Assembly (NCBI GenBank): GCA_965202625.1
Contig: CBDBBI010000010.1
Coordinates: 1,019,050-1,083,049, forward strand
Direction of reading: 5' to 3'
DNA from: a bacterium
GTDB taxonomy: Bacteria; UBA8248
Length of the DNA stretch: 64,000 bases
In this document: positions 1 through 64,000 of the stretch, piece after piece
How positions within the stretch are numbered: position 1 is the stretch's first letter
Layout: each line of letters opens with the position of its first letter
Program-made: the position numbers and the translations under genes
The notes under the pieces: model-generated
What the model was told of the DNA's origin: nothing
What the model saw: the letters and a program-made list of their open reading frames with translations, nothing else
Databases searched by the model: none

Positions 1-230
1 ACCTCAGCCACGTGATAACGCCCATCGCCGCACTTGAAAGAAAACCAACAGGGCTTGAAATCTCTAGCGTTCACGCTGGTCACTCAATGGATGAAGTGAT
101 CGAGAAGACCGGGTTTGGCTTGCAACGTCCAAGAATTGTTGCGCAAACCGCCCCGCCGAGTGCCGAGGAGCTGGAGGCTTTGGGTGAACTCGACCCGGAC
201 GGCGTGCGTTTTTCAGAGTTCCGCATATAA
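1..230 (+). CDS. 3'-terminal fragment of a gene running off the window start; possibly a CoA-transferase subunit B-like C-terminus
   Basis: ORF track 12..230 (the track allows TTG/GTG starts). The frame is open to the window edge and the C-terminus reads ...GELDPDGVRFSEFRI. Weak similarity only. Confidence 0.3.
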   Translation, partial: LSHVITPIAALERKPTGLEISSVHAGHSMDEVIEKTGFGLQRPRIVAQTAPPSAEELEALGELDPDGVRFSEFRI

Positions 231-318
231 GTTTCGTAAACTACGGAAAATGGGGAGTCGCTTCATTCCCCACCTCCCTCTGGGGGCCTTGCAGAGTGGC
301 GGATTCAGGAGGATTCAC

Positions 319-960
319 ATGGACAATGCATTGGTGCATCATCTGAGGAACTACTCGACCTGTCAGGCGGCGGACGCCTTCGACAAATTAAACATCAAAG
401 GCCATATGCCCGACATTGTCCTGCTCTCCCCAGACCCTGATTACAGAATGGCGGGAGAAGCGCATACCGTTCAGATGATTCCCGCCGGTGGCGGGAATCT
501 GTCCAAACGAGAGACCCACCACATCGACGCGGCACCTGAGGGGAGCATCGTCGTCATCAGCGTCCCCTTCGGGGTGACGACGGCCAACTGGGGCGGCATG
601 ATGAGCACGCGGGCGAAGGCGATGAGACTGGGCGGGGTCGTCCTTGACGGCCGGGCTAGGGACATCGAAGAACACCGCCGGATGGGATTCCCCGTGTTCT
701 CCAAGGGCATATCGGTTCATGGCAGCGGAGGATACACGGTCCCCAGCGGCGTGGGGCTCCCGATCAACTGCGGGGGCGTTGCGGTGAGGCAGAGGGACAT
801 CATCTTGGGAGACGTCAACGGCGTGGTCGTGGTTCCAAGGGAGAGGCTCAAGGAGATCATCGAGAAAATGGATGAATTGGCAAGAATTGAAGAAAAAATC
901 ATCCACGAGCTGGAAAGCGGCGCGCCCATCGGCGAAGCGTTCGAGAAGTATCGAGGCTAG
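319..960 (+). CDS. RraA family protein (RNase E regulator / 4-hydroxy-4-methyl-2-oxoglutarate aldolase-like)
   Basis: Trimmed from ORF 115..960 to the ATG at 319, which is preceded by AGGAGG. The protein shows RraA-like motifs (GGNLSKRE...ANWGGMMSTRAKAMRLGGVVLDGRARD...GDVNGVVVVP). Confidence 0.75.
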   Translation: MDNALVHHLRNYSTCQAADAFDKLNIKGHMPDIVLLSPDPDYRMAGEAHTVQMIPAGGGNLSKRETHHIDAAPEGSIVVISVPFGVTTANWGGMMSTRAKAMRLGGVVLDGRARDIEEHRRMGFPVFSKGISVHGSGGYTVPSGVGLPINCGGVAVRQRDIILGDVNGVVVVPRERLKEIIEKMDELARIEEKIIHELESGAPIGEAFEKYRG

Positions 961-1079
961 GACATGGGTTCAGACTTTCGCAGGACAAGGGCTTGACGAT
1001 ATGTCGGCTCCACTCCTCCTATGGCTGGCGCGCCCATCCAAAATGCGTCAAGAGTCAAGATAAACGCGAGGGGAACGAC

Positions 1080-3152
1080 TCAATTCCTCTCGAGCGCCCT
1101 TTTGATCGCCTGCGTCTCCGAGAGCGGCTCCTTGCAGATAAAATTCTCACATACATACACGGCGGCTCGTCCATTCACCATTGCTTTTCCACGAAGCAGG
1201 GGCACTGCGGCGTCCGCCTCTGCACCAGATAATTCTGACTTGAGGGCCAAAACCTTGTTCGGCGCGAAAGTGGAATCAACTGCTCTCAGAGCGGCGCGCG
1301 TGTCCTCGGAATCTCTCTCACCAACAATCGCCACCTCCATCGGGGTGTCGAGATGAAAGTCCAACGCGGCCAGCATCATGTGAAAGGCGGCCGGCGCGCG
1401 GGCGAGATACTCACCGAAGGCGCGCAAAACCCCCTCGCCGCGCACGGCGAACTCCGCCCGCCCCGAGAGCCTAGCCAATTTCAGCAAACCTAGCGCCGCC
1501 ATGGAATTTCCGCTCGGTATGGCACCATCCTGCGTCATCTTCCTCCTGACGATGAGTCGTTCATGATCGTGGGCGGTAAAGAAAAATGCGCCCTCCTCAT
1601 CATCCCCGTATCGCGCTATCATCTCCTCAGCCAAGTCCGAGGCCGCGCGGATCCACCTGGGCTGAAAGCTCGCCTCATATAAATCCACCAAGCCCACGAG
1701 CAGAAAAGCGTAATCATCTAGATAGGCGTTCAACTTACTCACTCCTTCCCGATGGCTCCTCAGCAGTCCCCGCCCATCGCGCATGTTGCCCAAAATAAAA
1801 TCCGCCGCCTCGGTCGCCGCTTCAAGGTAGGGGGAGTGTTCCAGAATCCTGCCCGCCAAGGCCATTGAGCCCACCATGAGTCCGTTCCAGCTCGTGAGAA
1901 TTTTATCATCAAGACCAGGCTTCACGCGCCGCTCTCGTTCGGCAAAGAGTCTTGTGCGTCCCCTTTGCAAGATAGCGAGAAGTTTATCTTCCTCCATTCC
2001 CTCTTTCTCGGCGAAAACGCGAGGTGGGTCTTGGATGAACAAAGGGGAGGTTTTTCCCTCAAAGTTCCCCTCCTCCGTCACGCCGTAAAATCGGCAGAAC
2101 ACGCTTCCCTCGCCCTCTCCAAGAATTTCCTCTATCTGTTCGGGACGCCATACGAAGTATTTCCCCTCCTCCCCCTCGCTGTCCGCATCCTGGGCGGAGT
2201 AAAACCCGCCCATCGGACTGGTCATCTCGCGCAAAACGTAATCCAGGGTATCGGCCGCCACAGAGCGATAAAACGTGCTTCCCGTCGCCTGATACGCTTC
2301 AAGATACACTCTAGGCAAAAGCGCGTTGTCATAAAGCATTTTTTCAAAATGGGGAATGAGCCAGTAGTTATCCACGCTGTATCGATGGAATCCACCACCA
2401 AGCTGATCGCACATCCCACCGAGGGCCATCCTTTGAAGCGTCGTCTCAACAATCTTCATCAATTCCTGAGATTCCGACTGCCTCCACCTTCTCAAAAGCA
2501 ACATCAACGCCATTGAGGGCGGAAATTTCGGGGCGCGTCCGAAGCCGCCCCAGGAAGCGTCGAATCGTTCCTTCAACTCCTTGACAGCCTGATCTATCCA
2601 CTCCGCCCTTAAGTCGCCCGTTACGGGCGCGACGTCTCCCATTTGACCCAAATTTGCCGTTATCTTCTCCGCGCTGTCCCGCAAATCCTCTTGTCGCGTT
2701 CGATAGACCTCGGCCAGCCTCAGGAGCACGTTTTTGAACCCGGGTCTCCCCCATTTGTCATCCGGCGGAAAATATGTCCCACAGAAGAAAGGACTCAAAT
2801 CCGGCAGCAAGAAAACGCTCATGGGCCAACCACCTTGGCCCGTCATCATCTGGACCGCCTCCATATATATCCCATCGATATCCGGCCGCTCCTCGCGGTC
2901 CACCTTGATGGAGACGAAATGGTCGTTCAAAATTTTGGCGATTTCCTCATTCTCGAAACTCTCATGCTCCATCACGTGACACCAATGGCAAGCCGAGTAG
3001 CCGACGGACAGAAAGATGGGCTTGTTCTCCTCTCTCGATTTGCGAAGCGCATCCTTCCCCCAAGGGTGCCAATTCACCGGGTTATACTGATGCTGCAAAA
3101 GGTAGGGACTTGTCTCCTGCGCGAGACGATTTTTTGGACGGGGCTGACTCAT
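1080..3152 (-). CDS. thioredoxin-domain protein of the YyaL/DUF255 family (N-acylglucosamine 2-epimerase-like C-terminal domain)
   Basis: The ORF is 691 aa from the internal Met MSQPRP. Motifs [17 protein letters not shown] and [18 protein letters not shown] are typical of DUF255. Confidence 0.85.
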
Positions 3153-3302
3153 GAATCCCTCATGCGAACAACCGAAAGAGCGGCAGCGGCAAAAAACGCC
3201 TAGTGACGGGGCGTGGAACAATGACGAGAAAACAATGCGGGCTAAGGAGCGAGTCGCGCGTGGGTCTCCACGCGCCCATATCCTCCAATGTGCTGTATGT
3301 CG

Positions 3303-3729
3303 TCACCCCAGTTCTCCACCCAAGTCGTGGACACTAGATGCAACCGAGGGCAATGCCTCGGGTTCTCCCCCGCGCAAAGTATCGCAGTAGGTGCCCTTCG
3401 AGCCTGCGCCCCAGAGGTTCCATGCGCGGATGAAATTCTCATCACGTCTCATCTTCATCCAATCAATCAACACGTCCTCGCTCGTCAAAAAATTCCGAGT
3501 TTTCCGGATGTCACACTTGCCGGCGAATCCCTCTCCTCCATAGACGTAGGGGATATCTCTCGACGAGAGGAAGAATCCCACCCGTTATTTGCCATATTGT
3601 GAATTCCTCCTACTGCAGGGGATACCGGCGCGCATCCACCACGCCCACAACGCTATGTTCGCCGAGAAAGTTCAAAAATTTCTCCGCATCATAGTTGTTG
3701 TGGCCTATCGTCCAGAGGGAATATTTCAA
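3303..3729 (-). pseudogene. DUF488-family gene disrupted by an in-frame TAG and a frameshift
   Basis: The N-terminal part (TTG start) reads LKYSLWTIGHNNYDAEKFLNFLGEHSVVGVVDARRYPLQ followed by TAG. The downstream part, in a different frame (ORF 3303..3581), reads ...DIPYVYGGEGFAGK.... The start overlaps the stop of the M20 gene (TTGA). Confidence 0.4.
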
Positions 3730-5066
3730 GCGATCCCCCTCATGAGAGCGACCGCGACCTCGCATCCTCGGTGAAAGAGCTCTACGTCGATGTTCTCATC
3801 GGGAGCATGGGCGTTTGAATCCGCATTGGCGAGGGGGAGCCAAACGGAAGGAACGCGCAATTCCCTCGTGAACATTTTGTCGGGAACGCTGCCGCCGAAG
3901 TTTGGATAGATGACGGGTTCGACACCATAACAACTGACAGCCTCGATCACCTTTTGAACGTAAGGATCGTCCGCCGGCGTCTTACTGGCGTCAAACGTCG
4001 CCATCTTGCGCGCCTCGATATCGTCAAAGCCCTCCGCCTTCAAGAATGAACGCAATTGATGGAAAATCTCATCAGGGGACTGATCTACCACCAGGCGAAA
4101 ATCTAACTTGGCGCGCGCAGTGCCCGGTATGACCGTCTTCATACCATTCCCAGAATAACCCCCCTGAAATCCGCAAACGTTCAAGTTTGGCTGCGTAAGA
4201 GACTTCGCGTAAAAAGCGGAGATATCTGGAATTCGCTCAACCCCGTCTCCGAGGACGGCGCGAAGTTCCGCCTCCGGGTCGGGGATTCCCGCTAGGGCGT
4301 CTCGATCCGCATCGCTAATCGGGAGCACAGCGTCGTAGAATCCAGGTACGCGCACCCTCCCCTCGCCGTCTCGCAGACATCGCACGGCGTCGATGAGGCG
4401 CCAGAATGGATTGAGAACCGGCCCGCCATACATCCCGGAGTGGAGGTCTTTTCCGGCCCCGCGCGCAACGAGTTCGACATAAAGCAATCCCCTGCAGCCC
4501 AAAGAGAGCGTCGGCCTACCAGATGGGTGCAAGGAACCATCCGATGAGCAGGCGATATCTGCTTTTAGCAGCTCTTTGTTCGATTGGATAAATTTTCGCA
4601 AGTTAGGAGACCCCACCTCCTCCTCGCCTTCTATCAGAAACTTAAGGTTGATAGGCACCTCGGCACTCGTTCGGTGATAGGCTTCCGCCGCCTTGATCTG
4701 GGCGAAGTGCTGGCCTCTATTGTCTCCCGCTCCACGAGCGTACAAACGGCCATCGCGCACCTGAGGATCAAATGGTTCAGAACTCCAGCCCTCCGCTATA
4801 TTGGCCGGCTGAACGTCGTAGTGGCCATAAATCAGCATCGTGGGGGCATCTGAATGTCCCTTCATCTCTCCATACACGAGGGGAATTCCCTCGGTCGGGA
4901 GAATTTGCGCTTTGATACCCGCATCGCTCATCAACGCCGCCAAATGATCCGCCGCCTCTTGAACGCCTACTCCCAAAGTGCTGATGGCGGGTTTTTTAAG
5001 GTATTCGACGAGCTCCGCCAGGTTTTGCTCCCTTCTTGCTCGCAGAAAGTCAATCACCGCCGACAT
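3726..5066 (-). CDS. M20-family metallopeptidase (dipeptidase/ArgE/DapE-like)
   Basis: Trimmed to the Met at MSAVIDFL. Motifs HYDVQP, GAGDNRG and EGEEEVGS are M20 metal-binding signatures. Confidence 0.8.
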   Translation of the reverse strand: MSAVIDFLRARREQNLAELVEYLKKPAISTLGVGVQEAADHLAALMSDAGIKAQILPTEGIPLVYGEMKGHSDAPTMLIYGHYDVQPANIAEGWSSEPFDPQVRDGRLYARGAGDNRGQHFAQIKAAEAYHRTSAEVPINLKFLIEGEEEVGSPNLRKFIQSNKELLKADIACSSDGSLHPSGRPTLSLGCRGLLYVELVARGAGKDLHSGMYGGPVLNPFWRLIDAVRCLRDGEGRVRVPGFYDAVLPISDADRDALAGIPDPEAELRAVLGDGVERIPDISAFYAKSLTQPNLNVCGFQGGYSGNGMKTVIPGTARAKLDFRLVVDQSPDEIFHQLRSFLKAEGFDDIEARKMATFDASKTPADDPYVQKVIEAVSCYGVEPVIYPNFGGSVPDKMFTRELRVPSVWLPLANADSNAHAPDENIDVELFHRGCEVAVALMRGIA

Positions 5067-5191
5067 TGCGCTCTCCTTCACTAAAGACACAACGCTCCGA
5101 GATGTTGCCAAAATAGTTGAGCCAGATTATTCTTATCCTCTGCTTGAGTCGCTTAGATTTTTCCCTGCCGCCGTGTAAGCAGTGAACTCGC

Positions 5192-6151
5192 ATGATTCGA
5201 AAACTTTGTAGCATAACCCGTCCCATTTTCAAGGTCATCCGTGCAAGACGACTCATCCTCTTCGTCCTCCCCATGCTCATGGTGACGAGCTGTACCCGAC
5301 CTCGCACCCTGGGCCTCGCTTCCGCCCCTACTGGAAGGTACCATTATAAGGAAATTCATGTTGACCTCCCCTCCAGCGTTGAAAACGCATCAATAGCGGG
5401 GTATCTAGCGCGCCCTTCTGGAAACGGGAGACATCCTTGTGTCATATTGCTGCATGGGAAAGGCGGCTGGTGGCAAGCATACTCCCGCTACGCCCGGAAG
5501 CTTGCAAGCCACGGATTTTCCGCTTTGATCATCAACTATTACTCGGTGCACCAAGTCGACCTTGAGGGACTGATGACGCCTTTTGCCCAGCGAAAGCGGA
5601 ATTTCGAGCGCCAAAACGAAGACATCAACCGATCCGTGTCCGCCTTTGCGAGAAGCCCACATTGTGCAAAAGACGAAGTCGCCCTCATCGGATTCTCGCT
5701 CGGTGCGGACAAGGCTTTCAGGACGGCCGCGTCGCTTCCAGTAGTGAAAGCCGTGGTAGCCTACTATGGCCCCTATGATTATGTTTCGCTCATCAAAAGC
5801 CGCATCAACCCCGCGGTTCTCGCCCTTGCGACCGGGGATTTACTCCGGTGGAAAAAATATTTGGAATTCCACAGCCCAACGAACAAAATAAGGAATACGA
5901 AAGCTTCCGCTTTGATGTTTCATGGCGTGGCGGATGGGGTGATTCCTGTGCAGCAGTCATTCACGATGGTCAAAAGATTGCTATCACGGTCATCCGGCTC
6001 CACCGAGCTGAAACTCTATGAAGGCACCGGCCACAATTTTGTTCTCAGAAGAAACACGCGCCTAGAAAAAGAGGATTCTATTCGGCGTGCACTGCTTTTT
6101 CTCAAAAACCACCTGTCCCAGCCCCAAGTCCGGGAGCCGTCTAAAACGTGA
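5192..6151 (+). CDS. alpha/beta hydrolase (dienelactone hydrolase-like), probable lipoprotein
   Basis: A signal peptide with a lipobox-like LMVTSC is present. Motifs HPCVILLHGKGGW, the nucleophile elbow GFSLGA and a C-terminal GTGHNF are also present. Confidence 0.7.
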   Translation: MIRKLCSITRPIFKVIRARRLILFVLPMLMVTSCTRPRTLGLASAPTGRYHYKEIHVDLPSSVENASIAGYLARPSGNGRHPCVILLHGKGGWWQAYSRYARKLASHGFSALIINYYSVHQVDLEGLMTPFAQRKRNFERQNEDINRSVSAFARSPHCAKDEVALIGFSLGADKAFRTAASLPVVKAVVAYYGPYDYVSLIKSRINPAVLALATGDLLRWKKYLEFHSPTNKIRNTKASALMFHGVADGVIPVQQSFTMVKRLLSRSSGSTELKLYEGTGHNFVLRRNTRLEKEDSIRRALLFLKNHLSQPQVREPSKT

Positions 6152-6224
6152 GGCGTAGACAAAAAACAAGCCCAAGACCTATCCTCTGAAAGCCAAAGCG
6201 AAAAACGAGGCGATTAATATACTG

Positions 6225-8450
6225 ATGGATACGACACCGGACGGCAGACACGGCAAGAGCGAATCCTGGATTCGAGAATGGGTGGGCTGGAGCAAACTCA
6301 ACCCCGCCGGAAACGTAGAGGCGGGTGCGTGGGGAACGTGGACGATCACCTACCACGTGGGCAGATATGGGGTGGATGACGGCGGAACCATCGTTCTCTC
6401 ACGCCGCTTCGCCAGCGATTGGGCCAAACCACAAACCACCACGCCAGGCGAGGCACACTATACGAGCGCGACCACGAGCGGAGGCGCCACTCTCAGAATA
6501 AGATGGGACCCTAAATCGAACGTCAGGCCCTGGCAACAGGGCTTGGCTATTGACGTATTTGACAGCTATCTGGCGGAAGGCGATACGGTGACCATCGTTC
6601 TGGGGGATAGAGCCGGCGGCGGCCGGGGAACCCGCGCTCAAACTTTTTGCGAAAACAATTTTCGTTTTCGGCTCTTTGTCGACTGCTTCGGCTCAAATCG
6701 CTTCATCGAAGCGGCCTATACGCCCACCTTCGCCATCCTCCCTGGCAAACCCGCTCGTCTCGCCATCCATGGCGCAACCGAACAAGCTCCCGACGAGAAC
6801 TCTTGGATGCAGGTGAAACTTGAGGACCTATGGGGAAATCCCTGCCACGACGTCGATGCGAAAGTATCCCTCGTCGCCGAAGAAGGCGTCTGTCGAGGGT
6901 TGCCCGAGTCTGTTCAATTCAAGCGCGGCCAGCCCGCGGTGGTTCGCCTGGAGAATTTACGCTGGAAATCCTCAGCGTGGGGACGCATACGCGGCAACGC
7001 GAACTTCGACATTCCTCCTGCGCACAGCCACTACGTTCGCGCGATGGCAAAAACGCACCGGTGGAAGCAATTCTGGGGCGACCTCCACGGCCAAAGCGAG
7101 GAGACGGTAGGCACGAACACGGTAGATGATTACTTCGCGTTCGCCCGCAACATGGCTGGAGCGCAATTCTCCTCTCATCAAGGAAACGATTTTCAGGTGA
7201 CGAGGCAAACCTGGGACGCGGTTCGAACGGCCACGAAAAAATATAATTCGCCGGGTCGCTTCGTCACATTTCTAGGGGTCGAATGGTCGGCTGTGACGGG
7301 CATGGGCGGGGACAGGAATATTCTGTATCTTGGCAATGACGGACCCTTGCGCCGAACAAGCCACTGGCAAATAGACGACTGGGACGACCAGAAAAATGAC
7401 CGATACCCCCTCGACAGGCTCTACGACGCTATGCAGGAACGCAGGGACGTCACGCTCATCCCTCATATCGGGGGCCGACGAGCGAGTCTGGACTACCACC
7501 ACGCGGAGCTTGAGCGCGTCATGGAGATATATTCCTCTTGGGGGCGATTCGAGTGGTTCGTGGAAGAGGCGCTGGAAAAGGGTTGGCGCGTGGGCATCAC
7601 AGCGGGCAGCGACGGACACAAGGGACGGCCGGGAGCCAGCTACCCGGGCGCAGCTATTTTTGGAGTCTACGGCGGCTACACTTGCATCTACGCAGAAAAA
7701 CTCACGCGAGAGAGCTTGTGGGAGGCGATTCAGTCAAGGCGCGTCTACGGGACGACGGGAAAGAAAATTCATCTTTCCTTCTCGACAGAGGATCATTTTA
7801 TGGGAGAAGAATTCGAATCCCCCAAGCCCCCTGTATTCAAGGTGCGGGCCATGGGCGAATGCGGCATAGAATTGATAGAGCTGAAGCGGGCCTCCAAGAC
7901 CATCTCCTCTTATCGTCCGAAAGATGGCGCCGCCCGAAATTCAGACTGGTTTCGCGTTTCCTGGAGCGGCGCGCGCATCCATCAGCGCAACCGCCAGACC
8001 CACTGGCATGGCGGGCTAAGGGTGGACAAAGGGAGAATCGATGCGCCGAGAAACTGGCAGATGGACAATTTGGAAGAAGGCATACAATCTGCCGACGAGC
8101 GGAGCATCCGGTGGCTGAGCCGTACAACCGGCGATGCGGACGGCGTCGAATTTCACCTCTCAGACGAGGCGGGCGCGAGGCTCTTTTTCGAGACCGCCGT
8201 CGTTTCTTTTGAAGTGAAATTTGACGTGATCGGCACCGTTCCCTACGTCGTGGACGCAGGCGGCGTTCGCCAGAAAGTGGAAGTCCAGCGCATCAGCCCA
8301 GTTCAGGGCTACCCTGAGGCGAAAATCACTTTTAACGTCGATGAAAGCGATTTTCACGATGGCTGGAACCCCTATTTTATCCGCCTTATGCAAGAGGACG
8401 GGGCGTTGGCCTGGAGCAGCCCGATTTTCGTGAAAAGAGGGAAAAAATGA
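6225..8450 (+). CDS. large conserved hypothetical protein, DUF3604-like with PHP-type metal-binding motifs
   Basis: The ORF is 741 aa. Motifs FWGDLHGQSE and ITAGSDGHKG resemble PHP-domain His/Asp clusters. Its stop overlaps the next gene's start (ATGA). Confidence 0.45.
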   Translation: MDTTPDGRHGKSESWIREWVGWSKLNPAGNVEAGAWGTWTITYHVGRYGVDDGGTIVLSRRFASDWAKPQTTTPGEAHYTSATTSGGATLRIRWDPKSNVRPWQQGLAIDVFDSYLAEGDTVTIVLGDRAGGGRGTRAQTFCENNFRFRLFVDCFGSNRFIEAAYTPTFAILPGKPARLAIHGATEQAPDENSWMQVKLEDLWGNPCHDVDAKVSLVAEEGVCRGLPESVQFKRGQPAVVRLENLRWKSSAWGRIRGNANFDIPPAHSHYVRAMAKTHRWKQFWGDLHGQSEETVGTNTVDDYFAFARNMAGAQFSSHQGNDFQVTRQTWDAVRTATKKYNSPGRFVTFLGVEWSAVTGMGGDRNILYLGNDGPLRRTSHWQIDDWDDQKNDRYPLDRLYDAMQERRDVTLIPHIGGRRASLDYHHAELERVMEIYSSWGRFEWFVEEALEKGWRVGITAGSDGHKGRPGASYPGAAIFGVYGGYTCIYAEKLTRESLWEAIQSRRVYGTTGKKIHLSFSTEDHFMGEEFESPKPPVFKVRAMGECGIELIELKRASKTISSYRPKDGAARNSDWFRVSWSGARIHQRNRQTHWHGGLRVDKGRIDAPRNWQMDNLEEGIQSADERSIRWLSRTTGDADGVEFHLSDEAGARLFFETAVVSFEVKFDVIGTVPYVVDAGGVRQKVEVQRISPVQGYPEAKITFNVDESDFHDGWNPYFIRLMQEDGALAWSSPIFVKRGKK

Positions 8451-9172
8451 CGGCGCACGAACTTCCCGCCTTGGATGAGGATTGGCGTCGTGCGCTCGCA
8501 ATCGTGGCGCATCCGGACGACATGGAGTTTGGCGCGTCGAGTGCGGTCGCTAGATGGACGGCGCAAGGCAAGGATGTTTCCTATGTCCTCATGACGAGTG
8601 GCGAGGCGGGCATCAATGGCATGTCGCCAGAGGAGGCGGGGCCCGCCAGAGAGGAGGAAGAATACAAAAGCGCCGCCATAGTCGGCGTCGAAAGTGTAGA
8701 GTTCCTAGGCTATACAGATGGGGTGATAGAGTACAATCTGGACCTAAGGCGCGACCTCGCTCGAAAGATTAGAACCTATCAACCAGACATCCTAATCACC
8801 CTGTCCCATCATCTCACCTGGCCGGGCGGCCCCTTGAACATGGCGGATCATCGCTGGCTCGCTTATGGCGTGATGGACGCGGGCCGTGACGCAGGCAACC
8901 GCTGGATTTTTCCGGAACTCTTGGACGAGGGGTTGGAGCCTTGGACGGGCGTTCGCGCGGTTTTGCTCAGCGGCTCGCCAAAACCCACACACGCGGTGGA
9001 CGTCACCGATCACTTGGAGAGAGGAATATCATCCCTCCAAGCCCACAAACTCTATCTCGACAACCTCGATGGAGGGTTTGACGCTGTAGGCTTCCTCACC
9101 CAGGCGGCGGTCGAAACAGGCAAACGCGCTGGCTTTCACTACGCGGCGTCATTTGAGACAATTTCTATATGA
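8447..9172 (+). CDS. PIG-L/LmbE-family N-acetylglucosaminyl deacetylase
   Basis: The AHPDDMEFG motif is the AHPDDE zinc-binding signature. Length is 241 aa. The gene is translationally coupled to the upstream gene. Confidence 0.8.
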   Translation: MTAHELPALDEDWRRALAIVAHPDDMEFGASSAVARWTAQGKDVSYVLMTSGEAGINGMSPEEAGPAREEEEYKSAAIVGVESVEFLGYTDGVIEYNLDLRRDLARKIRTYQPDILITLSHHLTWPGGPLNMADHRWLAYGVMDAGRDAGNRWIFPELLDEGLEPWTGVRAVLLSGSPKPTHAVDVTDHLERGISSLQAHKLYLDNLDGGFDAVGFLTQAAVETGKRAGFHYAASFETISI

Positions 9173-9291
9173 GTTTCAAAAAATTGGATCGAGGACTATA
9201 TCTTCTAAGCTGAATTGAGTAGTATGGCGATTACGTTTGACGCTCCTTATCCTGTTGTTTGTTATCATCTTTGACTTTTACGAGGAAATGG

Positions 9292-10236
9292 ATGCTCGGC
9301 GAAGCGACCAAAAAAGAATTAAGCGAAAAACATTACAACGCTACCCTTGCGAACATCGTGTGGCAGCATGAAACGTTGGCGTGTTTTCGGGTAAAACCCG
9401 ACTTTGATTTTCCCCAATACAAATCAGGTCAATATACGACGCTGGGCCTTGGCAACTGGGAGCCTCGCCACAAGGACGCCGTCAAGGAAGGAGAACTTGA
9501 TGAGAAAAAAATAAGGCGATTGGGCAGGCGCGCCTATTCCGTGTCCCATCCTGTGCTCAACGAGGCGGGCGAACTCTACCCAGCCGAGCATTTGGACTTC
9601 TTAGAATTCTACATCGTCATGGTGACTGGCGTGGAAAGCGAACCCGCCCCTCTTCTCACCCCAAGGCTCTTTCTCTTAAAAGCCGGCGATCGCATTCATA
9701 TGGGTCAAAAATTCACGGGCGAATATACGCTCGACTGCATGAGCAACATTCGGGACAACGAGGACTCTTTCGTCATCTTCGCCGCCACAGGAACTGGAGA
9801 GGGCCCGCACAACCACATGATTTGGGAGCTTCTTCGCACCGGCTACAAAGGCCAGATCGCCAGCATCAACGTCGCGCGATACAAGAAAGACCTCGCATAT
9901 GAGCCCCTCTACCGGAAGCTCGAGAAGAAATACCCAACCCTCTCGTACCACACGCTCACCACGCGCGAAACGGATACCATCCACAACAAGGTATATGTGC
10001 AGGATTATCTGGCCTCGGGCGCATTCGAGGAGAACATGAGTCGCAAGATGGATACAAAAAACACGCATCTGTTCTTATGCGGCAACCCCGCGATGATCGG
10101 CATCCCCAAAGTTCATGAAGGCAACAAGATATGGCCCGAAGGGGCGCCGGGCGTCATCCAAATCATGGAAGATCGCGGCTTCACGATGGACTACGGCCGG
10201 ACGAAGGGCAACATTCACTACGAAAAATACTGGTAA
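9292..10236 (+). CDS. fpr: ferredoxin--NADP+ reductase (plant-type FNR family)
   Basis: Trimmed to the ATG at 9292, which is preceded by GAGGAAA. Motifs RAYSVSH, GTGEGP, LCGNPAMI and a terminal EKYW are present. Confidence 0.85.
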   Translation: MLGEATKKELSEKHYNATLANIVWQHETLACFRVKPDFDFPQYKSGQYTTLGLGNWEPRHKDAVKEGELDEKKIRRLGRRAYSVSHPVLNEAGELYPAEHLDFLEFYIVMVTGVESEPAPLLTPRLFLLKAGDRIHMGQKFTGEYTLDCMSNIRDNEDSFVIFAATGTGEGPHNHMIWELLRTGYKGQIASINVARYKKDLAYEPLYRKLEKKYPTLSYHTLTTRETDTIHNKVYVQDYLASGAFEENMSRKMDTKNTHLFLCGNPAMIGIPKVHEGNKIWPEGAPGVIQIMEDRGFTMDYGRTKGNIHYEKYW

Positions 10237-10291
10237 GACCACAAGTTTAGGCGTCACCTCAGCTCAAACAGACAAAATTCGCAGGAGAGCC

Positions 10292-11050
10292 GATGCCCAC
10301 TCTGATTCAGAAAGACAAAGGCGTGTTCTCCACCTTGAAATTCAACCGAAAAGACGTTCGCAACGCCATCAACGAAGAAATTATGCAGAGTCTCTCCGAT
10401 ACCATCCACACCCTCAAGGCATCGCGCGGGCGATGAGGCGTTCTGCTCGGGCGGCGACTTGAAATGGCTTCAAACTTTTGAATCCCGTAAGGCGTAAGGA
10501 CGGCATGTCCATGAGTAGGCGCATGCAGACGATACTGAGACGCCTTTCTTCATTGCCGGTACCCGTCATCGCCATTCTGAATGGATACGCCCTCGGCGGC
10601 GGCGCTGAAATCGCCATGGCCTGCGATATACGGATCATGGAGGAACACGCCTATATACGCTTCAAGCAAGCGCGCGTGGGCCTCATGCCGGGTTGGGGAG
10701 GCAGAGGGCGGGTCCTCCGTGCGGTCGGCTATGGACGAGCGATCGAATTATTGACCACTTGCAAAGACCTCCACCCTGAAGACCCACTGGAAATGGGACT
10801 CGCCAACACCGTTGTCCCCAAGGGAGACGGTCTCCGCGTCGCTAAAGCGATGGTGGGGGAAATCGCTAAAAGCGCTCCCGGAGCGATTCGCTCTCTGAAG
10901 GAATTACTCTTGTTCGGCCTGGAAAATACACAGGAGAAAACAGCGAGTGCAGAATCATCGCTGCTTGCGGAGCTTTGGACGTCTCAGGATCATGGCGAGA
11001 CGATAAAAGCATTTTTTGAGAAGCGAAGCCCCGACTTCAAGGGAAGATAA
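10292..11050 (+). pseudogene. enoyl-CoA hydratase/isomerase (crotonase) gene interrupted by two frameshifts
   Basis: Three collinear pieces lie in frames 2, 1 and 2: MPTLIQKDKGVFSTLKFNRKDVRNAINEEIMQSLSDTIHTLKASRGR, then DEAFCSGGDLKWLQTFESRKA, then ...PVPVIAILNGYALGGGAEIAMACDIRIMEE...GLMPGWGG.... Together they are a recognisable crotonase fold. Confidence 0.6.
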
Positions 11051-11055
11051 CCAGT

Positions 11056-12642
11056 ATGGCAGCCGACTATCGCCAGGTGAAAACGCACGCGGGCCTCCTC
11101 GTTCAAAATACATATGGGACTGGGGACGCGCCCCGGGATCATGAACCGGGCGAGCCGGGCGTTTATCCTTTCACGCGGGGCATCCACCCAGAAATGTACA
11201 GAAAGCGTCTATGGACGATGCGTCAGTCCTCGGGCTTTGGAACCGCAGAGGAGACAAACCGGCGCTATCGCTTCTTGCTTGATGAGGGAAACACCGGGCT
11301 TTCTGTCGCACTCGACCTCCCTACGCAGCTCGGACTCGACAGCGACGACGAAAAATCATCGGGCGAGGTCGGTAAAGTCGGCGTGGCCATCGACTCCCTA
11401 GCGGACATGGAGACCATATTCGAGGACATTCCGCTCGACAGGATCAGCTCGTCTTTCACCATCAATTCAACGGCCGCCATTCTTTATGCCATGTACGTCA
11501 TCGTTGCAAAGAAACAGGGCGTTTCGCCCTCTCAGCTCACCGGCACGATTCAGAACGACATTCTGAAAGAATACATCGCTCGCGGAACATGGATATTTCC
11601 GCCTGAGCCCTCTTTAAGACTGATTGTCGATACCGTTGAATATGGCGTGAAAAACACCCCGAAGTTCAACACGATCAGCGCCGCGGGCTCTCACTTCAGA
11701 GACGCGGGCGCAACCGCCGTCCAAGAAGGCGGGCTCACCCTAGCCGACGCCGTCGTTTACGTGGAGAGATGCTTGGAGCGCGGGCTAGACATTGATGAGT
11801 TCGCCCCCAGGGTCAGCTTTTATTTTTACACCCACATGGATTTTTTCGAGGAAATCGCCAAATATCGCGCCATGCGAACGCTGTGGGCCAAAATTATGCG
11901 CGAGCGGTTCGGGGCAAAAAACAAGAGGAGCTGGCTGTTCCGCTTCGGCGTCGCCTGCGGTGGCAGCACTCTTACCGCGCAAGAGCCTGAGAACAACATT
12001 GTCAGAGTCACCTACGAGGCGCTGTCCGCCATCTTGGGCGGCGCCCAAACCATTTTCACCTGCGCTTATGACGAGGCGCTTGCGCTGCCGACGGAGGAAA
12101 GCGCCCTGCTCGCCCTGCGCACCCAGCAAATCATCGCCCACGAAAGTGGCGCATCCGACGTGGCAGACCCCCTAGGTGGCTCATATTTTTTGGAAAATCT
12201 GACCGCTCGCATGGAAGCGGAAATGGTGAAAATTATTGAAGACATCGAAGAACGAGGCGGCATGGTCGAGTGCATTCATCGGGGCGTCGTCCAAAGCTGG
12301 ATAGCCGAGAGCGCCTTCCGCTGTCAGAAAGAGGTGGAAGCACGAGAGCGAACGATCGTGGGCGTAAATAAATACGCGCAGGAAGAGCCATCCCCTCAAG
12401 AGATATTCACCATCGATCCTGAACTTGAGGAACGCCAAAAGAAAATGGTCGATAAAGTGAGAAAAGAACGCGATTCCGCCCAGGTGGAGACGGCCCTCAA
12501 GCGTCTTGAATACACCGCCAAAAGCGATGAGAACCTTATGGAGGTAATCTTTCAGTCCGTGGAAGCCTACGCCACCATCGGGGAGATGACGAATGTGCTC
12601 CGTGGCGTTTTCGGAGAATTTCAAGAACCCATGGCTTTCTAA
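11056..12642 (+). CDS. acyl-CoA (methylmalonyl/isobutyryl-CoA) mutase large subunit, substrate-binding TIM-barrel domain only
   Basis: The ORF is 528 aa. Motifs RTLWAKIMRERFGAKN, FRFGVACGGSTLTAQEPENNIVRVTYEALSA and RTQQIIAHESG are mutase signatures. No C-terminal B12-binding domain is present. Confidence 0.85.
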   Translation: MAADYRQVKTHAGLLVQNTYGTGDAPRDHEPGEPGVYPFTRGIHPEMYRKRLWTMRQSSGFGTAEETNRRYRFLLDEGNTGLSVALDLPTQLGLDSDDEKSSGEVGKVGVAIDSLADMETIFEDIPLDRISSSFTINSTAAILYAMYVIVAKKQGVSPSQLTGTIQNDILKEYIARGTWIFPPEPSLRLIVDTVEYGVKNTPKFNTISAAGSHFRDAGATAVQEGGLTLADAVVYVERCLERGLDIDEFAPRVSFYFYTHMDFFEEIAKYRAMRTLWAKIMRERFGAKNKRSWLFRFGVACGGSTLTAQEPENNIVRVTYEALSAILGGAQTIFTCAYDEALALPTEESALLALRTQQIIAHESGASDVADPLGGSYFLENLTARMEAEMVKIIEDIEERGGMVECIHRGVVQSWIAESAFRCQKEVEARERTIVGVNKYAQEEPSPQEIFTIDPELEERQKKMVDKVRKERDSAQVETALKRLEYTAKSDENLMEVIFQSVEAYATIGEMTNVLRGVFGEFQEPMAF

Positions 12643-12762
12643 CGAGCCTCTCTCCCCCGTCCGCTTGCCCAGCCGGGCGAAACGCGAAATAATCCCCCTC
12701 GAGAAAAAAACAATATGGACTCAGCATCCCATACGATATGCGCATAGGAGGTAGGCACAAAA

Positions 12763-14631
12763 ATGTGGACAGACGCCGAAAATGGAAACACCGCGCCAGC
12801 CGATTACAGGTATAGAAGCGCGACCGTTGACCTTAGCAGCCGAAACATCACGCTCACAGATAAGCACTGTGAGGACTTAGAGGATTTTCTGGGCGGAATC
12901 GGCAGGATTTTCAAAATTCTCTCCCACCACGACGTATCCGACCCCTATGTCCCCTCTGCCCCGCTCGTGATGGAGCTTGGCTGCTTCTCGGGGACGAACC
13001 TGATGACGGGATTGAGGACTTTCTTTGGTGGCTACAGCCCTCTCAAAAGCACGCGCGCCGGTGCGCCCTCGGCCATGTATTCAGCAGGTTCCGGCAAATT
13101 CGGAACCAAGGTGGCCTGCGCGGGTATAGATGAAATCGTCTTTACCGGAAGAAGCGAGGAGCCCGTGATGCTGTTGATCAAGAGCGATACCCTCGGCGGG
13201 CCCGCACACATAGAGATCGTGGACGCATCCTATCTTCTGGGGAAAGATTCGCATGAGAAAATCATGGCGCTCGCCAGTGAGTATGGCGACGCGCATTTCG
13301 CCGTCGTCGGTCCGCCAGGAGAGAATTACAAGACGAATCGGATGGCGTCCATCGTCCTGAGCACGGAAAACCAGATCAAAACGGGGGAGTGCAAACCGAG
13401 ATTTTGTGGGCGCGGCGGCTTCGGTGGCGTGATGGGCTCTAAAAATCTCATCGCTATCATCGCGCAAGCACCCGACGACAAAACGGCCGTCACGGAGGTC
13501 GTGAAGGCGGCGAACAAGATCATCTCCCGAGGGGCCGGCTCCAAGAACTACCGCGATGCCCACAAGGCCGACGGCGGCGGCGGCACGTGGCGAAACATCG
13601 CGGGGCTCCATCCTCTGGGCTGCTTGCCGGAGAGAAACTTTTGGGCACCGAACAACGATGACGCCGTTCAACTCTACCGGGGCAGTTTTGAAGAGTCCTA
13701 CGTCATCAAGGACGAATCCTGCTTCAAATGTGGCATCGCGTGCCACAAAAACATCTACGATAGGCCCGAAGGCGAAACGGCCGAAGGAAGAAAAGCGAGG
13801 AAGGGAAAATTCAGGGTCAAATTCGACTACGAGCCACTCGATCTCATCACAGCGAACTGCGGCGTCTATGAAGCGGAAGAATCGCTCGATCTAGTCGAAC
13901 TAGGCGACCGTATGGGCTATGACGCCATCAGCCTGGGCGCCACCATCAGCTACGCCATGGAATGGAACGAGCGAAACCCCGACGAACCCGTGCTGGACAA
14001 CATCCGTTTCGGCGACGCCCGGAAGATGGAGGAGCTAATCCGAAAAGCGGCGGCCGGAGAGTGTGAGGAGCTGGCGCAGGGCACCATGCGCCTAGCCCAG
14101 CAATGCGGAGATCTTTCCTTCGCCATGCAAGGAAAAGGTCTCGAATACCCCGCCTATCTACCCGAAACCAACCCTGGCTACCCTTGGGCGCTGGCCGGCG
14201 GCCACATGAGCATGCGTACGTTCTTACTCCTCATCCTAGACGGCCAGAAAACAGACATAGACTATTGGGAAAACGCCATCCTGAACGGCATCTACTATAC
14301 CAGGGACGACCTCATCGGCACCTGCAAGTTCGCAGGAGCCCCGAATGAAAATATCGTCGATAGTTTAAACGACATGTTCGGTCTCTCCTTGACGGAGGAG
14401 GGCGTGAACAAGGCGATCAGACGCTCCTACCTACGGGGGCGTTTGCTGGAGAAGAAAGTAGGCTATACAGATGAGGAATACGACGTGCCCGCCCGCGTGT
14501 ATGAACGGGTGAATGAAAACGTCAAAATGCCCAGTTTCATCACCCGCGAATTCATGGACGAACTGAAGAAACGAACCGAGAAGAATTTGGACAGGCTCAC
14601 GAAGGAGGAGGACATCGCCCTCCCCGTTTAG
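12763..14631 (+). CDS. aldehyde:ferredoxin oxidoreductase (tungsten-containing AOR family)
   Basis: The ORF is 622 aa with AOR N- and C-domain motifs (CFKCGIACHK, GKGLEYPAY, DSLNDMFGLSLTEEG). Confidence 0.85.
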   Translation: MWTDAENGNTAPADYRYRSATVDLSSRNITLTDKHCEDLEDFLGGIGRIFKILSHHDVSDPYVPSAPLVMELGCFSGTNLMTGLRTFFGGYSPLKSTRAGAPSAMYSAGSGKFGTKVACAGIDEIVFTGRSEEPVMLLIKSDTLGGPAHIEIVDASYLLGKDSHEKIMALASEYGDAHFAVVGPPGENYKTNRMASIVLSTENQIKTGECKPRFCGRGGFGGVMGSKNLIAIIAQAPDDKTAVTEVVKAANKIISRGAGSKNYRDAHKADGGGGTWRNIAGLHPLGCLPERNFWAPNNDDAVQLYRGSFEESYVIKDESCFKCGIACHKNIYDRPEGETAEGRKARKGKFRVKFDYEPLDLITANCGVYEAEESLDLVELGDRMGYDAISLGATISYAMEWNERNPDEPVLDNIRFGDARKMEELIRKAAAGECEELAQGTMRLAQQCGDLSFAMQGKGLEYPAYLPETNPGYPWALAGGHMSMRTFLLLILDGQKTDIDYWENAILNGIYYTRDDLIGTCKFAGAPNENIVDSLNDMFGLSLTEEGVNKAIRRSYLRGRLLEKKVGYTDEEYDVPARVYERVNENVKMPSFITREFMDELKKRTEKNLDRLTKEEDIALPV

Positions 14632-14848
14632 GTGCGGCATCGGAACGAAAAACGCCCCCCAAGCACTCCCCAGCAGGGCGTTTTCGCCTCATTAAACGCA
14701 ACCGAGTTCCCTCAGGAGCGGCTCTCTCCCCATCCACCTTGCGCCGTCTCGAGAATGGAGAATGATTTTAGCGGCGCTTTTGAGATGCGGCCATTCAAAT
14801 GCTCGTTGCCCACAAATCCGCCGCCATTACCCCACGCGCAGCTAAACC

Positions 14849-15595
14849 CTAAACCCCCCGCCTGTCTCCCCACAACATGACGTGCAGCCTGGGGGTGAAC
14901 CGAAAACCACGGTTCATCGAAACTTCAGCCAAAGAGGACGATCTGCCTTCCATCTGCTCGCGCGTCTGGCCCCCCGGGGAGATGATGACCCGCTCTCGCG
15001 GGAACCCACAAAGACCGTAGGCTTCAAGGATAGCCTCGACTTCATCCAATTCATCCGGCCGATGAAGCACGAATTTAAGATAAGGCTCCTTGACGCGCTG
15101 TAACCAAGCGAGGGTTTTCGGCCGTTTCTCCTCTGAGATTCGCGCCGATTTCAGCTTGGGCGAGACATTCCACTGATCCACCCATTTGAGGGCGACCTCG
15201 GGTGGTGGAACATGGCCGGCCGTTTCCACCTCTACTCTGAAACCCGCGCGTGAAAGCGATACAACAAGTGCTGAGAACTGGGGGGACTCTAAGGGTTCTC
15301 CACCCGTCAGCACCACTTGGGCACCGTCGTGCGCCTCACAAAAATCCAGAATTTCAGAGATCCTTTTTTCTGCCACAGGAGGACCCGACCAGGAATACTT
15401 CGTATCGCACCACGCGCAGGCCACCGCGCAGCCCATCAGGCGAACGAAAATAGAGGGACGGCCGATGGAGGCGCCCTCCCCCTGCAAAGAGAAAAAAAGC
15501 GGATCGGCAAGGGGCACCGCCAAATCCGCTTCTTCTCTTGTTTTTCTCACCACGCTACGCCCACCTCCTGGCCACGTTTCCCTTGTCATTCCCAA
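14849..15595 (-). CDS. queE: 7-carboxy-7-deazaguanine synthase QueE (radical SAM)
   Basis: The radical SAM cysteine motif GCAVACAWCDTKY is followed by VLTGGEPL. Length is 248 aa. Confidence 0.75.
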   Translation of the reverse strand: MGMTRETWPGGGRSVVRKTREEADLAVPLADPLFFSLQGEGASIGRPSIFVRLMGCAVACAWCDTKYSWSGPPVAEKRISEILDFCEAHDGAQVVLTGGEPLESPQFSALVVSLSRAGFRVEVETAGHVPPPEVALKWVDQWNVSPKLKSARISEEKRPKTLAWLQRVKEPYLKFVLHRPDELDEVEAILEAYGLCGFPRERVIISPGGQTREQMEGRSSSLAEVSMNRGFRFTPRLHVMLWGDRRGV

Positions 15596-15638
15596 CCCGG
15601 GAAGCCGAAAGAGCAGCAGAATAAAACATCAGAAAAAA

Positions 15639-15923
15639 CTACCCCAATGCAGATGAAACGATGAGCGCCACGCCAAGCAATATCCCGCCCACCACGATTC
15701 CGACTGCCCGATTCTGATCCTTGGACAGCGCATCGTTCACCGAGAAGGGCGTGATCCATTCGAAAATCTTGTAGCCGATCATCAATAAAATGATGCCGAC
15801 CAGACCGTAGACGATAGACAGAAAAAGGCCCGTGCCAACACCCATGCGCGGCCCCGCTTGGGCGAAGGCGGCGAGAGGCGTCATCGAAAAACCCAAGGCA
15901 ATAGCGATGACGAATTTTTTCAT
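15639..15923 (-). CDS. DUF350-family small membrane protein
   Basis: The 94-aa protein has two hydrophobic helices and a DUF350-like core (IGYKIFEWITPFSVNDALSKDQN). Confidence 0.65.
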   Translation of the reverse strand: MKKFVIAIALGFSMTPLAAFAQAGPRMGVGTGLFLSIVYGLVGIILLMIGYKIFEWITPFSVNDALSKDQNRAVGIVVGGILLGVALIVSSALG

Positions 15924-16174
15924 GTACGAAACTCCTTTTTATGGGAGAGAAGGAAAATTCAATGCCGAGAGATCATTCTCAAAATGCGCACCAAGACAAG
16001 AAGAAGCATTCGCCCCAGGAGGAAAATGCACCGGTAAAAGCACCGTTCTTTTCATCAAGAGGGCCTCGCGTCGGGCGGTCAAGAGGATGCAAATAGATTA
16101 GCAGAGGGTGGAGATTTCCTCAATCACCCATTCTTATTCTACGTTCCGCCCTTGCAACGCGCTCATCGAGAGAT

Positions 16175-16954
16175 TCAATCCCATTTCCTGCCTGGCATGT
16201 GGTTATAGACGCTGTTCAGAATGCCGCCGTCGATGTCGAGACGAGAGGCCGTAATCCAATCAGATTCCTCGGAGAGCAAAAACAAAATCCCGTGCGCGAT
16301 ATCCACCGGCTGACCTACGCGACCTAGGGGCGTCACGTCGCTTCTACCCTTTTTGATCTCTGGGTCTTGCAGATAGGCGGTCAGTGGCGTTTCCGTGTGG
16401 CCGGGACATACGGCGTTCACGCGAATTCCCTTACGCGCCCATTCGATGCCCAGCTGTTTGGAAAGCATGATGATGCCCGCCTTCACCGTGCTGTACGCCC
16501 CCGACATTCCGTAAGGCTGGACCCCTGCATTTGATGAGAGATTCACGATGACGCCCGGCCTTTCGTTCTCTATCAGCCAGCGACCCGTCGCCTGACACAT
16601 CAAAAACATACCCGTGAGACCGATGTCCAGGACAAGGTTCCAGCTCTCCAAAGGCAAATCAACCAAAGGTGCGGGGGCCATCTTGATCGCGCAGTTCACC
16701 AAATGGTTCAGACCGCCGAACTCCCTAACCGCGCGCTCCACCGCAGCATGGCAAGATGCTTCATCCGTCACGTCGACCCTTTGAAACGCTGCTCTCTCTC
16801 GGCCGAGTTTCGTCTCCAACTCGACACCCAGATCCTCGTTCACGTCCCCGATGAGAACGCGGCCCCCTTGCGCCACGTACATTTCACAAGTCTTGGCGCC
16901 AATGCCCCGCGCGCCTCCCGCGACGATGCAGACGTCTTCTTCAAAACGGCCCAT
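16175..16954 (-). CDS. SDR-family oxidoreductase
   Basis: A GGARGIG cofactor motif and a YSTVK catalytic Tyr/Lys are present. Length is 259 aa. Confidence 0.85.
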   Translation of the reverse strand: MGRFEEDVCIVAGGARGIGAKTCEMYVAQGGRVLIGDVNEDLGVELETKLGRERAAFQRVDVTDEASCHAAVERAVREFGGLNHLVNCAIKMAPAPLVDLPLESWNLVLDIGLTGMFLMCQATGRWLIENERPGVIVNLSSNAGVQPYGMSGAYSTVKAGIIMLSKQLGIEWARKGIRVNAVCPGHTETPLTAYLQDPEIKKGRSDVTPLGRVGQPVDIAHGILFLLSEESDWITASRLDIDGGILNSVYNHMPGRKWD

Positions 16955-16975
16955 ACCCCGCCCTCCTCTCCTACT

Positions 16976-17788
16976 CTATTCAATCGTCCTATATCCTATC
17001 TCCCTGCCACCCCAGTTGCGTCCTGGCGTGTGGATCATCTTGCTCTCCGCCTGTCCGCCGTCGATGGGCAAGTTCGCCGCCGTGATGTACCTCGCCCGAT
17101 CCGAGAGCAGGAACACGCACCCTTCCGCGATGTCCTCGGGCTTCGCCACGCGCCCCATCGGCACCACGGCGGCGCGACCCGCCGCGATTTCCGGGTTCTC
17201 GAACATAGCTTCCGTCATGGGGGTGCGCACCTGCCCCGGCGAGACCGTGTTCGCGCGAACACCGCGTCCGCCCCATTCCACGCCAAAGAGTTTGCCCAAC
17301 ATGATAGCCCCCGCCTTGCACACGCTATAGGCCCCCGCGAGGGGGTAGGCCTGCATCCCGCCTATCGAGGAGACGAAGACGATTGCGCCCGCCCTCCTCT
17401 CCAGCATCACGCGACCCGCCGCCTGAGCGCAAAGAAAATAGCCCTTGAGCCCAATGTCCATCACCATGTCCCAGTCGGCCTCAGGCAAATCCTCCAAATT
17501 TCCCGGCACGAGTTTGATCGCGCAGCACACGAGACCGTCTATCGTTCCAAAGGCTTCTACCGCTTGCACCACCATGCGTTGGGCGTCGGCTTTTTTCGAG
17601 GCGTCCATCTCAATTGAAATCGCCTCCCCGCCCGCCTCCTCCACCATGGAGACCGTCTCAGCGGCGGTTTTCGGATCAATATCGGCCACGGCGACGGCAG
17701 ATCCCTCGACCGCTGCAAGCAAGCACGTCGCCCGGCCGATGCCACTCCCCCCTCCGGTCACGACGACCTTCTTGCCCTCAAGCATCAT
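16976..17788 (-). CDS. SDR-family oxidoreductase, paralog of the adjacent SDR
   Basis: Trimmed to the start MMLEGKKVVVTGGGSGIGRA. The catalytic motif is YSVCK and the C-terminus HTPGRNW matches the neighbouring gene's HMPGRKW. Confidence 0.85.
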   Translation of the reverse strand: MMLEGKKVVVTGGGSGIGRATCLLAAVEGSAVAVADIDPKTAAETVSMVEEAGGEAISIEMDASKKADAQRMVVQAVEAFGTIDGLVCCAIKLVPGNLEDLPEADWDMVMDIGLKGYFLCAQAAGRVMLERRAGAIVFVSSIGGMQAYPLAGAYSVCKAGAIMLGKLFGVEWGGRGVRANTVSPGQVRTPMTEAMFENPEIAAGRAAVVPMGRVAKPEDIAEGCVFLLSDRARYITAANLPIDGGQAESKMIHTPGRNWGGREIGYRTIE

Positions 17789-18382
17789 GGCGCGATCCTC
17801 CCTCGAAAACGATGTCTGCAGTCTATCATAGGCGCGCGGTTCGCAACGTTCGGCGTCCACCTCCGGGCGCATTTTATTTCCATCATATAAAACAACAGAC
17901 TAGGGAGTTATGAAGGGCGTTTGGGGTGTTTGAGGATGAAATTTTTTCGAGAAATATCGTGAATTTAGCGTATTTTTCGATATTCTCATCCACAGGCTGT
18001 AAACGCCAGAACCGCCAAAAGAAACCGGTGCGCCCGACTCAAGAAGCATCCCCTCATCACAAATATAAATGAAGGACATCTGCTCGTGGGGACGCCTGTG
18101 CACGACGACCTCGGAGCTTCGGGAGAAAGTCCAGAGCGCGAGCGTCTGCTCTCGCCCACGATCATGTGGAACTCAATGACGCTCTCGGAGAGGACGTTCG
18201 CGTGGTTGACGCGCACGGAGGGAACCTCGTCCCGTCTCCGAAAGATTATGGTTTCCTCCTTCTTGGTTCTTGATTGAACGAGTGGGAAGCCGACGAATGG
18301 AAGTCTCAAAACCAAGGGACGCCGCCAAAGCGGGCATGACGCCTGGGTGAATAGAGATGGAGCGTGGAGACGACCTATGGAC

Positions 18383-19441
18383 CTATTTCCACCCTTTCCA
18401 CAAATTGGCCCGGCGCATGAACACGGACGGATCCGCGTGCCACTCTCGATACCCGATGCGCCGGCCGCTCGTCAGCCAGTCAATCTTGTCGCTGATGCAA
18501 GCGGCTAGTTCCGCGTCTTTCACGGAAAGGGCAAAGCCGCCATACTCGTCTATCGGGCCCAAGGCGGTGACCGCGAATGCGCCGCCAGAAGCATGGGCCG
18601 CGGCACTGTTGCCGATCTCCACGCCTGCCACCGCGTCTATCCGCCTCTCTCGAAGCGCCGCCAGAAGCGCAGCTTCGCCGGTTTTCTCGCCGAGATAAAT
18701 CACCTGCGGCATGGTCTCTGCCGGTGGGAGCAGGCGTCGCCGCCCAAGGAGGCGCGAGGACGCGCCAGAGGCGTTGATAACGTAATTCGCCCCGCCGTCG
18801 GCGACGACCACGCGGTGCGCCATCTCCGCGCGCGTTCCAGCGGCGAGAACGCCGGCGGCGTTCGCAAGCCCCGTCAACTGCAAAAGACGCGCCTCTCCCG
18901 TCGTGCCAGCCAAGGCGCCGACGCGCACGCTGCTGGTCAACCTGTCATGCGAGGGGAGGCGCGCAGCGTCGGCGGCGCGCACCAGAAGCGACTGGCGGAA
19001 CGCGACATGCCCCGATGTGAAGACGACGGCGCGCGCGCGCGCCGCGTCTCGAGTACGGGAATCGAGAATCGTGATGCCGCCGCCCACCATGTCATATTCA
19101 GTGCCGGCGGGAAGCAGCCAGATGCTCTCCCATTGGGCGATGGGGCTGCGCGAGAAGGACAGATCCGCGCCTTTCATGGCTTCGAGAGCGTCCAGTAAAT
19201 CCGCCTCGTAGCCGCGATGGACTTTGAAGCCGGGGGATTTCGGAGCGGCGTCCGCGCTGTAGCTCAAGGGTTTGAAAAAAGCGTAGAAACCGAACCGAAG
19301 AACGCGTCCATCGCTCGGACAAGCCTTCGGTGCCGCGGCGAACCCAGAAGTGGTGCAGGCGAGAGCGAGAAGAAAGGCGAACGCTCCGGCGAGCAGGCCT
19401 TTCAGATTGCGAGCAGAATGGGGAGAAATTCTGGGGCACAC
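18383..19441 (-). CDS. periplasmic substrate-binding protein (solute-binding protein family 3-like) with signal peptide
   Basis: The ORF has a GTG start and a signal peptide (LLAGAFAFLLALAC). The bilobal amino-acid-binding-protein-like composition is present, but no transporter partner genes are nearby. Confidence 0.6.
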   Translation of the reverse strand: MCPRISPHSARNLKGLLAGAFAFLLALACTTSGFAAAPKACPSDGRVLRFGFYAFFKPLSYSADAAPKSPGFKVHRGYEADLLDALEAMKGADLSFSRSPIAQWESIWLLPAGTEYDMVGGGITILDSRTRDAARARAVVFTSGHVAFRQSLLVRAADAARLPSHDRLTSSVRVGALAGTTGEARLLQLTGLANAAGVLAAGTRAEMAHRVVVADGGANYVINASGASSRLLGRRRLLPPAETMPQVIYLGEKTGEAALLAALRERRIDAVAGVEIGNSAAAHASGGAFAVTALGPIDEYGGFALSVKDAELAACISDKIDWLTSGRRIGYREWHADPSVFMRRANLWKGWK

Positions 19442-20456
19442 AGTTTCATCGTTCCTATGCTTTTTAGCACGTGATGACGCTGGCGCGCCATTGAGGGCAG
19501 CTATGAAAGAGCATTCATCACCCGATTATCATCATACGATGTTTTGCGCACACGACGCCATCGCCCGCCTCTATCGGAATCCATAGGGAACGTATGACGC
19601 ACCGCTAATCACGAGGGAAAGATGATGAATCTGGACCAATAGGTTGAAATACTTCAGGAACTCCTGCGATATCCATCCGTTCCTAAGCGAGGCTACCCTT
19701 TTGCGTTCTTACTACTAACTGATTCACACGGCCCGTATGTCGATCCAAACGAAAGGTACACCGTAAGGATAATGTGGATCCAACAATCTTAGATCGCGCG
19801 TCCGGCCGCGTTTCTTGCATATCCCCCCAGAGGATGGAGCCGGCGCGACGAGAGGCGGAGAATGCGGCTTCATCGCTCCGGTTCTTTCAACGATATGCCT
19901 TGTTCAGCCATGAAGAACATGAAAATTCAGATTCTAATCGCACGCCCTCAAAAAAAAGAAGCGGCAGGCCATAGATTCATCCCCAGCTCATTCCGAGGTG
20001 GGTCAATCAAAAGGCTGTATCCGTCTCCTTCAACCCCCTAACCTGAAAATCGAGAGATCGCTATCTGTTTCCAATGAACTTGTTAGAGTTTCAGAATGAA
20101 ACTTATACTTTAATTTAGTAGCGAAATACTTCTGACTGATAAACCTCCCCTCAATTTTAGTGATGTCACCTTTTTTGATTCTCTTGGATAGTTCACGAGC
20201 AAAGTACGTAGCCAGGGAATCTGGGCCGGTCCCTGTCCCGCCAATTCGCTTTCCAATCTGTTGAGATTTGGTAGGTTGAGAACCGAATTGCGATTTGGTA
20301 GGGGGTCATGAATGGTCGTCCAAAATGGTGATTTGGGTCACGATCGCTCCTTATAGGTATGTCCAAAACCTCAACGATTTTATCTTCTAACTTGAGGTTG
20401 TCCCAATCCGACATGAATTTCCTCTCCTTTGATTCGATTCCCTGCAAGTTTCATAA

Positions 20457-20539
20457 TGCCCGGAGCCGGACTCGAACCGGCACGGCCTCTCGGCCAAGGG
20501 ATTTTAAGTCCCTAGTGTCTACCATTCCACCACCCGGGC
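20457..20539 (-). tRNA. tRNA-Leu (anticodon UAA), class II with long variable arm
   Basis: The reverse complement folds as a cloverleaf: acceptor GCCCGGG/TCCGGGC, anticodon stem AGGGA/TCCCT with loop CUUAAAA, variable arm TGGCCGAGAGGCCGT, T-arm GCCGG-TTCGAGT-CCGGC. No CCA is encoded. Confidence 0.85.
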
Positions 20540-20850
20540 TGGTTCGAGGAGAATACCCCACGAGACGGCGTTTATTCCACTTTGATACTTCGCGCGAGAC
20601 GCAAGAGAGGAGCGGGAAGGAGGCGCGCATTTTCCCGTTGACGTAAAGGATGACCATATTCGGCACCAATGGCCATGCGCGCGCAAGGCATGGTCGCAAA
20701 CGAAAGAAGAGCGGCGGCCACGAGACGTAACTTCATCCCATGGGTCGCGCGACCCCCTTCGCGCGTCAAGTGGAAATTCAAGCCCCGCGAGAGTATTTCA
20801 TACCCTGAAGATCCGGACCTTTCGCTCAGATCACCTGTAAAAGGTGCAGC

Positions 20851-22125
20851 CTAGCCCATGTACTCCAGAATGTGCAGGCCCAGCCCCCAGCGGTCGGCCA
20901 TGTAGATGAGGCCCGTATCCTTGTCCACCTGAACGTCGTTGCTCTGGGGGCAGCAGCGCTCCTTCGTGCCGGCGGGGATGTAGTAGCCCACCTCCTTGGG
21001 CCGGAAGGGATTCGACCAGTCCACCACCCGCAGCCCCGCGTTGAACCAGCAGATGTACATGAGGTCGTCCTTCGTCATGTCAAGCCAGATGTTGTGCGCG
21101 CCGTGGCGCGAGCCCGTCTCGCTCCATTTCCTGTCGAGGGGCCGCATTTCAACGGGGTCGATCTCATAGGGCATGAAGGTGCTCACGGGCAGAGGCGCAA
21201 GCGGGTTTCTCAGATCGTAGAAGGTGACGAACGCCGGAGGATCATCGCAGTTCACCGTGGTGGTCTCCTGCGTCACGATGCCGAAATCCGACCCCTCCGG
21301 CACCAGAAAGCTGTGATAGCAGCCCGCCCAGCCGTGCGTCTCATGGGGGTTGTGTCGCCACACGAGCTCAGGCGCGGCCGGATCGGTCAAGTCGAACAGG
21401 GCGACGCCTGCGTCCCAATAGCCCGCGGTGACGTAGTTTCCCCAAGGGTTCCCCTCGTGAATCCAGGCTCCGTCGCCCACGATGTCCGGATCCCAGGAGG
21501 GCTCCTCCCCCTCCTTCTGGCCGGGTATAGCGCCCATGCCGATGAACTCCGGTGCCCAAGGGTCCTTCATGTCGTGGACGAGGAGCACCTTGCCCCGATA
21601 GCCGTCCTTGAAGCCCGAGCTGTACATGAGCTGCCGCTTGCGGTCGTAGATCGGCCGGTGGATTCCAAAGCCGTCCACCTCCACGTAGTTCACGAATTTA
21701 GGATGGAACGGGTCGCGGTTGTCGAAGACGCGCAAGCCACCGATGGCGTCCGGATATTTCTCTCGCAAGGCGGGCCGCAGCTCGGAGTTCGTGATCAGCA
21801 CCTCGTCGTTGATGCGCAGCACCTTGTGCGTGCGCGCCGCGGGGCTGTCCACAATCTGGTTGATGATTTTGGGATTCGCCGGATCTTTGACGTCGAGAAT
21901 CGTCATGCCGTCGTGGCCGTTCACGCCCGAGGCCGCGACGTAGCAGATGCCGCCGCCCACCTGAATCTGAAACGCGTCGCCCCAGCCGTTCAGGTCCGAA
22001 TGGGCGACGAGGCGGACGCCCTGCGCCTCCTCCTGCCAAGGCTCGGTGAGCACGTGATCCACTCCCGTGTAGGCGTCGTTGCCACCGCCTCGAATGGGGT
22101 TTGGGTGATACGAGGGTCTGGGCAT
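20851..22125 (-). CDS. LVIVD-repeat beta-propeller protein
   Basis: Trimmed to the Met MPRPSYHP. Repeated ~40-aa units carry LxVxD-like cores (MTILDVKD, VALFDLTD, LRVVDWSN). Confidence 0.65.
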   Translation of the reverse strand: MPRPSYHPNPIRGGGNDAYTGVDHVLTEPWQEEAQGVRLVAHSDLNGWGDAFQIQVGGGICYVAASGVNGHDGMTILDVKDPANPKIINQIVDSPAARTHKVLRINDEVLITNSELRPALREKYPDAIGGLRVFDNRDPFHPKFVNYVEVDGFGIHRPIYDRKRQLMYSSGFKDGYRGKVLLVHDMKDPWAPEFIGMGAIPGQKEGEEPSWDPDIVGDGAWIHEGNPWGNYVTAGYWDAGVALFDLTDPAAPELVWRHNPHETHGWAGCYHSFLVPEGSDFGIVTQETTTVNCDDPPAFVTFYDLRNPLAPLPVSTFMPYEIDPVEMRPLDRKWSETGSRHGAHNIWLDMTKDDLMYICWFNAGLRVVDWSNPFRPKEVGYYIPAGTKERCCPQSNDVQVDKDTGLIYMADRWGLGLHILEYMG

Positions 22126-22267
22126 GGTTCCTCCGCGAAAAAAATAGACGATGACGAATGAAGCGAACTCGCGAGTTTCACTATATGAGAAAATTCCGGC
22201 TTGCGAAAGCACGGGAGGGAGCCGGCTTCTATTGCCTCTTCATTCAAGCCATCCCCTCCTGAGGGGG

Positions 22268-23389
22268 TCATTCTTGCCGGAACAAGCGGATGAAATCCGC
22301 AAAGGGGGCGGGCGGGATTTTGGCGACCTCCATGTTTTCCAGAACGTGAGAGATCTGGCGCATTCCCACGAGGGCGACGGCCACGCCGGGTGCGCTGCGC
22401 GTGAACTGAATGGCGCGCTGCGCATCGGTGGAAAAACCGGAAAACGTCTCCCCCACGACGGCGGGAAGCCCTTGGGCCGCTTGTCCCTGAAGCATTGAGC
22501 CGCTCGTCATGACGGTGAGGCCGCTCTGGGCGGCGGCGGCCAGAAAACTCTTCATCTCTCCGCCTTGGTCCTGATTCGGCCGGGAGAAAGCCTCGGTCAT
22601 GCCCAGGTTCAGGGGCAGCTGCACCGCCCGAAAATGGTGATCCTCCCCGCCCGCCGCCCGCGCCGCCTCCAACACCTCGGCGAGCGAGAGATACTCCCCC
22701 TCGTCCGGTGCCAGGCGATAGCCATTCCAGGTGGCCGTGCCGTAGGTACGTATCTTCCTTTCCGCCACGGCACGCTCGCACTCCTCGAAAGCGTCCCGCA
22801 GCCGGCCCAGAAAAATTTTTCGTGAAACCGCCTGCAGCTGCGTCTCGGGGTTGTGGAGGTAATAGACGTCGATGGTCTCAAGTCCCAGGTTCCGAAGGCT
22901 CGCTTCCAGTTCGTGCCGCAAATACGCAGGCGTCATGCAGTGACAATTTGCGACGACGTCCGCAGGGGTGCAGATACGAGGCGCGAAATAGGTTTTTCGC
23001 ATGTAATCCTCAAAATCTTCCCGCCCCTGGGGCGGATGCGCGTCGAAGGGAATGAATCCCCCTTTCGAGGATATGACCAGCCCCTCCCTGCGCGCATCCC
23101 CTGCGGCGAACGCATCCTCCAAAGCCGCCCCGGCGCTCCTCTCGCTGCGCTGAAAACGATAGTTCACCGCCGTGTCGATGACGTTGCACCCGCTGCGGAC
23201 GGCGGCTGCCAGAGACGCGCGATACGCCTCGTCCGTCGCCTCATCCGCCTCTCCGAGATAGGTGCCGACCCCGATCGAGGAGAGCCAGAGGCCGTTTGAT
23301 TCCCGGAAATGCGCGGGATGGCAAGTGGAGGAGTGCGTTTGCGCATAGCTTCGCGTCCCCTCGGTCGTAGCGAAACCCGGATGGGACAT
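22268..23389 (-). CDS. aldo/keto reductase family oxidoreductase
   Basis: The 373-aa protein shows AKR motifs GCNVIDTAVNY, IDVYYLHNPE and a C-terminal GMRQISHVLEN. Confidence 0.85.
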   Translation of the reverse strand: MSHPGFATTEGTRSYAQTHSSTCHPAHFRESNGLWLSSIGVGTYLGEADEATDEAYRASLAAAVRSGCNVIDTAVNYRFQRSERSAGAALEDAFAAGDARREGLVISSKGGFIPFDAHPPQGREDFEDYMRKTYFAPRICTPADVVANCHCMTPAYLRHELEASLRNLGLETIDVYYLHNPETQLQAVSRKIFLGRLRDAFEECERAVAERKIRTYGTATWNGYRLAPDEGEYLSLAEVLEAARAAGGEDHHFRAVQLPLNLGMTEAFSRPNQDQGGEMKSFLAAAAQSGLTVMTSGSMLQGQAAQGLPAVVGETFSGFSTDAQRAIQFTRSAPGVAVALVGMRQISHVLENMEVAKIPPAPFADFIRLFRQE

Positions 23390-23836
23390 CAGGGGATTAT
23401 CCGCTCGGCCAATGGGAGGCGAGGTCGGCAGCGTTCAGGGCGAACGCGGGAAGGGGCTGAATGAGGTTTTCTGCGGCGGTGCGGATGGTCATTCACGGCA
23501 TGAATCCCTCGCCCGCAAGGTCTTTTCTGATCTCTATTGCCTCTCCTGCTCCGGGCCTGTCAATGTTTCGCGAGCACACTCTATCAGACAAGACGGGAAG
23601 GTTCATACTTTAGAGTGAAGCGTCCACACATGATACAACCAAGGGCGGAGAAGATGAACGAAAAAAGCCGCTTTTCGTCAAAAATTGCCTCCTTGACACG
23701 CCCCCCCACTTCACCGATAATACACCCATCCGATAATTTCATTGAGGGCGAGGTCGCTATTTGCACATGATAGAGAAGCTGTTTTCCTCGTTGGGGAGCG
23801 CGCTTTGGACGTCTTTCACGAGAGGGGCTGAAGACC

Positions 23837-24301
23837 TTGGAAATCACCCTCACCATCAACGGCGAGAGCCAGACATACGACGCACCGCCCAGAACCCTTC
23901 TGGTTCACCTCCTGCGCGATGAGGCGGGGCTTACGGGTACCCACGTCGCTTGCGAAACCTCGATATGCGGGGCCTGCACCGTCCTGATTGACGGCAAGGC
24001 GGTGAAAAGCTGCACCCTGCTGGCCGCACAGGCGGACGGCTGTGCGATCACGACCATTGAGGGGGTGGCCTCGGGCGATGCGCTTCACCCTCTTCAGGAG
24101 CAGTTCTGGGAGAAGCACGGCCTTCAGTGCGGCTACTGCACGCCGGGCATGATCATGACGGCACACCAGCTCATCGCGTCGAACCCCGACCCGAGCGATG
24201 CGGAAATCCGGCACGGCATCGAGGGGAACGTTTGCCGATGCACGGGTTATCAGAACATCGTCGACGCCATTTCCGCCGCGGCGGCCCAGATGAGGGAATA
24301 A
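23837..24301 (+). CDS. coxS: [2Fe-2S]-binding small subunit of a xanthine dehydrogenase-family molybdoenzyme (CoxS/CutS-like)
   Basis: The ORF has a TTG start. The plant-type ferredoxin motif is CETSICGAC and the second cluster motifs are QCGYCTPG and CRCTGY. Confidence 0.85.
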
Positions 24302-24304
24302 CAG

Positions 24305-26638
24305 ATGGCACAGGCTCCCAAGTTCATCGGCGCGCCCATCAAGAGACGAGACGATCCGCGTCTCATTCAGGGCCTCGCCCATTACGTGGACGACTTCAAC
24401 CCGCCCGGCACCCTGCACATGGCGGTGGTGAGAAGTCCATACGGCCACGCCGCCATACGCTCGGTCGACGCGTCGAAGGCCCGGGCTGCGGAGGGCGTCG
24501 TCGCCGTATATACGTATGAGGACACGAAAGGGATCGGCCCCGTTCCAGTAGGCGGCCTCGTGCCTGACGCCAAGGTGCCCGAGCAGCCGGTTCTGGCGAA
24601 CAAGAAGGCGCTCTTCGCCGGAGAGCCCATCGCCGTGGTCGTCGCGCGGACGCGCTATGGTGCGCGAGACGCCGCGGAACTCGTGGAGGTCGATTGCGAT
24701 CCGCTCGACGCCGTGGTGGACGTCGAAAGCGCCCTGGACGCCAACGCACCCAGGGTGCACGAGGCGTATGAGAACAACGAGGCGTTCAAATGGGGGATAT
24801 CCGGCGGGGACGTGGAAGCCGGCTTCAGGGCGGCCGACGTCATCGTCAAGGAGCGCATCACGAACGCCCGCGTCGCTCCGCTGGCACTGGAGCCTCGGGG
24901 CGTTCTGGCCCACTACCTGCCGGGCGAGGACAAGATGACGCTGTGGACCTCCACCCAGGTACCGCACAAGGTGCGCACGCTGGTGGCGGGCCAGATTGGC
25001 ATGCCGGAGAATCGCATGCGCGTCATCGCACCCGAGGTGGGCGGCGGCTTTGGCAGCAAACTCAACATCTACCGCGAGGAGGCACTCGCCGCCTACGTCT
25101 CGCGCGAACTCGGCTTGCCGATCAAATGGGTGGAGAGCCGCTCAGAGAATTTCATGGCCACCATTCACGGGCGCGGCCAGGTGGGCGAAGTGGAGATGGG
25201 GCTCAAGAGCGACGGCACCATCACCGCCTTTCGCTACAACGTCCTTGCCGACTGCGGCGCCTACTATCAGCTGCTCACCGTGGCCATCTTCACGCTAACG
25301 GGCCTCATGCTTCCCGGTCCCTACAAAATCGACAACGTCGAGATGAACGCCACCGGCGTGTTCACGAACAAGATAGCGACGGACGCCTACCGGGGCGCCG
25401 GCCGTCCCGAGGCCACCTACATTCTCGAACGCATGATGGACGTCGCGGCGAAAAAGCTGGGGATGGACCCCGCGGAAATCCGCCGAAGGAATTTTCCGGA
25501 CAAGGCCGACTTCCCCTTCCCTACGTCCGCCGGCCTCACCTACGACAGCGGGGATTACCACGCGGCACTCGAGCGCGCACTCGAGGCCGCCGACTACCCC
25601 GCCATGCGCGCCCAGCAAGAGGAGGCCCGAAAGGCGGGTCGGCATCTGGGAATCGGCCTTTCCACCTACGTCGAGATTTGCGGTATGGGGCCTTCCGCCG
25701 CCATGGGCGGCCAGGGATGGGAGAGTGCGCGCGTGCGCGTGGAGCCCACGGGCAAGGCCACCGTATTCTCCGGCGCCTCGCCCCACGGCCAGGGCCAGCA
25801 AACCTCCTTCGCCCAGATCGTGGCCGACGGGCTGGGCATCGGGGTGGACGACGTCACCGTCATTCACGGGGACACCGACGTGGTACCCTATGGCGTGGGC
25901 ACCTTCGGCAGCCGGGGCACGGTGGTGGGCGGCTCGGCGGTCGTCTGCGCGCGCGACAAGGTGCGCGAGAAGATGGCCAAATTCGCGGCGCTCGAATTCG
26001 AGGCGGACGCGAGCGACGTCGCCTTCGAGGGCGGGGAGGTTTTCGTCAAGAGCGCACCCGAGAAGTCGGCCGCCTTCGCCGACATCGCGCAGCTCGCCTA
26101 CAGTGCCATCAAACTTCCGGAGAACACCGATCCGGGGCTTGAGGAGACGCACTTCTTCGAGCCGAGCAACTTCACCTTCCCCTTCGGGGCGCACGTCGTT
26201 CTGGCCGAGGTGGATTCAGAGACGGGGGACGTGGAGATTCTCCGATACGTAGCGGTGGACGACGTGGGCAACATGATCAACCCGCTGCTCGTCCAGGGCC
26301 AGATTCACGGCGGCATCGCCCAGGGGATGGGACAGGCACTGGAAGAGGAGATGCTCTACGGCGAGGGCGGACAGCCGCTCAACGCATCCCTCATGCACTA
26401 CGCCCTCCCCAAGGCGAATCGCCTGCCCCGCTTCGAGCTTCTCCACACCACCACGCCGACGGACGTCAACCCGCTCGGGGCGAAAGGCGTGGGCGAGGCC
26501 GGTACCATCGGCTCCACCCCCGCCGTGGTGAACGCCGTCATCGACGCCCTCGCACCCTTTGGCGTCACCCACATCGACATGCCCCTGCGCCCCGAGAAGG
26601 TATGGCGCGCCATCGCCGGAAAGAAGGGTCTCGCATGA
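24305..26638 (+). CDS. coxL: molybdopterin-binding large subunit, form-II CO-dehydrogenase-like (CoxL-II)
   Basis: The 777-aa protein carries the active-site loop ATDAYRGAGRPE, which is the form-II AYRGAGR variant rather than the form-I VAYRCSFR. The gene order is S-L-M. Confidence 0.85.
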   Translation: MAQAPKFIGAPIKRRDDPRLIQGLAHYVDDFNPPGTLHMAVVRSPYGHAAIRSVDASKARAAEGVVAVYTYEDTKGIGPVPVGGLVPDAKVPEQPVLANKKALFAGEPIAVVVARTRYGARDAAELVEVDCDPLDAVVDVESALDANAPRVHEAYENNEAFKWGISGGDVEAGFRAADVIVKERITNARVAPLALEPRGVLAHYLPGEDKMTLWTSTQVPHKVRTLVAGQIGMPENRMRVIAPEVGGGFGSKLNIYREEALAAYVSRELGLPIKWVESRSENFMATIHGRGQVGEVEMGLKSDGTITAFRYNVLADCGAYYQLLTVAIFTLTGLMLPGPYKIDNVEMNATGVFTNKIATDAYRGAGRPEATYILERMMDVAAKKLGMDPAEIRRRNFPDKADFPFPTSAGLTYDSGDYHAALERALEAADYPAMRAQQEEARKAGRHLGIGLSTYVEICGMGPSAAMGGQGWESARVRVEPTGKATVFSGASPHGQGQQTSFAQIVADGLGIGVDDVTVIHGDTDVVPYGVGTFGSRGTVVGGSAVVCARDKVREKMAKFAALEFEADASDVAFEGGEVFVKSAPEKSAAFADIAQLAYSAIKLPENTDPGLEETHFFEPSNFTFPFGAHVVLAEVDSETGDVEILRYVAVDDVGNMINPLLVQGQIHGGIAQGMGQALEEEMLYGEGGQPLNASLMHYALPKANRLPRFELLHTTTPTDVNPLGAKGVGEAGTIGSTPAVVNAVIDALAPFGVTHIDMPLRPEKVWRAIAGKKGLA

Positions 26639-27510
26639 TTCCAGCCCCTTTCGACTACGTTCGTCCCAAGACGCTTGCGGACGCCCTCGCGCGTCTCAAA
26701 GAATCCGGAGACGATGCGAAACTCCTCGCCGGCGGCCACAGTCTTCTGCCCGTGATGAAGGCGAGGCTCGCGCATCCGCGCGTCCTCATCGACGTCGCCC
26801 GGGTTGAGGGGCTGTCGGGCATCGCAGAATCAGACGGCACCCTTCGCATCGGGGCGATGACGACCCACGCCGAAATCGAGGCGTCACCCGTAGTGGGGGA
26901 GAAATGCCGGCTCCTCGCCGAGGCTGCGGGTGCGATTGGCGACGCGCAGGTCAGAAACCGGGGCACGCTGGGCGGTGCTCTCGCCCATGCCGACCCTGCC
27001 GCCGACTACCCGGCGGCCATGCTGGCGAGCGGTGCGGAAATCATCGCGGCGGGCGAGAACGGGGAGCGCGTCATCGGTGCTGACGACTTCTTCACCGGAA
27101 CGTATGAAACCGCCCTCGCCCCTGGCGAGATTCTCGTTTCTGTCCGCATACCCGCTTCACCAGCGCGCAGCGGAGGGGCGTATCTCAAGGCGGCACAGCA
27201 GGCCAGCGGCTTCGCCGTCTGCGGCGTGGCGGCCCGGCTCGCACTGGGTGCGGACGGCTCCGTCTCCTCCCTTCGCGTGGGCGTGACGGGCGTCGCCACT
27301 CCCGCCTATCGCGCCAGGAGCGTCGAGAACGCCCTCATCGGCGGGACACCGAGCGCGGAGGAAATCCAGGCGGCGGCGCGGACGGCCGGCGAAGGCGTCG
27401 AGGCACTCGATGATTTTTACGCCGGAGCGGATTTCAGACGCCACCTTGCCGGAGTCTACGCCGGGCGCGCCATCTCCAAAGCACTGGCGCGTGCCTCCGG
27501 CGGCGAATAG
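26635..27510 (+). CDS. coxM: FAD-binding medium subunit (CoxM/CutM-like)
   Basis: The start overlaps the coxL stop (ATGA). The N-terminus is the FAD-binding PCMH type (LLAGGHSLLPVMK). Confidence 0.85.
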   Translation: MIPAPFDYVRPKTLADALARLKESGDDAKLLAGGHSLLPVMKARLAHPRVLIDVARVEGLSGIAESDGTLRIGAMTTHAEIEASPVVGEKCRLLAEAAGAIGDAQVRNRGTLGGALAHADPAADYPAAMLASGAEIIAAGENGERVIGADDFFTGTYETALAPGEILVSVRIPASPARSGGAYLKAAQQASGFAVCGVAARLALGADGSVSSLRVGVTGVATPAYRARSVENALIGGTPSAEEIQAAARTAGEGVEALDDFYAGADFRRHLAGVYAGRAISKALARASGGE

Positions 27511-27594
27511 ATACACCCACGTCCCAGCGACGCAATCCCATGCTCTCCATTCGCGGCGCACGGCGCGCTTTTTCTCTCCCCCAGCGATGCCGGC

Positions 27595-28434
27595 ATGTGC
27601 TCCCTGACGTTGGCTAAGCCTCCGCTCCTCCCCTCCATCCCCTGGCTTGCGCGTGAGAACGCGCGTCTCATCTCCCGGCTCCGCGCGCTCTCCGACGCCG
27701 ATTGGCGAAAGCCCACTTTCTGTCCCGCCTGGGACGCGCGCCAGCTCGTCGGCCACATGACGGGAGGTGCCATCTCCTATCTCGAGCGGATACAGGCGAC
27801 GCAGCAGGGCGACGTCATCCTCTCTCTCGGTGCCGAGACGCCGGAGGAATTCCAGGCGGCGCGGGATGCGATCATGAAAAAATCCGCCGCCATGTCTTCG
27901 GCGGATCGCATCGACTGGCTGGAAAGGAGCCAGGACGCGCTACAAAATGCGCTGGCACGCCTCACGCCCGGCGATCTGGATCGGCCGCTCTGGCATAGAA
28001 AGGGAGACACGCGGCTTCGATCTTTTCCCGATCAGAGGCTTTATGAGGTAGCGCTTCACTGCTGGGATTTGAAGAACCATTCCGCCGCACCTCTTCACGC
28101 CGACGCATTGGGCGCGCTCGTGGACGTCCTCAGGACGAGGCTTCCCCTGCAGTGCAACCGCGCCGCGGCGGCGGGAATAGAAGGCACGTTTCGTTTCGAG
28201 ACAACCGCGCCCAAAGCGGCATGGGAGATGACGATAGCCGACGGCGAGGCATCGCCCAGTGCGCGTCTTTGCGAGGCACCCGACGCCTCCCTCTCCGCGT
28301 CCGCCAGCGACATGGTACTCTTGTGCGCGGGCCGGGCGTGCCGTGCTGCGAAGATGGCGAGCGGCGACCTCCTCGTCCAGGGAGACGCGCGGGGAGCGGC
28401 GCGACTCATGGACGTCCTGTTCCAGCCCTTTTGA
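27595..28434 (+). CDS. maleylpyruvate isomerase N-terminal-domain (DinB/MDMPI, TIGR03083-like) protein
   Basis: The N-terminal motif WRKPTFCPAWDARQLVGHM is typical of the mycothiol-dependent MDMPI N-domain family. Confidence 0.6.
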   Translation: MCSLTLAKPPLLPSIPWLARENARLISRLRALSDADWRKPTFCPAWDARQLVGHMTGGAISYLERIQATQQGDVILSLGAETPEEFQAARDAIMKKSAAMSSADRIDWLERSQDALQNALARLTPGDLDRPLWHRKGDTRLRSFPDQRLYEVALHCWDLKNHSAAPLHADALGALVDVLRTRLPLQCNRAAAAGIEGTFRFETTAPKAAWEMTIADGEASPSARLCEAPDASLSASASDMVLLCAGRACRAAKMASGDLLVQGDARGAARLMDVLFQPF

Positions 28435-28444
28435 AGGATCACGT

Positions 28445-28960
28445 ATGCGGCTCCTCATTGACGGCTACAACCTCATCCCCGCCATTCCGGAGCTCAGGCG
28501 AACGCTTCATCAGGACCTTGAGGCCGGGCGCGACGGCCTCATCAAGACGCTTCAGGACTATCGCAGAAACTCTCCGCTGAAACCGCTCATCACCGTCGTG
28601 TTCGACGGCAAATCCCGCCACGATCGAGGCGGAAGCGGAAAAGCGAACGGGGTCGAGGTGCTGTTCTCCAGAGGCGAAATTGCCGACGCGCTCATCTTGC
28701 GCCTTTTGAAAAACGAATACAGGGGCGCCGTTCTCGTCACATCGGACAGAGCACTCGGTGCGTCGGCGGCCCCTTACGCGGCGACGGTCGTGCGGACGGG
28801 AGAATTCAGAGAACGCCTCTATGAGGCGTCCTTCACCGATGAAGAGAAAGACTGCGATGAAGCCCCCATACGCACAAGGAGCGACACACGGAAAAAGGGA
28901 AACCCGAGGCGCGCCTCCAAAAAAGAGCGCAGGCGCAACAAACATCTCAGAAACCTTTGA
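28445..28960 (+). CDS. NYN-domain protein (YacP/Rae1-like predicted RNA nuclease)
   Basis: Trimmed to MRLLIDGYNLIP. The PLITVVFDG motif matches the YacP-type NYN fold. The C-terminal tail is basic. Confidence 0.65.
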   Translation: MRLLIDGYNLIPAIPELRRTLHQDLEAGRDGLIKTLQDYRRNSPLKPLITVVFDGKSRHDRGGSGKANGVEVLFSRGEIADALILRLLKNEYRGAVLVTSDRALGASAAPYAATVVRTGEFRERLYEASFTDEEKDCDEAPIRTRSDTRKKGNPRRASKKERRRNKHLRNL

Positions 28961-29062
28961 GACGCGCGCCGGTTCTTTCCAGGGTTTTCATATCCCCCCT
29001 GCGGCGGGTGCTCATTCCATGATCGAAAAACGCCCCATCCCTCGCTTGCCCCGGAGTTCACG

Positions 29063-29764
29063 ATGACCGCCGCGCATGACGCGTCGTTTCGCGTCGGTCT
29101 GTTGGTTCCATCGTCAAACGCCACGATGGAGCGCGATTTTCACAAAAACCTGCCTGAGGAAGTCTCCGTTTGCACCTCCCGAATGTTTCTGGACGAGACG
29201 ACCAGGCAAGCCGAAATCCGCATGATCGAAGAATCCCTGCCCGAGGCGAGTCGGATGCTTCGGACGGCTCATCCCCATTTTTGCGTCTTTGGCTGCACGT
29301 CGGGAGGCGCGCTCTTTGGAAGGGCGCACGACAGGAGAATACAAGCGCGGATCGAGGCGCAAACCGGCGCCGAGACGACCACCATTCTCTCGGCACTCTC
29401 CAGGGAGTTCTCCGAGATGGGCGCGAAAAAGCTGGTGGTGCTCACGCCCTATATTGATGAGTTGAACGCGCCCATCCGCGCCTCCCTTGAAGAAGACGGA
29501 CGTGAGGTTCTCTCCATAGACGGCATGGGGATGACGAACAACGTCGCCATCGGAAACACGGGGGCGGAGAGAATCCTCCAATTCTCGGACGAGCACCTTT
29601 CGGCGCAAACCTTGAAAAATGCGGACTGTCTTTTCATCTCCTGTACGAACCTGCCCGCTCTCGACGCCCTGCCCCAGATTCACGCCCGCTACCCCGGCCT
29701 GGCGGTGATGACGAGCAACCTGGCCGCACTCCTGGCAGTGCGCAGAAAACTGAAGGAAAAATGA
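29063..29764 (+). CDS. Asp/Glu/hydantoin racemase superfamily protein, two-Cys type (maleate cis-trans isomerase-like)
   Basis: The two conserved catalytic Cys contexts FGCTSGG and ISCTNLPALD are present. Length is 233 aa. Confidence 0.7.
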   Translation: MTAAHDASFRVGLLVPSSNATMERDFHKNLPEEVSVCTSRMFLDETTRQAEIRMIEESLPEASRMLRTAHPHFCVFGCTSGGALFGRAHDRRIQARIEAQTGAETTTILSALSREFSEMGAKKLVVLTPYIDELNAPIRASLEEDGREVLSIDGMGMTNNVAIGNTGAERILQFSDEHLSAQTLKNADCLFISCTNLPALDALPQIHARYPGLAVMTSNLAALLAVRRKLKEK

Positions 29765-29896
29765 TTCGGTGCGCGTCCGCCAGGGGACTCCCCCTCTCCT
29801 TTTTTCTTGCGGAAAAATCGGTGTAAGATGCCCGTTCTTCTCACACGCACCGAACCCATGCGGCATCCAAGGCCGCCTTGGGGACCATAGGCTCTG

Positions 29897-31318
29897 GTGC
29901 GGAATGCGCATACGCCTCATCACCATGGAGTGAACCCCCTCGTGGAAGTGCGCGTGCTCTCTCCTTGCGGCGTCATCGGCTCCGGCTTTCCGGAGAGCTC
30001 CTTCGAGCGCGGACTGTCCATGAAGCCCCACGTCATCGCCTGCGACGGGGGCTCGACGGACAACGGGCCCGCGTCTCTCGGCTCGGGTAAGCCAAACTTC
30101 TCCCGCTCGGCCACCAAGCGGGATTTGCGGCTCATGCTCAAGGGGCGTGAAAGTCTGGGCGTTCCCCTGATAGTGGGTTCGTGCGGCACGGCGGGCGGTG
30201 ACGCGGGGCTTGCGTGGATGCGCGGGATTTGTCTGGAAATCGCCCGGGAGGAAGGCGCGCGTTTCAGGCTCGCTCTGATTCGGGCGGAGCAGGAGAAGGC
30301 GTATCTCCAGAAAAAATACAAAGAAGGCCGCATTCAGGGGCTCGATCCGGCACCTCCGCTCAACGAGGAGGTGATAGAGCACAGCGCGCACATCGTGGGC
30401 ATGATGGGCGATGCGCCCATCGCCGAGGCACTCGAGGGGGGAGCGGACGTCGTGTTGGCGGGCAGGGCATCGGACACCTCTATTTTCGCCTGCCATCCCG
30501 TCCGGATGGGGGCGGACCGAGGGCTCTCCTGGCACGCGGCCAAGATACTGGAATGCGGGGCGGCCTGTGCCGTGCATCGCGCGCGGCCAGACGGCTGCTT
30601 CGCCTGGATTCGGGACGATCACTTCGTGGTCGAACCCCTGAACCCCCAGATGTATTGCACCCCGCAGAGCGTGGCCTCGCACACCCTGTATGAGAACATA
30701 GACCCTTTCCGCATCACCGAACCCTCGGGCGTCCTGGATACCAGCCGCTCCGTCTATGTGCCCGAAAGCGCGCGTGCCGTGCGCGTTGCGGGCTCCGCCT
30801 TTCATCCGGCAAAGCGATACTCGATCAAGCTCGAGGGGGCGGAGCTCGTAGGCTACCAGTCCGTCATCATCGGCGGAGTGCGCGACCCCATGATCCTGAA
30901 GCAGCTGGACTCCTGGCTCGACGGCGTCCGGATGGGCTTTGAGAAGCGCGCGCGAGAAATTTTCCCCGACCGGAAAACCCCGCCCGCACATCAACTCCAC
31001 GTCCGCGTGTTCGGGCGGGACGCCGTGATGGGAGCACTCGAGCCGGAGAGGAGCCGCGTCCCGCACGAGGTGGGCGTTCTCTTCGAGGTGACGGCGGAAG
31101 ATCAGGCGTCCGCCAACACGATGGCGGCCACCCTCGCCCACTTCGCGCTTCACTACCCCATTCCGGAGTGGAGCGGCCTCATATCGACTCTCGCGTTTCC
31201 CTTCGCGCCGGCGGAACTTGAAAAAGGCCCCGTCTATCGCTTCAACCTGCACCACGTCGTCTATCCAGATACTCCCTGCGAGATGTTCCCGACCGAGATC
31301 ATGGAGGTGGAGAACTGA
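29897..31318 (+). CDS. AtuA-like (DUF1446) family protein
   Basis: The ORF has a GTG start; the true start may be 30-45 nt downstream. The protein is DUF1446-like throughout and the gene is followed by its usual partner, DUF4387. Confidence 0.7.
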   Translation: MRNAHTPHHHGVNPLVEVRVLSPCGVIGSGFPESSFERGLSMKPHVIACDGGSTDNGPASLGSGKPNFSRSATKRDLRLMLKGRESLGVPLIVGSCGTAGGDAGLAWMRGICLEIAREEGARFRLALIRAEQEKAYLQKKYKEGRIQGLDPAPPLNEEVIEHSAHIVGMMGDAPIAEALEGGADVVLAGRASDTSIFACHPVRMGADRGLSWHAAKILECGAACAVHRARPDGCFAWIRDDHFVVEPLNPQMYCTPQSVASHTLYENIDPFRITEPSGVLDTSRSVYVPESARAVRVAGSAFHPAKRYSIKLEGAELVGYQSVIIGGVRDPMILKQLDSWLDGVRMGFEKRAREIFPDRKTPPAHQLHVRVFGRDAVMGALEPERSRVPHEVGVLFEVTAEDQASANTMAATLAHFALHYPIPEWSGLISTLAFPFAPAELEKGPVYRFNLHHVVYPDTPCEMFPTEIMEVEN

Positions 31319-31635
31319 TGGCCACGCTCGGCGAACTCGCCAAACTCATTCGCTCGAAAAACGCCGGACCTTTCCACCTCACGTTCGACGTCATGTTCGA
31401 CGAGGAGGCCGTCTATCGGCGCGTGGTGGACGCAAACGTCCTCACCAAAGAGGCGTTTTGCCGCATCTACAATCTGGAAGAGGAGAAGGTGCTGCTCGTG
31501 TGCCACGACGCCGCGCGGGCGATTAAAATATCCATTCCGCGCCCCGTGTCCTCCTGCGACCTGGAGGATGGCGACTGCTACGGTGGGCAGCAGTTCGGCC
31601 CCCTCGTCAACCTGGAGATTCCGGAGATTTCATAA
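31318..31635 (+). CDS. DUF4387-family protein (partner of AtuA/DUF1446)
   Basis: The 105-aa ORF is coupled to the upstream gene by a TGATG overlap. The sequence MATLGELAKLIRSKNAGPFHLTFDVMFD is typical of DUF4387. Confidence 0.65.
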   Translation: MATLGELAKLIRSKNAGPFHLTFDVMFDEEAVYRRVVDANVLTKEAFCRIYNLEEEKVLLVCHDAARAIKISIPRPVSSCDLEDGDCYGGQQFGPLVNLEIPEIS

Positions 31636-31743
31636 AACGCAAGGCGCGACCCGGCGAGCGGTACTTGGGCGCGCACCCGGATGACCAGCCTTTCGGTTTC
31701 AGGCGCATCAGCCCGCGCGCCCAAGCCATGAGGGAGAAGGAAA

Positions 31744-32352
31744 ATGGCGATTCAGACGAACGCAGATGAGATTCGCGCACTTTTCCCTGAAGTGTGCCAA
31801 ATTGAAGACGCGGAGTTGCGCGAAGGGGTGATACGCATCTGGCTTGAGGTGGCCGAGGAAACCGCCTGGGAGCGTTTTGAGGACGTCCCCAAAAACCTGA
31901 AGGAAGAGAAGCACATGACGCTCATCGGCCACGTCCAGGGCGTCACGCGCATGGCTCTCGCCATGGCCGACGTCGCCCAGAAACTTCACGGCGTCGCCAT
32001 CGACCGCGACCTGCTGATCGCCTCCTGCCTTCTGCACGACGTCTCCAAACCCCTGGAGTCCGCCCCTCATTCCGGCGGCTCCCCCACAGGCGGGCGCGTG
32101 CCGCCGGCCAGAATCACCGAATTTGGCGAGAAAATCCAGCACGGCGTTTACGGAGCGCACAAAATATGGAAACGAAGCCTCCCCAAAACCCTGGAGCTGG
32201 CCCACCTCGTCATCACCCACGCGCGCGCGAGCAACACGCGCGCAAAAAGCTATGAGGCCGCCCTGCTCTTCTACGCCGACTGGGCAGATTCGGACGCCGG
32301 CATCGTCTCAGGCGGCGGGACGCCCTTCTCCGCCAGATGGGTGGAGGGGTAG
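31744..32352 (+). CDS. HD-domain phosphohydrolase
   Basis: H...HD motifs are present (LIGHVQG...SCLLHDVSKP). Length is 202 aa. Confidence 0.7.
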   Translation: MAIQTNADEIRALFPEVCQIEDAELREGVIRIWLEVAEETAWERFEDVPKNLKEEKHMTLIGHVQGVTRMALAMADVAQKLHGVAIDRDLLIASCLLHDVSKPLESAPHSGGSPTGGRVPPARITEFGEKIQHGVYGAHKIWKRSLPKTLELAHLVITHARASNTRAKSYEAALLFYADWADSDAGIVSGGGTPFSARWVEG

Positions 32353-32505
32353 GGGGAGGCACCCCCGGCCTTCGCATTCAGAAAACACTCCCATGTTCCC
32401 GAAATAGATTGACGTCCGGATAACTTTGTCCTATAGCATTACGTTTTAGAAAGACCACATAAAAAATATCAAGACATCCTTGGCACATTCTGGGAGCTTT
32501 TCCGT

Positions 32506-33519
32506 ATGAAGTGGCGCAAAATAGAAGGAAAAATAGCGCATACAGTTATGAGAGCGGGATTTTTCCTCAAGAGATTTCCGTTTATTATTCTCCTCTTTAC
32601 GACTGGCTGCGCCACGGTTGCTCCTTCCACCACTCCGGTGGAAGCTCCCGTATCTAGGGCCGCCCAGAAAAAAGCGCAACAAAAGGCTCTCACTCCCCAG
32701 AGAAAGATACTCAAGCGCAAAATCGCGATTGGCCGCTTCACCAACGAGACGCGTTACGGCAAGACTTTCTTGCGAGACGGGGACACCGACCCTTTAGGAA
32801 AGCAAGCTTCCGACATGCTCGCCAATCGCCTCGTAAGTTCCGGGAAATTTCTGGTTTTTGAGCGTCCGGACCTTGTGAAAATCAAGCGCGAACAAAGCGT
32901 CCTAAAAAAATCCAACCTGATCGGCGTGGACGTCCTTATCTTGGGGTCGGTGACGGAGTTCGGTCGCTCCACCACGGGCCAGTCCGGCTTCTTGAGTGCG
33001 ACGAAAAAGCAGACTGCGCAGGCGAAGGTCGAAATACGTATGGTGGACGTACGGACGGGGCACGTGTTTTTCTCCGCCTCCGGCTCAGGAGAGGCAAGTA
33101 CCGAATCGGGGGAAGTCGCCGGCTTCGGCAGTCGGGCGGGCTACGACGCCACGCTGAATGACAAGGCGATTGGCGCCGCCATATCCGACTTCCTGAATTC
33201 CCTTATCTCGAAAATCGATGAGAGAATTTGGAGAACGGACATCCTGCGAATCAAGGGAAGCGAGATCATCATCACTGGCGGCAGACGGCAGGGGATTCAG
33301 ATCGGTGACGTATTAAACGTGATGAGAGAAGGAGAACGGGTGAAGAGCAGGCAAACTGGCTTTGAAATTTCGCTTCCCCCTTCAAAGGTCGGCGAAATAC
33401 GGATTGTCAGCCTTTTTGGAGATACCGAAACCAATGAAGGGTCAGTGGGCACAATCTTGTCGGGAACGTTTCCTGGAAGTCGGACGGATGGACTCTTCGT
33501 TTCAGAGATAAGGAAATAA
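32506..33519 (+). CDS. CsgG-family (curli-type assembly/transport) lipoprotein
   Basis: A lipobox LFTTGC is followed by the CsgG core (KIAIGRFTNETRYG...DMLANRLVSSGKFLVFER). Confidence 0.7.
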   Translation: MKWRKIEGKIAHTVMRAGFFLKRFPFIILLFTTGCATVAPSTTPVEAPVSRAAQKKAQQKALTPQRKILKRKIAIGRFTNETRYGKTFLRDGDTDPLGKQASDMLANRLVSSGKFLVFERPDLVKIKREQSVLKKSNLIGVDVLILGSVTEFGRSTTGQSGFLSATKKQTAQAKVEIRMVDVRTGHVFFSASGSGEASTESGEVAGFGSRAGYDATLNDKAIGAAISDFLNSLISKIDERIWRTDILRIKGSEIIITGGRRQGIQIGDVLNVMREGERVKSRQTGFEISLPPSKVGEIRIVSLFGDTETNEGSVGTILSGTFPGSRTDGLFVSEIRK

Positions 33520-33524
33520 TTTCG

Positions 33525-33854
33525 ATGAAATTATTTGTTGCGGGCTTTCTGCTCATGCTCCTCACCGTTGGTTGCTATCCATCAAGCGAGGTTCGGGTGA
33601 CGGACAGTAGACCGAGGCTAGCCATCAAGAACGCCCCAAAGAACGCCATCATCTATGTCGATGGGCTGAATTTGGGATTCGCGAACCAATATAGCGGAGA
33701 CCAGTCGAGTGACGAGAGTGGAGAGGTGCGCGTCCTTTTGTTAGAGCCGGGAAGGCACCTGATTGAGGTGAAGAGCGACGGCGAAACATTGCTTTCCGAG
33801 GATGTTTTCCTTGGAGAAGGCACACTGAAAACGCTGACAGTGAAACAGGAGTGA
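33525..33854 (+). CDS. small lipoprotein with PEGA-like beta-sandwich
   Basis: A lipobox LTVGC is followed by IIYVDGLNLG...GRHLIEVKSDG. Confidence 0.5.
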   Translation: MKLFVAGFLLMLLTVGCYPSSEVRVTDSRPRLAIKNAPKNAIIYVDGLNLGFANQYSGDQSSDESGEVRVLLLEPGRHLIEVKSDGETLLSEDVFLGEGTLKTLTVKQE

Positions 33855-33864
33855 GTAAAACGAA

Positions 33865-34239
33865 ATGATCACCAAAAGATTGTCCGTCCTGCTCGTCTCC
33901 ATCCTGATTTCAGCTTGCGCGCAGACAAAATACCATTGGGGCGGGTACGAAAACGCTTTATATCAATACTATAAAAGTCCAGCGGAGCTTGGGAGTCTCG
34001 CGAAAGAGTTAAGAGGTGCAATCACCCAGGGGGAACAGGATGAGAAAGTTCCGCCCGGCCTTTATGCCGAGCTCGGTTATGTGCTCCTCGTCCAAGGAAA
34101 GAAGCAGGAAGCCGTCACTTACTTTCAAAAAGAAAAGAAATTATGGCCTGAATCAGCCAAATTGATGGATACGATGGTTAAAATGGCGAAAACCTCCGGA
34201 GGCGTGAAATCTGCTGGCTCCAAGGGAGAAAATCGATAA
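33865..34239 (+). CDS. DUF4810-family lipoprotein
   Basis: A lipobox ISAC is followed by YHWGGYENALYQYY...VPPGLYAELGYVLL. Confidence 0.55.
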   Translation: MITKRLSVLLVSILISACAQTKYHWGGYENALYQYYKSPAELGSLAKELRGAITQGEQDEKVPPGLYAELGYVLLVQGKKQEAVTYFQKEKKLWPESAKLMDTMVKMAKTSGGVKSAGSKGENR

Positions 34240-34908
34240 ATGCTATCAAAAACATTCGCATCAGGAGTTCTTGTTACGATATTGCTCGTCTCAGGTTGCG
34301 CTGCTCGCCCAAAACCATCGGATTTCACCAAATTCCGCAACGAAAATCCCAGATCGATTCTGGTCGTGCCTGCCATCAACAAGGCCGTTGAAGTCAACGC
34401 TCCAGATTATTTTCTTTCAACTATCTCGAAGCCTGTCGCTGAAAGAGGATTTTACGTATTTCCCGTGAACGTAGTGAAACGTGTAATGGAAGACGATGGT
34501 CTCGCTGATGCGAATTTGGTTCACAATGCCGACCCGAAACGCTTGGGAGAGATATTTGACGCCGATGCCATTCTTTACGTCTCGATAGATAGATGGGACG
34601 CGCAATATATTGTGTTCTCCACCCAGGTGACGGTGGAATTCACTTATGTTCTCAAGAGCGGTCGCACCGGCGAAGAGCTGTGGCGACGAACGGCAAAAAT
34701 GGTGTATTCGCCTCAAAGCAGCACGAATACGGGCAACCCTCTTGCCACTCTCATCATAATGGCGGCCCAGGCAGCTATTACGAAAGCGGCGCCGAACTAT
34801 ATCCCCTTGACCCAACAAGCCAACTTTTTAGCAGTCATTGAACCCGGACAAGGATTGCCCGCAGGCCCTTATCGAAAAGATTATCTGAAAGATCAGGACA
34901 AATTCTGA
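34240..34908 (+). CDS. DUF799-family lipoprotein (GNA1162-like)
   Basis: The start is adjacent to the previous stop (TAAATG). A lipobox LVSGC is followed by ILVVPAINKAVEVNAPDYF, which is typical of DUF799. Confidence 0.6.
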   Translation: MLSKTFASGVLVTILLVSGCAARPKPSDFTKFRNENPRSILVVPAINKAVEVNAPDYFLSTISKPVAERGFYVFPVNVVKRVMEDDGLADANLVHNADPKRLGEIFDADAILYVSIDRWDAQYIVFSTQVTVEFTYVLKSGRTGEELWRRTAKMVYSPQSSTNTGNPLATLIIMAAQAAITKAAPNYIPLTQQANFLAVIEPGQGLPAGPYRKDYLKDQDKF

Positions 34909-34914
34909 AGAACC

Positions 34915-35050
34915 ATAGTCGAAGTCGCTCTCTACTGAGCCGGATAGCCCGGCCCGGAGAGCGTCTCAGCGATCCTCCCCGTCGGCGATGCACGACGTCG
35001 TTCCCCGCAAAATTTTGACCGAGTGCGTCTGAACGGATGGGCGGCGAACA
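34915..35050. repeat. degenerate direct-repeat copy of the 3' end of the prpE-like acyl-CoA synthetase gene (left boundary of the inserted element)
   Basis: It aligns base by base with 42285-42470, beginning atagtcgaagtc... and including ccggatagccc, cgtcggcgatgc and ttccccg.aaaattttg.ccgag. The alignment contains an internal ~50-bp deletion and scattered mismatches. Confidence 0.7.
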
Positions 35051-35306
35051 ACAAGCTGAGGGCGGGACGTGCGCGAACCGGTAATAGGTTTTAGGTTTGT
35101 CCGAAGCCGCAACGCGCGGGCGATGAACACCCTCCGCCAGATGCAGTCTCTTGCTCGTGGATTTCAAGGCAAACGACTGACCTGGCAAGACCTCACGAAG
35201 TGAATCATCCCCATATCTGGGACGCTTGACTCCAAAAATCTACCTCATATCGAGTGAAAAAAGTCGAGAGTTCCGCTGGAGGACCGGAGCTATCGTTGGA
35301 AAGGGC

Positions 35307-36056
35307 TCATGCAGACCGCCTCGTCTGCTCTGCTGAAATATCCATAATACCCTGAGATTTCAATACCTCATCTCTGAGGACTACGCCTACAACGTCCAAG
35401 ACCTGCTTTAACGCAATGCCATTATTATAGGCGGACATTTGCATTGCTTCCCGTGGTATTTTTTCCGTTAAATCATCAAGGAGATTTTCTTGGGCATACG
35501 CAAAGCACATCTCCTGTATTTCGTAGGCATTCTTGTCTTTACCGCTTATTTGTTCCTTTAATGCTTCTGCATATCCCGAAATCCATTCGTTGATTTGTAT
35601 TTCTTCAGCAACCCTTTCCCCCAGTTCGCTGAGCCTGCGCGGGCTATCGGATTCCGTTGTTTCGGGAGGGGGCAATCGCGAAAAAATAGATTTTATGTCT
35701 GCTCGTATTTCCTTTACCTCATTTTTGATTTCGCTTCGTATTGCATTTGTTTCATTTTTGATTTCCGCTCGTATTGCATTTGTTTCATTTCTGATTTCGC
35801 TTCGTATTGCATTTGTTTCATTTCTGATTTCATCTCGTATTTCTTTTGTTTCATTGCTGATTTCATCTCGTATTTCTTTTATCTGATCTCGAATTTCTCC
35901 CATAAATGTCGATATGCTCTCTCCCTTTTCGTTTACTTTTGCAATCCATGTTGCAGCGCGTATTGCAGCCCATATTGCAAGAGCAAAGAGGACGACAATA
36001 ATGAGTAATATATTTCCTTTGAAGGCTTCAAGGAGAAATACGTTGATGGAGCTCAT
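35307..36056 (-). CDS. membrane-anchored protein containing about six tandem 11-aa repeats (NETNAIRSEIR-type coiled-coil)
   Basis: The 249-aa protein has an N-terminal TM helix, then the repeat block EIRDEIRNETNAIRSEIRNETNAIRAEIKNETNAIRSEIKNEVKEIRADIK. The gene's GC content is about 45%, against about 62% for the genome. Confidence 0.6.
   Translation of the reverse strand: MSSINVFLLEAFKGNILLIIVVLFALAIWAAIRAATWIAKVNEKGESISTFMGEIRDQIKEIRDEISNETKEIRDEIRNETNAIRSEIRNETNAIRAEIKNETNAIRSEIKNEVKEIRADIKSIFSRLPPPETTESDSPRRLSELGERVAEEIQINEWISGYAEALKEQISGKDKNAYEIQEMCFAYAQENLLDDLTEKIPREAMQMSAYNNGIALKQVLDVVGVVLRDEVLKSQGIMDISAEQTRRSA
35694..35895. repeat. 33-bp tandem repeat (about 5.5 copies) inside the gene above
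   Basis: Successive copies read gatttcgcttcgtattgcatttgtttcattttt, gatttccgctcgtattgcatttgtttcatttct, gatttcgcttcgtattgcatttgtttcatttct, gatttcatctcgtatttcttttgtttcattgct and further degenerating units. Confidence 0.75.
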
Positions 36057-36529
36057 AGCAAGACCTCACAAAATGAAAGGCATCCTTTGCTATTTGCTAA
36101 CCTGTTGTTTTGGATTTCTTGTCCGCCGCCCGTAAAAATGGATTTAGCGATTTCCTGCGCGGTTGCGGGCAGGGGTTTGATGACGTTCTTCAAAGTCCGG
36201 CCCGGCGACTTTGAAGTGTTCATAGGCGCCCCCCTATGGCGACATATCATGTTCAGGTGAAAAATCCACCTGAGCAAATTTACCATATCACACCTTAAAA
36301 GAAACCTAATTTCATTATCCTTGACAAGTCAAAAACCGTTCTACTATACTCTCGCCTATCGTCAAGCAACTTGCAGAGCGGCCTTGGCTACCGTGTCGCC
36401 TGCCAAACGCAAAACCGCTCCGCGTGGGCGGAAACAGGCAGGAACCCACCACTGGGCTGTGCGTTGTTTGGCGACGGACCCGGCTTTGTCATTAGGCATG
36501 TTTCTTTTTTTCAGGGAGGAGGTCTCAAC

Positions 36530-37195
36530 ATGAAGAGATGGGGATTTCTGTGCGCAGCGGCTGCTCTCATTTTGGTCTTGTCGGCTCCCCTCATGGCAAG
36601 AGCACAAGAGGGGGGAAGTCAACAAGAGGGGGCGGGGAAATGGTATTGGAAATTCAACGTGGGGATATTGTCGCCAAGAGATTTGGAGAGCACCGCACCA
36701 CCCTCACCTACCCTCAACGCGGACATTGATACCGGGGTTTTCGTGAGCACCTCCGTTGGCCGTTCTTTCGGTCGCCTGAGGGGAGAGGTGGAGGTTTTGT
36801 ATGGAGAAGTCGATTACACACTGGACGCAACTACAAGAGGCGTGAACGGAGACGTCGTCGACATCACTCGCATCGGGGGGGAGTTCGCGGAGTTCGAAGC
36901 CAAAATTACGGGGCTGATGTTCAACGCATGGTTTGACCTGGGCGCGAGCGACTGGGCACTCAACCCCTACGTAGGGGGAGGGGTTGGAGTGATGCATCTC
37001 GACGTGCCACGTGGTACCGACAGCGGCTTCTCCTGGCAACTCGGTGCGGGCGCAATTTTTCCCATAGGCAATAATCTGGCACTTGACGCCAGCTACCGGT
37101 TTCTGAACACCGCCTACGAACCTGAAATTTTCTCTATTGTGTATGAGGATATCGAGGCACACGCATTCTTGCTGGGCATCAAGCTCACGTTCTAG
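36530..37195 (+). CDS. outer-membrane beta-barrel protein (OmpW/opacity-porin-like)
   Basis: An RBS GGGAGGAGG precedes the start. The signal peptide is MKRWGFLCAAAALILVLSAPLMA. Alternating-hydrophobic beta strands are present and the C-terminus ends in aromatic LTF. Confidence 0.7.
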   Translation: MKRWGFLCAAAALILVLSAPLMARAQEGGSQQEGAGKWYWKFNVGILSPRDLESTAPPSPTLNADIDTGVFVSTSVGRSFGRLRGEVEVLYGEVDYTLDATTRGVNGDVVDITRIGGEFAEFEAKITGLMFNAWFDLGASDWALNPYVGGGVGVMHLDVPRGTDSGFSWQLGAGAIFPIGNNLALDASYRFLNTAYEPEIFSIVYEDIEAHAFLLGIKLTF

Positions 37196-37210
37196 TCCGA
37201 TTCGCACAAG

Positions 37211-37250
37211 GCCGGCCCCTGCTGATGCGGGGCCGGCTTTTGTTTTTGTG
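37211..37250 (+). terminator. rho-independent terminator after the OMP gene
   Basis: A GC hairpin ggccggcccc-tgctgatg-cggggccggc is followed by ttttgtttttgtg. Confidence 0.6.
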
Positions 37251-37341
37251 CTCGTTGCCCAAGGGAGTCGCCAACCCCAAAAACACCCAGCGGGCACAGG
37301 AATTGCTCGGCAGCGGGGGCCGGGGAGGCAGCTGGCTTTGC

Positions 37342-38103
37342 TTAAGAGGTGAGGAGAGATTTCTCCTGAATGGTTCTTGATGGGTTGATTCCAAACGCTT
37401 GAGGCATTTCAGTCCACGTTCTGCCATCCAGCGTTCGACCCGTCTTTTTCTTGAATACGCCGCCCCATTGCTTGAAGAAAAAAGGCGTGCCGCTGCCCAC
37501 GCAATTATCCCGAATCTCTCGCGCCCAGTCCGGCTCCATGGGCCTTGCGCCCGGACCGCTTTCGCCGCCGACGATGACCCAGTCAATGCCGTCCAGATCC
37601 AGACTCGGCAAGGGTTCAAGCAGCGGCTCAAGAGAGAGAAACTTCGTTCGGGCACCCGTTTGCCGGAGCAGGCGCGCCCGGTTCAGAAAATCCGCAGACT
37701 CAATGCTCGTCCCCAGCCAGATGTTCGGCGTCCAGCGAAGCCGCCGGCTCCACCGGACAGCGCGTCCCGGCCGCTTCGTGAGCACCTGAAACGTGTGCTG
37801 GGTCGCGCGGTTCATCACCCCGAACACGGCCTCAAGGAAGTCCAGCGGCACCGCTCGGTGAAACAGATCGCTCATAGAGTTCACGAAAACAAGGCGCGGC
37901 TTGCGCCACTTCAGAGGCTCTTCCAGAATGGATGGGTGGGTTCTGAGCGAAAAGCCGTCCGCGTACTTGCGGGTCCCCATCCCCTGGAGCCGCCTCGACA
38001 TCCGCGCAGCGTAACAATGCTTGCACCCGGGGCTGATCTTCGTGCAACCGGTAGTCGGGTTCCAGGTGATTTCCGTCCACTCTATGCCGGAAACTTTAGG
38101 CAT
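37342..38103 (-). CDS. phage Gp37/Gp68-family protein (DUF5131)
   Basis: Trimmed to MPKVSGIEWTEITWNPTTGCTKISPGCKHCYAARM, the family's three-Cys N-terminus. The upstream gene's stop lies 2 nt before this ATG. Confidence 0.8.
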   Translation of the reverse strand: MPKVSGIEWTEITWNPTTGCTKISPGCKHCYAARMSRRLQGMGTRKYADGFSLRTHPSILEEPLKWRKPRLVFVNSMSDLFHRAVPLDFLEAVFGVMNRATQHTFQVLTKRPGRAVRWSRRLRWTPNIWLGTSIESADFLNRARLLRQTGARTKFLSLEPLLEPLPSLDLDGIDWVIVGGESGPGARPMEPDWAREIRDNCVGSGTPFFFKQWGGVFKKKTGRTLDGRTWTEMPQAFGINPSRTIQEKSLLTS

Positions 38104-38105
38104 GG

Positions 38106-38846
38106 CTAAATGTGACCCAGAATGTGGCCTGCAATCCGAGTAGCTGGAGCAATTCCCCTGGGGTGGCCTACGCAAAACATAAATTCAAATAGCGCCGAAT
38201 TCTTGGAGTTTTTAAGAGTTCGGGATTTTTCGAGAAACCTGTCTCTAAATAAGCACTTAAGATTTCTTTTGTATATGGAGGTCAGGCCCCCGACGCCAGA
38301 GTCTCTCTCATAATGAAGACCTCCAAATAGATCAGTGTTTTCCTGATACAGGCCTCTCCATCTCTCATCACCGAATACTTTTGTGAGTCGCTCAGCCCAC
38401 TTTGGCTCAACTTCCTCGGGCATTCTTGATTTCGGCAACATCCTAGCAACAGCGGACGTAGGGAAGAGAATCCAGGTATCGAGCACCTTAAGGTTGGCTA
38501 TCTTTTCAATAGTCGCCCATGCAACTTCCGTGGCGAAGCGCCGCTTCGCCGCCGCGTCCGCCGCGCAAAACCCGCTGTCGTGGGCCTCCGAGGTTGCCAC
38601 AATGTGTTCAATGTCCGTCTGGTGCCTGCTGGAAAACGTCCGCCCGGTGTATGGCCCATACGTCCGGCCCCCAAGACCGGCAACGATGCGGGCCTCAAGA
38701 GATTGCGAATACGGATAGTCGCGCCGCTTGTCGTAGGGTGCGCACCGGTGCTCGGGTGCGACCACGAGGCCGCGCCAGGTGTCAGCGGCCCACATGGTTG
38801 CGGGAGTGAGCGCAACGAGAGCGAAAACGAATATACACAAAATCAC
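38106..38846 (-). CDS. secreted DUF1524/HNH-like nuclease-family protein with an uncharacterised C-terminal half
   Basis: The ORF has a GTG start and a signal peptide. The N-terminal half (...HRCAPYDKRRDYPYS...GPYTGRTFSSRHQTDIEHIVATSEAHDSGF) matches the C..PYD / PYTG / DI(D/E)H(V/I)V pattern of DUF1524. It is translationally coupled to the Gp37/Gp68 gene. Confidence 0.45.
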   Translation of the reverse strand: MILCIFVFALVALTPATMWAADTWRGLVVAPEHRCAPYDKRRDYPYSQSLEARIVAGLGGRTYGPYTGRTFSSRHQTDIEHIVATSEAHDSGFCAADAAAKRRFATEVAWATIEKIANLKVLDTWILFPTSAVARMLPKSRMPEEVEPKWAERLTKVFGDERWRGLYQENTDLFGGLHYERDSGVGGLTSIYKRNLKCLFRDRFLEKSRTLKNSKNSALFEFMFCVGHPRGIAPATRIAGHILGHI

Positions 38847-38876
38847 CCTTCATCCACCCCCTTGGTGCCGACCGCC

Positions 38877-39197
38877 TTAACGGTTTCCCTCTTTGCATCG
38901 AACGCGGTAATAGATTCGGCTGCCCGCAGCGCCGAGGTTATATTCCCGAATCACTTTCCGCTCGAAAATCTCGTATCCACCGGGGCACAAGTCGTTGTCA
39001 GTGAGGTAGAGCTTGAGCCTCGATAGTCTGTTGGATTCAGCGGAGGAGCTGTCATGCGGAGTGAGCGGGCCAGCTACCGCCTCGTACTGAAACGTCCCGT
39101 CGGACAATGGCCTGAATCTGGTATCGAATATAGTGTCGTGCGCAGAACAACCCATTAATGCCAGGAACGCAAAAACGGCCAGGCCTTTCGCAAACAT
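38877..39197 (-). CDS. small lipoprotein, copy 1 of a tandemly duplicated pair
   Basis: The start MFAKGLAVFAFLALMGCSAHD is preceded by GGAGGAGG. The protein is about 70% identical to copy 2 and has conserved Cys (DLCPGGYE, RVRCKEGNR). Confidence 0.55.
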   Translation of the reverse strand: MFAKGLAVFAFLALMGCSAHDTIFDTRFRPLSDGTFQYEAVAGPLTPHDSSSAESNRLSRLKLYLTDNDLCPGGYEIFERKVIREYNLGAAGSRIYYRVRCKEGNR

Positions 39198-39255
39198 CGG
39201 CTCCTCCTCCCTCAAAAAGTCCGCGCCATCCAGCACACCTCTCCCAAAACCTCCG

Positions 39256-39335
39256 CACCGCGCGGAGGCGGGATGGGCTCCCACGCCGGATGATCGCTCT
39301 CCAGAATCCACCGCCCCTCCACCCACACCGCGCGC
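39256..39335 (-). pseudogene. orphan fragment of the 3' end of the S24 repressor gene (copy a)
   Basis: The 80 bp are near-identical to 39756-39835 inside the intact repressor gene and would encode ...WVEGRWILESDHPAWEPIPPPR. The fragment is part of a ~485-bp tandem duplication unit. Confidence 0.6.
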
Positions 39336-39363
39336 GGCCACAGCGAACAGGCTGCAGACCGCC

Positions 39364-39690
39364 TTAACGGTTTCCCTCTTTGCATCGAACGCGGTAATGG
39401 ATTCTGTGGGCCAAAGCGTCGGAGCCATATTCCCGAATCGCTATCCGCTCGAAAACCTCGTATCCACCGGGGCACAAGTCGTTGTCAGTGAGGTAGAGCT
39501 TGAGCCTCAATAGTCTGTTGGCTTCAGCGGAGGCACTCTTCGGCGGATAGAACGGGCCAGCTACCGCCTCGTACTCAAACGTCCCGTCGGACAATGGCTT
39601 GAATCTGTGATCGTATCCAGTGATGCGCGCAGTAGTACAACCCATTAATGCCAGGAACGCAAAAACGGCCAGGCCTTTCGCAAACATCAT
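39364..39690 (-). CDS. small lipoprotein, copy 2 of a tandemly duplicated pair
   Basis: The start MMFAKGLAVFAFLALMGCTTARI is preceded by GGAGGAGG. The gene lies directly 3' of the repressor gene on the same strand. Confidence 0.55.
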   Translation of the reverse strand: MMFAKGLAVFAFLALMGCTTARITGYDHRFKPLSDGTFEYEAVAGPFYPPKSASAEANRLLRLKLYLTDNDLCPGGYEVFERIAIREYGSDALAHRIHYRVRCKEGNR

Positions 39691-39701
39691 CTCCTCCTCC
39701 C

Positions 39702-40478
39702 TCAAAAAGTCCGCGCCATCCAGCACACCTCTCCCAACACCTCCGCCCCGCGCGGAGGCGGGATGGGCTCCCACGCCGGATGATCGCTCTCCAGAATCCA
39801 CCGCCCGTCCACCCACACCGCGCGCTTGACCAGCAAGCCATCCTCGCCGCGCACCACGAATATCCGTCCGCTGTGCAGGTGCTTTTTTTTCATGTCAATG
39901 AGAATGGAGCAACCCGCCGGCAGCGTCGGCTCCATGGATTCGCCCGCCACGCGGATGATGCGGCACTGGGCGGCCTCCAGCCCTTGCTCCCTCAGCCACT
40001 CCGCGCGAAACGCCAGACGTCCCGCCACCGTCTCGCTGTCCGCCTCCGCACCGCCTCCCGCCGCCGCGTCCACCTCCACGATTTCCACGTGACGGAAATG
40101 GAAAGCGTCCGTATTTCCGGCGGCCTCCGATTCTGCCGCGTCGCGCAATTTGTCCAGGGTACCGGCCGCATCGCGCAAGCGGGAGAGCTCCGCATCGAAA
40201 GCCTCCTCCAGCATTCGCTTCGCCGAGCCCTCCTGGAGTGCCGCCGCCCCTGATGCATCGGGCACCCCTGATGCACCGGGTGGGGCGACGAGAGGAAATT
40301 CAATGCCCAGAGCTTCGCAAATCTGGGCGGCGCGCCCGATAGAAGGTTGCTGTCCGTCCAGGATTCCCTGGAAACTTCGCACAGGAATCCCCGCACGCAT
40401 TGCCGCCGCGCGTACGGACTCACCATTCCTTGCGAGGTGATCACGAACATCTTTCACAAACCGTTCCCTTACTCCCAT
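39702..40478 (-). CDS. XRE-family HTH repressor with C-terminal S24 (LexA/cI-type) peptidase domain
   Basis: Trimmed to MGVRERFVKDVRDHLARNGESVRAAAMRAGIPVRSFQGIL, which contains the HTH. The C-terminus ...RVAGESMEPTLPAGCSILID...LLVKRAVWVDGRWILESDHPAWEPI is the S24 Ser/Lys fold. Confidence 0.8.
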   Translation of the reverse strand: MGVRERFVKDVRDHLARNGESVRAAAMRAGIPVRSFQGILDGQQPSIGRAAQICEALGIEFPLVAPPGASGVPDASGAAALQEGSAKRMLEEAFDAELSRLRDAAGTLDKLRDAAESEAAGNTDAFHFRHVEIVEVDAAAGGGAEADSETVAGRLAFRAEWLREQGLEAAQCRIIRVAGESMEPTLPAGCSILIDMKKKHLHSGRIFVVRGEDGLLVKRAVWVDGRWILESDHPAWEPIPPPRGAEVLGEVCWMARTF

Positions 40479-40575
40479 GTGGCAATGTATAGCATATTGT
40501 GCCCCCAAATTGCCATTGGCATTATAATGCAAATATGGGCTTGACATCTTGGCGTAATAAAGCCATATTGGCCTT
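40479..40575. promoter_or_regulatory. divergent intergenic control region between the cI-like repressor and the cro-like gene, with candidate operator palindromes
   Basis: Palindromes tgccattggca (40511-40521) and gccatattggc (40562-40572) are present. Plus-strand hexamers TTGACA (40543-40548) and TATAAT (40523-40528) are also present. The region is AT-richer than its flanks. Confidence 0.35.
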
Positions 40576-40824
40576 ATGACGCCAAACCAGATCATCCACC
40601 TTATAGACGTCATGGCCGAGGCGACCGCCCGAAGCCCGCACACGCTCGCCCGCTACGCTGCCGGCTCCGGAGATTTCTACGCGCGCCTGAAGGTTGGACA
40701 CGACATCACGACCCGCCGCGCCGCGCGCGTCGTTCAATGGTTCTCCGATCAATGGCCCTCCGACCTGGAGTGGCCGTCGGACGTTCCCCGCCCTGTGCCG
40801 AAAGCGAAGGAGAGTGCCGCGTGA
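40576..40824 (+). CDS. small hypothetical protein divergent from the repressor (cro-like position)
   Basis: The ORF is 82 aa. The true start may be the internal ATG at 40612. Its stop overlaps the GTG of the next ORF (GTGA). Confidence 0.35.
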   Translation: MTPNQIIHLIDVMAEATARSPHTLARYAAGSGDFYARLKVGHDITTRRAARVVQWFSDQWPSDLEWPSDVPRPVPKAKESAA

Positions 40825-41579
40825 GCGGGTGCGATCTGCGGGTGATAACGGAGGAATCCCCCCCCGTTTCGCCGGCGAAACAGGCACACGAAGCGCCGCG
40901 GCCCCTCTTTCATGAAGGGCTTGGGCGGGATCGCTGGGCGGAGATCGGGCGCGATCTTTCCCACTGGGCGGAGAACACGCAATGGGAAATGGGAGAATGG
41001 GCTCTGTTTGGGGAGGCGTCTTTTGGCGAGAGGACGCTGCGGGAGGTGGCGTCCGGTCTGAAAATCAGCGCGGGCAAACTGTCCAACTGCCGACTGGTCG
41101 CCAAGAATTTCCCCGCGTTTCGCCGGCGAAACGCCTTGAGTTTTTCTCACCATCTCGAAGTGGCGCGCCTGCCGCAAGCGGAGGGCGACGAAATTCTCGC
41201 CCGCGCCGAGGCGGATGGATGGACGCGAGAGCAGATTCGGAAGGAAGCGCGCGAAGCGCGGGCGGCGGTGCTGGCGTGCCTGGTGCGCGAGAACGAGGCG
41301 CTTCGCGCGGAGAATGCGCGGCTCAAAACCACGCCGGCGGCGGCGAAGGATGCGGCGCGCGACCTGGAGAGACGCGCGAAGGCCGCCGCCCGAAAGGTGA
41401 GCGCGGCGTTTGCGGACCTCGCGCGGGTACTGGGCGAGGCGGGTGCATCGGCGGAAATCACAGGTTTGCACGGCAACGCGCGCGCGGCACTCGACGCGCG
41501 CCTGAAACGCATCGTGTGCTCGGCTGGAAGGGATGCGGCCGGCGTGCAGATGCGCTTCACTTTCGGGGCGGGCGAATGA
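40821..41579 (+). CDS. hypothetical protein with coiled-coil C-terminal half
   Basis: The ORF is 253 aa from the GTG at 40821 and has typical high-GC codon usage. Its stop overlaps the next ATG (ATGA). The longer track ORFs 40737 and 40982 are N-terminally over-extended. Confidence 0.4.
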   Translation: MSGCDLRVITEESPPVSPAKQAHEAPRPLFHEGLGRDRWAEIGRDLSHWAENTQWEMGEWALFGEASFGERTLREVASGLKISAGKLSNCRLVAKNFPAFRRRNALSFSHHLEVARLPQAEGDEILARAEADGWTREQIRKEAREARAAVLACLVRENEALRAENARLKTTPAAAKDAARDLERRAKAAARKVSAAFADLARVLGEAGASAEITGLHGNARAALDARLKRIVCSAGRDAAGVQMRFTFGAGE

Positions 41580-42235
41580 ATCCCCACGCCCGTGAAACCG
41601 CCCAGCAACCCTCTTTCATCGCCCTGGAAACGCCCGAAAAACTCCCTTGCAACGACCTGGAAACCGCCTGGAACGCCGCCACGGACGCCCAGAAAGAGCG
41701 CGCCGTCAAGCGGCTGCGTGCGGTCGAGCGTTCCGAGGCTTTGGCGGCGGAGGGGATAGTGCGCGCGGAGGCGGACGGAATAGCGGCACTTGAATGCGGC
41801 GCGTCCAAATCCGCCGTCGCCACCTGGCGGCGTCGCGCACGAGGTGCGGGGCGGGGAGATAGACTGCGCACGCTTCTTGACGCACCGGGGCGCGGACGGC
41901 CGCGTGCAGAATGGACGGGCACGGCGGCGGAGACGCTCTGGACGCTGTGGCGCACGGACTGGCTCCGAGAGGAAGCACCGGATGCGGCGGCGGCACATCG
42001 GCGGGTGGAGGCGGTCGCCCAGGCGCGGGGCTGGGAATGTCCGCCCCTCCAGGCGTTCACCCGCAGGGTGCGGCGCGAGGTTTCCCGCCGCGAAGTCGTA
42101 CGCGCGCGCAAGGGTGCCCTCGCCGCCATGAACACCTCGCCCCACCAGACGCGAAGCGTGGAGGCGGGATGGGCTCCCACGCCGGATGATCGCTCTCCAG
42201 AATCCACCGCCCCTCCACCCACACCGCGCGCTTGA
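41576..42235 (+). CDS. hypothetical protein whose C-terminus is read through an antisense copy of the repressor 3' end
   Basis: The ORF is 220 aa from the ATG at 41576 and shares a frame with the tail of track ORF 40982..42235. The last ~25 codons lie inside repeat copy c, so the gene may be 3'-truncated or fused. Confidence 0.35.
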   Translation: MNPHARETAQQPSFIALETPEKLPCNDLETAWNAATDAQKERAVKRLRAVERSEALAAEGIVRAEADGIAALECGASKSAVATWRRRARGAGRGDRLRTLLDAPGRGRPRAEWTGTAAETLWTLWRTDWLREEAPDAAAAHRRVEAVAQARGWECPPLQAFTRRVRREVSRREVVRARKGALAAMNTSPHQTRSVEAGWAPTPDDRSPESTAPPPTPRA

Positions 42236-42247
42236 CCAGCAAGCCAT
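42158..42247. repeat. third copy (c) of the S24-repressor 3'-end repeat, abutting the right boundary of the inserted element
   Basis: The sequence gaggcgggatgggctcccacgccggatgatcgctctccagaatccaccgcccctccacccacaccgcgcgcttgaccagcaagccatc matches 39756-39842. Confidence 0.65.
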
Positions 42248-42302
42248 CTCGGTAGAGGCACACGTCGGCTTTTGTTCTTGTTCAATAGTCGAAGTCCCTC
42301 CT

Positions 42303-44198
42303 CTACTTCCCCGGATAGCCCAGGCCGGCGAGGGTCTCGGCGATCTCGGGCAGGATGGCCGGGTCGTCAATGGTGGCAGGTGCCTTGTATTCCTCGCCGT
42401 CGGCGATGCGCGACATCGTTCCCCGTAAAATTTTGCCCGAGCGCGTCTTGGGCAGGCGCTTCACCACTGCCGCCTGACGGAATGCGGCCACGGCGCCGAT
42501 CTGGCGGCGCACGAGCTGCACCACCTCGCCGACGACCTCCGCATCCTCCCTCTCAACGCCCGACGTCAAGACCAGAAAACCGAGGGGAAGCTGGCCCTTG
42601 AGCTGATCCTTCACTCCGATGACGGCACACTCCGCCACGTCGGGATGCGAGGTCAACACCTCCTCCATCGCGCCCGTGGAGAGCCTGTGGCCCGCCACGT
42701 TGATGATGTCGTCCGTCCTCGACATCACATAGACGTAGCCCTCCTCGTCCACGTAGCCGGCATCGCCCGTTTTGTAGAAGCCCGGATATTCGCTCAGATA
42801 GGAATCGACAAAACGCGCGTCCGCGTTCCAGAGGGTGGGGAGACAACCGGGCGGCAGGGGCAGTTTGACGCACAGCGCGCCCATCTCGCCCGCACCCAGT
42901 GCGCGGCACTCGCTGTCGAGAACCCGAAAATCGTAGCCGGGAACGGGCTTCGTGGGGGAGCCGTATTTGACGGGCAGATGCTCGATTCCGATGGAGTTCG
43001 CCAGCATCGGCCAGCCGCTCTCCGTCTGCCAATAGTGGTCGATGACGGGAACCCCCAGCTTATCCTCCGCCCACTGCACCGTGTCCGGGTCGGATCGCTC
43101 CCCCGCCAGAAAAAGGGTGCGGAAACAGCCGAGGTCGTAATTTCGCATGAGTTCAGCGTCCGGATCATCGCGCTTGATAGCGCGAAACGCCGTGGGCGCC
43201 GTGAACAAAACCTTCACCCCATGCTCGGAGATGACGCGCCAGAAAGCGCCTGCGTCGGGCGTGCCCACGGGCTTGCCCTCAAACAGGATGGTCGCGCAGC
43301 CGTGGAGCAGCGGCGCATACACGATGTAGGAATGCCCCACCACCCAGCCTACGTCGGACGCCGCCCAGAACACCTCGCCCGGCGCCACGCCATACACGTT
43401 TCGCATCGACCACTTGAGCGCCACCATGTGGCCGCCGTTGTCTCGAACCACCCCCTTGGGCTGTCCCGTCGTGCCCGAGGTGTAGAGGATATAAAGGGGG
43501 TCCGTGGCGGCGACGGGAACACAGGCCGCAGGCATCGCGCCCCGCAGCGCATCGCCCCATTCGACGTCGCGGCCCTCGATGAGCTCCGCCTCCGCCTGGG
43601 CGCGCTGCAGGATGACGCACTTCTCCGGCTTCACGCTCGAGAGGTTGATCGCCTCATCGAGCAGGGGCTTGTAGGCGATGACGCCCGAGGGTTCCACTCC
43701 GCACGAGGCGGATATCATGAGTTTCGGCTTTGCGTCCTCGATCCGCGCCGCCAGCTCGTTCGGTGCGAACCCGCCGAAGACGACCGAGTGCACCGCGCCG
43801 ATGCGCGCGCAGGCGAGCATGGAGATCGCCGCCTCGGGTACCATCGGCATGTAGATGATGACGCAGTCGCCCTTCTCCACCCCCAGGGATTTGAGCGCGC
43901 CCGCGAAATGCGCCACCTCGCGCAGCAACTCCCCATAGGTGAACTTTCGGGCAGGCGCACCCGTGATGGGGGTGTCGTATATCAGGGCGAGTTGATCCGC
44001 GCGTCCCGCCTCGACGTGACGATCCAGTGCGTTGTAGCAGGTGTTGACCTCGCCTCCTGCGAACCAGCGATAGAAAGGAGGGCGGGAATCATCCAGCACC
44101 CTCTCCCATCTCTTGTGCCAGTGCACGTCCTCCGCCGCCTCCGCCCAGAACGCCTCCGCGTCCAAGAGAGAGCGGGCGTGAACCTCTGCGTAGCCCAT
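42303..44198 (-). CDS. prpE: propionate--CoA ligase / acetyl-CoA synthetase family (AMP-forming)
   Basis: The 631-aa protein has an N-terminus like PrpE (EAFWAEAAEDVHWHKRWERVLDDSRPPFYRWFAGGEVNTCYNALDRHV), the AMP-binding motif YTSGTTGQPKGV and the C-terminus RLPKTRSGKILR. Confidence 0.85.
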   Translation of the reverse strand: MGYAEVHARSLLDAEAFWAEAAEDVHWHKRWERVLDDSRPPFYRWFAGGEVNTCYNALDRHVEAGRADQLALIYDTPITGAPARKFTYGELLREVAHFAGALKSLGVEKGDCVIIYMPMVPEAAISMLACARIGAVHSVVFGGFAPNELAARIEDAKPKLMISASCGVEPSGVIAYKPLLDEAINLSSVKPEKCVILQRAQAEAELIEGRDVEWGDALRGAMPAACVPVAATDPLYILYTSGTTGQPKGVVRDNGGHMVALKWSMRNVYGVAPGEVFWAASDVGWVVGHSYIVYAPLLHGCATILFEGKPVGTPDAGAFWRVISEHGVKVLFTAPTAFRAIKRDDPDAELMRNYDLGCFRTLFLAGERSDPDTVQWAEDKLGVPVIDHYWQTESGWPMLANSIGIEHLPVKYGSPTKPVPGYDFRVLDSECRALGAGEMGALCVKLPLPPGCLPTLWNADARFVDSYLSEYPGFYKTGDAGYVDEEGYVYVMSRTDDIINVAGHRLSTGAMEEVLTSHPDVAECAVIGVKDQLKGQLPLGFLVLTSGVEREDAEVVGEVVQLVRRQIGAVAAFRQAAVVKRLPKTRSGKILRGTMSRIADGEEYKAPATIDDPAILPEIAETLAGLGYPGK

Positions 44199-44716
44199 GC
44201 CTTCTCCTTCCAGGGAAAACCTGTATCTTTATTTTCATGATCACGTGAAGACGCATCATACCAAACTCCGCCTCTGCCTGCCTGGAGGATTCTTCGCAGA
44301 TGCACAAACCCTCGACGCGCGCGACGCCGCCAGTCCCGAACCCATCATCAAAAACGGGATGGCGAGGCCCCATAATAAAACCCCATGCGCACTCGATGCA
44401 CACCCCTTGCATCGTTTGTGCAACGCCCTTTCCCGCCCCCTGAAACGGCGGGTTTTCCAGGGGATTTTCTTCTGAAAAACCGGCGCATTTTTCACCCGTT
44501 CGCAATGATTTTCATCGGGCCAGAGCGGCGAGAAAACGATTTCGCCAAGGGAGGCACCGCATTTCAAGCGATAGGCGTTGCGCACGGACGCCTCCAGGTC
44601 GAGAATTTCGTCTTTCACGGACATTTTTTTGCGCCTTTCGCCCAGGTCATTTTTTGCTATACTTCTCCCCATGGTGTTTGCTTTCGTGAGTTGCTCTCAT
44701 TCCAAAGGGGCGATCC

Positions 44717-45175
44717 ATGGCGTCATCAGAGACGAAAGCGGCACCTGACGGGCGGCGCGGCTTCATCGCCACCCTCTTTATGCTTGGCGGCCTCATCGTC
44801 AGCTATGGAACGGCCGCCGTCTATGGATTGCGCTATCTTTTCGGCAGGCAGCTTCCTCCCCGCATGACGCAAGTCCTCACCGCCACCCTTTCCGCCATCC
44901 CCGACGGCGGAAGCATCATCGGGAGCGATCTGTCGGGCAGAAAATTCCTGCTCGTGCGCGCGGGCGATACGGTGCGCGCGTTTTCCACCGCCTGTACCCA
45001 TCTGGGATGCCAGGTCTATTGGCAGGACGAGAAGAAGGTGTTCTTCTGTCCCTGCCACAACGGCTTCTTCGACGCCGACGGCAACCCCACGTCGGGGCCT
45101 CCGCCCACACCGCTCGCCCAATACCCCGTCGAAATACGCGGGACGAGCATTTTCGTCACCATGCCCGAGGCCTGA
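44717..45175 (+). CDS. Rieske [2Fe-2S] subunit of a cytochrome bc-type complex, with Tat signal
   Basis: A twin-arginine motif RRGFIATL is present. The cluster boxes are CTHLGC and CPCHNG. Confidence 0.85.
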   Translation: MASSETKAAPDGRRGFIATLFMLGGLIVSYGTAAVYGLRYLFGRQLPPRMTQVLTATLSAIPDGGSIIGSDLSGRKFLLVRAGDTVRAFSTACTHLGCQVYWQDEKKVFFCPCHNGFFDADGNPTSGPPPTPLAQYPVEIRGTSIFVTMPEA

Positions 45176-45178
45176 GCC

Positions 45179-46234
45179 ATGAACAGCCGGATTCCGCGCT
45201 GGGTCGGAGAGCGAATTCCCTTCGACTGGGATCACCTCAAGCACATCACGAGCGAACCCATTCCGCGTCACCTGAAAAAATGGTGGTTTTGCGTGGGCGG
45301 AACCCCGCTGTATCTGTTCCTCATTCAAATCCTCACGGGCATCGCCCTCACCTTCTACTACGTGCCCGAGCCGGGCAAGGCGTATGAATCGGTGCGCCAC
45401 ATCACCGAGGCGGTCCCCTTCGGCTGGTGGGTTCGCGGAATACACCGCTGGGCGGGAGAGCTGATGGTGGTGACCGTCATCCTGCACATGATGCGGGTAT
45501 TCTTCACGGGTGCGTATCGCAAACCCCGCGAGATCAACTGGCTCATCGGCATGGGACTTCTCATCACCATATTCACCTTCGGCTTCACGGGCTATTCCCT
45601 GATCTACAACCAACTCTCTTACTGGGCGACCGTGGTGGGCACCAACATCGCCGCAGCGGTGCCCGTGGCAGGCCCCTATCTCGCCGGCTTCATCCGCGGA
45701 GGGCCCGTCATCAGCGCGAACACGCTGACGCGCTTCTACGTGCTCCACATCGGCATTTTGCCGACCACCGCCTTCATCCTGCTCGCCCTCCACATCTTTT
45801 TCATCCGCATTCACGGGGTGAGCGAATTCATCGACCCCCGCGACGAGGAAGCGAAAAAAGACCGATTTTTCCCGTTTTTCCCCGATCACCTCCTGACCGA
45901 AGTAGCCCTTGGGGTTTTTCTCATATTTCTGGTCAGTCAGCTGGCCATCATCTTTCCCGCGCAGATGGGCGCGCCGGCGAATCCGGCCATCACGCCTGAA
46001 CACATCAAGCCTGAGTGGTATTTCTACCCGGTGTTCCGCTGGCTGAAGCTGTTCTCCTTCGAGACGGGCATCATCGGCGCAATTCTCATCGTCATCGTCA
46101 TGTTCGCCTGGCCCTGGGTGGACGCCGCCCTGGAACGCCGGGCGCCCGGGCGGGACGTCAGCATATACGTGGGGGTGCTCGCCGTCCTCGCCATGACGAT
46201 ATTCATGATCATCGAGGGCCTTTCAGGCCACTAG
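45179..46234 (+). CDS. cytochrome b (b6 plus subunit-IV-like fused, 351 aa)
   Basis: Multi-TM protein with conserved haem-ligating His in helices B and D and the PEWY-like segment IKPEWYFYP. Confidence 0.85.
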   Translation: MNSRIPRWVGERIPFDWDHLKHITSEPIPRHLKKWWFCVGGTPLYLFLIQILTGIALTFYYVPEPGKAYESVRHITEAVPFGWWVRGIHRWAGELMVVTVILHMMRVFFTGAYRKPREINWLIGMGLLITIFTFGFTGYSLIYNQLSYWATVVGTNIAAAVPVAGPYLAGFIRGGPVISANTLTRFYVLHIGILPTTAFILLALHIFFIRIHGVSEFIDPRDEEAKKDRFFPFFPDHLLTEVALGVFLIFLVSQLAIIFPAQMGAPANPAITPEHIKPEWYFYPVFRWLKLFSFETGIIGAILIVIVMFAWPWVDAALERRAPGRDVSIYVGVLAVLAMTIFMIIEGLSGH

Positions 46235-46258
46235 GAATAATGAGGAAGGGAGGAACTC

Positions 46259-47599
46259 ATGCAGTTGCGAACGAAGCAATGGATAGTCGCAATTTTAAGC
46301 TTGTTCTTTCTGGGTTCCCTGATCACCGTCGGTCTGATTGAGAGTGAGCGCCTCGTGCCCGAGCGGGCGAGGAAGACCGTCGTCACCGCCAAGAACGAAG
46401 GCTGCGTGAATTGCCATACGGAGAAATCGCCGGGCATCGTCGCCCAATGGCAGGACAGCCGACACGCGGAGATCGGCGTGGGCTGTCTGGACTGCCACGA
46501 AGCCCAGAAAGAGGACAAGGACGCCTGGCAGCACGAGGGCTCTCTGGTGGCCGTCATCGTATCGCCGAAGGATTGCGCAAAATGCCACGCCCAGCAGGCG
46601 GAGGAGTTCACGGCCAGCCACCACGCGAAGGCGGCGCAGTTCATCGGCAGCCTGGACAATTTTCTGGGCGTCGTGGTCGAGGGCGTGCCCGCGGCGGTGG
46701 GCGGATGCCAAAAATGCCACGGCTCCACCGTGAAGGTGCTTGCGAACGGCAGGCTCGACCCCGCCACCTGGCCCAACACGGGCATGGGGCGCATCAATCC
46801 GGACGGCAGCAACGGCGCATGTTCCGCCTGTCACGCGCGGCACCAATTCTCGCCCGCGCAATCGCGGCGTCCCGAGAACTGCGGAAAGTGCCACATGGGG
46901 CCGGACCATCCCCAAATCGAGATTTACGAGGAATCCAAGCACGGCATCGTCTTCCACGCGCGCGTGAAAGAGATGAACCTGGACAGCAAAAGCTGGGTGG
47001 TCGGCAAGGACTACACGGCGGCGCCCACCTGTGCGACGTGCCACATGAGCGCGGCGCCGAACCTGCCCACCACCCACGACGTGGGCAAGCGCATCAGCTG
47101 GACGCTGCGGCCCGTCATATCGAAGAAACTCTCCAACTGGGAGCAAAAGCGGACGGACATGAAAAAGGTGTGCGGGGCCTGCCATGGACCGGCGTTCGTC
47201 AACGCCTTCTACACGCAATACGACAACGTCATCCACCTCTACAACGAAAAGTTCGCCATTCCGGCGCAAAACATCATGAAGGAGCTCAAAAAGGAGAAGA
47301 AGCTCACCTCCACCCCGTTCGATGAGAAAATCGAGTGGACCTTCTTTGAGCTATGGCATCACGAGGGACGTCGCGCGCGGATGGGCGCGTCGATGCAGGG
47401 GCCGGACTACACGCAGTGGCACGGATTCTACGAGGTCGCCAAGCACTTCTACTTCAAGTTCCTGCCGGAGGCGGAGGAGCTGCTGCCCGGCGTGAGCGAC
47501 AAATTCGTGAAGGGCCAGCACCACGCCTGGCGCAAGGGAATGAACAAAGAGCAGATTCAGAACATGCTCGATTTCTATCAGACGCGCTACGGGCAATAG
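46259..47599 (+). CDS. membrane-anchored octahaem c-type cytochrome
   Basis: An N-terminal TM helix is followed by eight CxxCH motifs: CVNCH, CLDCH, CAKCH, CQKCH, CSACH, CGKCH, CATCH and CGACH. Confidence 0.8.
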   Translation: MQLRTKQWIVAILSLFFLGSLITVGLIESERLVPERARKTVVTAKNEGCVNCHTEKSPGIVAQWQDSRHAEIGVGCLDCHEAQKEDKDAWQHEGSLVAVIVSPKDCAKCHAQQAEEFTASHHAKAAQFIGSLDNFLGVVVEGVPAAVGGCQKCHGSTVKVLANGRLDPATWPNTGMGRINPDGSNGACSACHARHQFSPAQSRRPENCGKCHMGPDHPQIEIYEESKHGIVFHARVKEMNLDSKSWVVGKDYTAAPTCATCHMSAAPNLPTTHDVGKRISWTLRPVISKKLSNWEQKRTDMKKVCGACHGPAFVNAFYTQYDNVIHLYNEKFAIPAQNIMKELKKEKKLTSTPFDEKIEWTFFELWHHEGRRARMGASMQGPDYTQWHGFYEVAKHFYFKFLPEAEELLPGVSDKFVKGQHHAWRKGMNKEQIQNMLDFYQTRYGQ

Positions 47600-47663
47600 A
47601 AAAAGCCGAGGGGCCAGCGCAAGAGAGGGCGGTTTTGCGTCCGCCGATTTCGGAATGCGCCTC

Positions 47664-48965
47664 TCAAAGTTCGACGACGTCCATGGCGTCCGGATTGAGA
47701 ACCCGGGGGCCATTCTCCTCGACGATCACCTGGGGGCCGAACACCAGGAAAATCCTGTCCTCATGGGCGGCCTTCACCTCGACGGCGAGCGTCATGCCCG
47801 CCTGGACCTCAAAATCCTCCAAAAAACCATAGCGATCGCCCGCCAGGGCGCGCCATTCGGGGTTCTCGGCCAGGCTCCCCTCCACGAAGGCCTCGCGCCA
47901 GGGAGAATCTCTGGGAATATCGCCCGCGCATATCGTCGTCAAGGGCGGCTCGATGCCGTCGATTCCCACGCCGTGCACCTGGGGAATCTCGTGGTAATAT
48001 CCGCCCCGCAGCACCGCCTCGCTGGATGCGCGATCCACTTCGGACCATGCCGTCCCCGGCTTGAGGGCTTCGAGTGCGGCGTGGAGACTTTCCCGCACCG
48101 CCTCGCGCAGCGGCTTGTATTCCGCATCCATCCGGCCGAGCGACATGGAGGTATGCGGATGGCTCCAGTAGCCTCCATAGCGCGCGTAATAGCCGATGCA
48201 CAGCATATCTCCCGAGCGGAGAACCCTGTCCGTGGGCCTTCTGTTCACCGGATAGCCCTTGCCCGAGCAGAGGATCAGCCAGTTGTCGCGGCCCGGCTCC
48301 GCTCCCGCCCGCAGGCTCGCGTTGAAAAGCGCGGCGTATATCTCGTTCTCCCTGACGCCCGGGCGGCAGCATCCGAGCACGGTGTCTATCTCCAGGTTCA
48401 CCATCTCCGCCGCTTTTTCCATCATCGCGATCTCCTCGGGGCTCTTCACCATGCGAAGGCGCGTGAGGATGTCCGAGGCGTCCGAGAACGCGCCATCCGG
48501 CAGCAGGCGCTTGAGATTCTGATACGTCATGTAGGGAATCGCGCCCTCAGCGCCGTATCCGCCGCCGATCAACCCGACAATCCCTATGTTGCCCCGCTCG
48601 TAGCCCAGCTCCTTGACGGCGTCGGAGGCTACGACGCTCACCTTGCCCTCGTGTCCCCGGTAGCGCACCCCCTCGAAGCAGGAATCCGTGTACCACTTGC
48701 CCCAGTTTTGCAGGAGCCAGAAGGTGACGGGCGATCCCTTGCGGGGGAAGACCATGCTGCGCTCCCCATAATCCCCTCCGTCGAGCCATCGGGCGTTGCC
48801 GTTGCCGTTCATCCCGCGCCCCACGATGATGAGGCAGTCAAGCCCTCGCGCATCCATCGCGGCGCGAGTCGCGTCCCACCTTCTGTCGCGCTCCCGGGTC
48901 GAGAACGCGGCCGCGGCATCGCCCAGACGACCATCTTTCGGAAAAAACCTCGGGTCGGTCACCAT
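47664..48965 (-). CDS. M24-family metallopeptidase (Xaa-Pro aminopeptidase/creatinase-like)
   Basis: The 433-aa protein has a creatinase N-like domain and a pita-bread fold (HGVGIDGIE, EAGMTLAVE). Confidence 0.7.
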   Translation of the reverse strand: MVTDPRFFPKDGRLGDAAAAFSTRERDRRWDATRAAMDARGLDCLIIVGRGMNGNGNARWLDGGDYGERSMVFPRKGSPVTFWLLQNWGKWYTDSCFEGVRYRGHEGKVSVVASDAVKELGYERGNIGIVGLIGGGYGAEGAIPYMTYQNLKRLLPDGAFSDASDILTRLRMVKSPEEIAMMEKAAEMVNLEIDTVLGCCRPGVRENEIYAALFNASLRAGAEPGRDNWLILCSGKGYPVNRRPTDRVLRSGDMLCIGYYARYGGYWSHPHTSMSLGRMDAEYKPLREAVRESLHAALEALKPGTAWSEVDRASSEAVLRGGYYHEIPQVHGVGIDGIEPPLTTICAGDIPRDSPWREAFVEGSLAENPEWRALAGDRYGFLEDFEVQAGMTLAVEVKAAHEDRIFLVFGPQVIVEENGPRVLNPDAMDVVEL

Positions 48966-49083
48966 CTCCCATCTCCCATGTGCAAGGCGAATCCTCCGCG
49001 CGCGACTGGACGCGGAGGAGCGGAATCATTTAGCCTCGACTCTCATCTGCTCTCACTATAATAGATTCGCTGGCGTCAGAAAA

Positions 49084-50205
49084 ATGAGCGACCGAAAATT
49101 CACCTGCATTGATTGCGGTCAAAACCATCCCTTGCGCCTCCCCCGCTGGCGATGCGACTGCGGCGGGCCGCTGGAGGTGGAGGGCCCGAACATGTTCCCG
49201 CGCGATGCGCTTGCAGGGCGGCCAGCCAGCCTATGGCGCTACCGGGAGGCGCTTCCCATCGAGAGCGACGCGCACGTCGTCAGCATGGGCGAGGGCATGA
49301 CGCCGCTCATCCCCGTCGCTTTCTCCGGAATGGAAATTCTCTGCAAACTCGACTTTTTGTTCCCCACCGGCTCGTTCAAGGATCGCGGTGCCACCGCCCT
49401 CATCAGCAAACTCAAAGAATGGGGGATCACGAAAGTGCTGGTCGATTCCTCCGGAAACGCCGCCGCGGCCATCGCCGCCTACGCCGCGCGCGCCGGAATG
49501 GAATGCGAGGTCTACGCGCCCGCGTCCACCTCCGCCGCCAAGTGCGCGCAAATCACAGCCTACGGCGCGGCCCTCCGCAAAATACCCGGCCCCAGACAAG
49601 CCGCGACGGACGCTGCGGTGGCGGCGTCTGGGAAACGCTTCTACGCTTCCCATTTCTGGAACCCCTGGTTTCACCACGGAACGAAGACCTGGGCGTTCGA
49701 GGTCTGGGAACAGCGCGGCTTTCAGGCACCCGACTCCGTCGTCGTCCCCGCCGGCCATGGCTCTATGCTCATTGGCGCGCACCGGGGCTTTTCCGCGCTT
49801 CTCCGGGCCGGCTACGTCGCCAAAATGCCGAGAATCTTCGCCGCACAGGCGGCGGGCTGCGCACCGATGGTGAGAATGTGGGAGGAGAACCTGAAAGCCG
49901 TCCCCGCCCTCCGCCCGAAGGCCACGCTGGCGGAGGGCATCTCCATCGCCGCGCCGGTGCGCTGGAAGCAGATGCGCGAGGCGGTGCGCGAGAGCGGGGG
50001 CCGTTTTCTCTCGGTCGAGGATGCGCAGCTGCCCCCCATCCTCAAGGCGTTTGGCAAAAAGGGCGTCTGGATGGAGCCGACGAGTGCCGTCGCGTTCGCC
50101 GCAGCCGCCCTTTTGAGAGAGCGGGGAGAGATCGCAGCAGGGGAGACCGTCGTCGTTCCCGCGACGGGCCATGGACTGAAAGCCGCTGACAAACGAGAGA
50201 AATAA
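49084..50205 (+). CDS. threonine synthase-like PLP-dependent enzyme with N-terminal Cys4 zinc ribbon
   Basis: Trimmed to MSDRKFTCIDCG...RWRCDCGG. The PLP-lysine motif is FKDRGA, and a nucleotide-like loop GNAAAAIAAYAARAG is present. Confidence 0.7.
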   Translation: MSDRKFTCIDCGQNHPLRLPRWRCDCGGPLEVEGPNMFPRDALAGRPASLWRYREALPIESDAHVVSMGEGMTPLIPVAFSGMEILCKLDFLFPTGSFKDRGATALISKLKEWGITKVLVDSSGNAAAAIAAYAARAGMECEVYAPASTSAAKCAQITAYGAALRKIPGPRQAATDAAVAASGKRFYASHFWNPWFHHGTKTWAFEVWEQRGFQAPDSVVVPAGHGSMLIGAHRGFSALLRAGYVAKMPRIFAAQAAGCAPMVRMWEENLKAVPALRPKATLAEGISIAAPVRWKQMREAVRESGGRFLSVEDAQLPPILKAFGKKGVWMEPTSAVAFAAAALLRERGEIAAGETVVVPATGHGLKAADKREK

Positions 50206-50326
50206 CGGGTGCCTGATGGATTTTCGCCGCCTGGAGTTGAACCTGTAGATTTCTCAAACCGCAGACGCCGTTTTCTGCGCGCCGGACAGAATGGAACAGC
50301 CGACCGCACGCGAGAGGAGGTTTTTC

Positions 50327-51532
50327 ATGTACAACGCCATCGCCCCTGTTCCCGTGGATGGGGACTACATCGTTCAACTCGCACAGGAGCTGATTCGCAT
50401 ACCGGCGGAAAACCCGCCGGGAGACTGCTCCGCCATCGCCGAGCGCATTCTGGCGGAGCTCAAGGCCATCGGCGTCGAGGACGTCCGCACCCATGAATAC
50501 GAGGCGGGAATGCCGAATTTCATCATCCAGACCGGCTCCGGCGGGCCGGGCGGCCATCTCCTCATCGGCGGCCACATGGACACCGTGCCCGTTCACCCGG
50601 ACGAGGTGGAAGCCTGGGAGGTCCCTCCATTCAGCGGCGACCTGAGGGGGGGTGAAATCTGGGGCCGGGGCGCCGCCGACATGAAAGGCGCTCTGGCTTC
50701 CACCATCGGCGCGCTCAAGGCGCTCCGGGACGAGAACGTCCCCCTGGACGGCGCCCTCACCTGGGTGCTGCTCTCAGACGGGGAGAAGGGCGACTACCAC
50801 GGCGCGCAGGCGCTGACGGACAACGGCGTCCTGAAAGAGTTGGGCGGCGACATGGTGCTCTACACCGAATCGACGGGCAACAACGTCATCCGATCCTTCA
50901 AGGGGCGCGTCTTCTTCGAGGTCAAGGCGCGCGGCCGATCGGTTCACGTAAGCGTGCCGGAGAAAGGGGTCAACGCCATCGAGAAGATGGCGAAGATCAT
51001 CGGCGCCTTTCGGGCGGAGCGCATCGCACCGCCGCCGCACCCGTTTCTGGGTCCCTCCACCCTCGCCTTCTCCACCATCAAGGGAGGCTCCGCAGTCAAC
51101 GTCGTAGGCGGACGCTGCAGTGCCACTTTCGACGTGCGGATGCTGCCGGGGCAAACCTCGGCGGGCGTAAAGGAGCAGCTCGAGAACGTTCTGGCGGAAC
51201 TCGCCCAGGAGGATCCTGAATTCGACGCATCTCTCGAGATACTGCCCAGCGGGGCGCGCGAGGTCACCGAAATCGCCGAGGACGCGCCCGTCGTTCGGCT
51301 CATGGAGCGGGTCGTCCCCGCGGTGAGGGGCAGGCCGGCCGCGCATCTGCCCGGCATCGAATCTCCGGGTGCGCTCCGGCTTTTCATCGAAAACGGAATT
51401 CCGGGAATTTTCTTTGGCCCCGGCGAGTTCATATCGGAGGCGCATCTTCCGAACGAGCGCGTTCCGGCACAAAACCTCATTGACGCCGCCGGAATGTTCG
51501 CCACGGCCGCCAAGGCGCACTGCCGAAAATAA
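50327..51532 (+). CDS. M20-family peptidase (ArgE/DapE-like)
   Basis: Trimmed to MYNAIAP, which is preceded by GAGGAGG. Motifs GGHMDTVP and GAADMKG are present. Confidence 0.8.
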   Translation: MYNAIAPVPVDGDYIVQLAQELIRIPAENPPGDCSAIAERILAELKAIGVEDVRTHEYEAGMPNFIIQTGSGGPGGHLLIGGHMDTVPVHPDEVEAWEVPPFSGDLRGGEIWGRGAADMKGALASTIGALKALRDENVPLDGALTWVLLSDGEKGDYHGAQALTDNGVLKELGGDMVLYTESTGNNVIRSFKGRVFFEVKARGRSVHVSVPEKGVNAIEKMAKIIGAFRAERIAPPPHPFLGPSTLAFSTIKGGSAVNVVGGRCSATFDVRMLPGQTSAGVKEQLENVLAELAQEDPEFDASLEILPSGAREVTEIAEDAPVVRLMERVVPAVRGRPAAHLPGIESPGALRLFIENGIPGIFFGPGEFISEAHLPNERVPAQNLIDAAGMFATAAKAHCRK

Positions 51533-51599
51533 ATGCGCCGAACGACGGAGAAAAATAGCCGAGAGAGCACCGCTGCGCGCGCACCGCCTCGCCCTCGCC

Positions 51600-51977
51600 T
51601 CAATATCCCTCGTCTATCACCTCTTTGAGCTGCGTGCACCCGGCGACCAGTGCCGTCATTCCGCAGGGGGGCAGCATGCACTCGAGCGCCTCTGTCGCCT
51701 CCTCGACCGTAGCGCCGAGCTGCAAGGCCTTTTTCAGGTGGTTCTTGATGCCCTCCGTATCAGAGGGGTCGCGCGAAGCGCTCGCCACGGCGATAAAAAG
51801 CTCCTTGTATTTCTCCGGAAACGGCCCCTCCTTCTTCATGATGTGGTTCTTGAGGTTCTCGTAGTTCTCCAGAAGGTCCGGGTCCACCTCGCACAAAAGC
51901 GCATAAGCAGGATAGATAAACCCGCGAGCCGCTTTCATGCGCTCATACAGCGCCCTGCCCCGCTCGCTCATCGCCAT
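51600..51977 (-). CDS. carboxymuconolactone decarboxylase (CMD) family protein
   Basis: Trimmed to MAMSERG. The short 4-helix CMD-like protein is 126 aa. Confidence 0.6.
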   Translation of the reverse strand: MAMSERGRALYERMKAARGFIYPAYALLCEVDPDLLENYENLKNHIMKKEGPFPEKYKELFIAVASASRDPSDTEGIKNHLKKALQLGATVEEATEALECMLPPCGMTALVAGCTQLKEVIDEGY

Positions 51978-52024
51978 CGTGAATCCTCCCAAGCGCCCTC
52001 GCCCGGCGGCGCATTGCTTCCCGC

Positions 52025-52795
52025 TTACGGATACACTTCCTTCTCCAGGACGGAAGCCTCATGTCCGGGCAGAATATATTCCTCCTTCGTCGCCCGGTTG
52101 ATGCACTTCCAAATGGAATCCACCGCGTCCTTCATGCTCGACATCTGGCCGGCGGGAACGCGCCGCTTGAGGCCCTCCTGAATCTGAATCACGTCGGCGG
52201 CGATCACGTAGGTACCGACGCGCGTCTCCACGGCGACGGAACAATGCCCCGGCGTGTGGCCCGGCGTGTGGAAATAGGTGACGCCCGGCACGATCTCGAA
52301 ATTATCCGTCCAGATGGGCTCGAAGATGATGCCCTGCTGTGCGACGACCGGCCAGCGGGTGTTGGGGTGAATCGGTGCGTCATAGGGTTTGGATTGCAGC
52401 GCGACCGGACAGACGGAGTATTGCAGCTCTTCCGCCCACACGTATTTGACGGCGTTGGTGAACAGGTCGCAGTTCTGGGAATGATCCCAGTGCAGGTGCG
52501 TGAGAATCAGAATGTCCACCTCCTCGGGCTTCCAGCCGGCACCCTCGAGCCGCTTCCTCACCCCCTGTTCGGGCTCCCTGCTGGCGGGCCAGGGCGCACC
52601 ACCGCGCTCGGGGTCCAGAAAGCTCGTGTCGACCACGATTTTCACGTCTTTTCCGTCGCGATCCTTCGCCCCCTCGATCATGTAGATGAAGGAGGGAATA
52701 GCGAGCTTCGTTCCGAAATTCGTCCAATACACCATGTTGGAATAATCCGTGTGAATGGTGCCGCAGTTCAGGGGACGGATGGTGAGATCTGGCAT
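52025..52795 (-). CDS. MBL-fold metallo-hydrolase (N-acyl-homoserine-lactonase-like)
   Basis: Trimmed to MPDLTIRPLNCG. The zinc motif is LTHLHWDHSQN, with downstream HTPGHTPGH. Confidence 0.75.
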   Translation of the reverse strand: MPDLTIRPLNCGTIHTDYSNMVYWTNFGTKLAIPSFIYMIEGAKDRDGKDVKIVVDTSFLDPERGGAPWPASREPEQGVRKRLEGAGWKPEEVDILILTHLHWDHSQNCDLFTNAVKYVWAEELQYSVCPVALQSKPYDAPIHPNTRWPVVAQQGIIFEPIWTDNFEIVPGVTYFHTPGHTPGHCSVAVETRVGTYVIAADVIQIQEGLKRRVPAGQMSSMKDAVDSIWKCINRATKEEYILPGHEASVLEKEVYP

Positions 52796-52912
52796 GGAAC
52801 TATCCTTTCTGGCTTGGGTTTCGCGGCCAGAAGGCCGCAAACGAACAATGGCGGTCAATCGCCTGATAATCGCCGGCACAGGCACCGCACCGGCGATGGA
52901 ATACGCGGTTCG

Positions 52913-53512
52913 TCAGGTTCGCGCGGTTCGGGAGAAGCGCACCACCTCCCTCAGCGCATCGGGGCCTTCCGGCTCGGTCGCGTCAAGACCAAGAGCGATG
53001 TTCAGCCGATTGCTCATGTTGCGATACGCCACGGAGCCGATGATGTCCATCAGGTTCTCCTCGCTGAAGCCCACCTCGCGCAGCGCGTCCAAATCCGCCT
53101 CGCGCATCGCATAGTGATCAAGCGTGAGCTTCTCGGCGAAGGCGAGCATCGCCTTGTCCGCATCGTCGAGAACCGGAGAATTGTCCCTGTCCATTACCAC
53201 GGTCGCCACCTCCGCCATCGTGACGCCCTCGCCGCTTTCCGCACGGAAAGCCTGGCCATGGTTCATCGTTCAGCCGTAGCAGCCGCCAATCGTGGCCACG
53301 TAGTAGGAGAGGAGCTCCTCGCGCCTTCTGCCCAAAGTCGAATTGCCGCCATGCACGGCCATGTTCATCGTCTGGCGTCCGTTCAGCACCTCGGGACGGC
53401 GCGCCATAGCGAGCAGCAGACGGGGCACGGCGCCTCTTTTCTTACGTATGCCCTCGAGAATCCCTTTCGCGGGTTCTTGCGCCTCGTTCAGCCTTAAAGG
53501 GGATATCCACAT
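52913..53512 (-). CDS. AhpD-like/CMD-family peroxidase-related protein with in-frame UGA at the CxxC position (candidate selenoprotein, Cys-x-x-Sec)
   Basis: Track ORFs 53270..53512 and 52913..53266 share one frame and are separated only by a TGA (53270-53272) and one codon. The sequence reads ...IGG-C-Y-G-[TGA]-T-M-N-H-GQAF and fits the AhpD-core C-x-x-C-x-x-x-H with TGA at the second Cys. Confidence 0.6.
53234..53251 (-). promoter_or_regulatory. candidate SECIS-type hairpin 18 nt downstream of the in-frame UGA
   Basis: On the mRNA this reads GCUUUCC-GUGC-GGAAAGC, a perfect 7-bp stem with a 4-nt loop containing G and U. Confidence 0.4.
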
Positions 53513-53540
53513 TCTGTTTTCTCCTCAACGCCGATATCAT

Positions 53541-54593
53541 TCACTCGATTGTAGCCGCGCGCTCTTTCTGAAACGCGGGCATCACCTCTTTTGAAAACCT
53601 CTCCAGGGAGAGAATCGCCTCGTCCTGGGGTATGCCCCGGAGAACGAACAGCATGACGTGATTCACCTTGAACTCCGACTGGAGACGCTTGAGATCGGCA
53701 ATCACCTTCTCTGGCGGACCGATGACGCCGCCCCCCTCGATGACCTCGCGGATGTTGACGTCGTAGCTCCAGTTGCGCTTGAGGGCCTCTTTCTCCTCAA
53801 TGGACATCTCGATGGAGTTCACCGCGCTGCGGTAGGAAAGATACCAGGATTCCGAGGGCTCGATCTGCTTCCAGGCGCGCTCGGGATCGTCGCAAACGTG
53901 CACGTGGTGGGCCATGAGGGCGGGATAATCGTCCGGGTTCCCCCCGCGCTTCCTCACCGCCTCGTGAAACAAGCCCATTTTTTCCAGATACGCCTCGGGC
54001 CCCTTGAAGGTGCCCGAGGCCATGACGTTAAAACCCCTCTCTCCAGCAAAGGCATAGGTTTCGGGGCTCGTGCCGGCCAGCCAAACGGGAGGACGCGGCT
54101 TCTGAATCGGTTTGGGGAATATCTCCGCGTCAATGCAGCTGTAATGCTTTCCGCGAAAGGTGAGGCATTCTCCCTCCAGAAGGCGGGTCAGTACCTCAAT
54201 GCCCTCCTGCATCTTCTCTCTGCTGTCGGTGGGAGAGACGTCAAAGCCCTGAAACTCCTTCGGCTGGGAGCCTCGGCCTATGCCCAGCTCCAGGCGTCCG
54301 CCGCTGAGCACGTCGGCGAGAGCGGCCTGCTCGGCCAGGCGCACCGGATTGTGGAAGGGCATGATGCAGATGGCGGTGCCCACCCTGATCCTCTTCGTTC
54401 TTTGCGCGATGGCGAGGGCGACCATGAGCGCGTCCGGGCACATGCCCACGCGCGAGAAATGGTGCTCCGCCAGAAACACGGCCTCGTAGCCCAGCGCATC
54501 AGCCGCCTCGCACTGGACGATCAGCTGCTCGAACTCATGCTGATAGGTCTCGCCTTCCTGACACGCCGGAATATAGAAAAGAGAGAATTTCAT
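53541..54593 (-). CDS. LLM-class (luciferase-like) flavin/F420-dependent oxidoreductase
   Basis: The 350-aa protein has a TIM-barrel LLM signature (AVFLAEHHF..., GRLELGIGRGS). Confidence 0.8.
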   Translation of the reverse strand: MKFSLFYIPACQEGETYQHEFEQLIVQCEAADALGYEAVFLAEHHFSRVGMCPDALMVALAIAQRTKRIRVGTAICIMPFHNPVRLAEQAALADVLSGGRLELGIGRGSQPKEFQGFDVSPTDSREKMQEGIEVLTRLLEGECLTFRGKHYSCIDAEIFPKPIQKPRPPVWLAGTSPETYAFAGERGFNVMASGTFKGPEAYLEKMGLFHEAVRKRGGNPDDYPALMAHHVHVCDDPERAWKQIEPSESWYLSYRSAVNSIEMSIEEKEALKRNWSYDVNIREVIEGGGVIGPPEKVIADLKRLQSEFKVNHVMLFVLRGIPQDEAILSLERFSKEVMPAFQKERAATIE

Positions 54594-54631
54594 CTTTCAG
54601 GCCTCCAACCTCGACGTGAAAATCTGGCGGA

Positions 54632-55030
54632 TCACGCACCCATGGTGAACGCTTTTCTCACGCGTATTCGGTAGATGACGCGCACCTGGCCCGGCTGGCG
54701 GTTCGGATAGACGTCCTTGTCCAGATACTTCTTCGACAAGGCGTCGATGTGCTCCTCCGCTCCCTCCTCGCTGATCTCCACAACCTCGCCCTGAAGCCCC
54801 AGCCAGCGATAGAGATTTTCCGGATCGACGATAGCCATCGACACCCGGGAGCGGGAGCGCATGTTGACGTCCTTCAATCGACCCCTGGCGGAATTGATTC
54901 GGATGAGATCGCCCTCCGTATCGAACCAGATGGGTGAGACCTGGGGCGAGCCGTCCTTGTTCTGGGTACCCAGATACAAAAGGGCCTTGGTGTCGAGAAT
55001 GCCGATGTGCGACTGCGGTATCTGTAGCAT
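54632..55030 (-). CDS. PPOX-class (pyridoxamine-5'-phosphate-oxidase-like) F420/FMN-binding protein
   Basis: Trimmed to MLQIPQSHIGILDTKALLYLGTQNKDGSPQVSPIWF, a typical PPOX split-barrel N-terminus. Confidence 0.7.
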   Translation of the reverse strand: MLQIPQSHIGILDTKALLYLGTQNKDGSPQVSPIWFDTEGDLIRINSARGRLKDVNMRSRSRVSMAIVDPENLYRWLGLQGEVVEISEEGAEEHIDALSKKYLDKDVYPNRQPGQVRVIYRIRVRKAFTMGA

Positions 55031-55086
55031 CTGCGGGTTCCTTGTATGAGAAAAAACGGTTGATGACGCGAAGAAGAAAGGCGCGC

Positions 55087-56061
55087 TCACGCGCACCTGG
55101 GCAAAACCTCCTCGGTGAACATTTTGAGGGAGTCGTCGAAGTCCTGAACGGGAGGGTCGATCATGATGCTCTTCACCCCATAGGATTCGATCTCCTGAAT
55201 GCGCGCGACGCACTCCTCCGGCGTGCCCGTGATGGTGAAGCGATCCAGAATGTAGTCGGTGATGAGGGGGACGTGCTTGGGGTCGCGCCAGTTGCGCACG
55301 TCGAAATTGTCCAGGAGGTTCTGAATTTCGGACTTGAATTCGTGCGGAACGGAATCAAGCGTCATGCGAAAATTATGGTGTGCGCGATTCGCCACCCGCG
55401 CCCGCACCTTTTCTCTCGCGCGGGTGCCGTCGCCGTCCACGGAAACGATCGCCCCAAAAATGACGTCCATCTCGCCGAGAGAGGCATCGCGGCGCACCAG
55501 CCCCTCGTTCAAATGCCCCAAAACCCATTCCACCGTCTCTTGATAGACGCCTGAGCCCACGATGACGCCGTCTGCGATCTCGCCGGACATGGCGAGCGTC
55601 CTGGGCCCCTCGGCGGACGTATAGATGGGGATTTCGCGCGCACACCACATTTTCACGTTGACGCCCTCGGCGTATTCCACCGTCTCGCCGCGCGTGAACG
55701 CCCGAACGTTCGCTATGGACTCCCGCATTCTGGCGAGCCGGGCCATCTTTTTCCCCAGCGTATAGACGGGCGTATCCCCCGAGCCTATGCCGAACATGAC
55801 GCGCCCGCCGGACAGCTCATCCAGCGTGGCGACGGCACTCGCCGCCACGCTGTCGTCGTGGAGTACGGGGTTCGTCACGCCGGGGCCGATTTTCACCTTC
55901 TCGGTGTGCTCAATCGCCAAGGCGAGGGCGACGTTGTGATCCCGACAGGTGAGGTGGCTCTCCGCTATCCATACCTGCTCGAAGCCGTTGTCCTCGGCGT
56001 ATTTCGCCCGCTCCGCCAAGAGCCGGATATCGTCGGGCACCAGATGAAGACTAAAACGCAT
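55087..56061 (-). CDS. LLM-class F420-dependent oxidoreductase
   Basis: Trimmed to MRFSLHL. Motifs WIAESH and GGRVMFGIGSGD are present. Length is 325 aa. Confidence 0.8.
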   Translation of the reverse strand: MRFSLHLVPDDIRLLAERAKYAEDNGFEQVWIAESHLTCRDHNVALALAIEHTEKVKIGPGVTNPVLHDDSVAASAVATLDELSGGRVMFGIGSGDTPVYTLGKKMARLARMRESIANVRAFTRGETVEYAEGVNVKMWCAREIPIYTSAEGPRTLAMSGEIADGVIVGSGVYQETVEWVLGHLNEGLVRRDASLGEMDVIFGAIVSVDGDGTRAREKVRARVANRAHHNFRMTLDSVPHEFKSEIQNLLDNFDVRNWRDPKHVPLITDYILDRFTITGTPEECVARIQEIESYGVKSIMIDPPVQDFDDSLKMFTEEVLPRCA

Positions 56062-56596
56062 TCCCAACGCCTCCCCCATTGTCAGACAAGAGAAAAAACC
56101 TCAAAAGCGGCCCCCATGCGCTCCCACCGGCGCGGCCTCGCTCCCCTGCGCCCGACAGCGAGATACTCCCCGTGTTTGGTGCGCTTCAAAGCATTGCTCC
56201 CCATCGTTCGCATCGCACGCAGCACCGCCCGCGTTTTTGACGGCATCATCAAAGGCGATGCCCGGCATACCAGACGCGCGAACAGCCCGGCGCATCCGCC
56301 GGAAGGCTCCCCTCGCCCATCTCCTCCGGGCGATACAAGACGTGAAAGGAGGAAAATCCATTCGGCCATCCCTGGTTCCCGCGCGCTGAGGGCGGCGTTG
56401 ACAGATTCCCTTTCGGCGTCCACAAGGACTCCGACGCCATGAGCGTGGAAAGGGGTTTTCAGAGCTCCCGCATACGGGTTTGAAAGTTATAATGCCGACA
56501 TCATCGCAATCGCGTCAAGGTTGGAGCGTGAAGTTTGCAGATTTCCTTTGAGGACATATTCTCGATGCGGCATACGCGCATCTCGCCGAGGTTATC

Positions 56597-57355
56597 TTGA
56601 GTTCTTTCGCTTTCATCGCCGTCTTTTGCGCTGCGTTCATCGGCTCAGGCCTCAAAGCCGTCGGGGGATTTGGTTTCGCCACCCTGACGACGCCGGTCGT
56701 TGCCATCTTCTGGGACGTGCCCACGGCCATCGCCGTCATCTCCGTTCCCACCCTTTGCACGAGCCTCATGAACGCCTGGCGCGTGCGCGAAGCCGTTCAC
56801 GAGGGGCTCAGGTCTTTCGTCCCCTTTTTCATGATGAGCCTGGTGGGCCTGGCCGTTGGTCTGACGATTCTTCTCAACGCCGACCCGCATCTGATGAAAT
56901 TCATCCTCGGCGCCTTCCTCATCTGCCAGCTCGTCTGGCAATGGACGCATCCGGAGAAATCAGCCCCCGAGGATTCCTTGACGCGCTCTCTGGGCATGGG
57001 CGCGATCGCCGGGTTGATGCTGGGCACGATCAACGTTCCCTCTCACGTCATCGCGTCCTACCTCACGGGGATGAAAATCTCCAAGGAGCGGTATTTGTTC
57101 GTGCTGAGCGCGAGCCAGGTCGTGCTTCGCGTCGCGGCTATCGCCTCCATCGCGACCGCGGGCTTCATCGACTCCAGGGCGCTGTGGCTCATCCTCGTTC
57201 TGGCGACGCCTGTGCTGCTCGGATTTTTCGTGGGCACGAAAATATACAGCATTTTCACGGACCAGCTGTTTTTCCGCATCATCACCATCGTTCTGTTCCT
57301 GATGGGCGTCGTGCTCGTCGTGATGAACGCGAAGGCGCTCGCCATCTTTCATTGA
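56597..57355 (+). CDS. TauE/SafE-family (DUF81) anion exporter
   Basis: The ORF has a TTG start and is 252 aa. It has about 7-8 TM helices in two internal repeats, each with a glycine-rich first helix. Confidence 0.7.
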   Translation: MSSFAFIAVFCAAFIGSGLKAVGGFGFATLTTPVVAIFWDVPTAIAVISVPTLCTSLMNAWRVREAVHEGLRSFVPFFMMSLVGLAVGLTILLNADPHLMKFILGAFLICQLVWQWTHPEKSAPEDSLTRSLGMGAIAGLMLGTINVPSHVIASYLTGMKISKERYLFVLSASQVVLRVAAIASIATAGFIDSRALWLILVLATPVLLGFFVGTKIYSIFTDQLFFRIITIVLFLMGVVLVVMNAKALAIFH

Positions 57356-57493
57356 ACCGCCCGAGGCGAAGCAGGGGGTGCGTCGAATTGACGAGGGCGA
57401 ATCATCCAGGGTATTTTTTGTATTCATCATTGACACTGGAAAAACCGAGACACTGAGGCATATCCATCGGGTATCTCAAGAGGATCGAACAAA

Positions 57494-58246
57494 ATGCCAG
57501 TGAAAGTAAGCATCAAAAACCTGCACATGGAATACTACCTCAAGGACAGGAAGGTTCATGCCCTCAAGGAAATCAACCTCGACATTCAGAATGGAGAGTT
57601 CGTCTGCGTCGTGGGGTTGTCCGGATGCGGAAAGACCACTCTGCTGAACATTCTTGCCGGATTCCTGGAGCATACGGCCGGCTCCATTCTGCTTGACGGC
57701 AAACCCATCTCGAATGCGGGCCGCATGAACCGGGGCGTCGTGTTTCAGGAATACGCGCTCTTCCCCTGGCGTACGGCTCTTCGGAACGTCGAATTCGGAC
57801 TTGAGATGAAGGGACTGAGCAGGGAGGAGCGCACGAAAAAAGCCCAGGAATACCTCTCGCTCGTCCACCTGGAGAAGTTCACCCACCTGTATCCCCACAA
57901 CCTCTCGGGCGGCATGAAGCAGCGCGTCGCCGTGGCGAGGGCATACGCCTACGAACCCCAATTCATGCTGATGGACGAGCCCTTCGGCGCACTCGACGCG
58001 CAGACGAGGGAGAATCTCCAGTCCCTGACGGTCGAGGTCTGGGAGAAGACCCAAAAAACCATCTTCTACGTCACGCACAACCTCAGCGAAGCGGTTTATC
58101 TTGCGGACAGAATCATCGTCCTCGCCGGCCAGCCGGGGAAAATTCACAAAGAGATCAGGGTGGACCTCCCCCGGCCCAGAGACCCGTTCGACCCCAAGGT
58201 GGTGGACCTCGAACATCAGACGACCGAGGCGGTGCGCGGCAACTGA
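57494..58246 (+). CDS. ABC transporter ATP-binding protein (NitT/TauT nitrate/sulfonate/taurine family)
   Basis: Walker A GLSGCGKTT, signature LSGGMKQR and Walker B FMLMDEPFGALD are all present. Confidence 0.85.
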   Translation: MPVKVSIKNLHMEYYLKDRKVHALKEINLDIQNGEFVCVVGLSGCGKTTLLNILAGFLEHTAGSILLDGKPISNAGRMNRGVVFQEYALFPWRTALRNVEFGLEMKGLSREERTKKAQEYLSLVHLEKFTHLYPHNLSGGMKQRVAVARAYAYEPQFMLMDEPFGALDAQTRENLQSLTVEVWEKTQKTIFYVTHNLSEAVYLADRIIVLAGQPGKIHKEIRVDLPRPRDPFDPKVVDLEHQTTEAVRGN

Positions 58247-58528
58247 AGCCGTCTCATCTGGGATTTTTTCCGAATTTTCCGGTGCAACAGCACATGCAGA
58301 TCCGGACGCGAGAGCGCAAACTCCCGCAAGGGGGGAAGCCTGTGCTTACAAGTTTGGATTATTGAAAATGGAATGGTGCGCTTTTGGATTCGATAAAATA
58401 GCCCAACCTTCCTATTTTATAAGCATAGAAGGAGGGACACGATGAACATGAGAGATTTGCAAGACTTTTCACGCCGAAAGCGGGGAGGGATTCGATGATT
58501 CGATTCGCCAGTTTATCGGGGCGGCCGC

Positions 58529-59475
58529 ATGAACCGCCTGTTTTATGGGGACAATCTTCAGATTATGGGAGAATTGCCTCCAAATAGCGTTGACCTCATC
58601 TATTTAGACCCGCCATTCAACTCGAACAAAAACTACAACCTCATGTATCGGGACATGGTGGGCCGTCCCGTTTCGGAACAAATAGAGGCGTTCTGCGACA
58701 CATGGGAAATGGACGCCGAGAAGGAAGAGATCGCCCGGAAAATGCCGGTCCCTTATGCGAGAACAAGGGATCGAGGATTACTACGTCGATTTCTGGCGGC
58801 TCTGGATCAAGGCTTTGCGGCACACCCAGCCGCGCCCTCGCCTATCTCTCCTACATGTCGGAACGGCTTGCCGAGGCGCGCCGCCTCCTCAAGCCCACAG
58901 GCTCCATCTACCTGCATTGCGACCCGACCATGAGCCATTATCTGAAGGCGGTGATGGATGACGTTTTCGGCGTCAAGAATTTTAGAAACGAGATTATTTG
59001 GAGCGGCATTCCGCACGACCTCTCCAGTGCGCGGAAGCTCGCGCAGGACAAACCCTTCGACTTCGAGAAATGGGCGATTTGCCGAATCCCCGGGCTCGCG
59101 CCAAACGCCAGGCAGGTGGGCGACGGGGGAATCGACGGACGTGGCCTGCTTTTGAACGCGCCCGACGATCACGATTCCCGCCTGGTACTGGCACAAGTCA
59201 AGGGTGGAAAATTCCAGGCGAGCGGGTTGCGGGATTTTCTGGGCGTCATGGAAAGGGATCGCGCCGCCATGGGCGTATTCATCACCCTGAACAGCGCGAC
59301 CTCTCCCCATGCGCACACCGAAGCGGGGCGAAAGGGAAGCATCCGCATGGGCGCGTCTCAATATCCGCGCGCGCAATTATGGTCGATAGACGATCATTTC
59401 AGAAAGAATCAGCCGCACATGCCGCCCCTCGCCGACCCTTACACGGGCAAGGAAATGCAGCAGCCCCTGTTTTGA
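58529..59475 (+). pseudogene. N6/N4 DNA methyltransferase (PF01555-type, DPPF...TGSIYLHCD) fused to an Mrr-like PD-(D/E)xK endonuclease domain, frameshifted
   Basis: Frame A reads MNRLFYGDNLQIMGELPPNSVDLIYLDPPFN...AFCDTWEM. Frame B (ORF 58702..59475) reads ...ALAYLSYMSERLAEARRLLKPTGSIYLHCDPTMSHYLKAVMDDVFGVKNFRNEIIW...VGDGGIDGRGLL...LAQVKGGK. At least one frameshift lies near 58740-58790. Confidence 0.6.
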
Positions 59476-59494
59476 CAATACGAAGGGAGATGAC

Positions 59495-59761
59495 GTGATA
59501 TGGTTCGCGGAATTTATCGATTCAAGCGGAAAGTTCGTCGCGTTCGGCGATGATCCCGAAGAGATGCCCGTCCACAAGGAACAGCGGAACGGCGGCCTCT
59601 ATCCGACGCCCATGACCTTCCCCTCGTGTCTGAAGTTTCTCTGGGGAGCGGATGAGGTGGCGCTGCCCCGCAAGGTCACCGAGCAGGAAATCCTGAATCG
59701 CTTCGCCGATCCCGATCATGAAGAAGACTGGGAGCGCGAACTGCGGCGCCGAACGACCTGA
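59495..59761 (+). CDS. small hypothetical protein (MTFPSCLKFL family), paralog of 61004..61204
   Basis: The 88-aa protein starts MIWFAEFIDSSGKFVAFGDD and contains MTFPSCLKFLWGADE, shared with the paralog at 61004..61204. Confidence 0.4.
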   Translation: MIWFAEFIDSSGKFVAFGDDPEEMPVHKEQRNGGLYPTPMTFPSCLKFLWGADEVALPRKVTEQEILNRFADPDHEEDWERELRRRTT

Positions 59762-60007
59762 CGTTCTCGCCAACGGGGACTTTCCCGATTCTTTGGCGCG
59801 CTATCTGACGCCGCATTCCCTTGCCCAGCGCTGGACGTTCCCAGATCGCCCTCCGTTGTCTGGCGCACTATCTGACGCCTCTGACGCCATCACCTCGCGC
59901 TGGCCATGCTTCGCGCCTGTCCGTTATTTCCTTGGGAAATTTTGTTGATTTGTCGCCAATCGGATAGCGTTGGATTCGCCGTTTTCGCGTTGACGCAAGG
60001 CGCGGTT

Positions 60008-60302
60008 CCGAAATCCAAGACCTTCTGATGCGAAAACGGCCGACTCCCCGGAGGGGAGCCGGCCGCCTTAAGCCGCTCTTATCGCCGCTGACCGCCCACT
60101 TCCTCCATCATGCCCCACTTGACGACGGTCACCCTCTCGAACTTCTCAAAAATGAATTTCTCCATCACGAATCCCACCAAAGCGATGGCCGCGATTCCCA
60201 CGAGCATGAAAGCCGTATCCAGATCTTCACGGCTGTCGAATATGGCGTATCCCAAGCCCCAATCACTCGCGGCCACCATCTCTCCGGCGATGCCCGCGCG
60301 CC
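60008..60302. repeat. displaced direct-repeat copy of the 3' end plus downstream hairpin of the ABC permease gene (native copy 61366-61662)
   Basis: About 295 bp are near-identical to the native copy and encode the ...AASDWGLGYAIFDSREDLDTAF...MMEEVGGQRR C-terminus (track ORF 60079..60279). Confidence 0.75.
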
Positions 60303-60457
60303 GAAGCGGGACAAAAGGGGAACATCCGCATGGGCGCGTCCCAATATCCGCGCGCGCAATTATGGTCGATAGACGATCATTTCAGAAAGAATCAGCCGCA
60401 CATGCCGCCCCTCGCCGACCCTTACACGGGCAAGGAAATGCAGCAGCCTCTATTTTG
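60303..60457. repeat. second copy of the methyltransferase-Mrr gene 3' end (native copy 59321-59475), fused directly to the permease-3' repeat
   Basis: The sequence gaagcggg...catccgcatgggcgcgtc.caatatccgcgcgcgcaattatggtcgatagacgatcatttcagaaagaatcagccgcacatgccgcccctcgccgacccttacacgggcaaggaaatgcagcagcc is repeated. Confidence 0.75.
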
Positions 60458-60544
60458 AGCTGACGCGCTGGCGGGGCGCGGATGGCGGGACAACGCGCTG
60501 ATGCGCGGGCTTTATTCGCACTTTTAATATGTGATACAAGCAAA

Positions 60545-60578
60545 GGGCTCCGGGTAGAGACCGGAGCCCTTTTGATTT
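60545..60578 (+). terminator. rho-independent terminator
   Basis: A hairpin gggctccgg-gtagaga-ccggagccc is followed by ttttgattt. Confidence 0.55.
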
Positions 60579-60680
60579 GCCCGTTCGCTTGCTGACAAGG
60601 TCGCTCACGGGATATGACCGCTGCCCCCAACATATCCTTTGCAAAGCGAACCTGTCAACTTCATGGGAGGGGTTCGCTTT

Positions 60681-60950
60681 ATGGACGAGAAGACGCTTCT
60701 TTGCCGCGTTTGCAAGATCGAGCCGAAACGCGTCGAAGAGGAAGGAAAGCCTGATCTGATACGTTGTCCCCGGTGCGGCGCATTCGGTAATTTTGATGAA
60801 GTCCTTGAAGCGGCTTCCAGGCATTTGACAGGCAGCATCATAAACGACGGGTTCAATCGCCGCGCGCGTAAATCCAGGAGATCGAAGGTTATGCGCTACG
60901 TCCTCGGCAATCGCAAAAATATCACTGCCCCCGCTTTCATCTTTCAATGA
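60681..60950 (+). CDS. small zinc-ribbon protein (CxxC...CxxC)
   Basis: The 89-aa protein reads MDEKTLLCRVCKIEPKRVEEEGKPDLIRCPRCGAF and has a basic C-terminus. The GGAGGGG RBS is upstream. Confidence 0.4.
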   Translation: MDEKTLLCRVCKIEPKRVEEEGKPDLIRCPRCGAFGNFDEVLEAASRHLTGSIINDGFNRRARKSRRSKVMRYVLGNRKNITAPAFIFQ

Positions 60951-61003
60951 TGATTCCTCCTTGACGCGCGCTAGACGATCTCCCGACCGAAGCGTTTCCT
61001 GAT

Positions 61004-61204
61004 CTATTTCGCCGTCGTCTTGGCGGCATCGGTGATGTCGTCCGCACCGTGCAGGAATTTGAGGCAGGAAGGGAACGTCATCTCCGTTCTGGAATAGTCG
61101 GGACCGCCGCCGACGCCCAGGCTGTAGACGGGCAGGACGTTCCTGTTTTCTCCAAACGCGATGAATTTATGGTCGCCGTCCGTGAATTGCACCAGATAGA
61201 TCAT
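61004..61204 (-). CDS. small hypothetical protein (MTFPSCLKFL family), paralog of 59495..59761 in opposite orientation
   Basis: The 66-aa protein reads MIYLVQFTDGDHKFIAFGEN...MTFPSCLKFLHGADD. Confidence 0.4.
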   Translation of the reverse strand: MIYLVQFTDGDHKFIAFGENRNVLPVYSLGVGGGPDYSRTEMTFPSCLKFLHGADDITDAAKTTAK

Positions 61205-61438
61205 TCGTATTTCTCCAAAATGGACTTATTGAACACGTCGGCGGCGAAGTTGGCGTTTTCCGCGCGGGAAACGCCCGACGGATTCATGGCGATTTCGGAG
61301 ACGAGGGAGAACTTGATGGGACTTAGGGGATCTGCACCAAAGCGTCGAGGGCCAGGGGGCGCAGTTCCGAAATCCAAGACCTTCTGATGCGAAAACGGCC
61401 GACTCCCCGGGAGGGGAGCCGGCCGCCTTAAGCCGCTC

Positions 61439-62308
61439 TTATCGCCGCTGACCGCCCACTTCCTCCATCATGCCCCACTTGACGACGGTCACCCTCTCGA
61501 ACTTCTCAAAAATGAATTTCTCCATCACAAATCCCACCAAAGCGATGGCCGCGATTCCCACGAGCATGAAAGCCGTATCCAGATCTTCACGGCTGTCGAA
61601 TATGGCGTATCCCAAGCCCCAATCACTCGCGGCCACCATCTCTCCGGCGATGCCCGCGCGCCAGGCGCGCGCCAGGCCGATGCGGACGCCTGAGAGAATG
61701 AACGGCAGCGAACCTGGGAAGATGACCTTCCAGAACAAGGTCATCCCCTCCGCGTTCATCGACTTCGCAGCCCGTATCCAGATCGGATTGATGGTTTTCA
61801 CCCCCGTCCACGTGGAGGAGATGGCGGGCAGTGCCGCGGCGAACGCGGTGATGAAAATCATGGTGGTATTGCCGAGGCCGAACCACAAAACGAGAATCGG
61901 GCTCCAGGCCAGTGCCGGTATGGGCAGAAGCATGCTCAGGATGGGGATCATGAATTTCTCGAACCAACCGACGCGGCCCATGGCGATGCCGATGGCTATC
62001 CCCACGAAGCCGGCGATGATCATTCCCACCATAATCCGCCAGGCGGTGTGATAGGAGTGCACGCAGAGAACGCAGGTGGTATCGCCGGACTTGAGGAAAG
62101 TGACTTCATAAAAACGGTGCAAAATGGGCAGTGCCCGCGGAAAGAGCGCGGGCTCGTTCACAATCCAGGCGATGGACTCCCAAATCACCAGCACCGCGAT
62201 AAAACTGGGAATGTTGTCCCTGATCCACATCCACATTTTTTCCTGCGCGGTGTATTCCGTCGGCAGCCTGACGTCATCCCTTCTGATTTCATCCGTCGCG
62301 GTGGTCAT
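61439..62308 (-). CDS. ABC transporter permease (NitT/TauT family, TauC/SsuC-like)
   Basis: The 289-aa protein has six TM segments and an EAA-like loop region. It is the likely partner of the ATPase at 57494..58246 but lies on the opposite strand, 3.2 kb away. Confidence 0.8.
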   Translation of the reverse strand: MTTATDEIRRDDVRLPTEYTAQEKMWMWIRDNIPSFIAVLVIWESIAWIVNEPALFPRALPILHRFYEVTFLKSGDTTCVLCVHSYHTAWRIMVGMIIAGFVGIAIGIAMGRVGWFEKFMIPILSMLLPIPALAWSPILVLWFGLGNTTMIFITAFAAALPAISSTWTGVKTINPIWIRAAKSMNAEGMTLFWKVIFPGSLPFILSGVRIGLARAWRAGIAGEMVAASDWGLGYAIFDSREDLDTAFMLVGIAAIALVGFVMEKFIFEKFERVTVVKWGMMEEVGGQRR

Positions 62309-62590
62309 CGACCAGCCTCCTAGATCATGCGAAGAGCAAAGCGTTCAACGCATCTTGCGTCATTCACCCATGCGAAAAACAGCGGCGTCATCCGCTTGGC
62401 TTTCGGCCCCGTTTCGAGAAGGAGTCATTCTTGCAAAAATGGCTTTTCAAGTCAAAATCCCCGCCCAAGACGCCGCCCTTCACCCATCATGAAACGGCGG
62501 GACAACGCATTTTCTCTCGCCGCCGCGCTCGTATGCGCGCTTCCCTCTCATCGCCCGAACGTCAAGGCCATCGCCCCCTGCCGCATTCGA

Positions 62591-63037
62591 TCAATCTCTG
62601 CCTGATTCGGCACCCTCCTCGGCAATCGCTCGAAAGCGAGCGGCGACGCTCTCGCTCGCACCCTCGCCGATATACGCCCCATAGGAAGAATCATCATCGG
62701 CGACGCCCTCAATCTCCCAGGCCGTATCCTTCGCCACGATGAAAACGACGTCCTCATCATCCGCGGCCACCATGCTGTGGAGCGCATTCGCCGGTATGTG
62801 AATGATCCCCCCCGCCCCGACCGTCTTTCGCTCCCCGTCGATCATCGCCTTCAGACGACCCTGCTGAACGAGAATGAACTGCTCGTTCGCGTGCCGGTGC
62901 GGCCTGCTGCCCGTACCGGCGGGCTTGTTGATGATGCCGAATATGACGCGCTCGCCGTCGACCCACACGCCCTCGGAGGTGCTGTAGCTCCGCCCCGCCA
63001 GTTTTTGCTCCATCGTCTTGGGATCGTAAAAAGGCAT
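62591..63037 (-). CDS. cupin-domain protein
   Basis: Trimmed to MPFYDP. A two-motif cupin core is present (GSRPHRHANEQFILVQQG...GGIIHIPANALH). Confidence 0.65.
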   Translation of the reverse strand: MPFYDPKTMEQKLAGRSYSTSEGVWVDGERVIFGIINKPAGTGSRPHRHANEQFILVQQGRLKAMIDGERKTVGAGGIIHIPANALHSMVAADDEDVVFIVAKDTAWEIEGVADDDSSYGAYIGEGASESVAARFRAIAEEGAESGRD

Positions 63038-63119
63038 CGTATTCCCTCTCCCCCTTTGGTTGTGTGAAAGGCCCGGAAACGCGCCTGCGGTTTCGCACGC
63101 TTCATCCATTCATTATATT

Positions 63120-64000
63120 TCATATTTCTCGATATTCCGTGGCGAGGGCGAACCCTTTGTTCCCCGCCTCTACCGGCCCGCTGCACCGGCTGAAAAAGAG
63201 CACCCCCTCGGCGGGACTCCGCAACTCCTCGACCACTTCAAGGCGAAAAGGGTCCAGCATCTCGCCCAGCAACTCCCCCTCGCTCACCCGCGCGCCAAGG
63301 TCGGAGAAACCTGTTTTTCGAGAGAGGAGATAGCCCCCTCCCGACGGATTGACCTCGACGCGATGGGCGAAGTCAAAGCAGGTAATTCTCTCCCTTCGCT
63401 CCTCCCCCGAAACCATCTGGAGATGACGGAGGAGGTTCCAGAAGCCACCCTCCAGGCTTTCTCGATACAGGTTCTCCTCACACTCGGGCAGATAGACCCC
63501 GCCAATCTCAGCGCTGATGGCGGGCACGTTCTGCGTGAGGGCATAACCGGAGGGGCTCGACGCGTTCGAAGGCACGCCATGCACCATCCCCGCCCCCCCG
63601 CTGGCGAAGGCGATCGCCAGCGCGCGCGCGCGCGCTCCGAGCGGGCCCTCGACGTTCGGGGCCACGTCGACGCGCCTTTGAATTCTCCCCGCCATTCCGC
63701 CAGAGTGGAATTCGACGAAATAATCCGCGTCGTCGAGCAGCGTTTCACGGATTTTGGAGGCGAAGCGCTGCGTCAGCGTCCCCCTCGCAGAACCTGGAAA
63801 CGCCCCCCAAAGATTCGTCTGCTCATGCTGATCCGGAGACTGGCGGGAGAAACTGGCAAAAGCAAAAGGGTTCCCTACCGGAACGAGCAGCAAGGTGCCT
63901 CTGAAACGCTGGGGATCGATGCGCGTCAGGACATTTTGAAGCGCGCGAATCGGCTGCGGCTCATCCCCATGCACACACGCCAGAGCGGAGAGGGTGGGTC
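63120..64000 (-). CDS. succinylglutamate desuccinylase/aspartoacylase (AstE/AspA) family protein, 5' end beyond window
   Basis: The sequence ...ALACVHGDEPQP is the zinc-binding HGxE motif. The frame is open to the window edge, so the N-terminus lies outside the window. Confidence 0.6.
   Translation of the reverse strand, partial: PTLSALACVHGDEPQPIRALQNVLTRIDPQRFRGTLLLVPVGNPFAFASFSRQSPDQHEQTNLWGAFPGSARGTLTQRFASKIRETLLDDADYFVEFHSGGMAGRIQRRVDVAPNVEGPLGARARALAIAFASGGAGMVHGVPSNASSPSGYALTQNVPAISAEIGGVYLPECEENLYRESLEGGFWNLLRHLQMVSGEERRERITCFDFAHRVEVNPSGGGYLLSRKTGFSDLGARVSEGELLGEMLDPFRLEVVEELRSPAEGVLFFSRCSGPVEAGNKGFALATEYREI

Follow-up and report, generated by a model that had tools for sequence, protein, structure and literature searches.

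Gene clusters that join a Rieske protein and a cytochrome b to an octahaem cytochrome c (OCC) have already been published (PMC6311188, PMC5317091, PMC3578206), and no member of the family has been biochemically characterised (PMC6311188). For Caldithrix abyssi (PMC5317091) and Nitrospira (PMC6311188), a model was proposed in which electrons pass from quinol through Rieske/cytochrome b to an octahaem nitrite reductase. C. abyssi, where Cabys_2558/2557 (Rieske/cytochrome b) and Cabys_2556 ('epsilon-Hao') lie beside a nap cluster, reduces nitrate to ammonium without NrfA (PMC5317091). The OCC of Nitrospira moscoviensis and N. japonica, named 'ONR' in some papers, was proposed to be a periplasmic nitrite reductase linked to the quinone pool (PMC6311188, PMC12342949), and the Nitrospira gene is expressed in the absence of ammonium (PMC12342949). 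In Kuenenia stuttgartiensis, the HAO-like Kuste4574 co-migrates with the Rieske/cytochrome b complex, and AlphaFold3 failed to dock it onto that complex (PMC12954380). On the enzyme side, the archaeal IhOCC (Igni_0955, PDB 4QO5) of Ignicoccus hospitalis and the epsilon-Haos reduce nitrite and hydroxylamine, and IhOCC is classed as an octahaem nitrite reductase (PMC9250108, PMC8042395). Among reductive HAOs that have been studied biochemically, the closest is Kustc0458; it turns nitrite into NO, not ammonium, and can reduce NO and hydroxylamine as well (PMC8042395).

The locus described here lies in a 64-kb stretch of bacterial DNA, referred to below as the window. Its three genes probably encode a membrane-bound quinol:nitrite oxidoreductase, most likely ammonium-forming and coupled to a Q cycle, a reading to which we assign a probability of roughly 60%.

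The operon and its surroundings

The Rieske, cytochrome b and OCC genes are packed tightly on one strand between two genes of the opposite strand (Table 1), with 3 nt from the Rieske stop to the cytochrome b start and 24 nt, including a GGGAGG Shine-Dalgarno sequence, between cytochrome b and the OCC. The operon promoter presumably lies in the upstream intergenic region, where a promoter scan returned no sigma-70-like site and where no DNA-level conservation was seen against the shorter counterpart region of the closest relative (L001). The same region may also encode a small ORF on the minus strand. A terminator-like scan of the sequence after the OCC stop found no plus-strand terminator for the operon; the hairpin at this end looks, by its sequence, like the terminator of the minus-strand gene.

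Table 1. Features of the operon and its flanks (window coordinates).
Feature	Coordinates	Strand	Evidence or remark
Propionate/acetate-CoA ligase	42303–44198	-	upstream flank, divergent from the operon
Intergenic region	44199–44716		518 bp, common to the operon and the divergent CoA-ligase gene
Rieske [2Fe-2S] subunit, 152 aa	44717–45175	+	PF00355, 47.5 bits
Cytochrome b, 351 aa, fused b6 + subunit IV	45179–46234	+	PF00033, 176 bits; PF00032, 46 bits
Membrane-anchored OCC, 446 aa, HAO family	46259–47599	+	eight CxxCH; PF13447; 4qo5
GC-rich hairpin	47605–47618	-	between the convergent OCC and M24-peptidase genes; terminator-like scan
M24 peptidase	47664–48965	-	downstream flank, convergent with the OCC gene

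The Rieske subunit carries an RRGF twin-arginine motif followed by a single TM helix (residues 17–35), which together form a Tat signal-anchor, and both cluster boxes in the CxHxGC and CxCH form with the disulfide Cys (box I CTHLGC at residue 93, box II CPCH at residue 111). The RR motif and both boxes are kept in homologous loci. Its best NCBIfam match was the b6f-type Rieske, below cutoff, and its best PDB matches were the b6f-type Rieske 8hn2 and then the Kuenenia Rieske 9rk4.

The cytochrome b has seven predicted TM helices, the haem-ligand His residues H89/H103 in helix B and H190/H205 in helix D (b6-type spacing), and the Qo motif PEWY (KPEWYF); the four His and PEWY are conserved in window-type homologues. 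Cys38, in WWFCVGG, stands at the haem-ci position of b6 (b6 Cys35), its FCVGG aligning with YCLGG of cyanobacterial b6, and is kept in most window-type homologues; judging from this alignment, it possibly binds haem ci. The best PDB match was cyanobacterial cytochrome b6 (7r0w_I, 191 bits), while the NCBIfam scores for ExtP (229 bits, cutoff 290) and b6 (220 bits) both stayed below their cutoffs.

Across the six reading frames of the 64 kb (77,855 aa of ORF segments), nine CxxCH motifs were counted, eight in the OCC and one in a DUF255 thioredoxin-like ORF. Because the only CxxCH outside the OCC lies in that ORF, the operon and the whole 64-kb window are without a c1- or f-type monohaem cytochrome, the OCC taking the third position; the same scan gave no other c-type cytochrome candidate in the window. 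An earlier note, made by eye, had described three closely spaced plus-strand genes for a Tat-signal Rieske protein, a fused b6/subunit-IV cytochrome b and an anchored protein with eight CxxCH motifs, forming a bc-type complex in which a multihaem partner replaces cytochrome c1. Anatomy, protein families and co-conservation (below) bear this description out in full, and the lack of a c1/f-type cytochrome extends from the operon to the entire window. The window likewise holds no nap, nar, nir, nrf or amt genes, so nothing local links this OCC copy to nitrogen metabolism.

The octahaem cytochrome

The OCC contains exactly eight CxxCH motifs (residues 49, 76, 106, 150, 188, 208, 258 and 305), which take up all 16 of its Cys, and begins with a hydrophobic helix at residues 9–27 (helix 3–32 in the AF2 model). 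It scored 101.3 bits against PF13447 (cutoff 21.9), and its best PDB sequence match was 4qo5, with E-values of 1.9e-46 for the single sequence and 3.6e-67 for the profile. The AF2 model (pLDDT 82.5), which has three long C-terminal helices (311–345, 357–379 and 385–408), was matched best by Foldseek to 4QO5 (TM 0.72, ~24% identity), second to Kustc0458 (6H5L, TM 0.60), and further to HAO/HOX/HDH (TM 0.51–0.56), each with a probability of 1.00. The protein belongs to the HAO clade, within an IhOCC-like subclade and closest to Ignicoccus IhOCC itself, which settles the choice between HAO, ONR, Otr and MccA that the earlier note had left to profile searches.

Other assignments were tried and rejected. 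For ONR/NrfA, the CxxCK motif is missing, ONR structures gave a TM of only 0.36–0.38 with E of ~1e-2, NrfA was weaker still, and PF02335 reached 17 bits, below its cutoff of 24. For Otr and MccA, whose catalytic haem lies in the N-terminal module, neither the sequence nor the fold search of the PDB matched 1SP3 or 4RKM at E ≤10, and the MccA motif CX15CH does not occur in the OCC. For hydrazine dehydrogenase, NF052343 gave 95.8 bits where the cutoff is 900.

The putative catalytic haem is that of the fourth motif, C150QKCH154. HMMER aligned 259-CATCHSGVDH-268 of NeHAO (Asp267/His268) with C208GKCHMGPDH217, which places the distal Asp–His pair at D216/H217; R284 stands where NeHAO has Tyr334. 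D216, H217 and R284 are invariant in 82/82 homologues. A Nitrospinaceae homologue (L081) has Val in place of the distal Asp.

Profile alignments of the OCC with HAO lose confidence past residue 352, and the counterpart of the NeHAO cross-link residue Tyr467, which the earlier note had advised looking for, was taken from a manual register. The candidate position so obtained, 384, is Tyr in 69 loci and Phe in 13; it is also Phe in 14 of the 34 members of alignment A1, and in both OCCs that precede nap genes (L082 with napD, L084 with napD-napA). An ungapped register brings the invariant W387 opposite Tyr467, and IhOCC has Trp and Phe at 384 and 387, respectively. Although the window protein does have Tyr384, a conserved Tyr occurs at neither candidate position (manual register). 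Reductive HAOs are generally recognised by the lack of a cross-link Tyr (PMC8042395), and the absence of a conserved Tyr at the candidate P460 positions leans towards a reductase.

In the reverse direction, the OCC would be a P460-type enzyme with a Tyr cross-link, and electrons from the oxidation of hydroxylamine, hydrazine or a similar compound would run towards the quinone pool. The sequence around Tyr384, GPDYTQW, is similar to the HAO cross-link motif GGWTY467TEGW, and the loop that holds it, in the manual register, topologically matches the HAO Tyr loop. However, the Phe in 13 of the 82 close homologues and in over a third of A1, the Trp of IhOCC, which forms no cross-link (PMC9250108), and the ungapped register with Trp387 against Tyr467 all speak against such chemistry. 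Moreover, a Rieske/cytochrome b complex is an unlikely quinone reductase, and neither amo nor hzs genes are found in the window, which makes an oxidative module scarcely credible.

Co-conservation and gene neighbourhoods

Of 71 judgeable OCC loci, 25 (23 complete, 2 truncated), spread over more than eight phyla, had the order Rieske–cytochrome b–OCC on one strand, as did 5/5 diverse loci reached from the cytochrome b side. Around 65% of OCC loci have no adjacent Rieske/cytochrome b, so the OCC can do without the pairing. In the closest genome, L001, the order is syntenic, and the bare three-gene module sits between a CoA ligase and an M24 peptidase as in the window. The OCC was 53–57% identical to those of N. 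moscoviensis (L057) and of Calditrichaeota, Poribacteria, Wallbacteria and KSB1 MAGs (the set compared being L057, L082, L083, L084 and L085, all with the same gene order). At least 594 GTDB species genomes carry the family, which yielded more than 8000 protein clusters and for which no NCBIfam equivalog exists.

The earlier note had named an unrelated soluble cytochrome, with genes not co-conserved elsewhere, as the outcome that would overturn its reading; the OCC proved to be membrane-anchored, and the comparison with related genomes that it proposed showed the genes to be co-conserved. It had also assigned such modules to partly characterised anaerobic respiratory chains: the partly characterised class stands, but a restriction to anaerobes does not, as the aerobic nitrite oxidiser N. 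moscoviensis has the module.

Two Rieske/cytochrome b subtypes were recognised, one with nap and the other with amt as its neighbour: napA follows immediately in 7 of the 14 window-type loci, as well as in L084 and L042, and amt immediately precedes the module in 8 of the 9 Nitrospira-type loci. Rrf2 regulators occur close to six loci, and this neighbourhood as a whole was counted in favour of the nitrite-reductase reading. Other members of the OCC family pair with NapC/NirT tetrahaem or NrfCD-type quinol dehydrogenases, and such alternative partners mark the OCC as the terminal catalytic unit.

The napA genes directly downstream in many relatives could also mean that the OCC is only an electron-transfer subunit with no catalytic site, a c1/f substitute feeding NapA, oxidases or extracellular acceptors. 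Indeed, NapA would need a donor where NapC is absent (PMC5317091), and many bc-type complexes have a multihaem cytochrome in the place of c1 (PMC3578206, PMC12954380). We regard this as improbable: a mere conductor of electrons would hardly account for an Asp–His pair and Arg284 that are invariant in 82 homologues from many phyla; the family is also encountered alone or beside NapC/NirT-type or NrfCD-type modules, as is usual for terminal enzymes; and the nap-less window and Nitrospira loci retain the OCC.

Reduction of a non-nitrogen substrate (sulfite, tetrathionate, selenite/tellurite or metal ions) would suit the absence of nitrogen-cycle context in the window, the promiscuity often seen in multihaem reductases and the best NCBIfam match of the cytochrome b, ExtP, which stems from a selenite/tellurite-reduction operon and was below its cutoff. 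Still, it is very improbable, as the neighbours in relatives are nap and amt with no sulfur or selenium genes, and the OCC shows neither a structure or sequence match to MccA or Otr nor a CX15CH or Cu-site signature.

The Rrf2 regulators near six family loci are of the NsrR-like type, which would also be in line with an OCC of the same architecture that reduces nitrite by one electron to NO, or detoxifies NO or hydroxylamine, and forms no ammonium. The second-best structural match, Kustc0458, does make NO (PMC8042395), and Kuste4574 of the anammox Rieske/cytochrome b complex was likewise proposed to be NO-forming (PMC12485887, PMC12954380). On the other hand, both IhOCC, the closest relative, and the epsilon-Haos act on nitrite and hydroxylamine as reductases (PMC9250108, PMC8042395), the amt-linked context in Nitrospira and expression there without ammonium point to ammonium (PMC12342949), and C. 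abyssi with the cluster makes ammonium from nitrate without NrfA (PMC5317091). Besides, inspection of the five loci reached from the cytochrome b side turned up no NO reductase gene next to the operon, and overall an NO-producing or detoxifying role appears unlikely.

Proposed electron path and comparison with known systems

In the preferred reading, that of an ammonium-forming quinol:nitrite oxidoreductase, quinol would be oxidised at the Qo site (PEWY) of the b6-type cytochrome b, and one electron would go to the cluster of the Tat-exported Rieske protein. With no cytochrome c1/f available, the Rieske cluster would hand it to the haem chain of the OCC, which would be anchored next to the complex by its N-terminal helix. 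From there, seven bis-His haems would lead to the five-coordinate fourth haem (C150xxCH154), where, in a pocket with D216/H217 and Arg284, nitrite would undergo reduction on the periplasmic side, most likely a six-electron reduction to ammonium like that by IhOCC, the closest solved relative, and by epsilon-Hao. The second electron would travel via haem bL and haem bH, with a haem ci on Cys38 as a possible further carrier, to the Qi site, so that nitrite reduction would be Q-cycle-coupled and electrogenic, unlike that by NrfH/NrfA.

The gene organisation, protein families, conserved ligands and motifs, co-conservation and the nap/amt neighbourhood in relatives are observed directly. From these we infer the physical association of the OCC with the Rieske/cytochrome b dimer, proton translocation and the role of the module, be it respiratory or assimilatory, as well as substrate and product, which rest on homology and gene neighbourhood because no Rieske/cytochrome b-OCC member has been purified or assayed. 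The NO formation by Kustc0458 (PMC8042395), the lack of nitrogen genes in the window and the protein's own Tyr384 were counted against the ammonium-forming reading. HAO-family enzymes are typically trimers and Rieske/cytochrome b complexes dimers, and this stoichiometry counts against it as well, as do the OCC loci with no adjacent Rieske/cytochrome b and the AlphaFold3 result on Kuste4574 (PMC12954380). A broader version can be offered only tentatively, at somewhat less than an even chance: the module may be a minimal stoichiometric supercomplex, with the OCC docked on the Rieske protein, that carries out electrogenic, Q-cycle-coupled ammonification as a bioenergetically distinct third route beside NrfA and ONR, in at least several hundred species from many phyla.

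Surveys of DNRA based on nrfA and onr treat IhOCC/HAO-type sequences as outgroups (PMC10716430) and do not count the module. If the Q-cycle coupling is true, the energy yield of nitrite ammonification in carriers would be above that assumed, and the genetic potential of soils, sediments and aquifers for nitrogen retention would be underestimated. The nap-linked and amt-linked Rieske/cytochrome b subtypes, together with the NapC-type and NrfCD-type partners, are targets for biochemistry.

Compared with the window, the Nitrospira cluster has the same gene order and strand and an OCC 55–56% identical, which in L057 keeps the eight haem motifs and D216/H217/R284. Its partner proteins in L057 are more distant (cytochrome b 39% and Rieske 35% identical) and of a different subtype, with CTDLGC as Rieske box I (Asp for His), PPWY in cytochrome b and no haem-ci Cys. 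It also adjoins amt within a nitrogen-assimilation region, whereas the window has canonical ligands and no nitrogen-related neighbours. The Caldithrix cluster and the related Rieske/cytochrome b-OCC-napA operons of Calditrichaeota, Wallbacteria, Planctomycetota and Myxococcota have the window subtype (PEWY, Cys, canonical boxes), with cytochrome b 52–57% and OCC 54–57% identical, a Calditrichaeota MAG homologue standing in for Cabys_2556 in this comparison. These clusters are joined to napA/napD, whereas the window and L001 have the bare module.

IhOCC, the best sequence and fold match, is an octahaem nitrite/hydroxylamine reductase that has its haems arranged as in HAO and forms no P460 cross-link (PMC9250108). 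It differs in its length of 521 aa with insertions, its archaeal origin and its occurrence in soluble and membrane fractions, and PMC4429474 reports no Rieske/cytochrome b partner for it. In NrfHA, NrfABCD and epsilon-Hao systems, a quinol dehydrogenase of the membrane is coupled to a multihaem nitrite reductase in the periplasm, as proposed here, whereas the catalytic haem of NrfA and ONR is of the CxxCK type and both belong to another clade and fold (TM no higher than 0.38). Electron delivery through NrfH is not electrogenic, whereas a Rieske/cytochrome b partner could add a Q cycle. Cytochrome b6f and bc1 share with the window the Rieske boxes, b-haem His, b6-type helix-D spacing, PEWY and the haem-ci Cys; in contrast, the window fuses b6 with subunit IV, is without cytochrome f/c1, and has an eight-haem enzyme as its c-type subunit.

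The R/b-3 complex of K. stuttgartiensis (Kuste4569-4574) is a b6f-like Rieske/cytochrome b complex in which, as in the window, an HAO-like OCC replaces cytochrome f. It has split b6 and subunit IV, an extra hexa/octahaem subunit and an NAD(P) oxidoreductase, extra genes that the window operon lacks, and is proposed to bifurcate electrons to NAD(P)+ and to produce NO (PMC12954380, PMC3578206). An R/b-3 assignment was rejected for the window operon, which has three genes only, flanked on the other strand by a CoA ligase and an M24 peptidase. Nitrospina gracilis and Methylomirabilis have b6f-like operons with an atypical octahaem protein (PMC3578206). The combination of Rieske/cytochrome b with an HAO-like octahaem protein has been in genome papers since 2013–2017, and the locus opens no new category; its value is that of a clean, minimal example of a very widespread, biochemically uncharacterised module. 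It adds a member to an arrangement known from Nitrospira and Caldithrix and, in more complex versions, from Kuenenia and Nitrospina.

Structure and surroundings of the operon

The three plus-strand genes proposed in the earlier note were reproduced at exactly the same coordinates (see table), with gaps of 3 nt between the Rieske and cyt b genes and of 24 nt, including a strong GGGAGG ribosome-binding site, between cyt b and the octahaem cytochrome c (OCC). The products also correspond to what had been described, namely a Tat-signal Rieske protein, a fused b6/subunit-IV cyt b and a membrane-anchored protein with eight CxxCH motifs. All 16 cysteines of OCC fall within these motifs, and its N-terminal helix comprises residues 3-32 in the AlphaFold2 (AF2) model. 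A six-frame search of the whole window revealed nine CxxCH motifs, eight of which belong to OCC, a haem-motif cluster far beyond chance. The same search gave no candidate for a c1/f-type cytochrome anywhere in the window, in line with the earlier note. Since both flanking genes are on the opposite strand, the trio forms a self-contained unit. Two long antisense ORFs over the operon were set aside as high-GC shadow frames.

The Rieske gene is preceded by a 518-bp intergenic region that includes a possible small ORF; in L001, the closest relative, the corresponding stretch falls short of this by about 250 bp. The two regions show no alignment with each other, and no conserved upstream regulatory site was found; a promoter scan upstream of the operon detected no sigma-70-like sequence, and neither the Rfam nor the tRNA scan turned up anything of relevance to the operon. 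Nitrogen-cycle genes, nap and amt included, are absent from the 64-kb window. The GC dip next to a degraded Mu-like element points to DNA of foreign origin or else to an assembly that is mosaic or chimeric. The mutase, oxidoreductase and hydroxylase genes, together with the propionate-CoA ligase, are a hint that the organism oxidises organic acids and is facultatively anaerobic.

Features of the operon, its flanks and the rest of the window
Feature	Position	Strand	Remarks
Rieske protein	44717-45175	+	152 aa; PF00355 47.5 bits; CTHLGC, CPCH; RRGF twin-arginine motif; one TM helix
Cyt b	45179-46234	+	351 aa; fused b6 + subunit IV; PF00033 176 bits, PF00032 46 bits; seven TM segments
OCC	46259-47599	+	446 aa; eight CxxCH; one N-terminal hydrophobic helix
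Propionate/acetate-CoA ligase	42303-44198	-	operon flank
M24 peptidase	47664-48965	-	operon flank
Possible small ORF	44440-44627	-	MSVKDEILDLEASVRNAYRLKCGASLGEIVF...
Antisense ORF	44726-46003	-	shadow frame
Antisense ORF	46295-47269	-	shadow frame
Degraded Mu-like element	36000-42300		just upstream of the CoA-ligase gene
DUF5131 phage protein	37342-38175	-	Mu-like element
S24 CI/LexA-type repressor	39702-40643	-	Mu-like element
MuA-like ORF	41600-42235	+	only Mu transposase I-gamma DNA-binding subdomain left
Tandem duplication, ~490 bp	38866-39825		two paralogous small lipoprotein-like ORFs
93-nt repeat	39260, 39750, 42156		three copies; the third truncates the MuA-like ORF
GC dip	34000-36000		down to 47.5%, vs 55-66% elsewhere; adjoins the Mu-like remnant
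Metabolic genes	11056-14631 and 23837-27510		methylmalonyl-CoA mutase (684 bits), tungsten-type aldehyde:ferredoxin oxidoreductase, CoxS/L/M-type molybdenum hydroxylase cluster

Family and active site of the octahaem cytochrome

The family of OCC, which the earlier note had left to HMM searches, can be assigned from profiles, sequence and fold together. OCC matched the HAO family (PF13447, 101 bits) and fitted no NCBIfam equivalog, the hydrazine dehydrogenase model scoring 96 bits, below its cutoff of 900. Its best PDB match was 4QO5 (E 1.9e-46 with the single sequence, 3.6e-67 with the family profile), followed by HAO, HOX and HDH structures at about 1e-20 to 1e-32. 4QO5 is IhOCC, the octahaem nitrite reductase of Ignicoccus hospitalis, a member of the HAO clade without the P460 cofactor (PMC9250108). 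A Foldseek search of the PDB with the AF2 model, built from 34 homologues (pLDDT 82.5, pTM 0.75), also placed IhOCC first (TM-score 0.72), with lower values for the nitrite-reducing Kustc0458 (6H5L, 0.60), for HAO, HOX and HDH (0.51-0.56) and for ONR (0.36-0.38, E about 1e-2); NrfA was weaker than ONR, and Otr and MccA gave no match. Moreover, CxxCK and CX15CH are both absent from the OCC sequence. Overall, OCC belongs to the HAO clade and is IhOCC-like, and ONR, NrfA, Otr and MccA are excluded. A reductase of a non-nitrogen substrate is one of the rival explanations.

NCBIfam has neither an equivalog nor a subfamily model for this very widespread family, and the names of its members in public records vary from 'multiheme c-type cytochrome' and 'cytochrome C552' to 'hydroxylamine dehydrogenase'. 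Papers on Nitrospira use the name 'ONR', although its fold is not that of a TvNiR-type ONR.

In the HMMER alignment with HAO of N. europaea (NeHAO, mature numbering), the distal pair Asp267/His268 (VDH) corresponds to D216/H217 of OCC, and R284 stands opposite Tyr334 (RWANY). All three OCC residues are invariant, both in the family alignment A1 and in 82/82 homologues of the genome scan. By homology, the catalytic haem would be that of the fourth motif, C150QKCH154.

The rival view of OCC as an oxidative P460 enzyme depends on the cross-linking Tyr467, which sits in HVNPGGWTYTEGW in the retrieved HAO fragments (the search for full-length oxidative HAOs gave fragments only, with the motif HVNPGGWTY467TEGW visible in them). 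Default, permissive and global hhalign runs were confident only up to residue 352 and gave contradictory placements beyond; the C-terminal segments of OCC and IhOCC produced no HAO alignment there against the PDB, and the AF2 model of the HAO C-terminal fragment (pLDDT 31) was of no use for placing Tyr467. A manual three-way register on the helix pattern IExxxxE...RxGx[AS][MH], common to OCC, IhOCC and HAO, puts Tyr467 in the loop after OCC helix 368-379, opposite W387, an invariant residue, if no gap is introduced, or opposite Y384 if three residues are gapped, in a region beyond the confident part of the profiles. At position 384, 69 homologous loci have Tyr and 13 have Phe, and IhOCC has Trp; Phe occurs in both OCCs with nap genes directly after their own gene (napD in L082, napD-napA in L084). 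As a cross-link via the phenolic oxygen would not tolerate Phe, the OCC family probably has no conserved cross-link tyrosine. In genomes, the lack of this residue is the accepted sign of a reductive HAO (PMC8042395). Judging from these alignments, we lean towards 'no cross-link' for the window OCC. The invariant Y440, suggested as the Tyr467 equivalent by a low-confidence global alignment, was rejected because it lies two helices beyond the loop following the conserved IExxxxE...RxGxA helix.

One shorter homologue (402 aa; L081:7160-8368, Nitrospinaceae MAG GCA_018673115) has Val where Asp216 is otherwise conserved, and the conserved RMGASMxGPDYTQWHGFYE segment is missing from it; degeneration, a frameshift or a variant with its own function may account for this.

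Conservation, subtypes and partners

With one genome scanned for each GTDB species, OCC relatives were found in at least 594 species; the best 80 loci come from Acidobacteriota, Nitrospirota, Planctomycetota, Myxococcota, Bacteroidota, Cloacimonadota, Gammaproteobacteria and others. Among these 80, the upstream sequence was long enough in 71, and 25 of the 71 have Rieske and cyt b genes directly upstream on the same strand (23 complete, 2 running into contig ends). From the cyt b side, with 3605 homologues at E 1e-30 or better, the same order of Rieske, cyt b and PF13447 OCC was kept in 5/5 diverse loci (Nitrospinaceae, Calditrichaeota, Poribacteria-like, Wallbacteria and KSB1), so that the co-conservation which the earlier note wanted checked is borne out from both directions. 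Among the matches listed, the closest genome is L001 (OZ244906.1, a 2.9-Mb MAG chromosome), with 86% identity in OCC, 81% in cyt b and 77% in Rieske and with both flanks, CoA ligase and M24 peptidase, retained; the nearest named relatives are Nitrospinota/Nitrospinaceae MAGs (69-78%). The OCCs of N. moscoviensis and of MAGs from Calditrichaeota, Poribacteria, Wallbacteria and KSB1 share 53-57% identity with that of the window.

The closest match of the window cyt b is to cyanobacterial cytochrome b6 (7r0w_I, 191 bits); both His pairs, the additional helix-D residue of the b6 type and the PEWY motif are present. Its Cys38 (WWFCVGG) aligns with the Cys of YCLGG, the residue that binds haem ci in b6. 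The Rieske domain is closest to the b6f type, the second-best match being the Kuenenia Rieske 9rk4.

The Rieske/cyt b partners of the OCC loci fall into two subtypes. Type A, including the window, has a canonical Rieske box I, PEWY at the Qo site and the haem-ci Cys, typically with NapA directly downstream; type B, from Nitrospira and two Desulfobacterota-like MAGs (L054, L056-L060, L065, L006, L013), has CTDLGC (Asp for His) and PPWY, lacks the haem-ci Cys and typically has Amt directly upstream. In N. moscoviensis (L057), the CTDLGC Rieske is at about 6346-6792. In CTDLGC, Asp takes the position of the first His that ligates the [2Fe-2S] cluster. Together, the type B features indicate unusual cluster ligation and an altered Qo site in a complex that goes by the name of Rieske/cyt b in the literature.

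Bona fide NapA directly follows OCC in 7/14 type A loci, as well as in L084 and the truncated L042 (tblastn); among these loci are L017, L019, L021, L026, L029, L032, L052 and L084. Amt directly precedes the Rieske gene in 8/9 type B loci (L054, L056-L060, L006, L013). The frequent napA suggests dissimilatory nitrate/nitrite respiration for the window-type subtype, and the position behind an ammonium transporter suggests assimilation for the Nitrospira type. Rrf2 regulators occur near six OCC loci. An Alginate_exp-family outer-membrane porin gene stands beside the Rieske/cyt b-OCC(-nap) clusters in 14 loci (including L050:5121-6455 and L084:11617-13053) and may encode a channel for nitrate or nitrite entry.

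The proximity of NapA is in line with another, less likely rival, in which OCC would be purely an electron-transfer subunit for Nap or other acceptors. Among the loci without Rieske/cyt b, a NapC/NirT tetrahaem gene lies directly downstream in six gammaproteobacterial ones (L049, L061, L062, L063, L066, L077) and a tetrahaem + 4Fe-4S + NrfD set in L073, L074 and L079; the rest have no obvious partner, and most Acidobacteriota OCC loci are without an adjacent one. The N-terminal TM helix is kept in nearly all copies. Such modularity of partners is typical of a terminal reductase.

Proposed function and known systems

Of the readings considered, the best supported is that the operon encodes a quinol:nitrite oxidoreductase. 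OCC, anchored by its TM helix, would take the place of cytochrome c1/f and would itself be the terminal enzyme, probably forming ammonium and probably coupled to a Q-cycle; we give this proposal a probability of roughly 0.6. The idea of a multihaem partner replacing cytochrome c1, put forward in the earlier note, is supported. With regard to the product, a NO-forming or detoxifying reductase is the rival to ammonium formation.

Operons of this kind are known from genomes and biochemically uncharacterised, and the arrangement has already been described in the literature. Nitrospira OCC is biochemically uncharacterised (PMC6311188) and is expressed in the absence of ammonium (PMC12342949). Global surveys of ammonifiers rely on nrfA and onr, with IhOCC and HAO serving as outgroups (PMC10716430). 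A Rieske/cyt b neighbour of IhOCC itself was considered and dropped, as the IhOCC paper does not mention one. b6f-like operons with an atypical octahaem protein are present in Nitrospina gracilis, Kuenenia and Methylomirabilis (PMC3578206), and the Kuenenia HAO-like Kuste4574, of unproven activity, co-migrates with its Rieske/cyt b complex (PMC12485887, PMC12954380). In Caldithrix abyssi, Cabys_2558/2557/2556 adjoin nap, and electron flow from quinol via Rieske/cyt b to the octahaem protein has been proposed for this organism (PMC5317091).

Follow-up and report, generated by a model that had tools for sequence, protein, structure and literature searches.

Gene Structure and Family Membership

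On the minus strand of the window, by which we mean the whole 64-kb stretch of DNA analysed here, two short open reading frames (ORFs) share one frame, with just a TGA and a single codon between them. Are they two small genes, one gene broken by mutation or sequencing error, or one gene in which the UGA is read as selenocysteine (Sec)? The first ORF (53512..53273, minus strand) starts with the ATG at 53512-53510, which is preceded at an 8-nt spacing by a Shine-Dalgarno-like GAGGAG (53526-53521, minus strand), and runs for 80 sense codons to end in ...IGGCYG. The TGA follows at 53270..53272 (minus strand), then one ACG (Thr), and then the ATG (53266-53264) of the second ORF (53266..52913, minus strand), which has 117 codons and the true stop TGA at 52915-52913. 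When the two are translated as a single gene over 52913..53512 (minus strand), the joined product has 199 residues with the presumed Sec codon as residue 81, and it reads ...YYVATIGG-C-Y-G-[UGA]-T-M-N-H-GQAFRAESGEG... across the junction. The coordinates and letters of this ORF pair, as well as the sequence of the joined protein with its C-x-x-U motif, had been given in a preliminary description of the locus and were all verified.

The joined protein scored above the cut-off of the NCBIfam profile TIGR01926.1 ("peroxidase-related enzyme"; 113.1 vs 81.8 bits, E = 1.3e-32), and the match took in residues 2-176 of its 199 and positions 2-173 of the 178 in the profile. Pfam CMD matched the same protein with 23.9 bits. 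The PDB relatives 3c1l, 6k40, 2pfx, 2prr and 2oyo were found at E = 1.5e-18 to 3e-12, with both halves spanned. AhpD is characterised by the signature residues Glu-x11-Cys-x2-Cys-x3-His (PMC3141380), and this signature is complete here as E66-x11-C78-x2-[UGA]81-x3-H85, of which E66, C78 and H85 were invariant in our alignment A1. The gene very probably belongs to the TIGR01926/COG2128 AhpD-like selenoprotein family of the CxxU type, a family that is already established and abundant. In 2005, Zhang, Fomenko and Gladyshev were the first to report the AhpD-like CxxU family, from Sargasso Sea metagenome data (PMC1088965). It was named 'AhpD-like 1' in the GOS marine metagenome survey (PMC2398784), ranks among the most abundant selenoprotein families in marine metagenomes (PMC1088965; PMC2398784) and is now, as AhpD-like (COG2128; TIGR01926) CxxU, a standard entry of selenoproteome surveys (PMC13188914). 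The preliminary description had spoken of a known AhpD-like family from anaerobic bacteria. The family is indeed known, but it is not specific to anaerobes, its description being from Sargasso Sea and GOS marine data (PMC1088965; PMC2398784).

Conservation of the UGA and Selection on the Gene

In two alignments the UGA column was occupied by Cys in 9/9 and in 43/43 full-length homologues, and at 27 genomic loci of Cys-type relatives the codon was TGC or TGT. The alignment to Cys-containing homologues suggested in the preliminary description therefore put Cys on the UGA, with no residue other than Cys there in full-length proteins. The TGA itself was kept in all 17 distinct orthologues (81-88% identity); it was present in L001, L003, L007 and L010-L026, which come from independent assemblies. 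More distant members that also bear the TGA were found in Binatia, 'delta proteobacterium' MAGs, Chloroflexota, SAR324 and Natroniella. Among the gene calls of the protein database, 30 of the 32 best-scoring homologues were cut at the same point and appear as C-terminal fragments of 109-154 aa. Since all orthologues and many distant relatives are split at this very codon, the break in the ORF is not due to chance.

Purifying selection acts on both halves of the gene: among the 17 orthologues dN/dS was 0.124 for codons 1-80 and 0.160 for codons 82-199, at dS of about 0.4-0.58. Our results also revealed constraint on synonymous sites just after the UGA. Synonymous diversity reached its minimum in codons 82-93 (0.049 vs a gene mean of 0.227, permutation p = 0.00045), and the low-synonymous-change stretch extends from codon 82 to about codon 114 (53171..53269, minus strand), where sliding diversity was 0.05-0.15 vs 0.227; it probably marks how far the RNA-level constraint reaches beyond the UGA.

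A Candidate SECIS Downstream of the UGA

The region of lowest synonymous diversity contains a SECIS-like hairpin, GCUUUCC-GUGC-GGAAAGC (53234..53251, minus strand), with seven perfect pairs and the 4-nt loop GUGC. The hairpin begins 18 nt and its loop 25 nt after the UGA, and alone it folds at -8.9 kcal/mol. The preliminary description had reported a 7-bp hairpin 18 nt after the UGA, and its coordinates and letters hold for the window; however, only the window and L026 have the seventh pair (C-G), and in the remaining orthologues the stem is 6 bp long and the loop is CGUGCN. The arm codons GCT/TTC/CGT...GAA/AGC were invariant in the 17 distinct orthologues even at dS of about 0.4-0.6, and codon 91 in the loop was the single codon of the hairpin that varied (GCT/GCG/GCA). 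Several of these codons are scarce in the window: GCT makes up 6% of Ala and CGT 8% of Arg codons, with GAA at 29% of Glu and AGC at 27% of Ser codons. The conservation of the hairpin is confounded with that of the peptide A-F-R-A-E-S.

As SECIS-type hairpins we counted those with a stem of 6 bp or more, a loop of 3-10 nt with G in its first two positions, a loop start 16-37 nt after the codon and dG <= -5 kcal/mol. The candidate hairpin at 53234..53251 falls within these values for loop distance and G in the loop. By the same thresholds, SECIS-type hairpins were found in 44 of 48 TGA-type vs 8 of 27 Cys-type members (Fisher p = 4e-8, for sequences that are non-independent). Folding of a 66-nt stretch gave -23.3 kcal/mol, a stability that 28 of 200 shuffles reached too (z = -0.96). 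The fold energy is thus unexceptional, and the significance of the hairpin rests on comparison, that is on its invariant arms and rare codons. Across the whole window, Rfam at its gathering thresholds found no SECIS or other meaningful RNA family except tRNA-Leu. At E <= 10 over 53150-53300 it found no SECIS family, and three weak matches there, to SAM-IV, ssnA and a viral pseudoknot, were regarded as noise.

A weak alternative helix, CAUGG...CCGUG with 5 bp and a 9-nt loop (53242..53260, minus strand; columns 13-17 and 27-31 of our alignment A2), excludes the hairpin at 53234..53251 and occupies the site of the strong SECIS-like hairpin found in most of the other family members. Over the family, the helix of these columns was 80% paired vs 29-57% in slid controls, with double changes at 4 of 8 pairs, and in the orthologues the H85 codon is CAT or CAC, which gives a U-G or C-G pair with G29. 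The loop starts 24-25 nt after the UGA in the window clade vs 17-18 nt in most other TGA-type members, so that, relative to most other family members, the hairpin of the window clade is shifted away from the UGA by about 7 nt. Within the clade no covariation was seen in this hairpin, since its arms never vary. Family-wide the window-clade helix was 62% paired vs 42-52% in slid controls, a figure that comes mostly from other clades and is uninformative.

The functional SECIS is most likely the hairpin GCUUUC(C)-(C)GUGC(N)-(G)GAAAGC (53251-53234), with the weaker helix as a competing candidate. A more tentative proposal, to which we give somewhat less than an even chance, is that the clade has moved its SECIS: the ancestral helix, formed by the conserved H-G-x-x-(F/L)-R codons and serving most TGA-type relatives, would have decayed to the 5-bp remnant and the hairpin 7 nt downstream would have taken over, in a lineage that also gained a U-x-x-U paralogue (see below). 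If true, such a move would be an example of SECIS turnover within a coding sequence.

Alternative Readings of the UGA

A standard amino acid (Cys, Trp or Gly) could stand at residue 81 if the UGA were read through a reassigned code or by Sec-independent suppression. Codes with sense UGA exist, and as the preliminary description had remarked, the Sec machinery is not visible in the window. We could not detect domains of selA, selB or selD in Pfam scans of 40 of the 59 candidate window ORFs, all 40 being among the 44 that exceed 150 codons, and neither ARAGORN nor Rfam found a tRNA-Sec in the 64-kb window, where tRNA-Leu was the only hit; ARAGORN found none in 27 related loci either. However, UGA is the commonest stop in the window and terminates 17 of its 34 confident genes, indicating that the genetic code is standard. 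Leaky suppression, for its part, does not account for the combination of a redox-Cys position and a conserved hairpin under synonymous constraint, which is a signature of Sec, and the family is catalogued as a selenoprotein family. We therefore consider reading as a standard amino acid very improbable.

Termination at the UGA and re-initiation at the ATG three nt later would yield two small proteins, which would have to form a two-chain AhpD fold without residue 81. The sequence UGA-ACG-AUG resembles junctions of this kind, and public gene calls annotate two ORFs. The start codon itself is replaced in some orthologues: L007 and L026 have GTG at this position, which could still initiate, but L016 has ATA (Ile), which cannot, and this argues against a stop-restart gene pair. 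Met, Val or Ile at this place fits the mainly Thr/Val column of the Cys-type homologues, and distant TGA members have no start codon there at all, for example those with U-G-I-G-H or U-T-N-A-H. Upstream of the internal ATG at 53266 there is no Shine-Dalgarno motif comparable to that of the first ORF. Furthermore, two chains would leave the E-x11-C-x2-C-x3-H centre, complete in every other respect, without its second redox residue, which is Cys in 43/43 full-length homologues. Two separate proteins are thus very improbable. A pseudogene or a base-call error, by which a Cys codon (TGC or TGT) would have become TGA through mutation or misreading, is scarcely credible. The TGA occupies one and the same codon in all orthologues, which stem from independent assemblies and samples, and dN/dS is 0.12-0.16 in both halves where a pseudogene would drift towards 1 and gain stops and indels. 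In favour of this reading, the enoyl-CoA hydratase gene at about 10268-11050, which needs two frameshifts to be read and whose Pfam match starts from profile position 72, looks disrupted and points to errors in either the assembly or the genome.

On the comparative evidence, both ORFs thus very probably belong to a single gene, whose product would be a thiol/selenol oxidoreductase of the AhpD-like type with 199 residues, with Sec decoded at the UGA (53272-53270) and a C78-Y-G-U81 centre. The preliminary description had proposed a single AhpD-like gene with C-x-x-Sec and a SECIS-like hairpin, and the family HMM, the Cys column, the selection on both halves, the synonymous constraint and the enrichment of SECIS-type hairpins in TGA-type members agree on this.

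Lineage and Other Selenoprotein Genes

The closest named relatives are MAGs labelled Nitrospinota/Nitrospinaceae (L018 and L019), and the host lineage, which bears the Nitrospinota label, is probably GTDB UBA8248. Similarly labelled MAGs (GTDB phylum UBA8248) are listed in BSepDB with 48-54 selenoprotein genes each (PMC13326102). We searched for TGA-bridged same-frame ORF pairs and redox-motif contexts and found no further selenoprotein gene in the window; in the flanks of the relatives' loci, the same search let the AhpD-like gene alone stand out. Recurrent 'LPRCV-TGA' matches were rejected, being the ordinary stop of a luciferase-like gene followed by intergenic sequence. Outside the window, the relatives' genomes carry a further AhpD-like gene in which two UGAs are conserved (U-x-x-U, a possible diselenide). 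This paralogue and the selenoprotein counts of the similarly labelled MAGs lend indirect support to the presence of Sec machinery. This U-x-x-U form of the AhpD-like family was not found in the accessible selenoproteome reviews.

Gene Neighbourhood

The selenoprotein gene lies in a co-oriented cluster on the minus strand. According to synteny, the first gene of the cluster is a luciferase-like monooxygenase of 330 aa (55087..56079; Pfam Bac_luciferase, E = 9.1e-51), and it is followed by a PNPOx-like flavin/deazaflavin-binding protein (54632..55030; Pfam PNPOx_N) of about 132 aa when counted from an internal ATG, whose counterparts in relatives have 131-144 aa. The upstream neighbour of the selenoprotein gene, separated from it by a 28-nt gap, is another luciferase-like monooxygenase of 350 aa (53541..54593; Pfam Bac_luciferase, E = 2.9e-63), and the same neighbour was found in L001, L003, L004 and L007. 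Downstream lies a metallo-beta-lactamase-fold protein (52025..52795; Pfam Lactamase_B), which has 256 aa from the ATG at 52795, as do its counterparts in relatives. The last gene encodes a small CMD-family protein of 130 aa without CxxC (51600..51992; Pfam CMD, E = 2.9e-10) and is conserved in L001-L004. No AhpC/peroxiredoxin (AhpC-TSA) domain was detected among the 40 window ORFs scanned with Pfam, and no ahpC or lipoamide-system genes adjoin the selenoprotein gene. Because the two luciferase-like, the PNPOx-like, the metallo-beta-lactamase-fold and the CMD genes are conserved and co-oriented with it, the selenoprotein may serve the pathway of this cluster, and the neighbourhood could guide a search for its substrate.

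Proposed Decoding and Catalysis

In the decoding that we propose, the stem-loop in the coding region just 3' of the UGA would recruit SelB-GTP-Sec-tRNA(Sec) as the ribosome nears, and Sec would be inserted at the UGA in place of termination. The resulting redox centre C78-Y-G-U81 would be set in the proton-relay context of AhpD (E66 and H85). AhpD of M. tuberculosis attacks Cys61 of AhpC through its second Cys, the exposed Cys133, while Cys130 is partly buried (PMC6626918). By analogy, the U81 selenolate may attack an oxidised substrate or partner (a peroxide, sulfenic acid or disulfide), C78 would then resolve the adduct to a selenenylsulfide, and this would be recycled by a cellular reductant. 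The preliminary description had placed the UGA at the resolving Cys. It does fall on the second Cys of CxxC, but 'resolving' most likely does not hold, as the second Cys of the M. tuberculosis enzyme is the one that attacks (PMC6626918). Since Cys133 is the attacking Cys, Sec here most likely replaces the attacking residue and not the resolving one.

What this locus changes concerns mainly annotation. In all the public gene calls examined, the gene appears as two unnamed ORFs, one of 80 aa and one of 116-117 aa without a Pfam match, and the protein is therefore invisible in the standard annotations of this lineage. The ORFs should be merged and flagged as a selenoprotein. The gene adds one more member to an abundant family of AhpD-like redox selenoproteins and does not alter what is known of Sec decoding or AhpD chemistry.

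Comparison with Known Systems

M. tuberculosis AhpD (alkylhydroperoxidase D; Cys130-x-x-Cys133, Glu118, His137) has the same E-x11-C-x2-C/U-x3-H signature on a helix-turn-helix core (PMC3141380), and the Sec proposed here would occupy the position of its attacking Cys (PMC6626918). However, the similarity is at the level of the superfamily only (Pfam CMD, 23.9 bits), the domain arrangement is different and Sec would stand in place of Cys. Unlike canonical AhpD, which reduces AhpC, the present gene showed no coupling to AhpC in the window (40 ORFs scanned). The solved Cys-type 'uncharacterized peroxidase-related proteins' 3c1l (Mlr4105), 6k40 (the Deinococcus AhpD-like protein DR_1765), 2pfx, 2prr and 2oyo align nearly full length with query residues 7-176, and their CxxC-xxx-HG falls on C-Y-G-U-T-M-N-H-G. 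They differ in having Cys at the UGA position, with about 30% identity, and the C-terminal tail of the window clade is longer than theirs.

Two other profiles of AhpD-superfamily proteins share C-x-x-U followed by Thr with this gene, but scored far below their cut-offs. NF041238 ('AhpD_rel_CFYUT alkylhydroperoxidase-related (seleno)protein') gave 27.6 bits vs a cut-off of 175, with only profile positions 207-337 matched, and its proteins have about 357 residues and an extra domain, in contrast to the 199-residue product here; NF053654 ('YciW-related (seleno)protein') gave 46.3 bits vs a cut-off of 310. The nearest known system is the AhpD-like CxxU family (COG2128/TIGR01926) itself. What sets the window clade apart from it is a clade-specific cluster (two luciferase-like, PNPOx, metallo-beta-lactamase and CMD genes) and the position of its strongest conserved hairpin, with the loop 24-25 nt after the UGA. 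With that family the gene shares an HMM score above the cut-off, a single predicted Sec at the second residue of CxxC and, as the SECIS candidate, a short hairpin in the coding region with G in its apical loop.

Reading frame and conservation of the in-frame UGA

On the minus strand, the AhpD-like gene starts with an ATG at 53512-53510, with GAGGAG upstream at 53526-53521, and 80 sense codons ending in Y-Y-V-A-T-I-G-G-C-Y-G lead to an in-frame TGA at codon 81 (53272-53270). This is followed by an ACG (Thr) and an internal ATG (53266-53264), which opens 117 further codons, and the final stop TGA lies at 52915-52913. Reading the strand confirmed every coordinate of the preliminary description, and the read-through product has 199 residues with the motif C78-Y-G-[UGA81]-T-M-N-H85. 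With 17 of the 34 confident window genes ending in TGA, the genetic code is a standard one.

A protein search retrieved 83 homologues. Thirty of the best 32 were fragments of 109-154 residues (mostly 116-117), and every fragment retrieved began at M-N-H, indicating that gene callers elsewhere had introduced the same break. The encoding contigs of the homologues were fetched and the GTDB species-representative genomes were scanned once. TGA occupied the identical codon in all orthologues of 81-88% identity (L001-L004, L010-L025), in two of lower identity (L007 and L026), and in two related loci with about 50% identity and another gene neighbourhood (L005 and L009). C-x-x-TGA was also found in many remote members from Binatia, 'delta proteobacterium' MAGs, Chloroflexota, SAR324, Thermodesulfobacteriota and Natroniella, and C-x-x-TGC/TGT in Alphaproteobacteria, Gordonia, Dehalococcoidia and Thermoplasmata. 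Among 17 distinct orthologues (Nei-Gojobori, dS about 0.4-0.58), dN/dS was 0.124 for codons 1-80 and 0.160 for codons 82-199, indicating that both halves are maintained as protein in this frame. A stop-restart gene pair, terminating at the UGA and restarting at the internal ATG, is unlikely because orthologue L016 has ATA in place of this ATG, the ATG has no Shine-Dalgarno motif, its position lacks a start codon in distant TGA-type members, and such a break would cost the protein one redox residue of its pair. The maintenance of both halves in frame excludes a pseudogene and a base-call error. The UGA kept in the orthologues and the constraint on both halves thus support the selenoprotein first proposed, and we are highly confident that UGA81 encodes selenocysteine (Sec).

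Outside the window, the genomes of relatives encode a paralogue 46-53% identical to the window protein (L027-L032), which reads ...A-A-H-G-G-[TGA]-Y-G-[TGA]-A-M-N-H-G.... Its two in-frame TGAs (L027:3226-3237, L028-L032:3226-3237; match 3001-3567) are kept in six loci, a good Shine-Dalgarno motif and an ATG lie upstream, and dN/dS was 0.13 ahead of the motif and 0.25 beyond it. The paralogue assemblies are also orthologue assemblies (OZ253442.1, OZ244799.1, OZ244713.1, CBDBZU010000004.1, JAJDYR01), and OZ253442.1 holds both orthologue L010 and paralogue L032. Judged by its sequence, it is a candidate U-x-x-U (diselenide) protein; no AhpD-like UxxU form appeared in selenoproteome review tables, where UxxU belongs to other families only, or in a literature text search.

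As the preliminary description remarked, Sec machinery is not visible in the window: no tRNA-Sec was found in its 64 kb, and no SelA, SelB or SelD domain among the 40 window ORFs scanned with Pfam. The 27 related loci likewise held no tRNA-Sec. In the GTDB species-representative scan, the closest named relatives were the MAGs 'Nitrospinota bacterium COS4_bin_23' and 'uncultured Nitrospinaceae bacterium'. BSepDB places similarly named MAGs (GTDB phylum UBA8248) among the top ten selenoprotein-rich bacteria, with 48-54 genes each (PMC13326102). These name-matched MAGs and the two-UGA paralogue in relatives lend indirect support to Sec machinery in the host lineage, although the window organism is tied to UBA8248 through names rather than through a phylogeny.

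RNA structure downstream of the UGA

The hairpin GCUUUCC-GUGC-GGAAAGC (53251-53234, minus strand) lies 18 nt after the UGA. The perfect 7-bp stem with a 4-nt loop described earlier holds for the window, but elsewhere the seventh pair occurs only in orthologue L026, and the remaining orthologues have a 6-bp stem with the loop CGUGCN. The 66-nt stretch folded at -23.3 kcal/mol (z = -0.96; 28 of 200 shuffles folded equally well); this energy does not stand out, and the hairpin cannot be called significant from the window sequence alone. In the orthologue set, synonymous diversity in codons 82-93 was 0.049 versus a mean of 0.227, the minimum of all 12-codon windows (permutation p = 0.00045), and it stayed low up to about codon 114. 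The arm codons GCT-TTC-(C)GT...GAA-AGC were invariant among orthologues, and loop codon 91 was the sole variable one in the hairpin (GCT 15, GCG 1, GCA 1). Confident window genes use GCT for 6% of their Ala residues, CGT for 8% of Arg, GAA for 29% of Glu and AGC for 27% of Ser, so that the hairpin was made of disfavoured codons and then frozen.

Most TGA-type members outside the window clade have a different, stronger hairpin on the H-G-x-x-(F/L)-R codons, for example ACGGAGAG-UUU-CUCUCCGU or, in a shifted register, ACGCGGAG-GUN-CUCCGCGU. Its loop is a triloop 17-18 nt after the UGA, G first; the two registers, GGAGAG-UUU-CUCUCC and GCGGAG-GUN-CUCCGC, show some compensatory changes. In an alignment of 48 nt from the UGA (related loci L005, L009, L027 and L033-L082), 80% of the cells of this family helix were paired versus 29-57% with partners slid, and both-side changes occurred in four of eight pairs. 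The window clade retains a 5-bp remnant of it, CAYGG/CCGUG (53260-53242, minus strand), which competes with the downstream hairpin, and the clade's own hairpin is conserved 7 nt downstream of the decayed family helix. We also applied numeric criteria that we take to be those of the bSECISearch model (stem of 6 bp or more without mismatches, 3-10 nt loop with G at position 1 or 2, loop start 16-37 nt after the codon, dG <= -5 kcal/mol). Such hairpins were present in 44 of 48 distinct TGA-type versus 8 of 27 Cys-type sequences (Fisher p = 4e-8, which is optimistic because the sequences are phylogenetically related). Rfam gave no match in the region downstream of the UGA at any threshold. We conclude that the UGA is closely followed by an RNA structure under selection, probably a SECIS of bacterial type. 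Either of two candidates, the hairpin of the preliminary description or the family-helix remnant that competes with it, may be the SelB-binding helix.

Protein family and redox motif

For profile matching, the UGA was replaced by Cys. The joined protein matched Pfam CMD weakly and NCBIfam TIGR01926 'peroxidase-related enzyme' nearly end to end (113.1 bits, cut-off 81.8), and its scores against NF041238 and NF053654, two other AhpD-type '(seleno)protein' models, were far under their cut-offs. The closest solved structures (3c1l, 6k40, 2pfx, 2prr, 2oyo; E = 1.5e-18 to 3e-12) are Cys-type 'uncharacterized peroxidase-related proteins', with Cys where the window gene has UGA. Their alignments cover both gene halves, with C-x-x-C-x-x-x-H-G facing C-Y-G-U-T-M-N-H-G. 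The assignment to an AhpD-like family, with the UGA at the second Cys of CxxC, was borne out: the TIGR01926 score exceeds its cut-off, the UGA column was Cys in 9/9 and 43/43 full-length homologues in two alignments, and E66, C78 and H85 supply the other positions of the AhpD signature E-x11-C-x2-C-x3-H.

Gene neighbourhood and other features of the window

The gene belongs to a co-oriented cluster of six on the minus strand, whose other members were assigned with Pfam: a luciferase-like monooxygenase (LLM; 56079-55087), a PNPOx-like gene (55030-54632), a second LLM (54593-53541) ending 28 nt upstream of the selenoprotein gene, and, downstream of it, an MBL-fold gene (52795-52025) and a CMD gene (51992-51600). 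The same cluster was found in orthologous loci L001, L003, L004 and L007, and was not conserved at the distant L005 and L009. The first LLM ends in …E-E-V-L-P-R-C-A/V-TGA (55087-55089; e.g. L011:1426), and at nearly all orthologous loci the PNPOx-like open frame continues in phase beyond this stop. This TGA was rejected as a second Sec site and is probably an ordinary stop, because the residues just past it are not conserved.

Elsewhere, the enoyl-CoA hydratase gene at 10268-11050 (plus strand) seems disrupted, either as a pseudogene or through assembly indel errors: its N-terminal ~70 residues need two frame switches within ~150 nt, and the called ORF matches Pfam ECH_1 only from profile position 72 onwards. 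AT-rich units of 33 nt (TTTGATTTCGCTTCGTATTGCATTTGTTTCATT-like) are repeated in tandem at 35691-35888, reported as five 66-nt copies that overlap and are spaced 33 nt apart, within ~2.5 kb (33.9-36.4 kb) that have no ORFs of the window's usual GC3-rich type. Beside a Peptidase_S24 (LexA-like) gene lies a ~490-nt tandem duplication (38866-39842, copies 87-97% identical); a third copy of 93 nt (42156-42248) lies 2.4 kb away, and together they flank ORFs without Pfam match at 40737-42285. At 58702-61662, repeats of 164-257 nt with 95-99% identity (59312-59475 with 60295-60458; 59999-60302 with 61358-61662) flank a DNA-methylase/Mrr-like ORF. This ORF sits between ABC-transporter ATPase and permease genes that are adjacent in L001 and L003, and looks like a lineage-specific insertion.

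Discussion

In the mechanism that we propose, the coding-region stem-loop would recruit SelB-GTP-Sec-tRNA(Sec), and Sec would be inserted at codon 81. Sec usually replaces the catalytic nucleophile, and Sec81 at the attacking position would fit this rule. The preliminary description placed the UGA at the 'resolving' Cys. However, in M. tuberculosis AhpD the equivalent second Cys, Cys133, is the attacking residue: it is exposed and attacks AhpC Cys61, while Cys130 is partly buried (PMC6626918). By analogy with this attacker, Sec81 most likely takes the attacking position. U81 may then attack an oxidised substrate or partner, and a selenenylsulfide may form as C78 resolves the adduct. The proton relay, which in the M. 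tuberculosis enzyme consists of Glu118/Cys130/Cys133/His137 (PMC3141380), would be provided by E66 and H85.

A canonical AhpC/AhpD pair includes a peroxiredoxin partner gene, whereas no peroxiredoxin gene lies near the selenoprotein gene, indicating that this is not such a pair. The AhpD-like C-x-x-U family (COG2128) joined the known selenoproteins in 2005, when 27 of its sequences were reported from the Sargasso Sea (PMC1088965). In the GOS survey, 'AhpD-like 1' (COG2128, CxxU) ranked fourth among 51 families, with 299 selenoprotein sequences (PMC2398784). The novelty is thus low, the family having been known since 2005; only the conserved gene cluster and the position to which the SECIS-type hairpin has apparently moved in the window clade are mildly new. 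By the sequence-based criteria for membership, the window gene falls within this known family and is therefore another, unannotated member of it.

Follow-up and report, generated by a model that had tools for sequence, protein, structure and literature searches.

Between two intact ABC transporter genes in the 64,000-nt stretch of DNA analysed here (the window) lies a 3.1-kb insert, which is a strain-specific wreck of phage-type DNA methylase genes. The native flanks and the left end of this island are:

57494–58246, + strand: ABC transporter ATPase of the taurine/sulfonate/nitrate type, intact, native left flank (Pfam ABC_tran, E = 8.5e-33; NCBIfam SaoA/TauB-like)
58247–58528, no strand assigned: left end of the island, a leader upstream of the methyltransferase (MTase) start, of lower GC (0.49) and with no counterpart in relatives
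61439–62308, − strand: ABC permease, TauC/SsuC-like, intact, native right flank (Pfam BPD_transp_1; NCBIfam)

In 16 related Nitrospinota loci (four complete ~3-Mb contigs included), the ATPase and permease genes are adjacent and convergent with a spacing of 91–243 bp, which bears out the earlier note's statement that the region separates the two. Nucleotide homology to these relatives breaks off at 58244–58252 and returns at 61439, and native intergenic DNA can be aligned from about 61366. By this comparison, 58247–61357 is shown to be an insertion between the two genes that is absent from related genomes. It begins directly 3' of the ATPase stop codon, before the terminator common to the ATPase and the convergent permease, and leaves the ATPase without an adjacent terminator; both transporter genes are unbroken, the permease (289 aa) having the same length as in relatives. 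The two genes are convergent, and they are not co-transcribed. The leader gave zero matches in the phage, plasmid or viral loci compared. The lower GC content ascribed to the region is borne out in part: it is clear for 58247–58833 only (0.49–0.52), the island as a whole having 0.563 versus 0.588 for the window (sd 0.041 in 3-kb windows).

The MTase-Mrr pseudogene

Downstream of the leader, an MTase-Mrr gene is represented by three segments:

58529–58832, + strand: F1, residues 1–101 of a P0115-type beta-class N6/N4 MTase, with the DPPF motif (tblastn)
58834–59004, + strand: F2, residues 119–175 of a P0029-type MTase, PTGSIYLHCD...NEIIWS (tblastn; blastn to locus L018, 8353–8522)
59005–59475, + strand: F3, Mrr_cat-like C-terminal domain, P0029 residues 336–491 (Pfam Mrr_cat, E = 3.3e-7)

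F1, F2 and F3 are 82, 69 and 34% identical to P0115, but 44, 84 and 78% identical to P0029, and GC is 0.515 in F1 versus 0.597 in F2 and F3 together; none of 120 family proteins and 80 viral loci combined both types in one protein. In tblastn, P0115 residues 1–74 match 58529–58750 and residues 75–101 match 58752–58832, an extra base at 58751 causing a first frameshift, while a second, at about 58833, coincides with the switch from F1 to F2. At 59004/59005 an in-frame deletion of 480 nt, seen by alignment, by tblastn and as a blastn gap spanning L018 8523–9009, has taken away residues 176–335, including the AdoMet-binding motif DPFCGCGTT. The gene had earlier been described as split over at least two frames around 58740–58790; the first frameshift does lie there, but the second falls outside this range and the deletion comes in addition.

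Several hallmarks are still recognisable, namely motif IV (DPPF) and the PTGSIYLHCD...NEIIW block of beta-class N6/N4 MTases (PF01555; M.RsrI, CcrM, M.MboIIA), and the Mrr_cat-like C-terminus of the Mrr_cat-fused beta-class MTases that are common in (pro)phage contigs. Unlike beta-class enzymes, however, the window copy joins two subfamilies, carries two frameshifts and lacks AdoMet-binding motif I, and full-length MTase-Mrr relatives have 460–552 aa. As predicted from its sequence, the gene is a dead chimera, from which an active MTase is not possible. IMG/VR viral contigs contained 344 MTase relatives; of those retrieved, almost all had an Mrr-like C-terminus. The closest full-length relative, in L018, lies amid IS1595 and Mutator-type transposases. 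By homology, the island is shown to derive from a mobile element with phage-type MTase genes bearing a C-terminal Mrr-like domain.

Repeat pairs and cargo units

From the 3' end of the pseudogene onwards, the elements follow in the order A1-X-B1|A2-Y-B2:

59320–59475, + strand: A1, last 51 codons and stop of the MTase-Mrr pseudogene (95.5% to A2)
59476–59998, no strand assigned: unit X, haplotype 1 cargo, between the MTase stop codon and the island/native boundary
59495–59761, + strand: ORF88, apparently intact, of an unannotated small-protein family with the motif FPSCLKF (family HMM, E = 7.6e-26)
59789–59812 and 59856–59879, + strand: two 24-nt direct repeats (88%)
59999–60302, − strand: B1, displaced native intergenic DNA with terminator hairpin (60034–60068) and 224 nt from the 3' end of the permease gene (99% to 61358–61662)
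60303–60458, + strand: A2, orphan 3' end (51 codons and stop) of a second P0029-type MTase-Mrr allele (P0029 residues 440–491 at 69%)
60459–61357, no strand assigned: unit Y, haplotype 2 cargo, between the MTase stop codon and the island/native boundary, GC 0.554
60543–60580, + strand: strong hairpin with a T-run behind it, about 85 nt past the A2 stop codon (−28.4 kcal/mol, z = −4.3)
60681–60950, + strand: Zn-ribbon ORF, CxxC-x19-CxxC, orphan, putatively coding, probable start the ATG at 60681
60971–61204, − strand: ORF66, second FPSCLKF-family member (family HMM, E = 5.1e-22)
61358–61662, − strand: B2, native copy, with ancestral intergenic DNA, terminator hairpin (61393–61428) and permease 3' end (homology to relatives)

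Self-BLAST of 58247–61700 (word size 7), a self-comparison that the earlier note had called for, returned these two interleaved pairs and no repeats beyond them. Repeat A, the MTase 3' end, is 156 nt long with seven mismatches; the repeat search stretches it to 59312–59475 / 60295–60458 via imperfect microhomology. Repeat B (305 nt in B2, 304 nt in B1) shows two mismatches and one indel, and consists of 224 nt of permease coding sequence (61439–61662) and 81 nt of 3' flank with the terminator hairpin, which in B1 has a folding energy of −36.3 kcal/mol (z = −5.7). In every relative, B1 has a match in the one permease copy present. The recurrence of the MTase 3' end had been recognised before, as had that of the 'last ~295 bp' of the permease gene with its hairpin; the latter repeat is real and a few bases longer, but only 224 nt of it are coding. 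Judged by alignment, a chance origin of either pair is impossible, and both are real.

Similarity between the copies breaks off precisely at the MTase stop codon in one direction and at the island/native boundary in the other. On the right, the island stops where the left end of B2 starts; the right end of B2 lies inside an 11-nt tandem, CGCGCGCCAGG x2 (61655–61677), which holds the palindrome GGCGCGCGCC. The displaced copies abut, as first reported, at 60302/60303, where A2 is joined to B1; this is the sole novel junction, with a microhomology of 2 nt (perfect) or 6/8 (imperfect). A1 and A2 differ by five synonymous and two non-synonymous changes (P = 0.006 against the neutral expectation, on seven differences only), and B1 and B2 have a single difference in coding sequence, a synonymous one.

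The two cargo units shared no DNA similarity in the self-BLAST, and unit X had no DNA match in the phage, plasmid and viral loci compared. Their small ORFs are paralogues, as had been proposed, with 44% identity (E = 8e-19), and each is present on one contig only. ORF88 gave an AlphaFold2 model with a pLDDT of 88.8 and found no match in Pfam, PHROG, PADLOC or NCBIfam; ORF66 is truncated by an early stop codon (complement of 61004–61006), past which the same frame runs on into IRKRFGREIV, the C-terminal motif of the family. When homologues and their contexts were searched for, as the earlier note had also suggested, about 58 small relatives came to light; relatives were seen in phage or mobile-element settings (a phage, L023, with terminase and capsid genes; primase/GIY-YIG; T5orf172), and none beside MTase-Mrr homologues in 82 other loci or in the 16 related Nitrospinota loci.

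The direct repeats of unit X, originally given as 18 bp at 59794 and 59861, are present but start at 59795 and 59862 and extend to 24 nt. By them, TCTGACGCC stands twice in tandem (59871–59888), the wider 67-nt units around them are weakly similar, and 59789–59879 yielded no structure signal (fold z-score −0.15). In unit Y, the hairpin at 60543–60580 probably once terminated transcription of the second MTase allele. The Zn-ribbon ORF reported there does have its CxxC...CxxC pattern; it had no homologue among 5.8 billion proteins, and a weak, sub-threshold match to the NCBIfam ECs_2282 CxxC family (E = 3.5e-4).

Origin of the arrangement

The region is a non-functional recombination scar rather than a working system. 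It probably (at roughly 0.6) holds two alleles of a single decaying island of mobile-element origin, set head to tail via one illegitimate junction. The parents would have been alleles of closely related strains, each consisting of MTase 3' end, cargo, native intergenic DNA and permease 3' end, one with cargo X and the other with cargo Y. Both alleles are inferred rather than observed, because no conspecific genome turned up that has A-X-B or A-Y-B alone and the junction 33-mer was absent from JGI metagenome contigs. A single illegitimate event at 60302/60303, in the GC-rich palindromic tandem repeat of the permease gene, would have joined them into a small hetero-allelic merodiploid, and this one novel junction suffices for the whole repeat pattern.

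[quoted passage not shown] One donor end would pair by homology within or upstream of the island, and the other, inside the permease copy, would join the resident MTase 3' end illegitimately; unequal crossover between two chromosome copies could give the same product. As in that process, one side is homologous and the other is a single GC-rich illegitimate junction with minimal microhomology, and donor DNA would lie beside resident DNA without mobility genes. Here, however, the illegitimate end would be joined upstream of its own homologue, yielding a hetero-allelic duplication rather than a replacement, and donor, recipient and competence are all inferred. The product also resembles the merodiploids and tandem duplications generated by transformation (Johnston et al., 2013; PMC3784515), both in having two alleles of one locus head to tail and in its expected instability, with resolution by homologous recombination between the repeats: RecA-type recombination between A1 and A2 or between B1 and B2 would restore either single allele. 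Pneumococcal duplications, though, span 100–900 kb and form via alternative pairing of existing IS-derived repeats (PMC3784515), whereas the unit here is about 1–1.4 kb and the join illegitimate. A merodiploid origin gives no reason why the stretch in which the alleles differ should begin precisely at the MTase stop codon and end at the edge of the island.

An origin in situ, within one chromosome, seems unlikely. Either A-cargo-B would have been duplicated in tandem and the cargo of one copy then replaced, or a 461-nt patch (B1 and A2) would have been copied off neighbouring templates, by template switching during replication, into an X-Y cargo that was formerly contiguous. All four repeat copies do lie inside 2.4 kb, the permease-copy breakpoint is in a slippage-prone palindromic 11-nt tandem repeat, further local illegitimate events occurred within the island, and both small-ORF paralogues were possibly cargo of one island. 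Simple duplication nevertheless predicts that X equals Y, and two alleles are favoured over it because X and Y are dissimilar and their small ORFs 44% identical, while the flanks match at 95.5% and 99%. A templated patch would need two coincidences, a start exactly at the island/native boundary and an end exactly at the MTase stop; it would also have made A2 non-coding from birth, yet the excess of synonymous differences (P = 0.006) suggests that A1 and A2 diverged as functional alleles. That A2 keeps its own terminator-like hairpin likewise points to two alleles.

Quite unlikely, too, is that co-existing haplotypes A-X-B and A-Y-B were put in tandem by a chimeric read or graph error. A heterotype false duplication would look just like this, with diverged alleles of a locus one behind the other (PMC8081667), the genome is a metagenome-assembled contig, and the junction, nearly devoid of microhomology, is present in no independent assembly; its 2 nt of perfect microhomology alone cannot separate biology from a chimeric read. 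However, repeats of 156 and 304 nt are far below long-read length and unable to confuse a long-read assembler, which the contig names of sister assemblies (e.g. ctg..._118x_c) suggest was used, with circular contigs. A B-to-A link requires sequence that runs across two unrelated segments; its source would be either a genuine molecule or a chimeric read, and the latter, when single, is as a rule outvoted. The breakpoint, moreover, sits at a recombination-prone palindromic repeat, and the true decay elsewhere in the island is unrelated to assembly.

Direct duplications of up to ~420 bp can lie on both sides of restriction-modification (RM) genes (Nobusato et al., 2000; Furuta et al., 2010; PMC2853133), a class documented for all RM types with repeats from 46 bp upwards. 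On this model, an MTase unit ending in A2-Y would have entered the permease 3' region, duplicating 304 nt, a second unit (A1-X) would later have arrived at the ATPase stop codon, and the 5' part of the first would have been deleted. RM-related DNA does lie between direct copies of a target that empty-site genomes have only once, with no transposase or integrase. We nonetheless judge this very improbable: the insert between B1 and B2 has of the MTase only a 156-nt fragment and no R gene, rather than the complete R and M genes called for in PMC2853133, and most of the island is outside the pair. Two insertions and a deletion with its left end exactly at the end of B1 would be needed, and the interleaved A1/A2 pair, near-identical and with the same stop codon, has no place in that model.

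Terminator hairpins serve some elements as insertion targets. The reading that the earlier note preferred, repeated site-specific insertion or cassette exchange capturing small ORFs at gene 3' ends, could draw on the hairpin adjoining the insertion point, on both units starting at the MTase stop codon and ending at the same chromosomal nucleotide, and on their shared small-protein family, but it is highly improbable: 56.5–63.5 kb contains no integrase, transposase or other recombinase, a conserved core, an inverted repeat and an attC-like structure are all lacking at the unit borders, the duplicated stretches are long, with inner ends that fall at no particular place in coding sequence, neither the 82 other MTase-Mrr loci nor the 16 related Nitrospinota loci have the small-ORF family, and the cargo is decaying. 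Its fallback, decay of an RM-associated island, agrees with the state of the MTase gene and of ORF66, and its term 'rearrangement hotspot' suits a region with several illegitimate junctions.

Nested repeats in an island between convergent transporter genes

Between an ABC ATPase gene and its convergent ABC permease gene lies a scar left by recombination in a methylase island that stems from mobile elements and is decaying. The region adds one more case to the known kinds of rearrangement linked to restriction-modification (RM) genes; it does not represent a new mechanism. Proteins encoded in the window are those of Nitrospinota, and the ATPase cluster led us to 16 loci of related genomes (~87% nucleotide identity). 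The two transporter genes are direct convergent neighbours in 16/16 of these loci (L001–L016), separated by a gap of 91–243 bp with one hairpin terminator. Homology of the related loci to the window stops at 58244–58252 and restarts at the permease stop codon, with native intergenic DNA alignable from ~61366. Because homology breaks there in 16 related loci, we read the whole region as an insertion and place this island at ~58247–61357, no more than a few bases from the ATPase stop codon; the two transporter genes themselves are intact.

Features of the island and its borders
57494–58246, plus strand: ABC ATPase gene
59320–59475: A1, first copy of repeat A (MTase 3' end)
59476–59998: cargo unit X
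59495–59761, plus strand: ORF88, small ORF in X
59999–60302: B1, displaced copy of repeat B (permease 3' end and terminator)
60303–60458: A2, displaced copy of repeat A
60459–61357: cargo unit Y
60681–60950, plus strand: Zn-ribbon ORF in Y
60971–61204, minus strand: ORF66, small ORF in Y
61358–61662: B2, native copy of repeat B
61439–62308, minus strand: ABC permease gene

Two pairs of direct repeats are interleaved in the order A1-X-B1|A2-Y-B2. The copies of repeat A are 156 nt long with 7 mismatches (95.5% identical), and imperfect microhomology prolongs them to 59312/60295; those of repeat B are 305/304 nt long and 99% identical, with 2 mismatches and one indel in a hairpin loop. A repeat finder, pairwise alignment and word-7 self-BLAST agree on both pairs, and neither the repeat finder nor the self-BLAST found any other repeat longer than ~24 nt in the region. 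The earlier note, which had read the two pairs and the abutment of their displaced copies at 60302/60303 from the sequence alone and had proposed such a self-comparison, was thus accurate as an observation. Both units run in the same order and orientation, and since self-BLAST returns only two interleaved pairs, there is exactly one novel junction, B1|A2.

The boundaries are sharp. At A|X and A2|Y, homology stops exactly at the MTase stop codon; at X|B1 and Y|B2, it does so exactly where the island meets native DNA. Repeat B starts on the left at 61358, which is also where the island has its right edge. Repeat B comprises 224 nt of permease 3' end and 81 nt of downstream DNA, with a strong terminator hairpin in the latter that is kept in both copies; a terminator-like hairpin of its own follows A2 at a distance of 85 nt. 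Each of L001–L016 has a single permease 3' end, to which B1 as well as B2 (304 nt) aligns. Inside the permease gene, 61655–61677 is a tandem of two 11-nt units, CGCGCGCCAGG x2, with the 10-nt palindrome GGCGCGCGCC in it; the right-hand breakpoint of repeat B and the B1|A2 junction both map to the first of these units. Microhomology at the B1|A2 junction amounts in pairwise alignments to 2 nt if perfect, or to 6/8 if imperfect, and the junction 33-mer was not found in JGI metagenome contigs.

At the island borders, a target duplication of 4–9 nt (AGGCGT-like) was weighed but is not claimed: the evidence is too weak, the intergenic DNA being short and poorly conserved among the relatives. The borders (58247–58255 and 61357–61368) weakly resemble the first bases past the ATPase stop codon in one related locus, L011 (AGGCGTTCC). 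ORF58 (61201–61377, minus strand) was dismissed as spurious; it does not resemble the gene that lies upstream of a small-protein family member in locus L020. Rfam gave a chance-level match only, promoter and terminator scans stayed at background level, and phage and plasmid collections matched the island DNA in the conserved MTase core only.

Origin of the nested repeats

A simple tandem duplication does not fit this arrangement, because it predicts that X and Y are the same and they are unrelated (self-BLAST detects no DNA similarity between them). Rather, the two units look like two alleles of one locus, since flanks 95.5% and 99% identical enclose unrelated cargo, the homology ends are exact and the differences are mostly synonymous. 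A1 and A2 differ by five synonymous and two non-synonymous changes (P = 0.006 against neutral expectation, on few differences), which argues for divergence between functional genes rather than between a parent gene and its pseudogene fragment; the sole coding difference between B1 and B2 is synonymous. Two such alleles were probably joined head to tail, for which the single new junction B1|A2 is enough. Homology-facilitated illegitimate recombination of conspecific DNA, for which there is precedent (PMC4437187), would yield A1-X-B1|A2-Y-B2, and unequal exchange between two chromosome copies would give the same product. By either route the outcome would be a small hetero-allelic merodiploid, like those made by transformation (PMC3784515).

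Among the alternatives, a templated patch or in-situ duplication survives best, and we still think it unlikely: it requires two boundary coincidences and is at odds with the substitution pattern of A1 and A2. Slightly less likely again is a 'heterotype false duplication' (PMC8081667), an assembly artefact that would give the same sequence, junction apart; repeats of 156–304 nt are too short to mislead long-read assembly, and the link from B to A needs a physical chimeric molecule. Comparison with the RM-linked 'insertion with long target duplication' (PMC2853133) shows likeness in the direct repeats of >30 bp, whose target is single-copy in empty-site genomes, in the absence of other mobility genes and in an insert of <20 kb. 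That class, however, requires that the repeats enclose complete R and M genes, whereas the interval between B1 and B2 holds only the 156-nt MTase 3' fragment, the Zn-ribbon ORF and a truncated small ORF. Such an insertion followed by later events would be less parsimonious, and we regard it as improbable. Site-specific insertion or cassette exchange by an integrase island or integron-like system, the reading that the earlier note preferred, is the least probable of all and is left without every defining feature tested: the ORF list for 56.5–63.5 kb and Pfam scans reveal no recombinase gene in or beside the island, no short repeat, inverted repeat or Rfam/structure signal is common to 59475/6, 59998/9, 60302/3, 60458/9 and 61357/8, and the cassettes do not recur, X and Y DNA matching nothing else in the window, none of 103 fetched loci and no entry of the phage and plasmid collections, and the small-protein family (by HMM) having no member near 82 other MTase-Mrr loci.

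The main value of the region is as a worked example: what looks like programmed cassette exchange can be put down to one illegitimate junction between two alleles of a methylase island in decay. The region is also a locus where a naturally occurring, unstable hetero-allelic merodiploid could be revealed.

Composition of the MTase-Mrr gene

Full-length relatives of the island MTase are proteins of 460–552 aa with an N6_N4_Mtase domain, whose core resembles M.RsrI, CcrM and M.MboIIA, and a C-terminal Mrr_cat-like domain. Two relatives, P0115 and P0029, typify the two subfamilies to which the segments of the window gene can be assigned.

Segments of the MTase-Mrr gene
58529–58750: P0115-type residues 1–74
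58752–58832: P0115-type residues 75–101
58834–59004: P0029-type residues 119–175
59005–59472: P0029-type residues 336–491

No single frame is open across the gene; three are required, with shifts at 58751 and ~58833. The first reflects one extra base at 58751, as P0115 residues 74/75 are split over 58750/58752. At 59004/59005, P0029 residue 175 is followed by residue 336, so that 480 nt are missing, with the AdoMet-binding motif I (DPFxGxGTT; DPFCGCGTT in P0029) and the target-recognition region (residues 176–335). Catalytic motif IV (DPPY/F) is present as DPPF at ~58607–58618 in frame 1, the Pfam MTase match being restricted to profile positions 25–81 of 221, and so is the C-terminal Mrr_cat-like (PD-(D/E)xK) domain (Pfam Mrr_cat, E = 3.3e-7; 78% identity to the P0029 C-terminus). 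A frameshifted MTase-Mrr fusion had indeed been suspected here. Segment identities (82/69/34% to P0115, 44/84/78% to P0029) switch cleanly between subfamilies at the second frameshift, where GC content shifts from 0.515 to 0.597, and we take the 'gene' to be debris of at least two MTase genes. Both types were combined in 0 of 120 protein relatives and 0 of 80 viral loci. Judged by its sequence, then, the window MTase-Mrr is a chimeric pseudogene.

The MTase family is abundant in viral contigs (344 relatives), and the island suggests that phage-derived restriction-modification debris piles up and rearranges between intact core genes in this Nitrospinota lineage. Relatives of the lineage have been reported from sponges, whose microbiomes are enriched in defence genes (PMC5649159).

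P0029, the closest full-length relative, is clustered with an IS1595 transposase, a P63C protein, a split MTase-HNH gene and a Mutator-type transposase (L018, 3934–11538), which is a mobile-element-rich context. A single 3.95-Mb genome (contig of 3,950,614 bp) carries at least eight paralogues of the MTase(-Mrr) family, including P0054, P0062, P0071, P0073, P0087, P0095 and P0146, a striking expansion; several matches are named as Poribacteria MAGs. Elsewhere in the window, 33000–37000 has the lowest GC content (0.475–0.51, against 0.588 overall) and codes for CsgG-like, GNA1162-like lipoprotein, coiled-coil and OMP beta-barrel proteins, which look like a secretion cluster of the outer-membrane or curli type. 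In one related locus (L016, 17152–18581), a strain-specific insertion separates the MR_MLE gene from the amidohydrolase gene and contains genes for DUF4145 and DUF433; the other related loci are without it.

Cargo units and the FPSCLKF small-protein family

Short repeats in the X region gave no structure signal. The Zn-ribbon ORF of Y has no homologue and resembles, weakly and below threshold, a prophage CxxC family. The small ORFs of the two units, ORF88 and ORF66, are paralogues (44% identical) that match a family HMM at E = 7.6e-26 and E = 5.1e-22, respectively, over a conserved beta-meander and FPSC.KF motif; ORF66 has a premature stop, beyond which the family C-terminal motif continues in the same frame.

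Word-based protein searches with the small ORFs matched only ORF88 and ORF66 themselves, and an exhaustive profile search, the only search to recover the family, returned ~58 small relatives of 60–130 aa. The family (~60 cluster representatives; relatives P0153–P0232) follows the pattern F.DGD..F.AFG.D...PVY...M.FPSC.KF...I...YG. Large multi-repeat matches (P0148 and similar) were dropped as spurious BNR/propeller repeats. Family members had no match in Pfam, PHROG, PADLOC or NCBIfam. AlphaFold2 predicts the fold with confidence (pLDDT 88.8), and neither PDB nor BFVD offers a significant structural neighbour. This previously unannotated small-protein family, with its confident predicted fold and its members in phage or mobile-element settings, is the most reusable by-product of this analysis.

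Homologues and contexts of these proteins, which the earlier note had proposed to look for, were found in part: four members could be placed, and 0/82 other MTase-Mrr loci had a member nearby.

Genomic contexts of family members
L023: phage with terminase and capsid genes
L020: primase/GIY-YIG/NYN element
L022: T5orf172 neighbour
L021: behind a giant repeat protein

Scans of viral and metagenome contigs gave no relatives. It is conceivable, if quite improbable, that X and Y are alternative accessory modules that phage-type MTase-Mrr genes have directly behind the stop codon, that FPSCLKF proteins, whose fold looks new, tune or oppose either the MTase/Mrr-like nuclease linked to them or restriction by the host, and that A-X-B|A-Y-B is a snapshot of module exchange between strains by recombination, for which the conserved MTase 3' end and the chromosomal flank would serve as homology arms. 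The sole genome-contig relative in the scan is a frameshifted family remnant in a Bryobacterales MAG (OZ244625.1; L019, 5876–6075), intergenic between uvrC and a gene for a 1176-aa protein.
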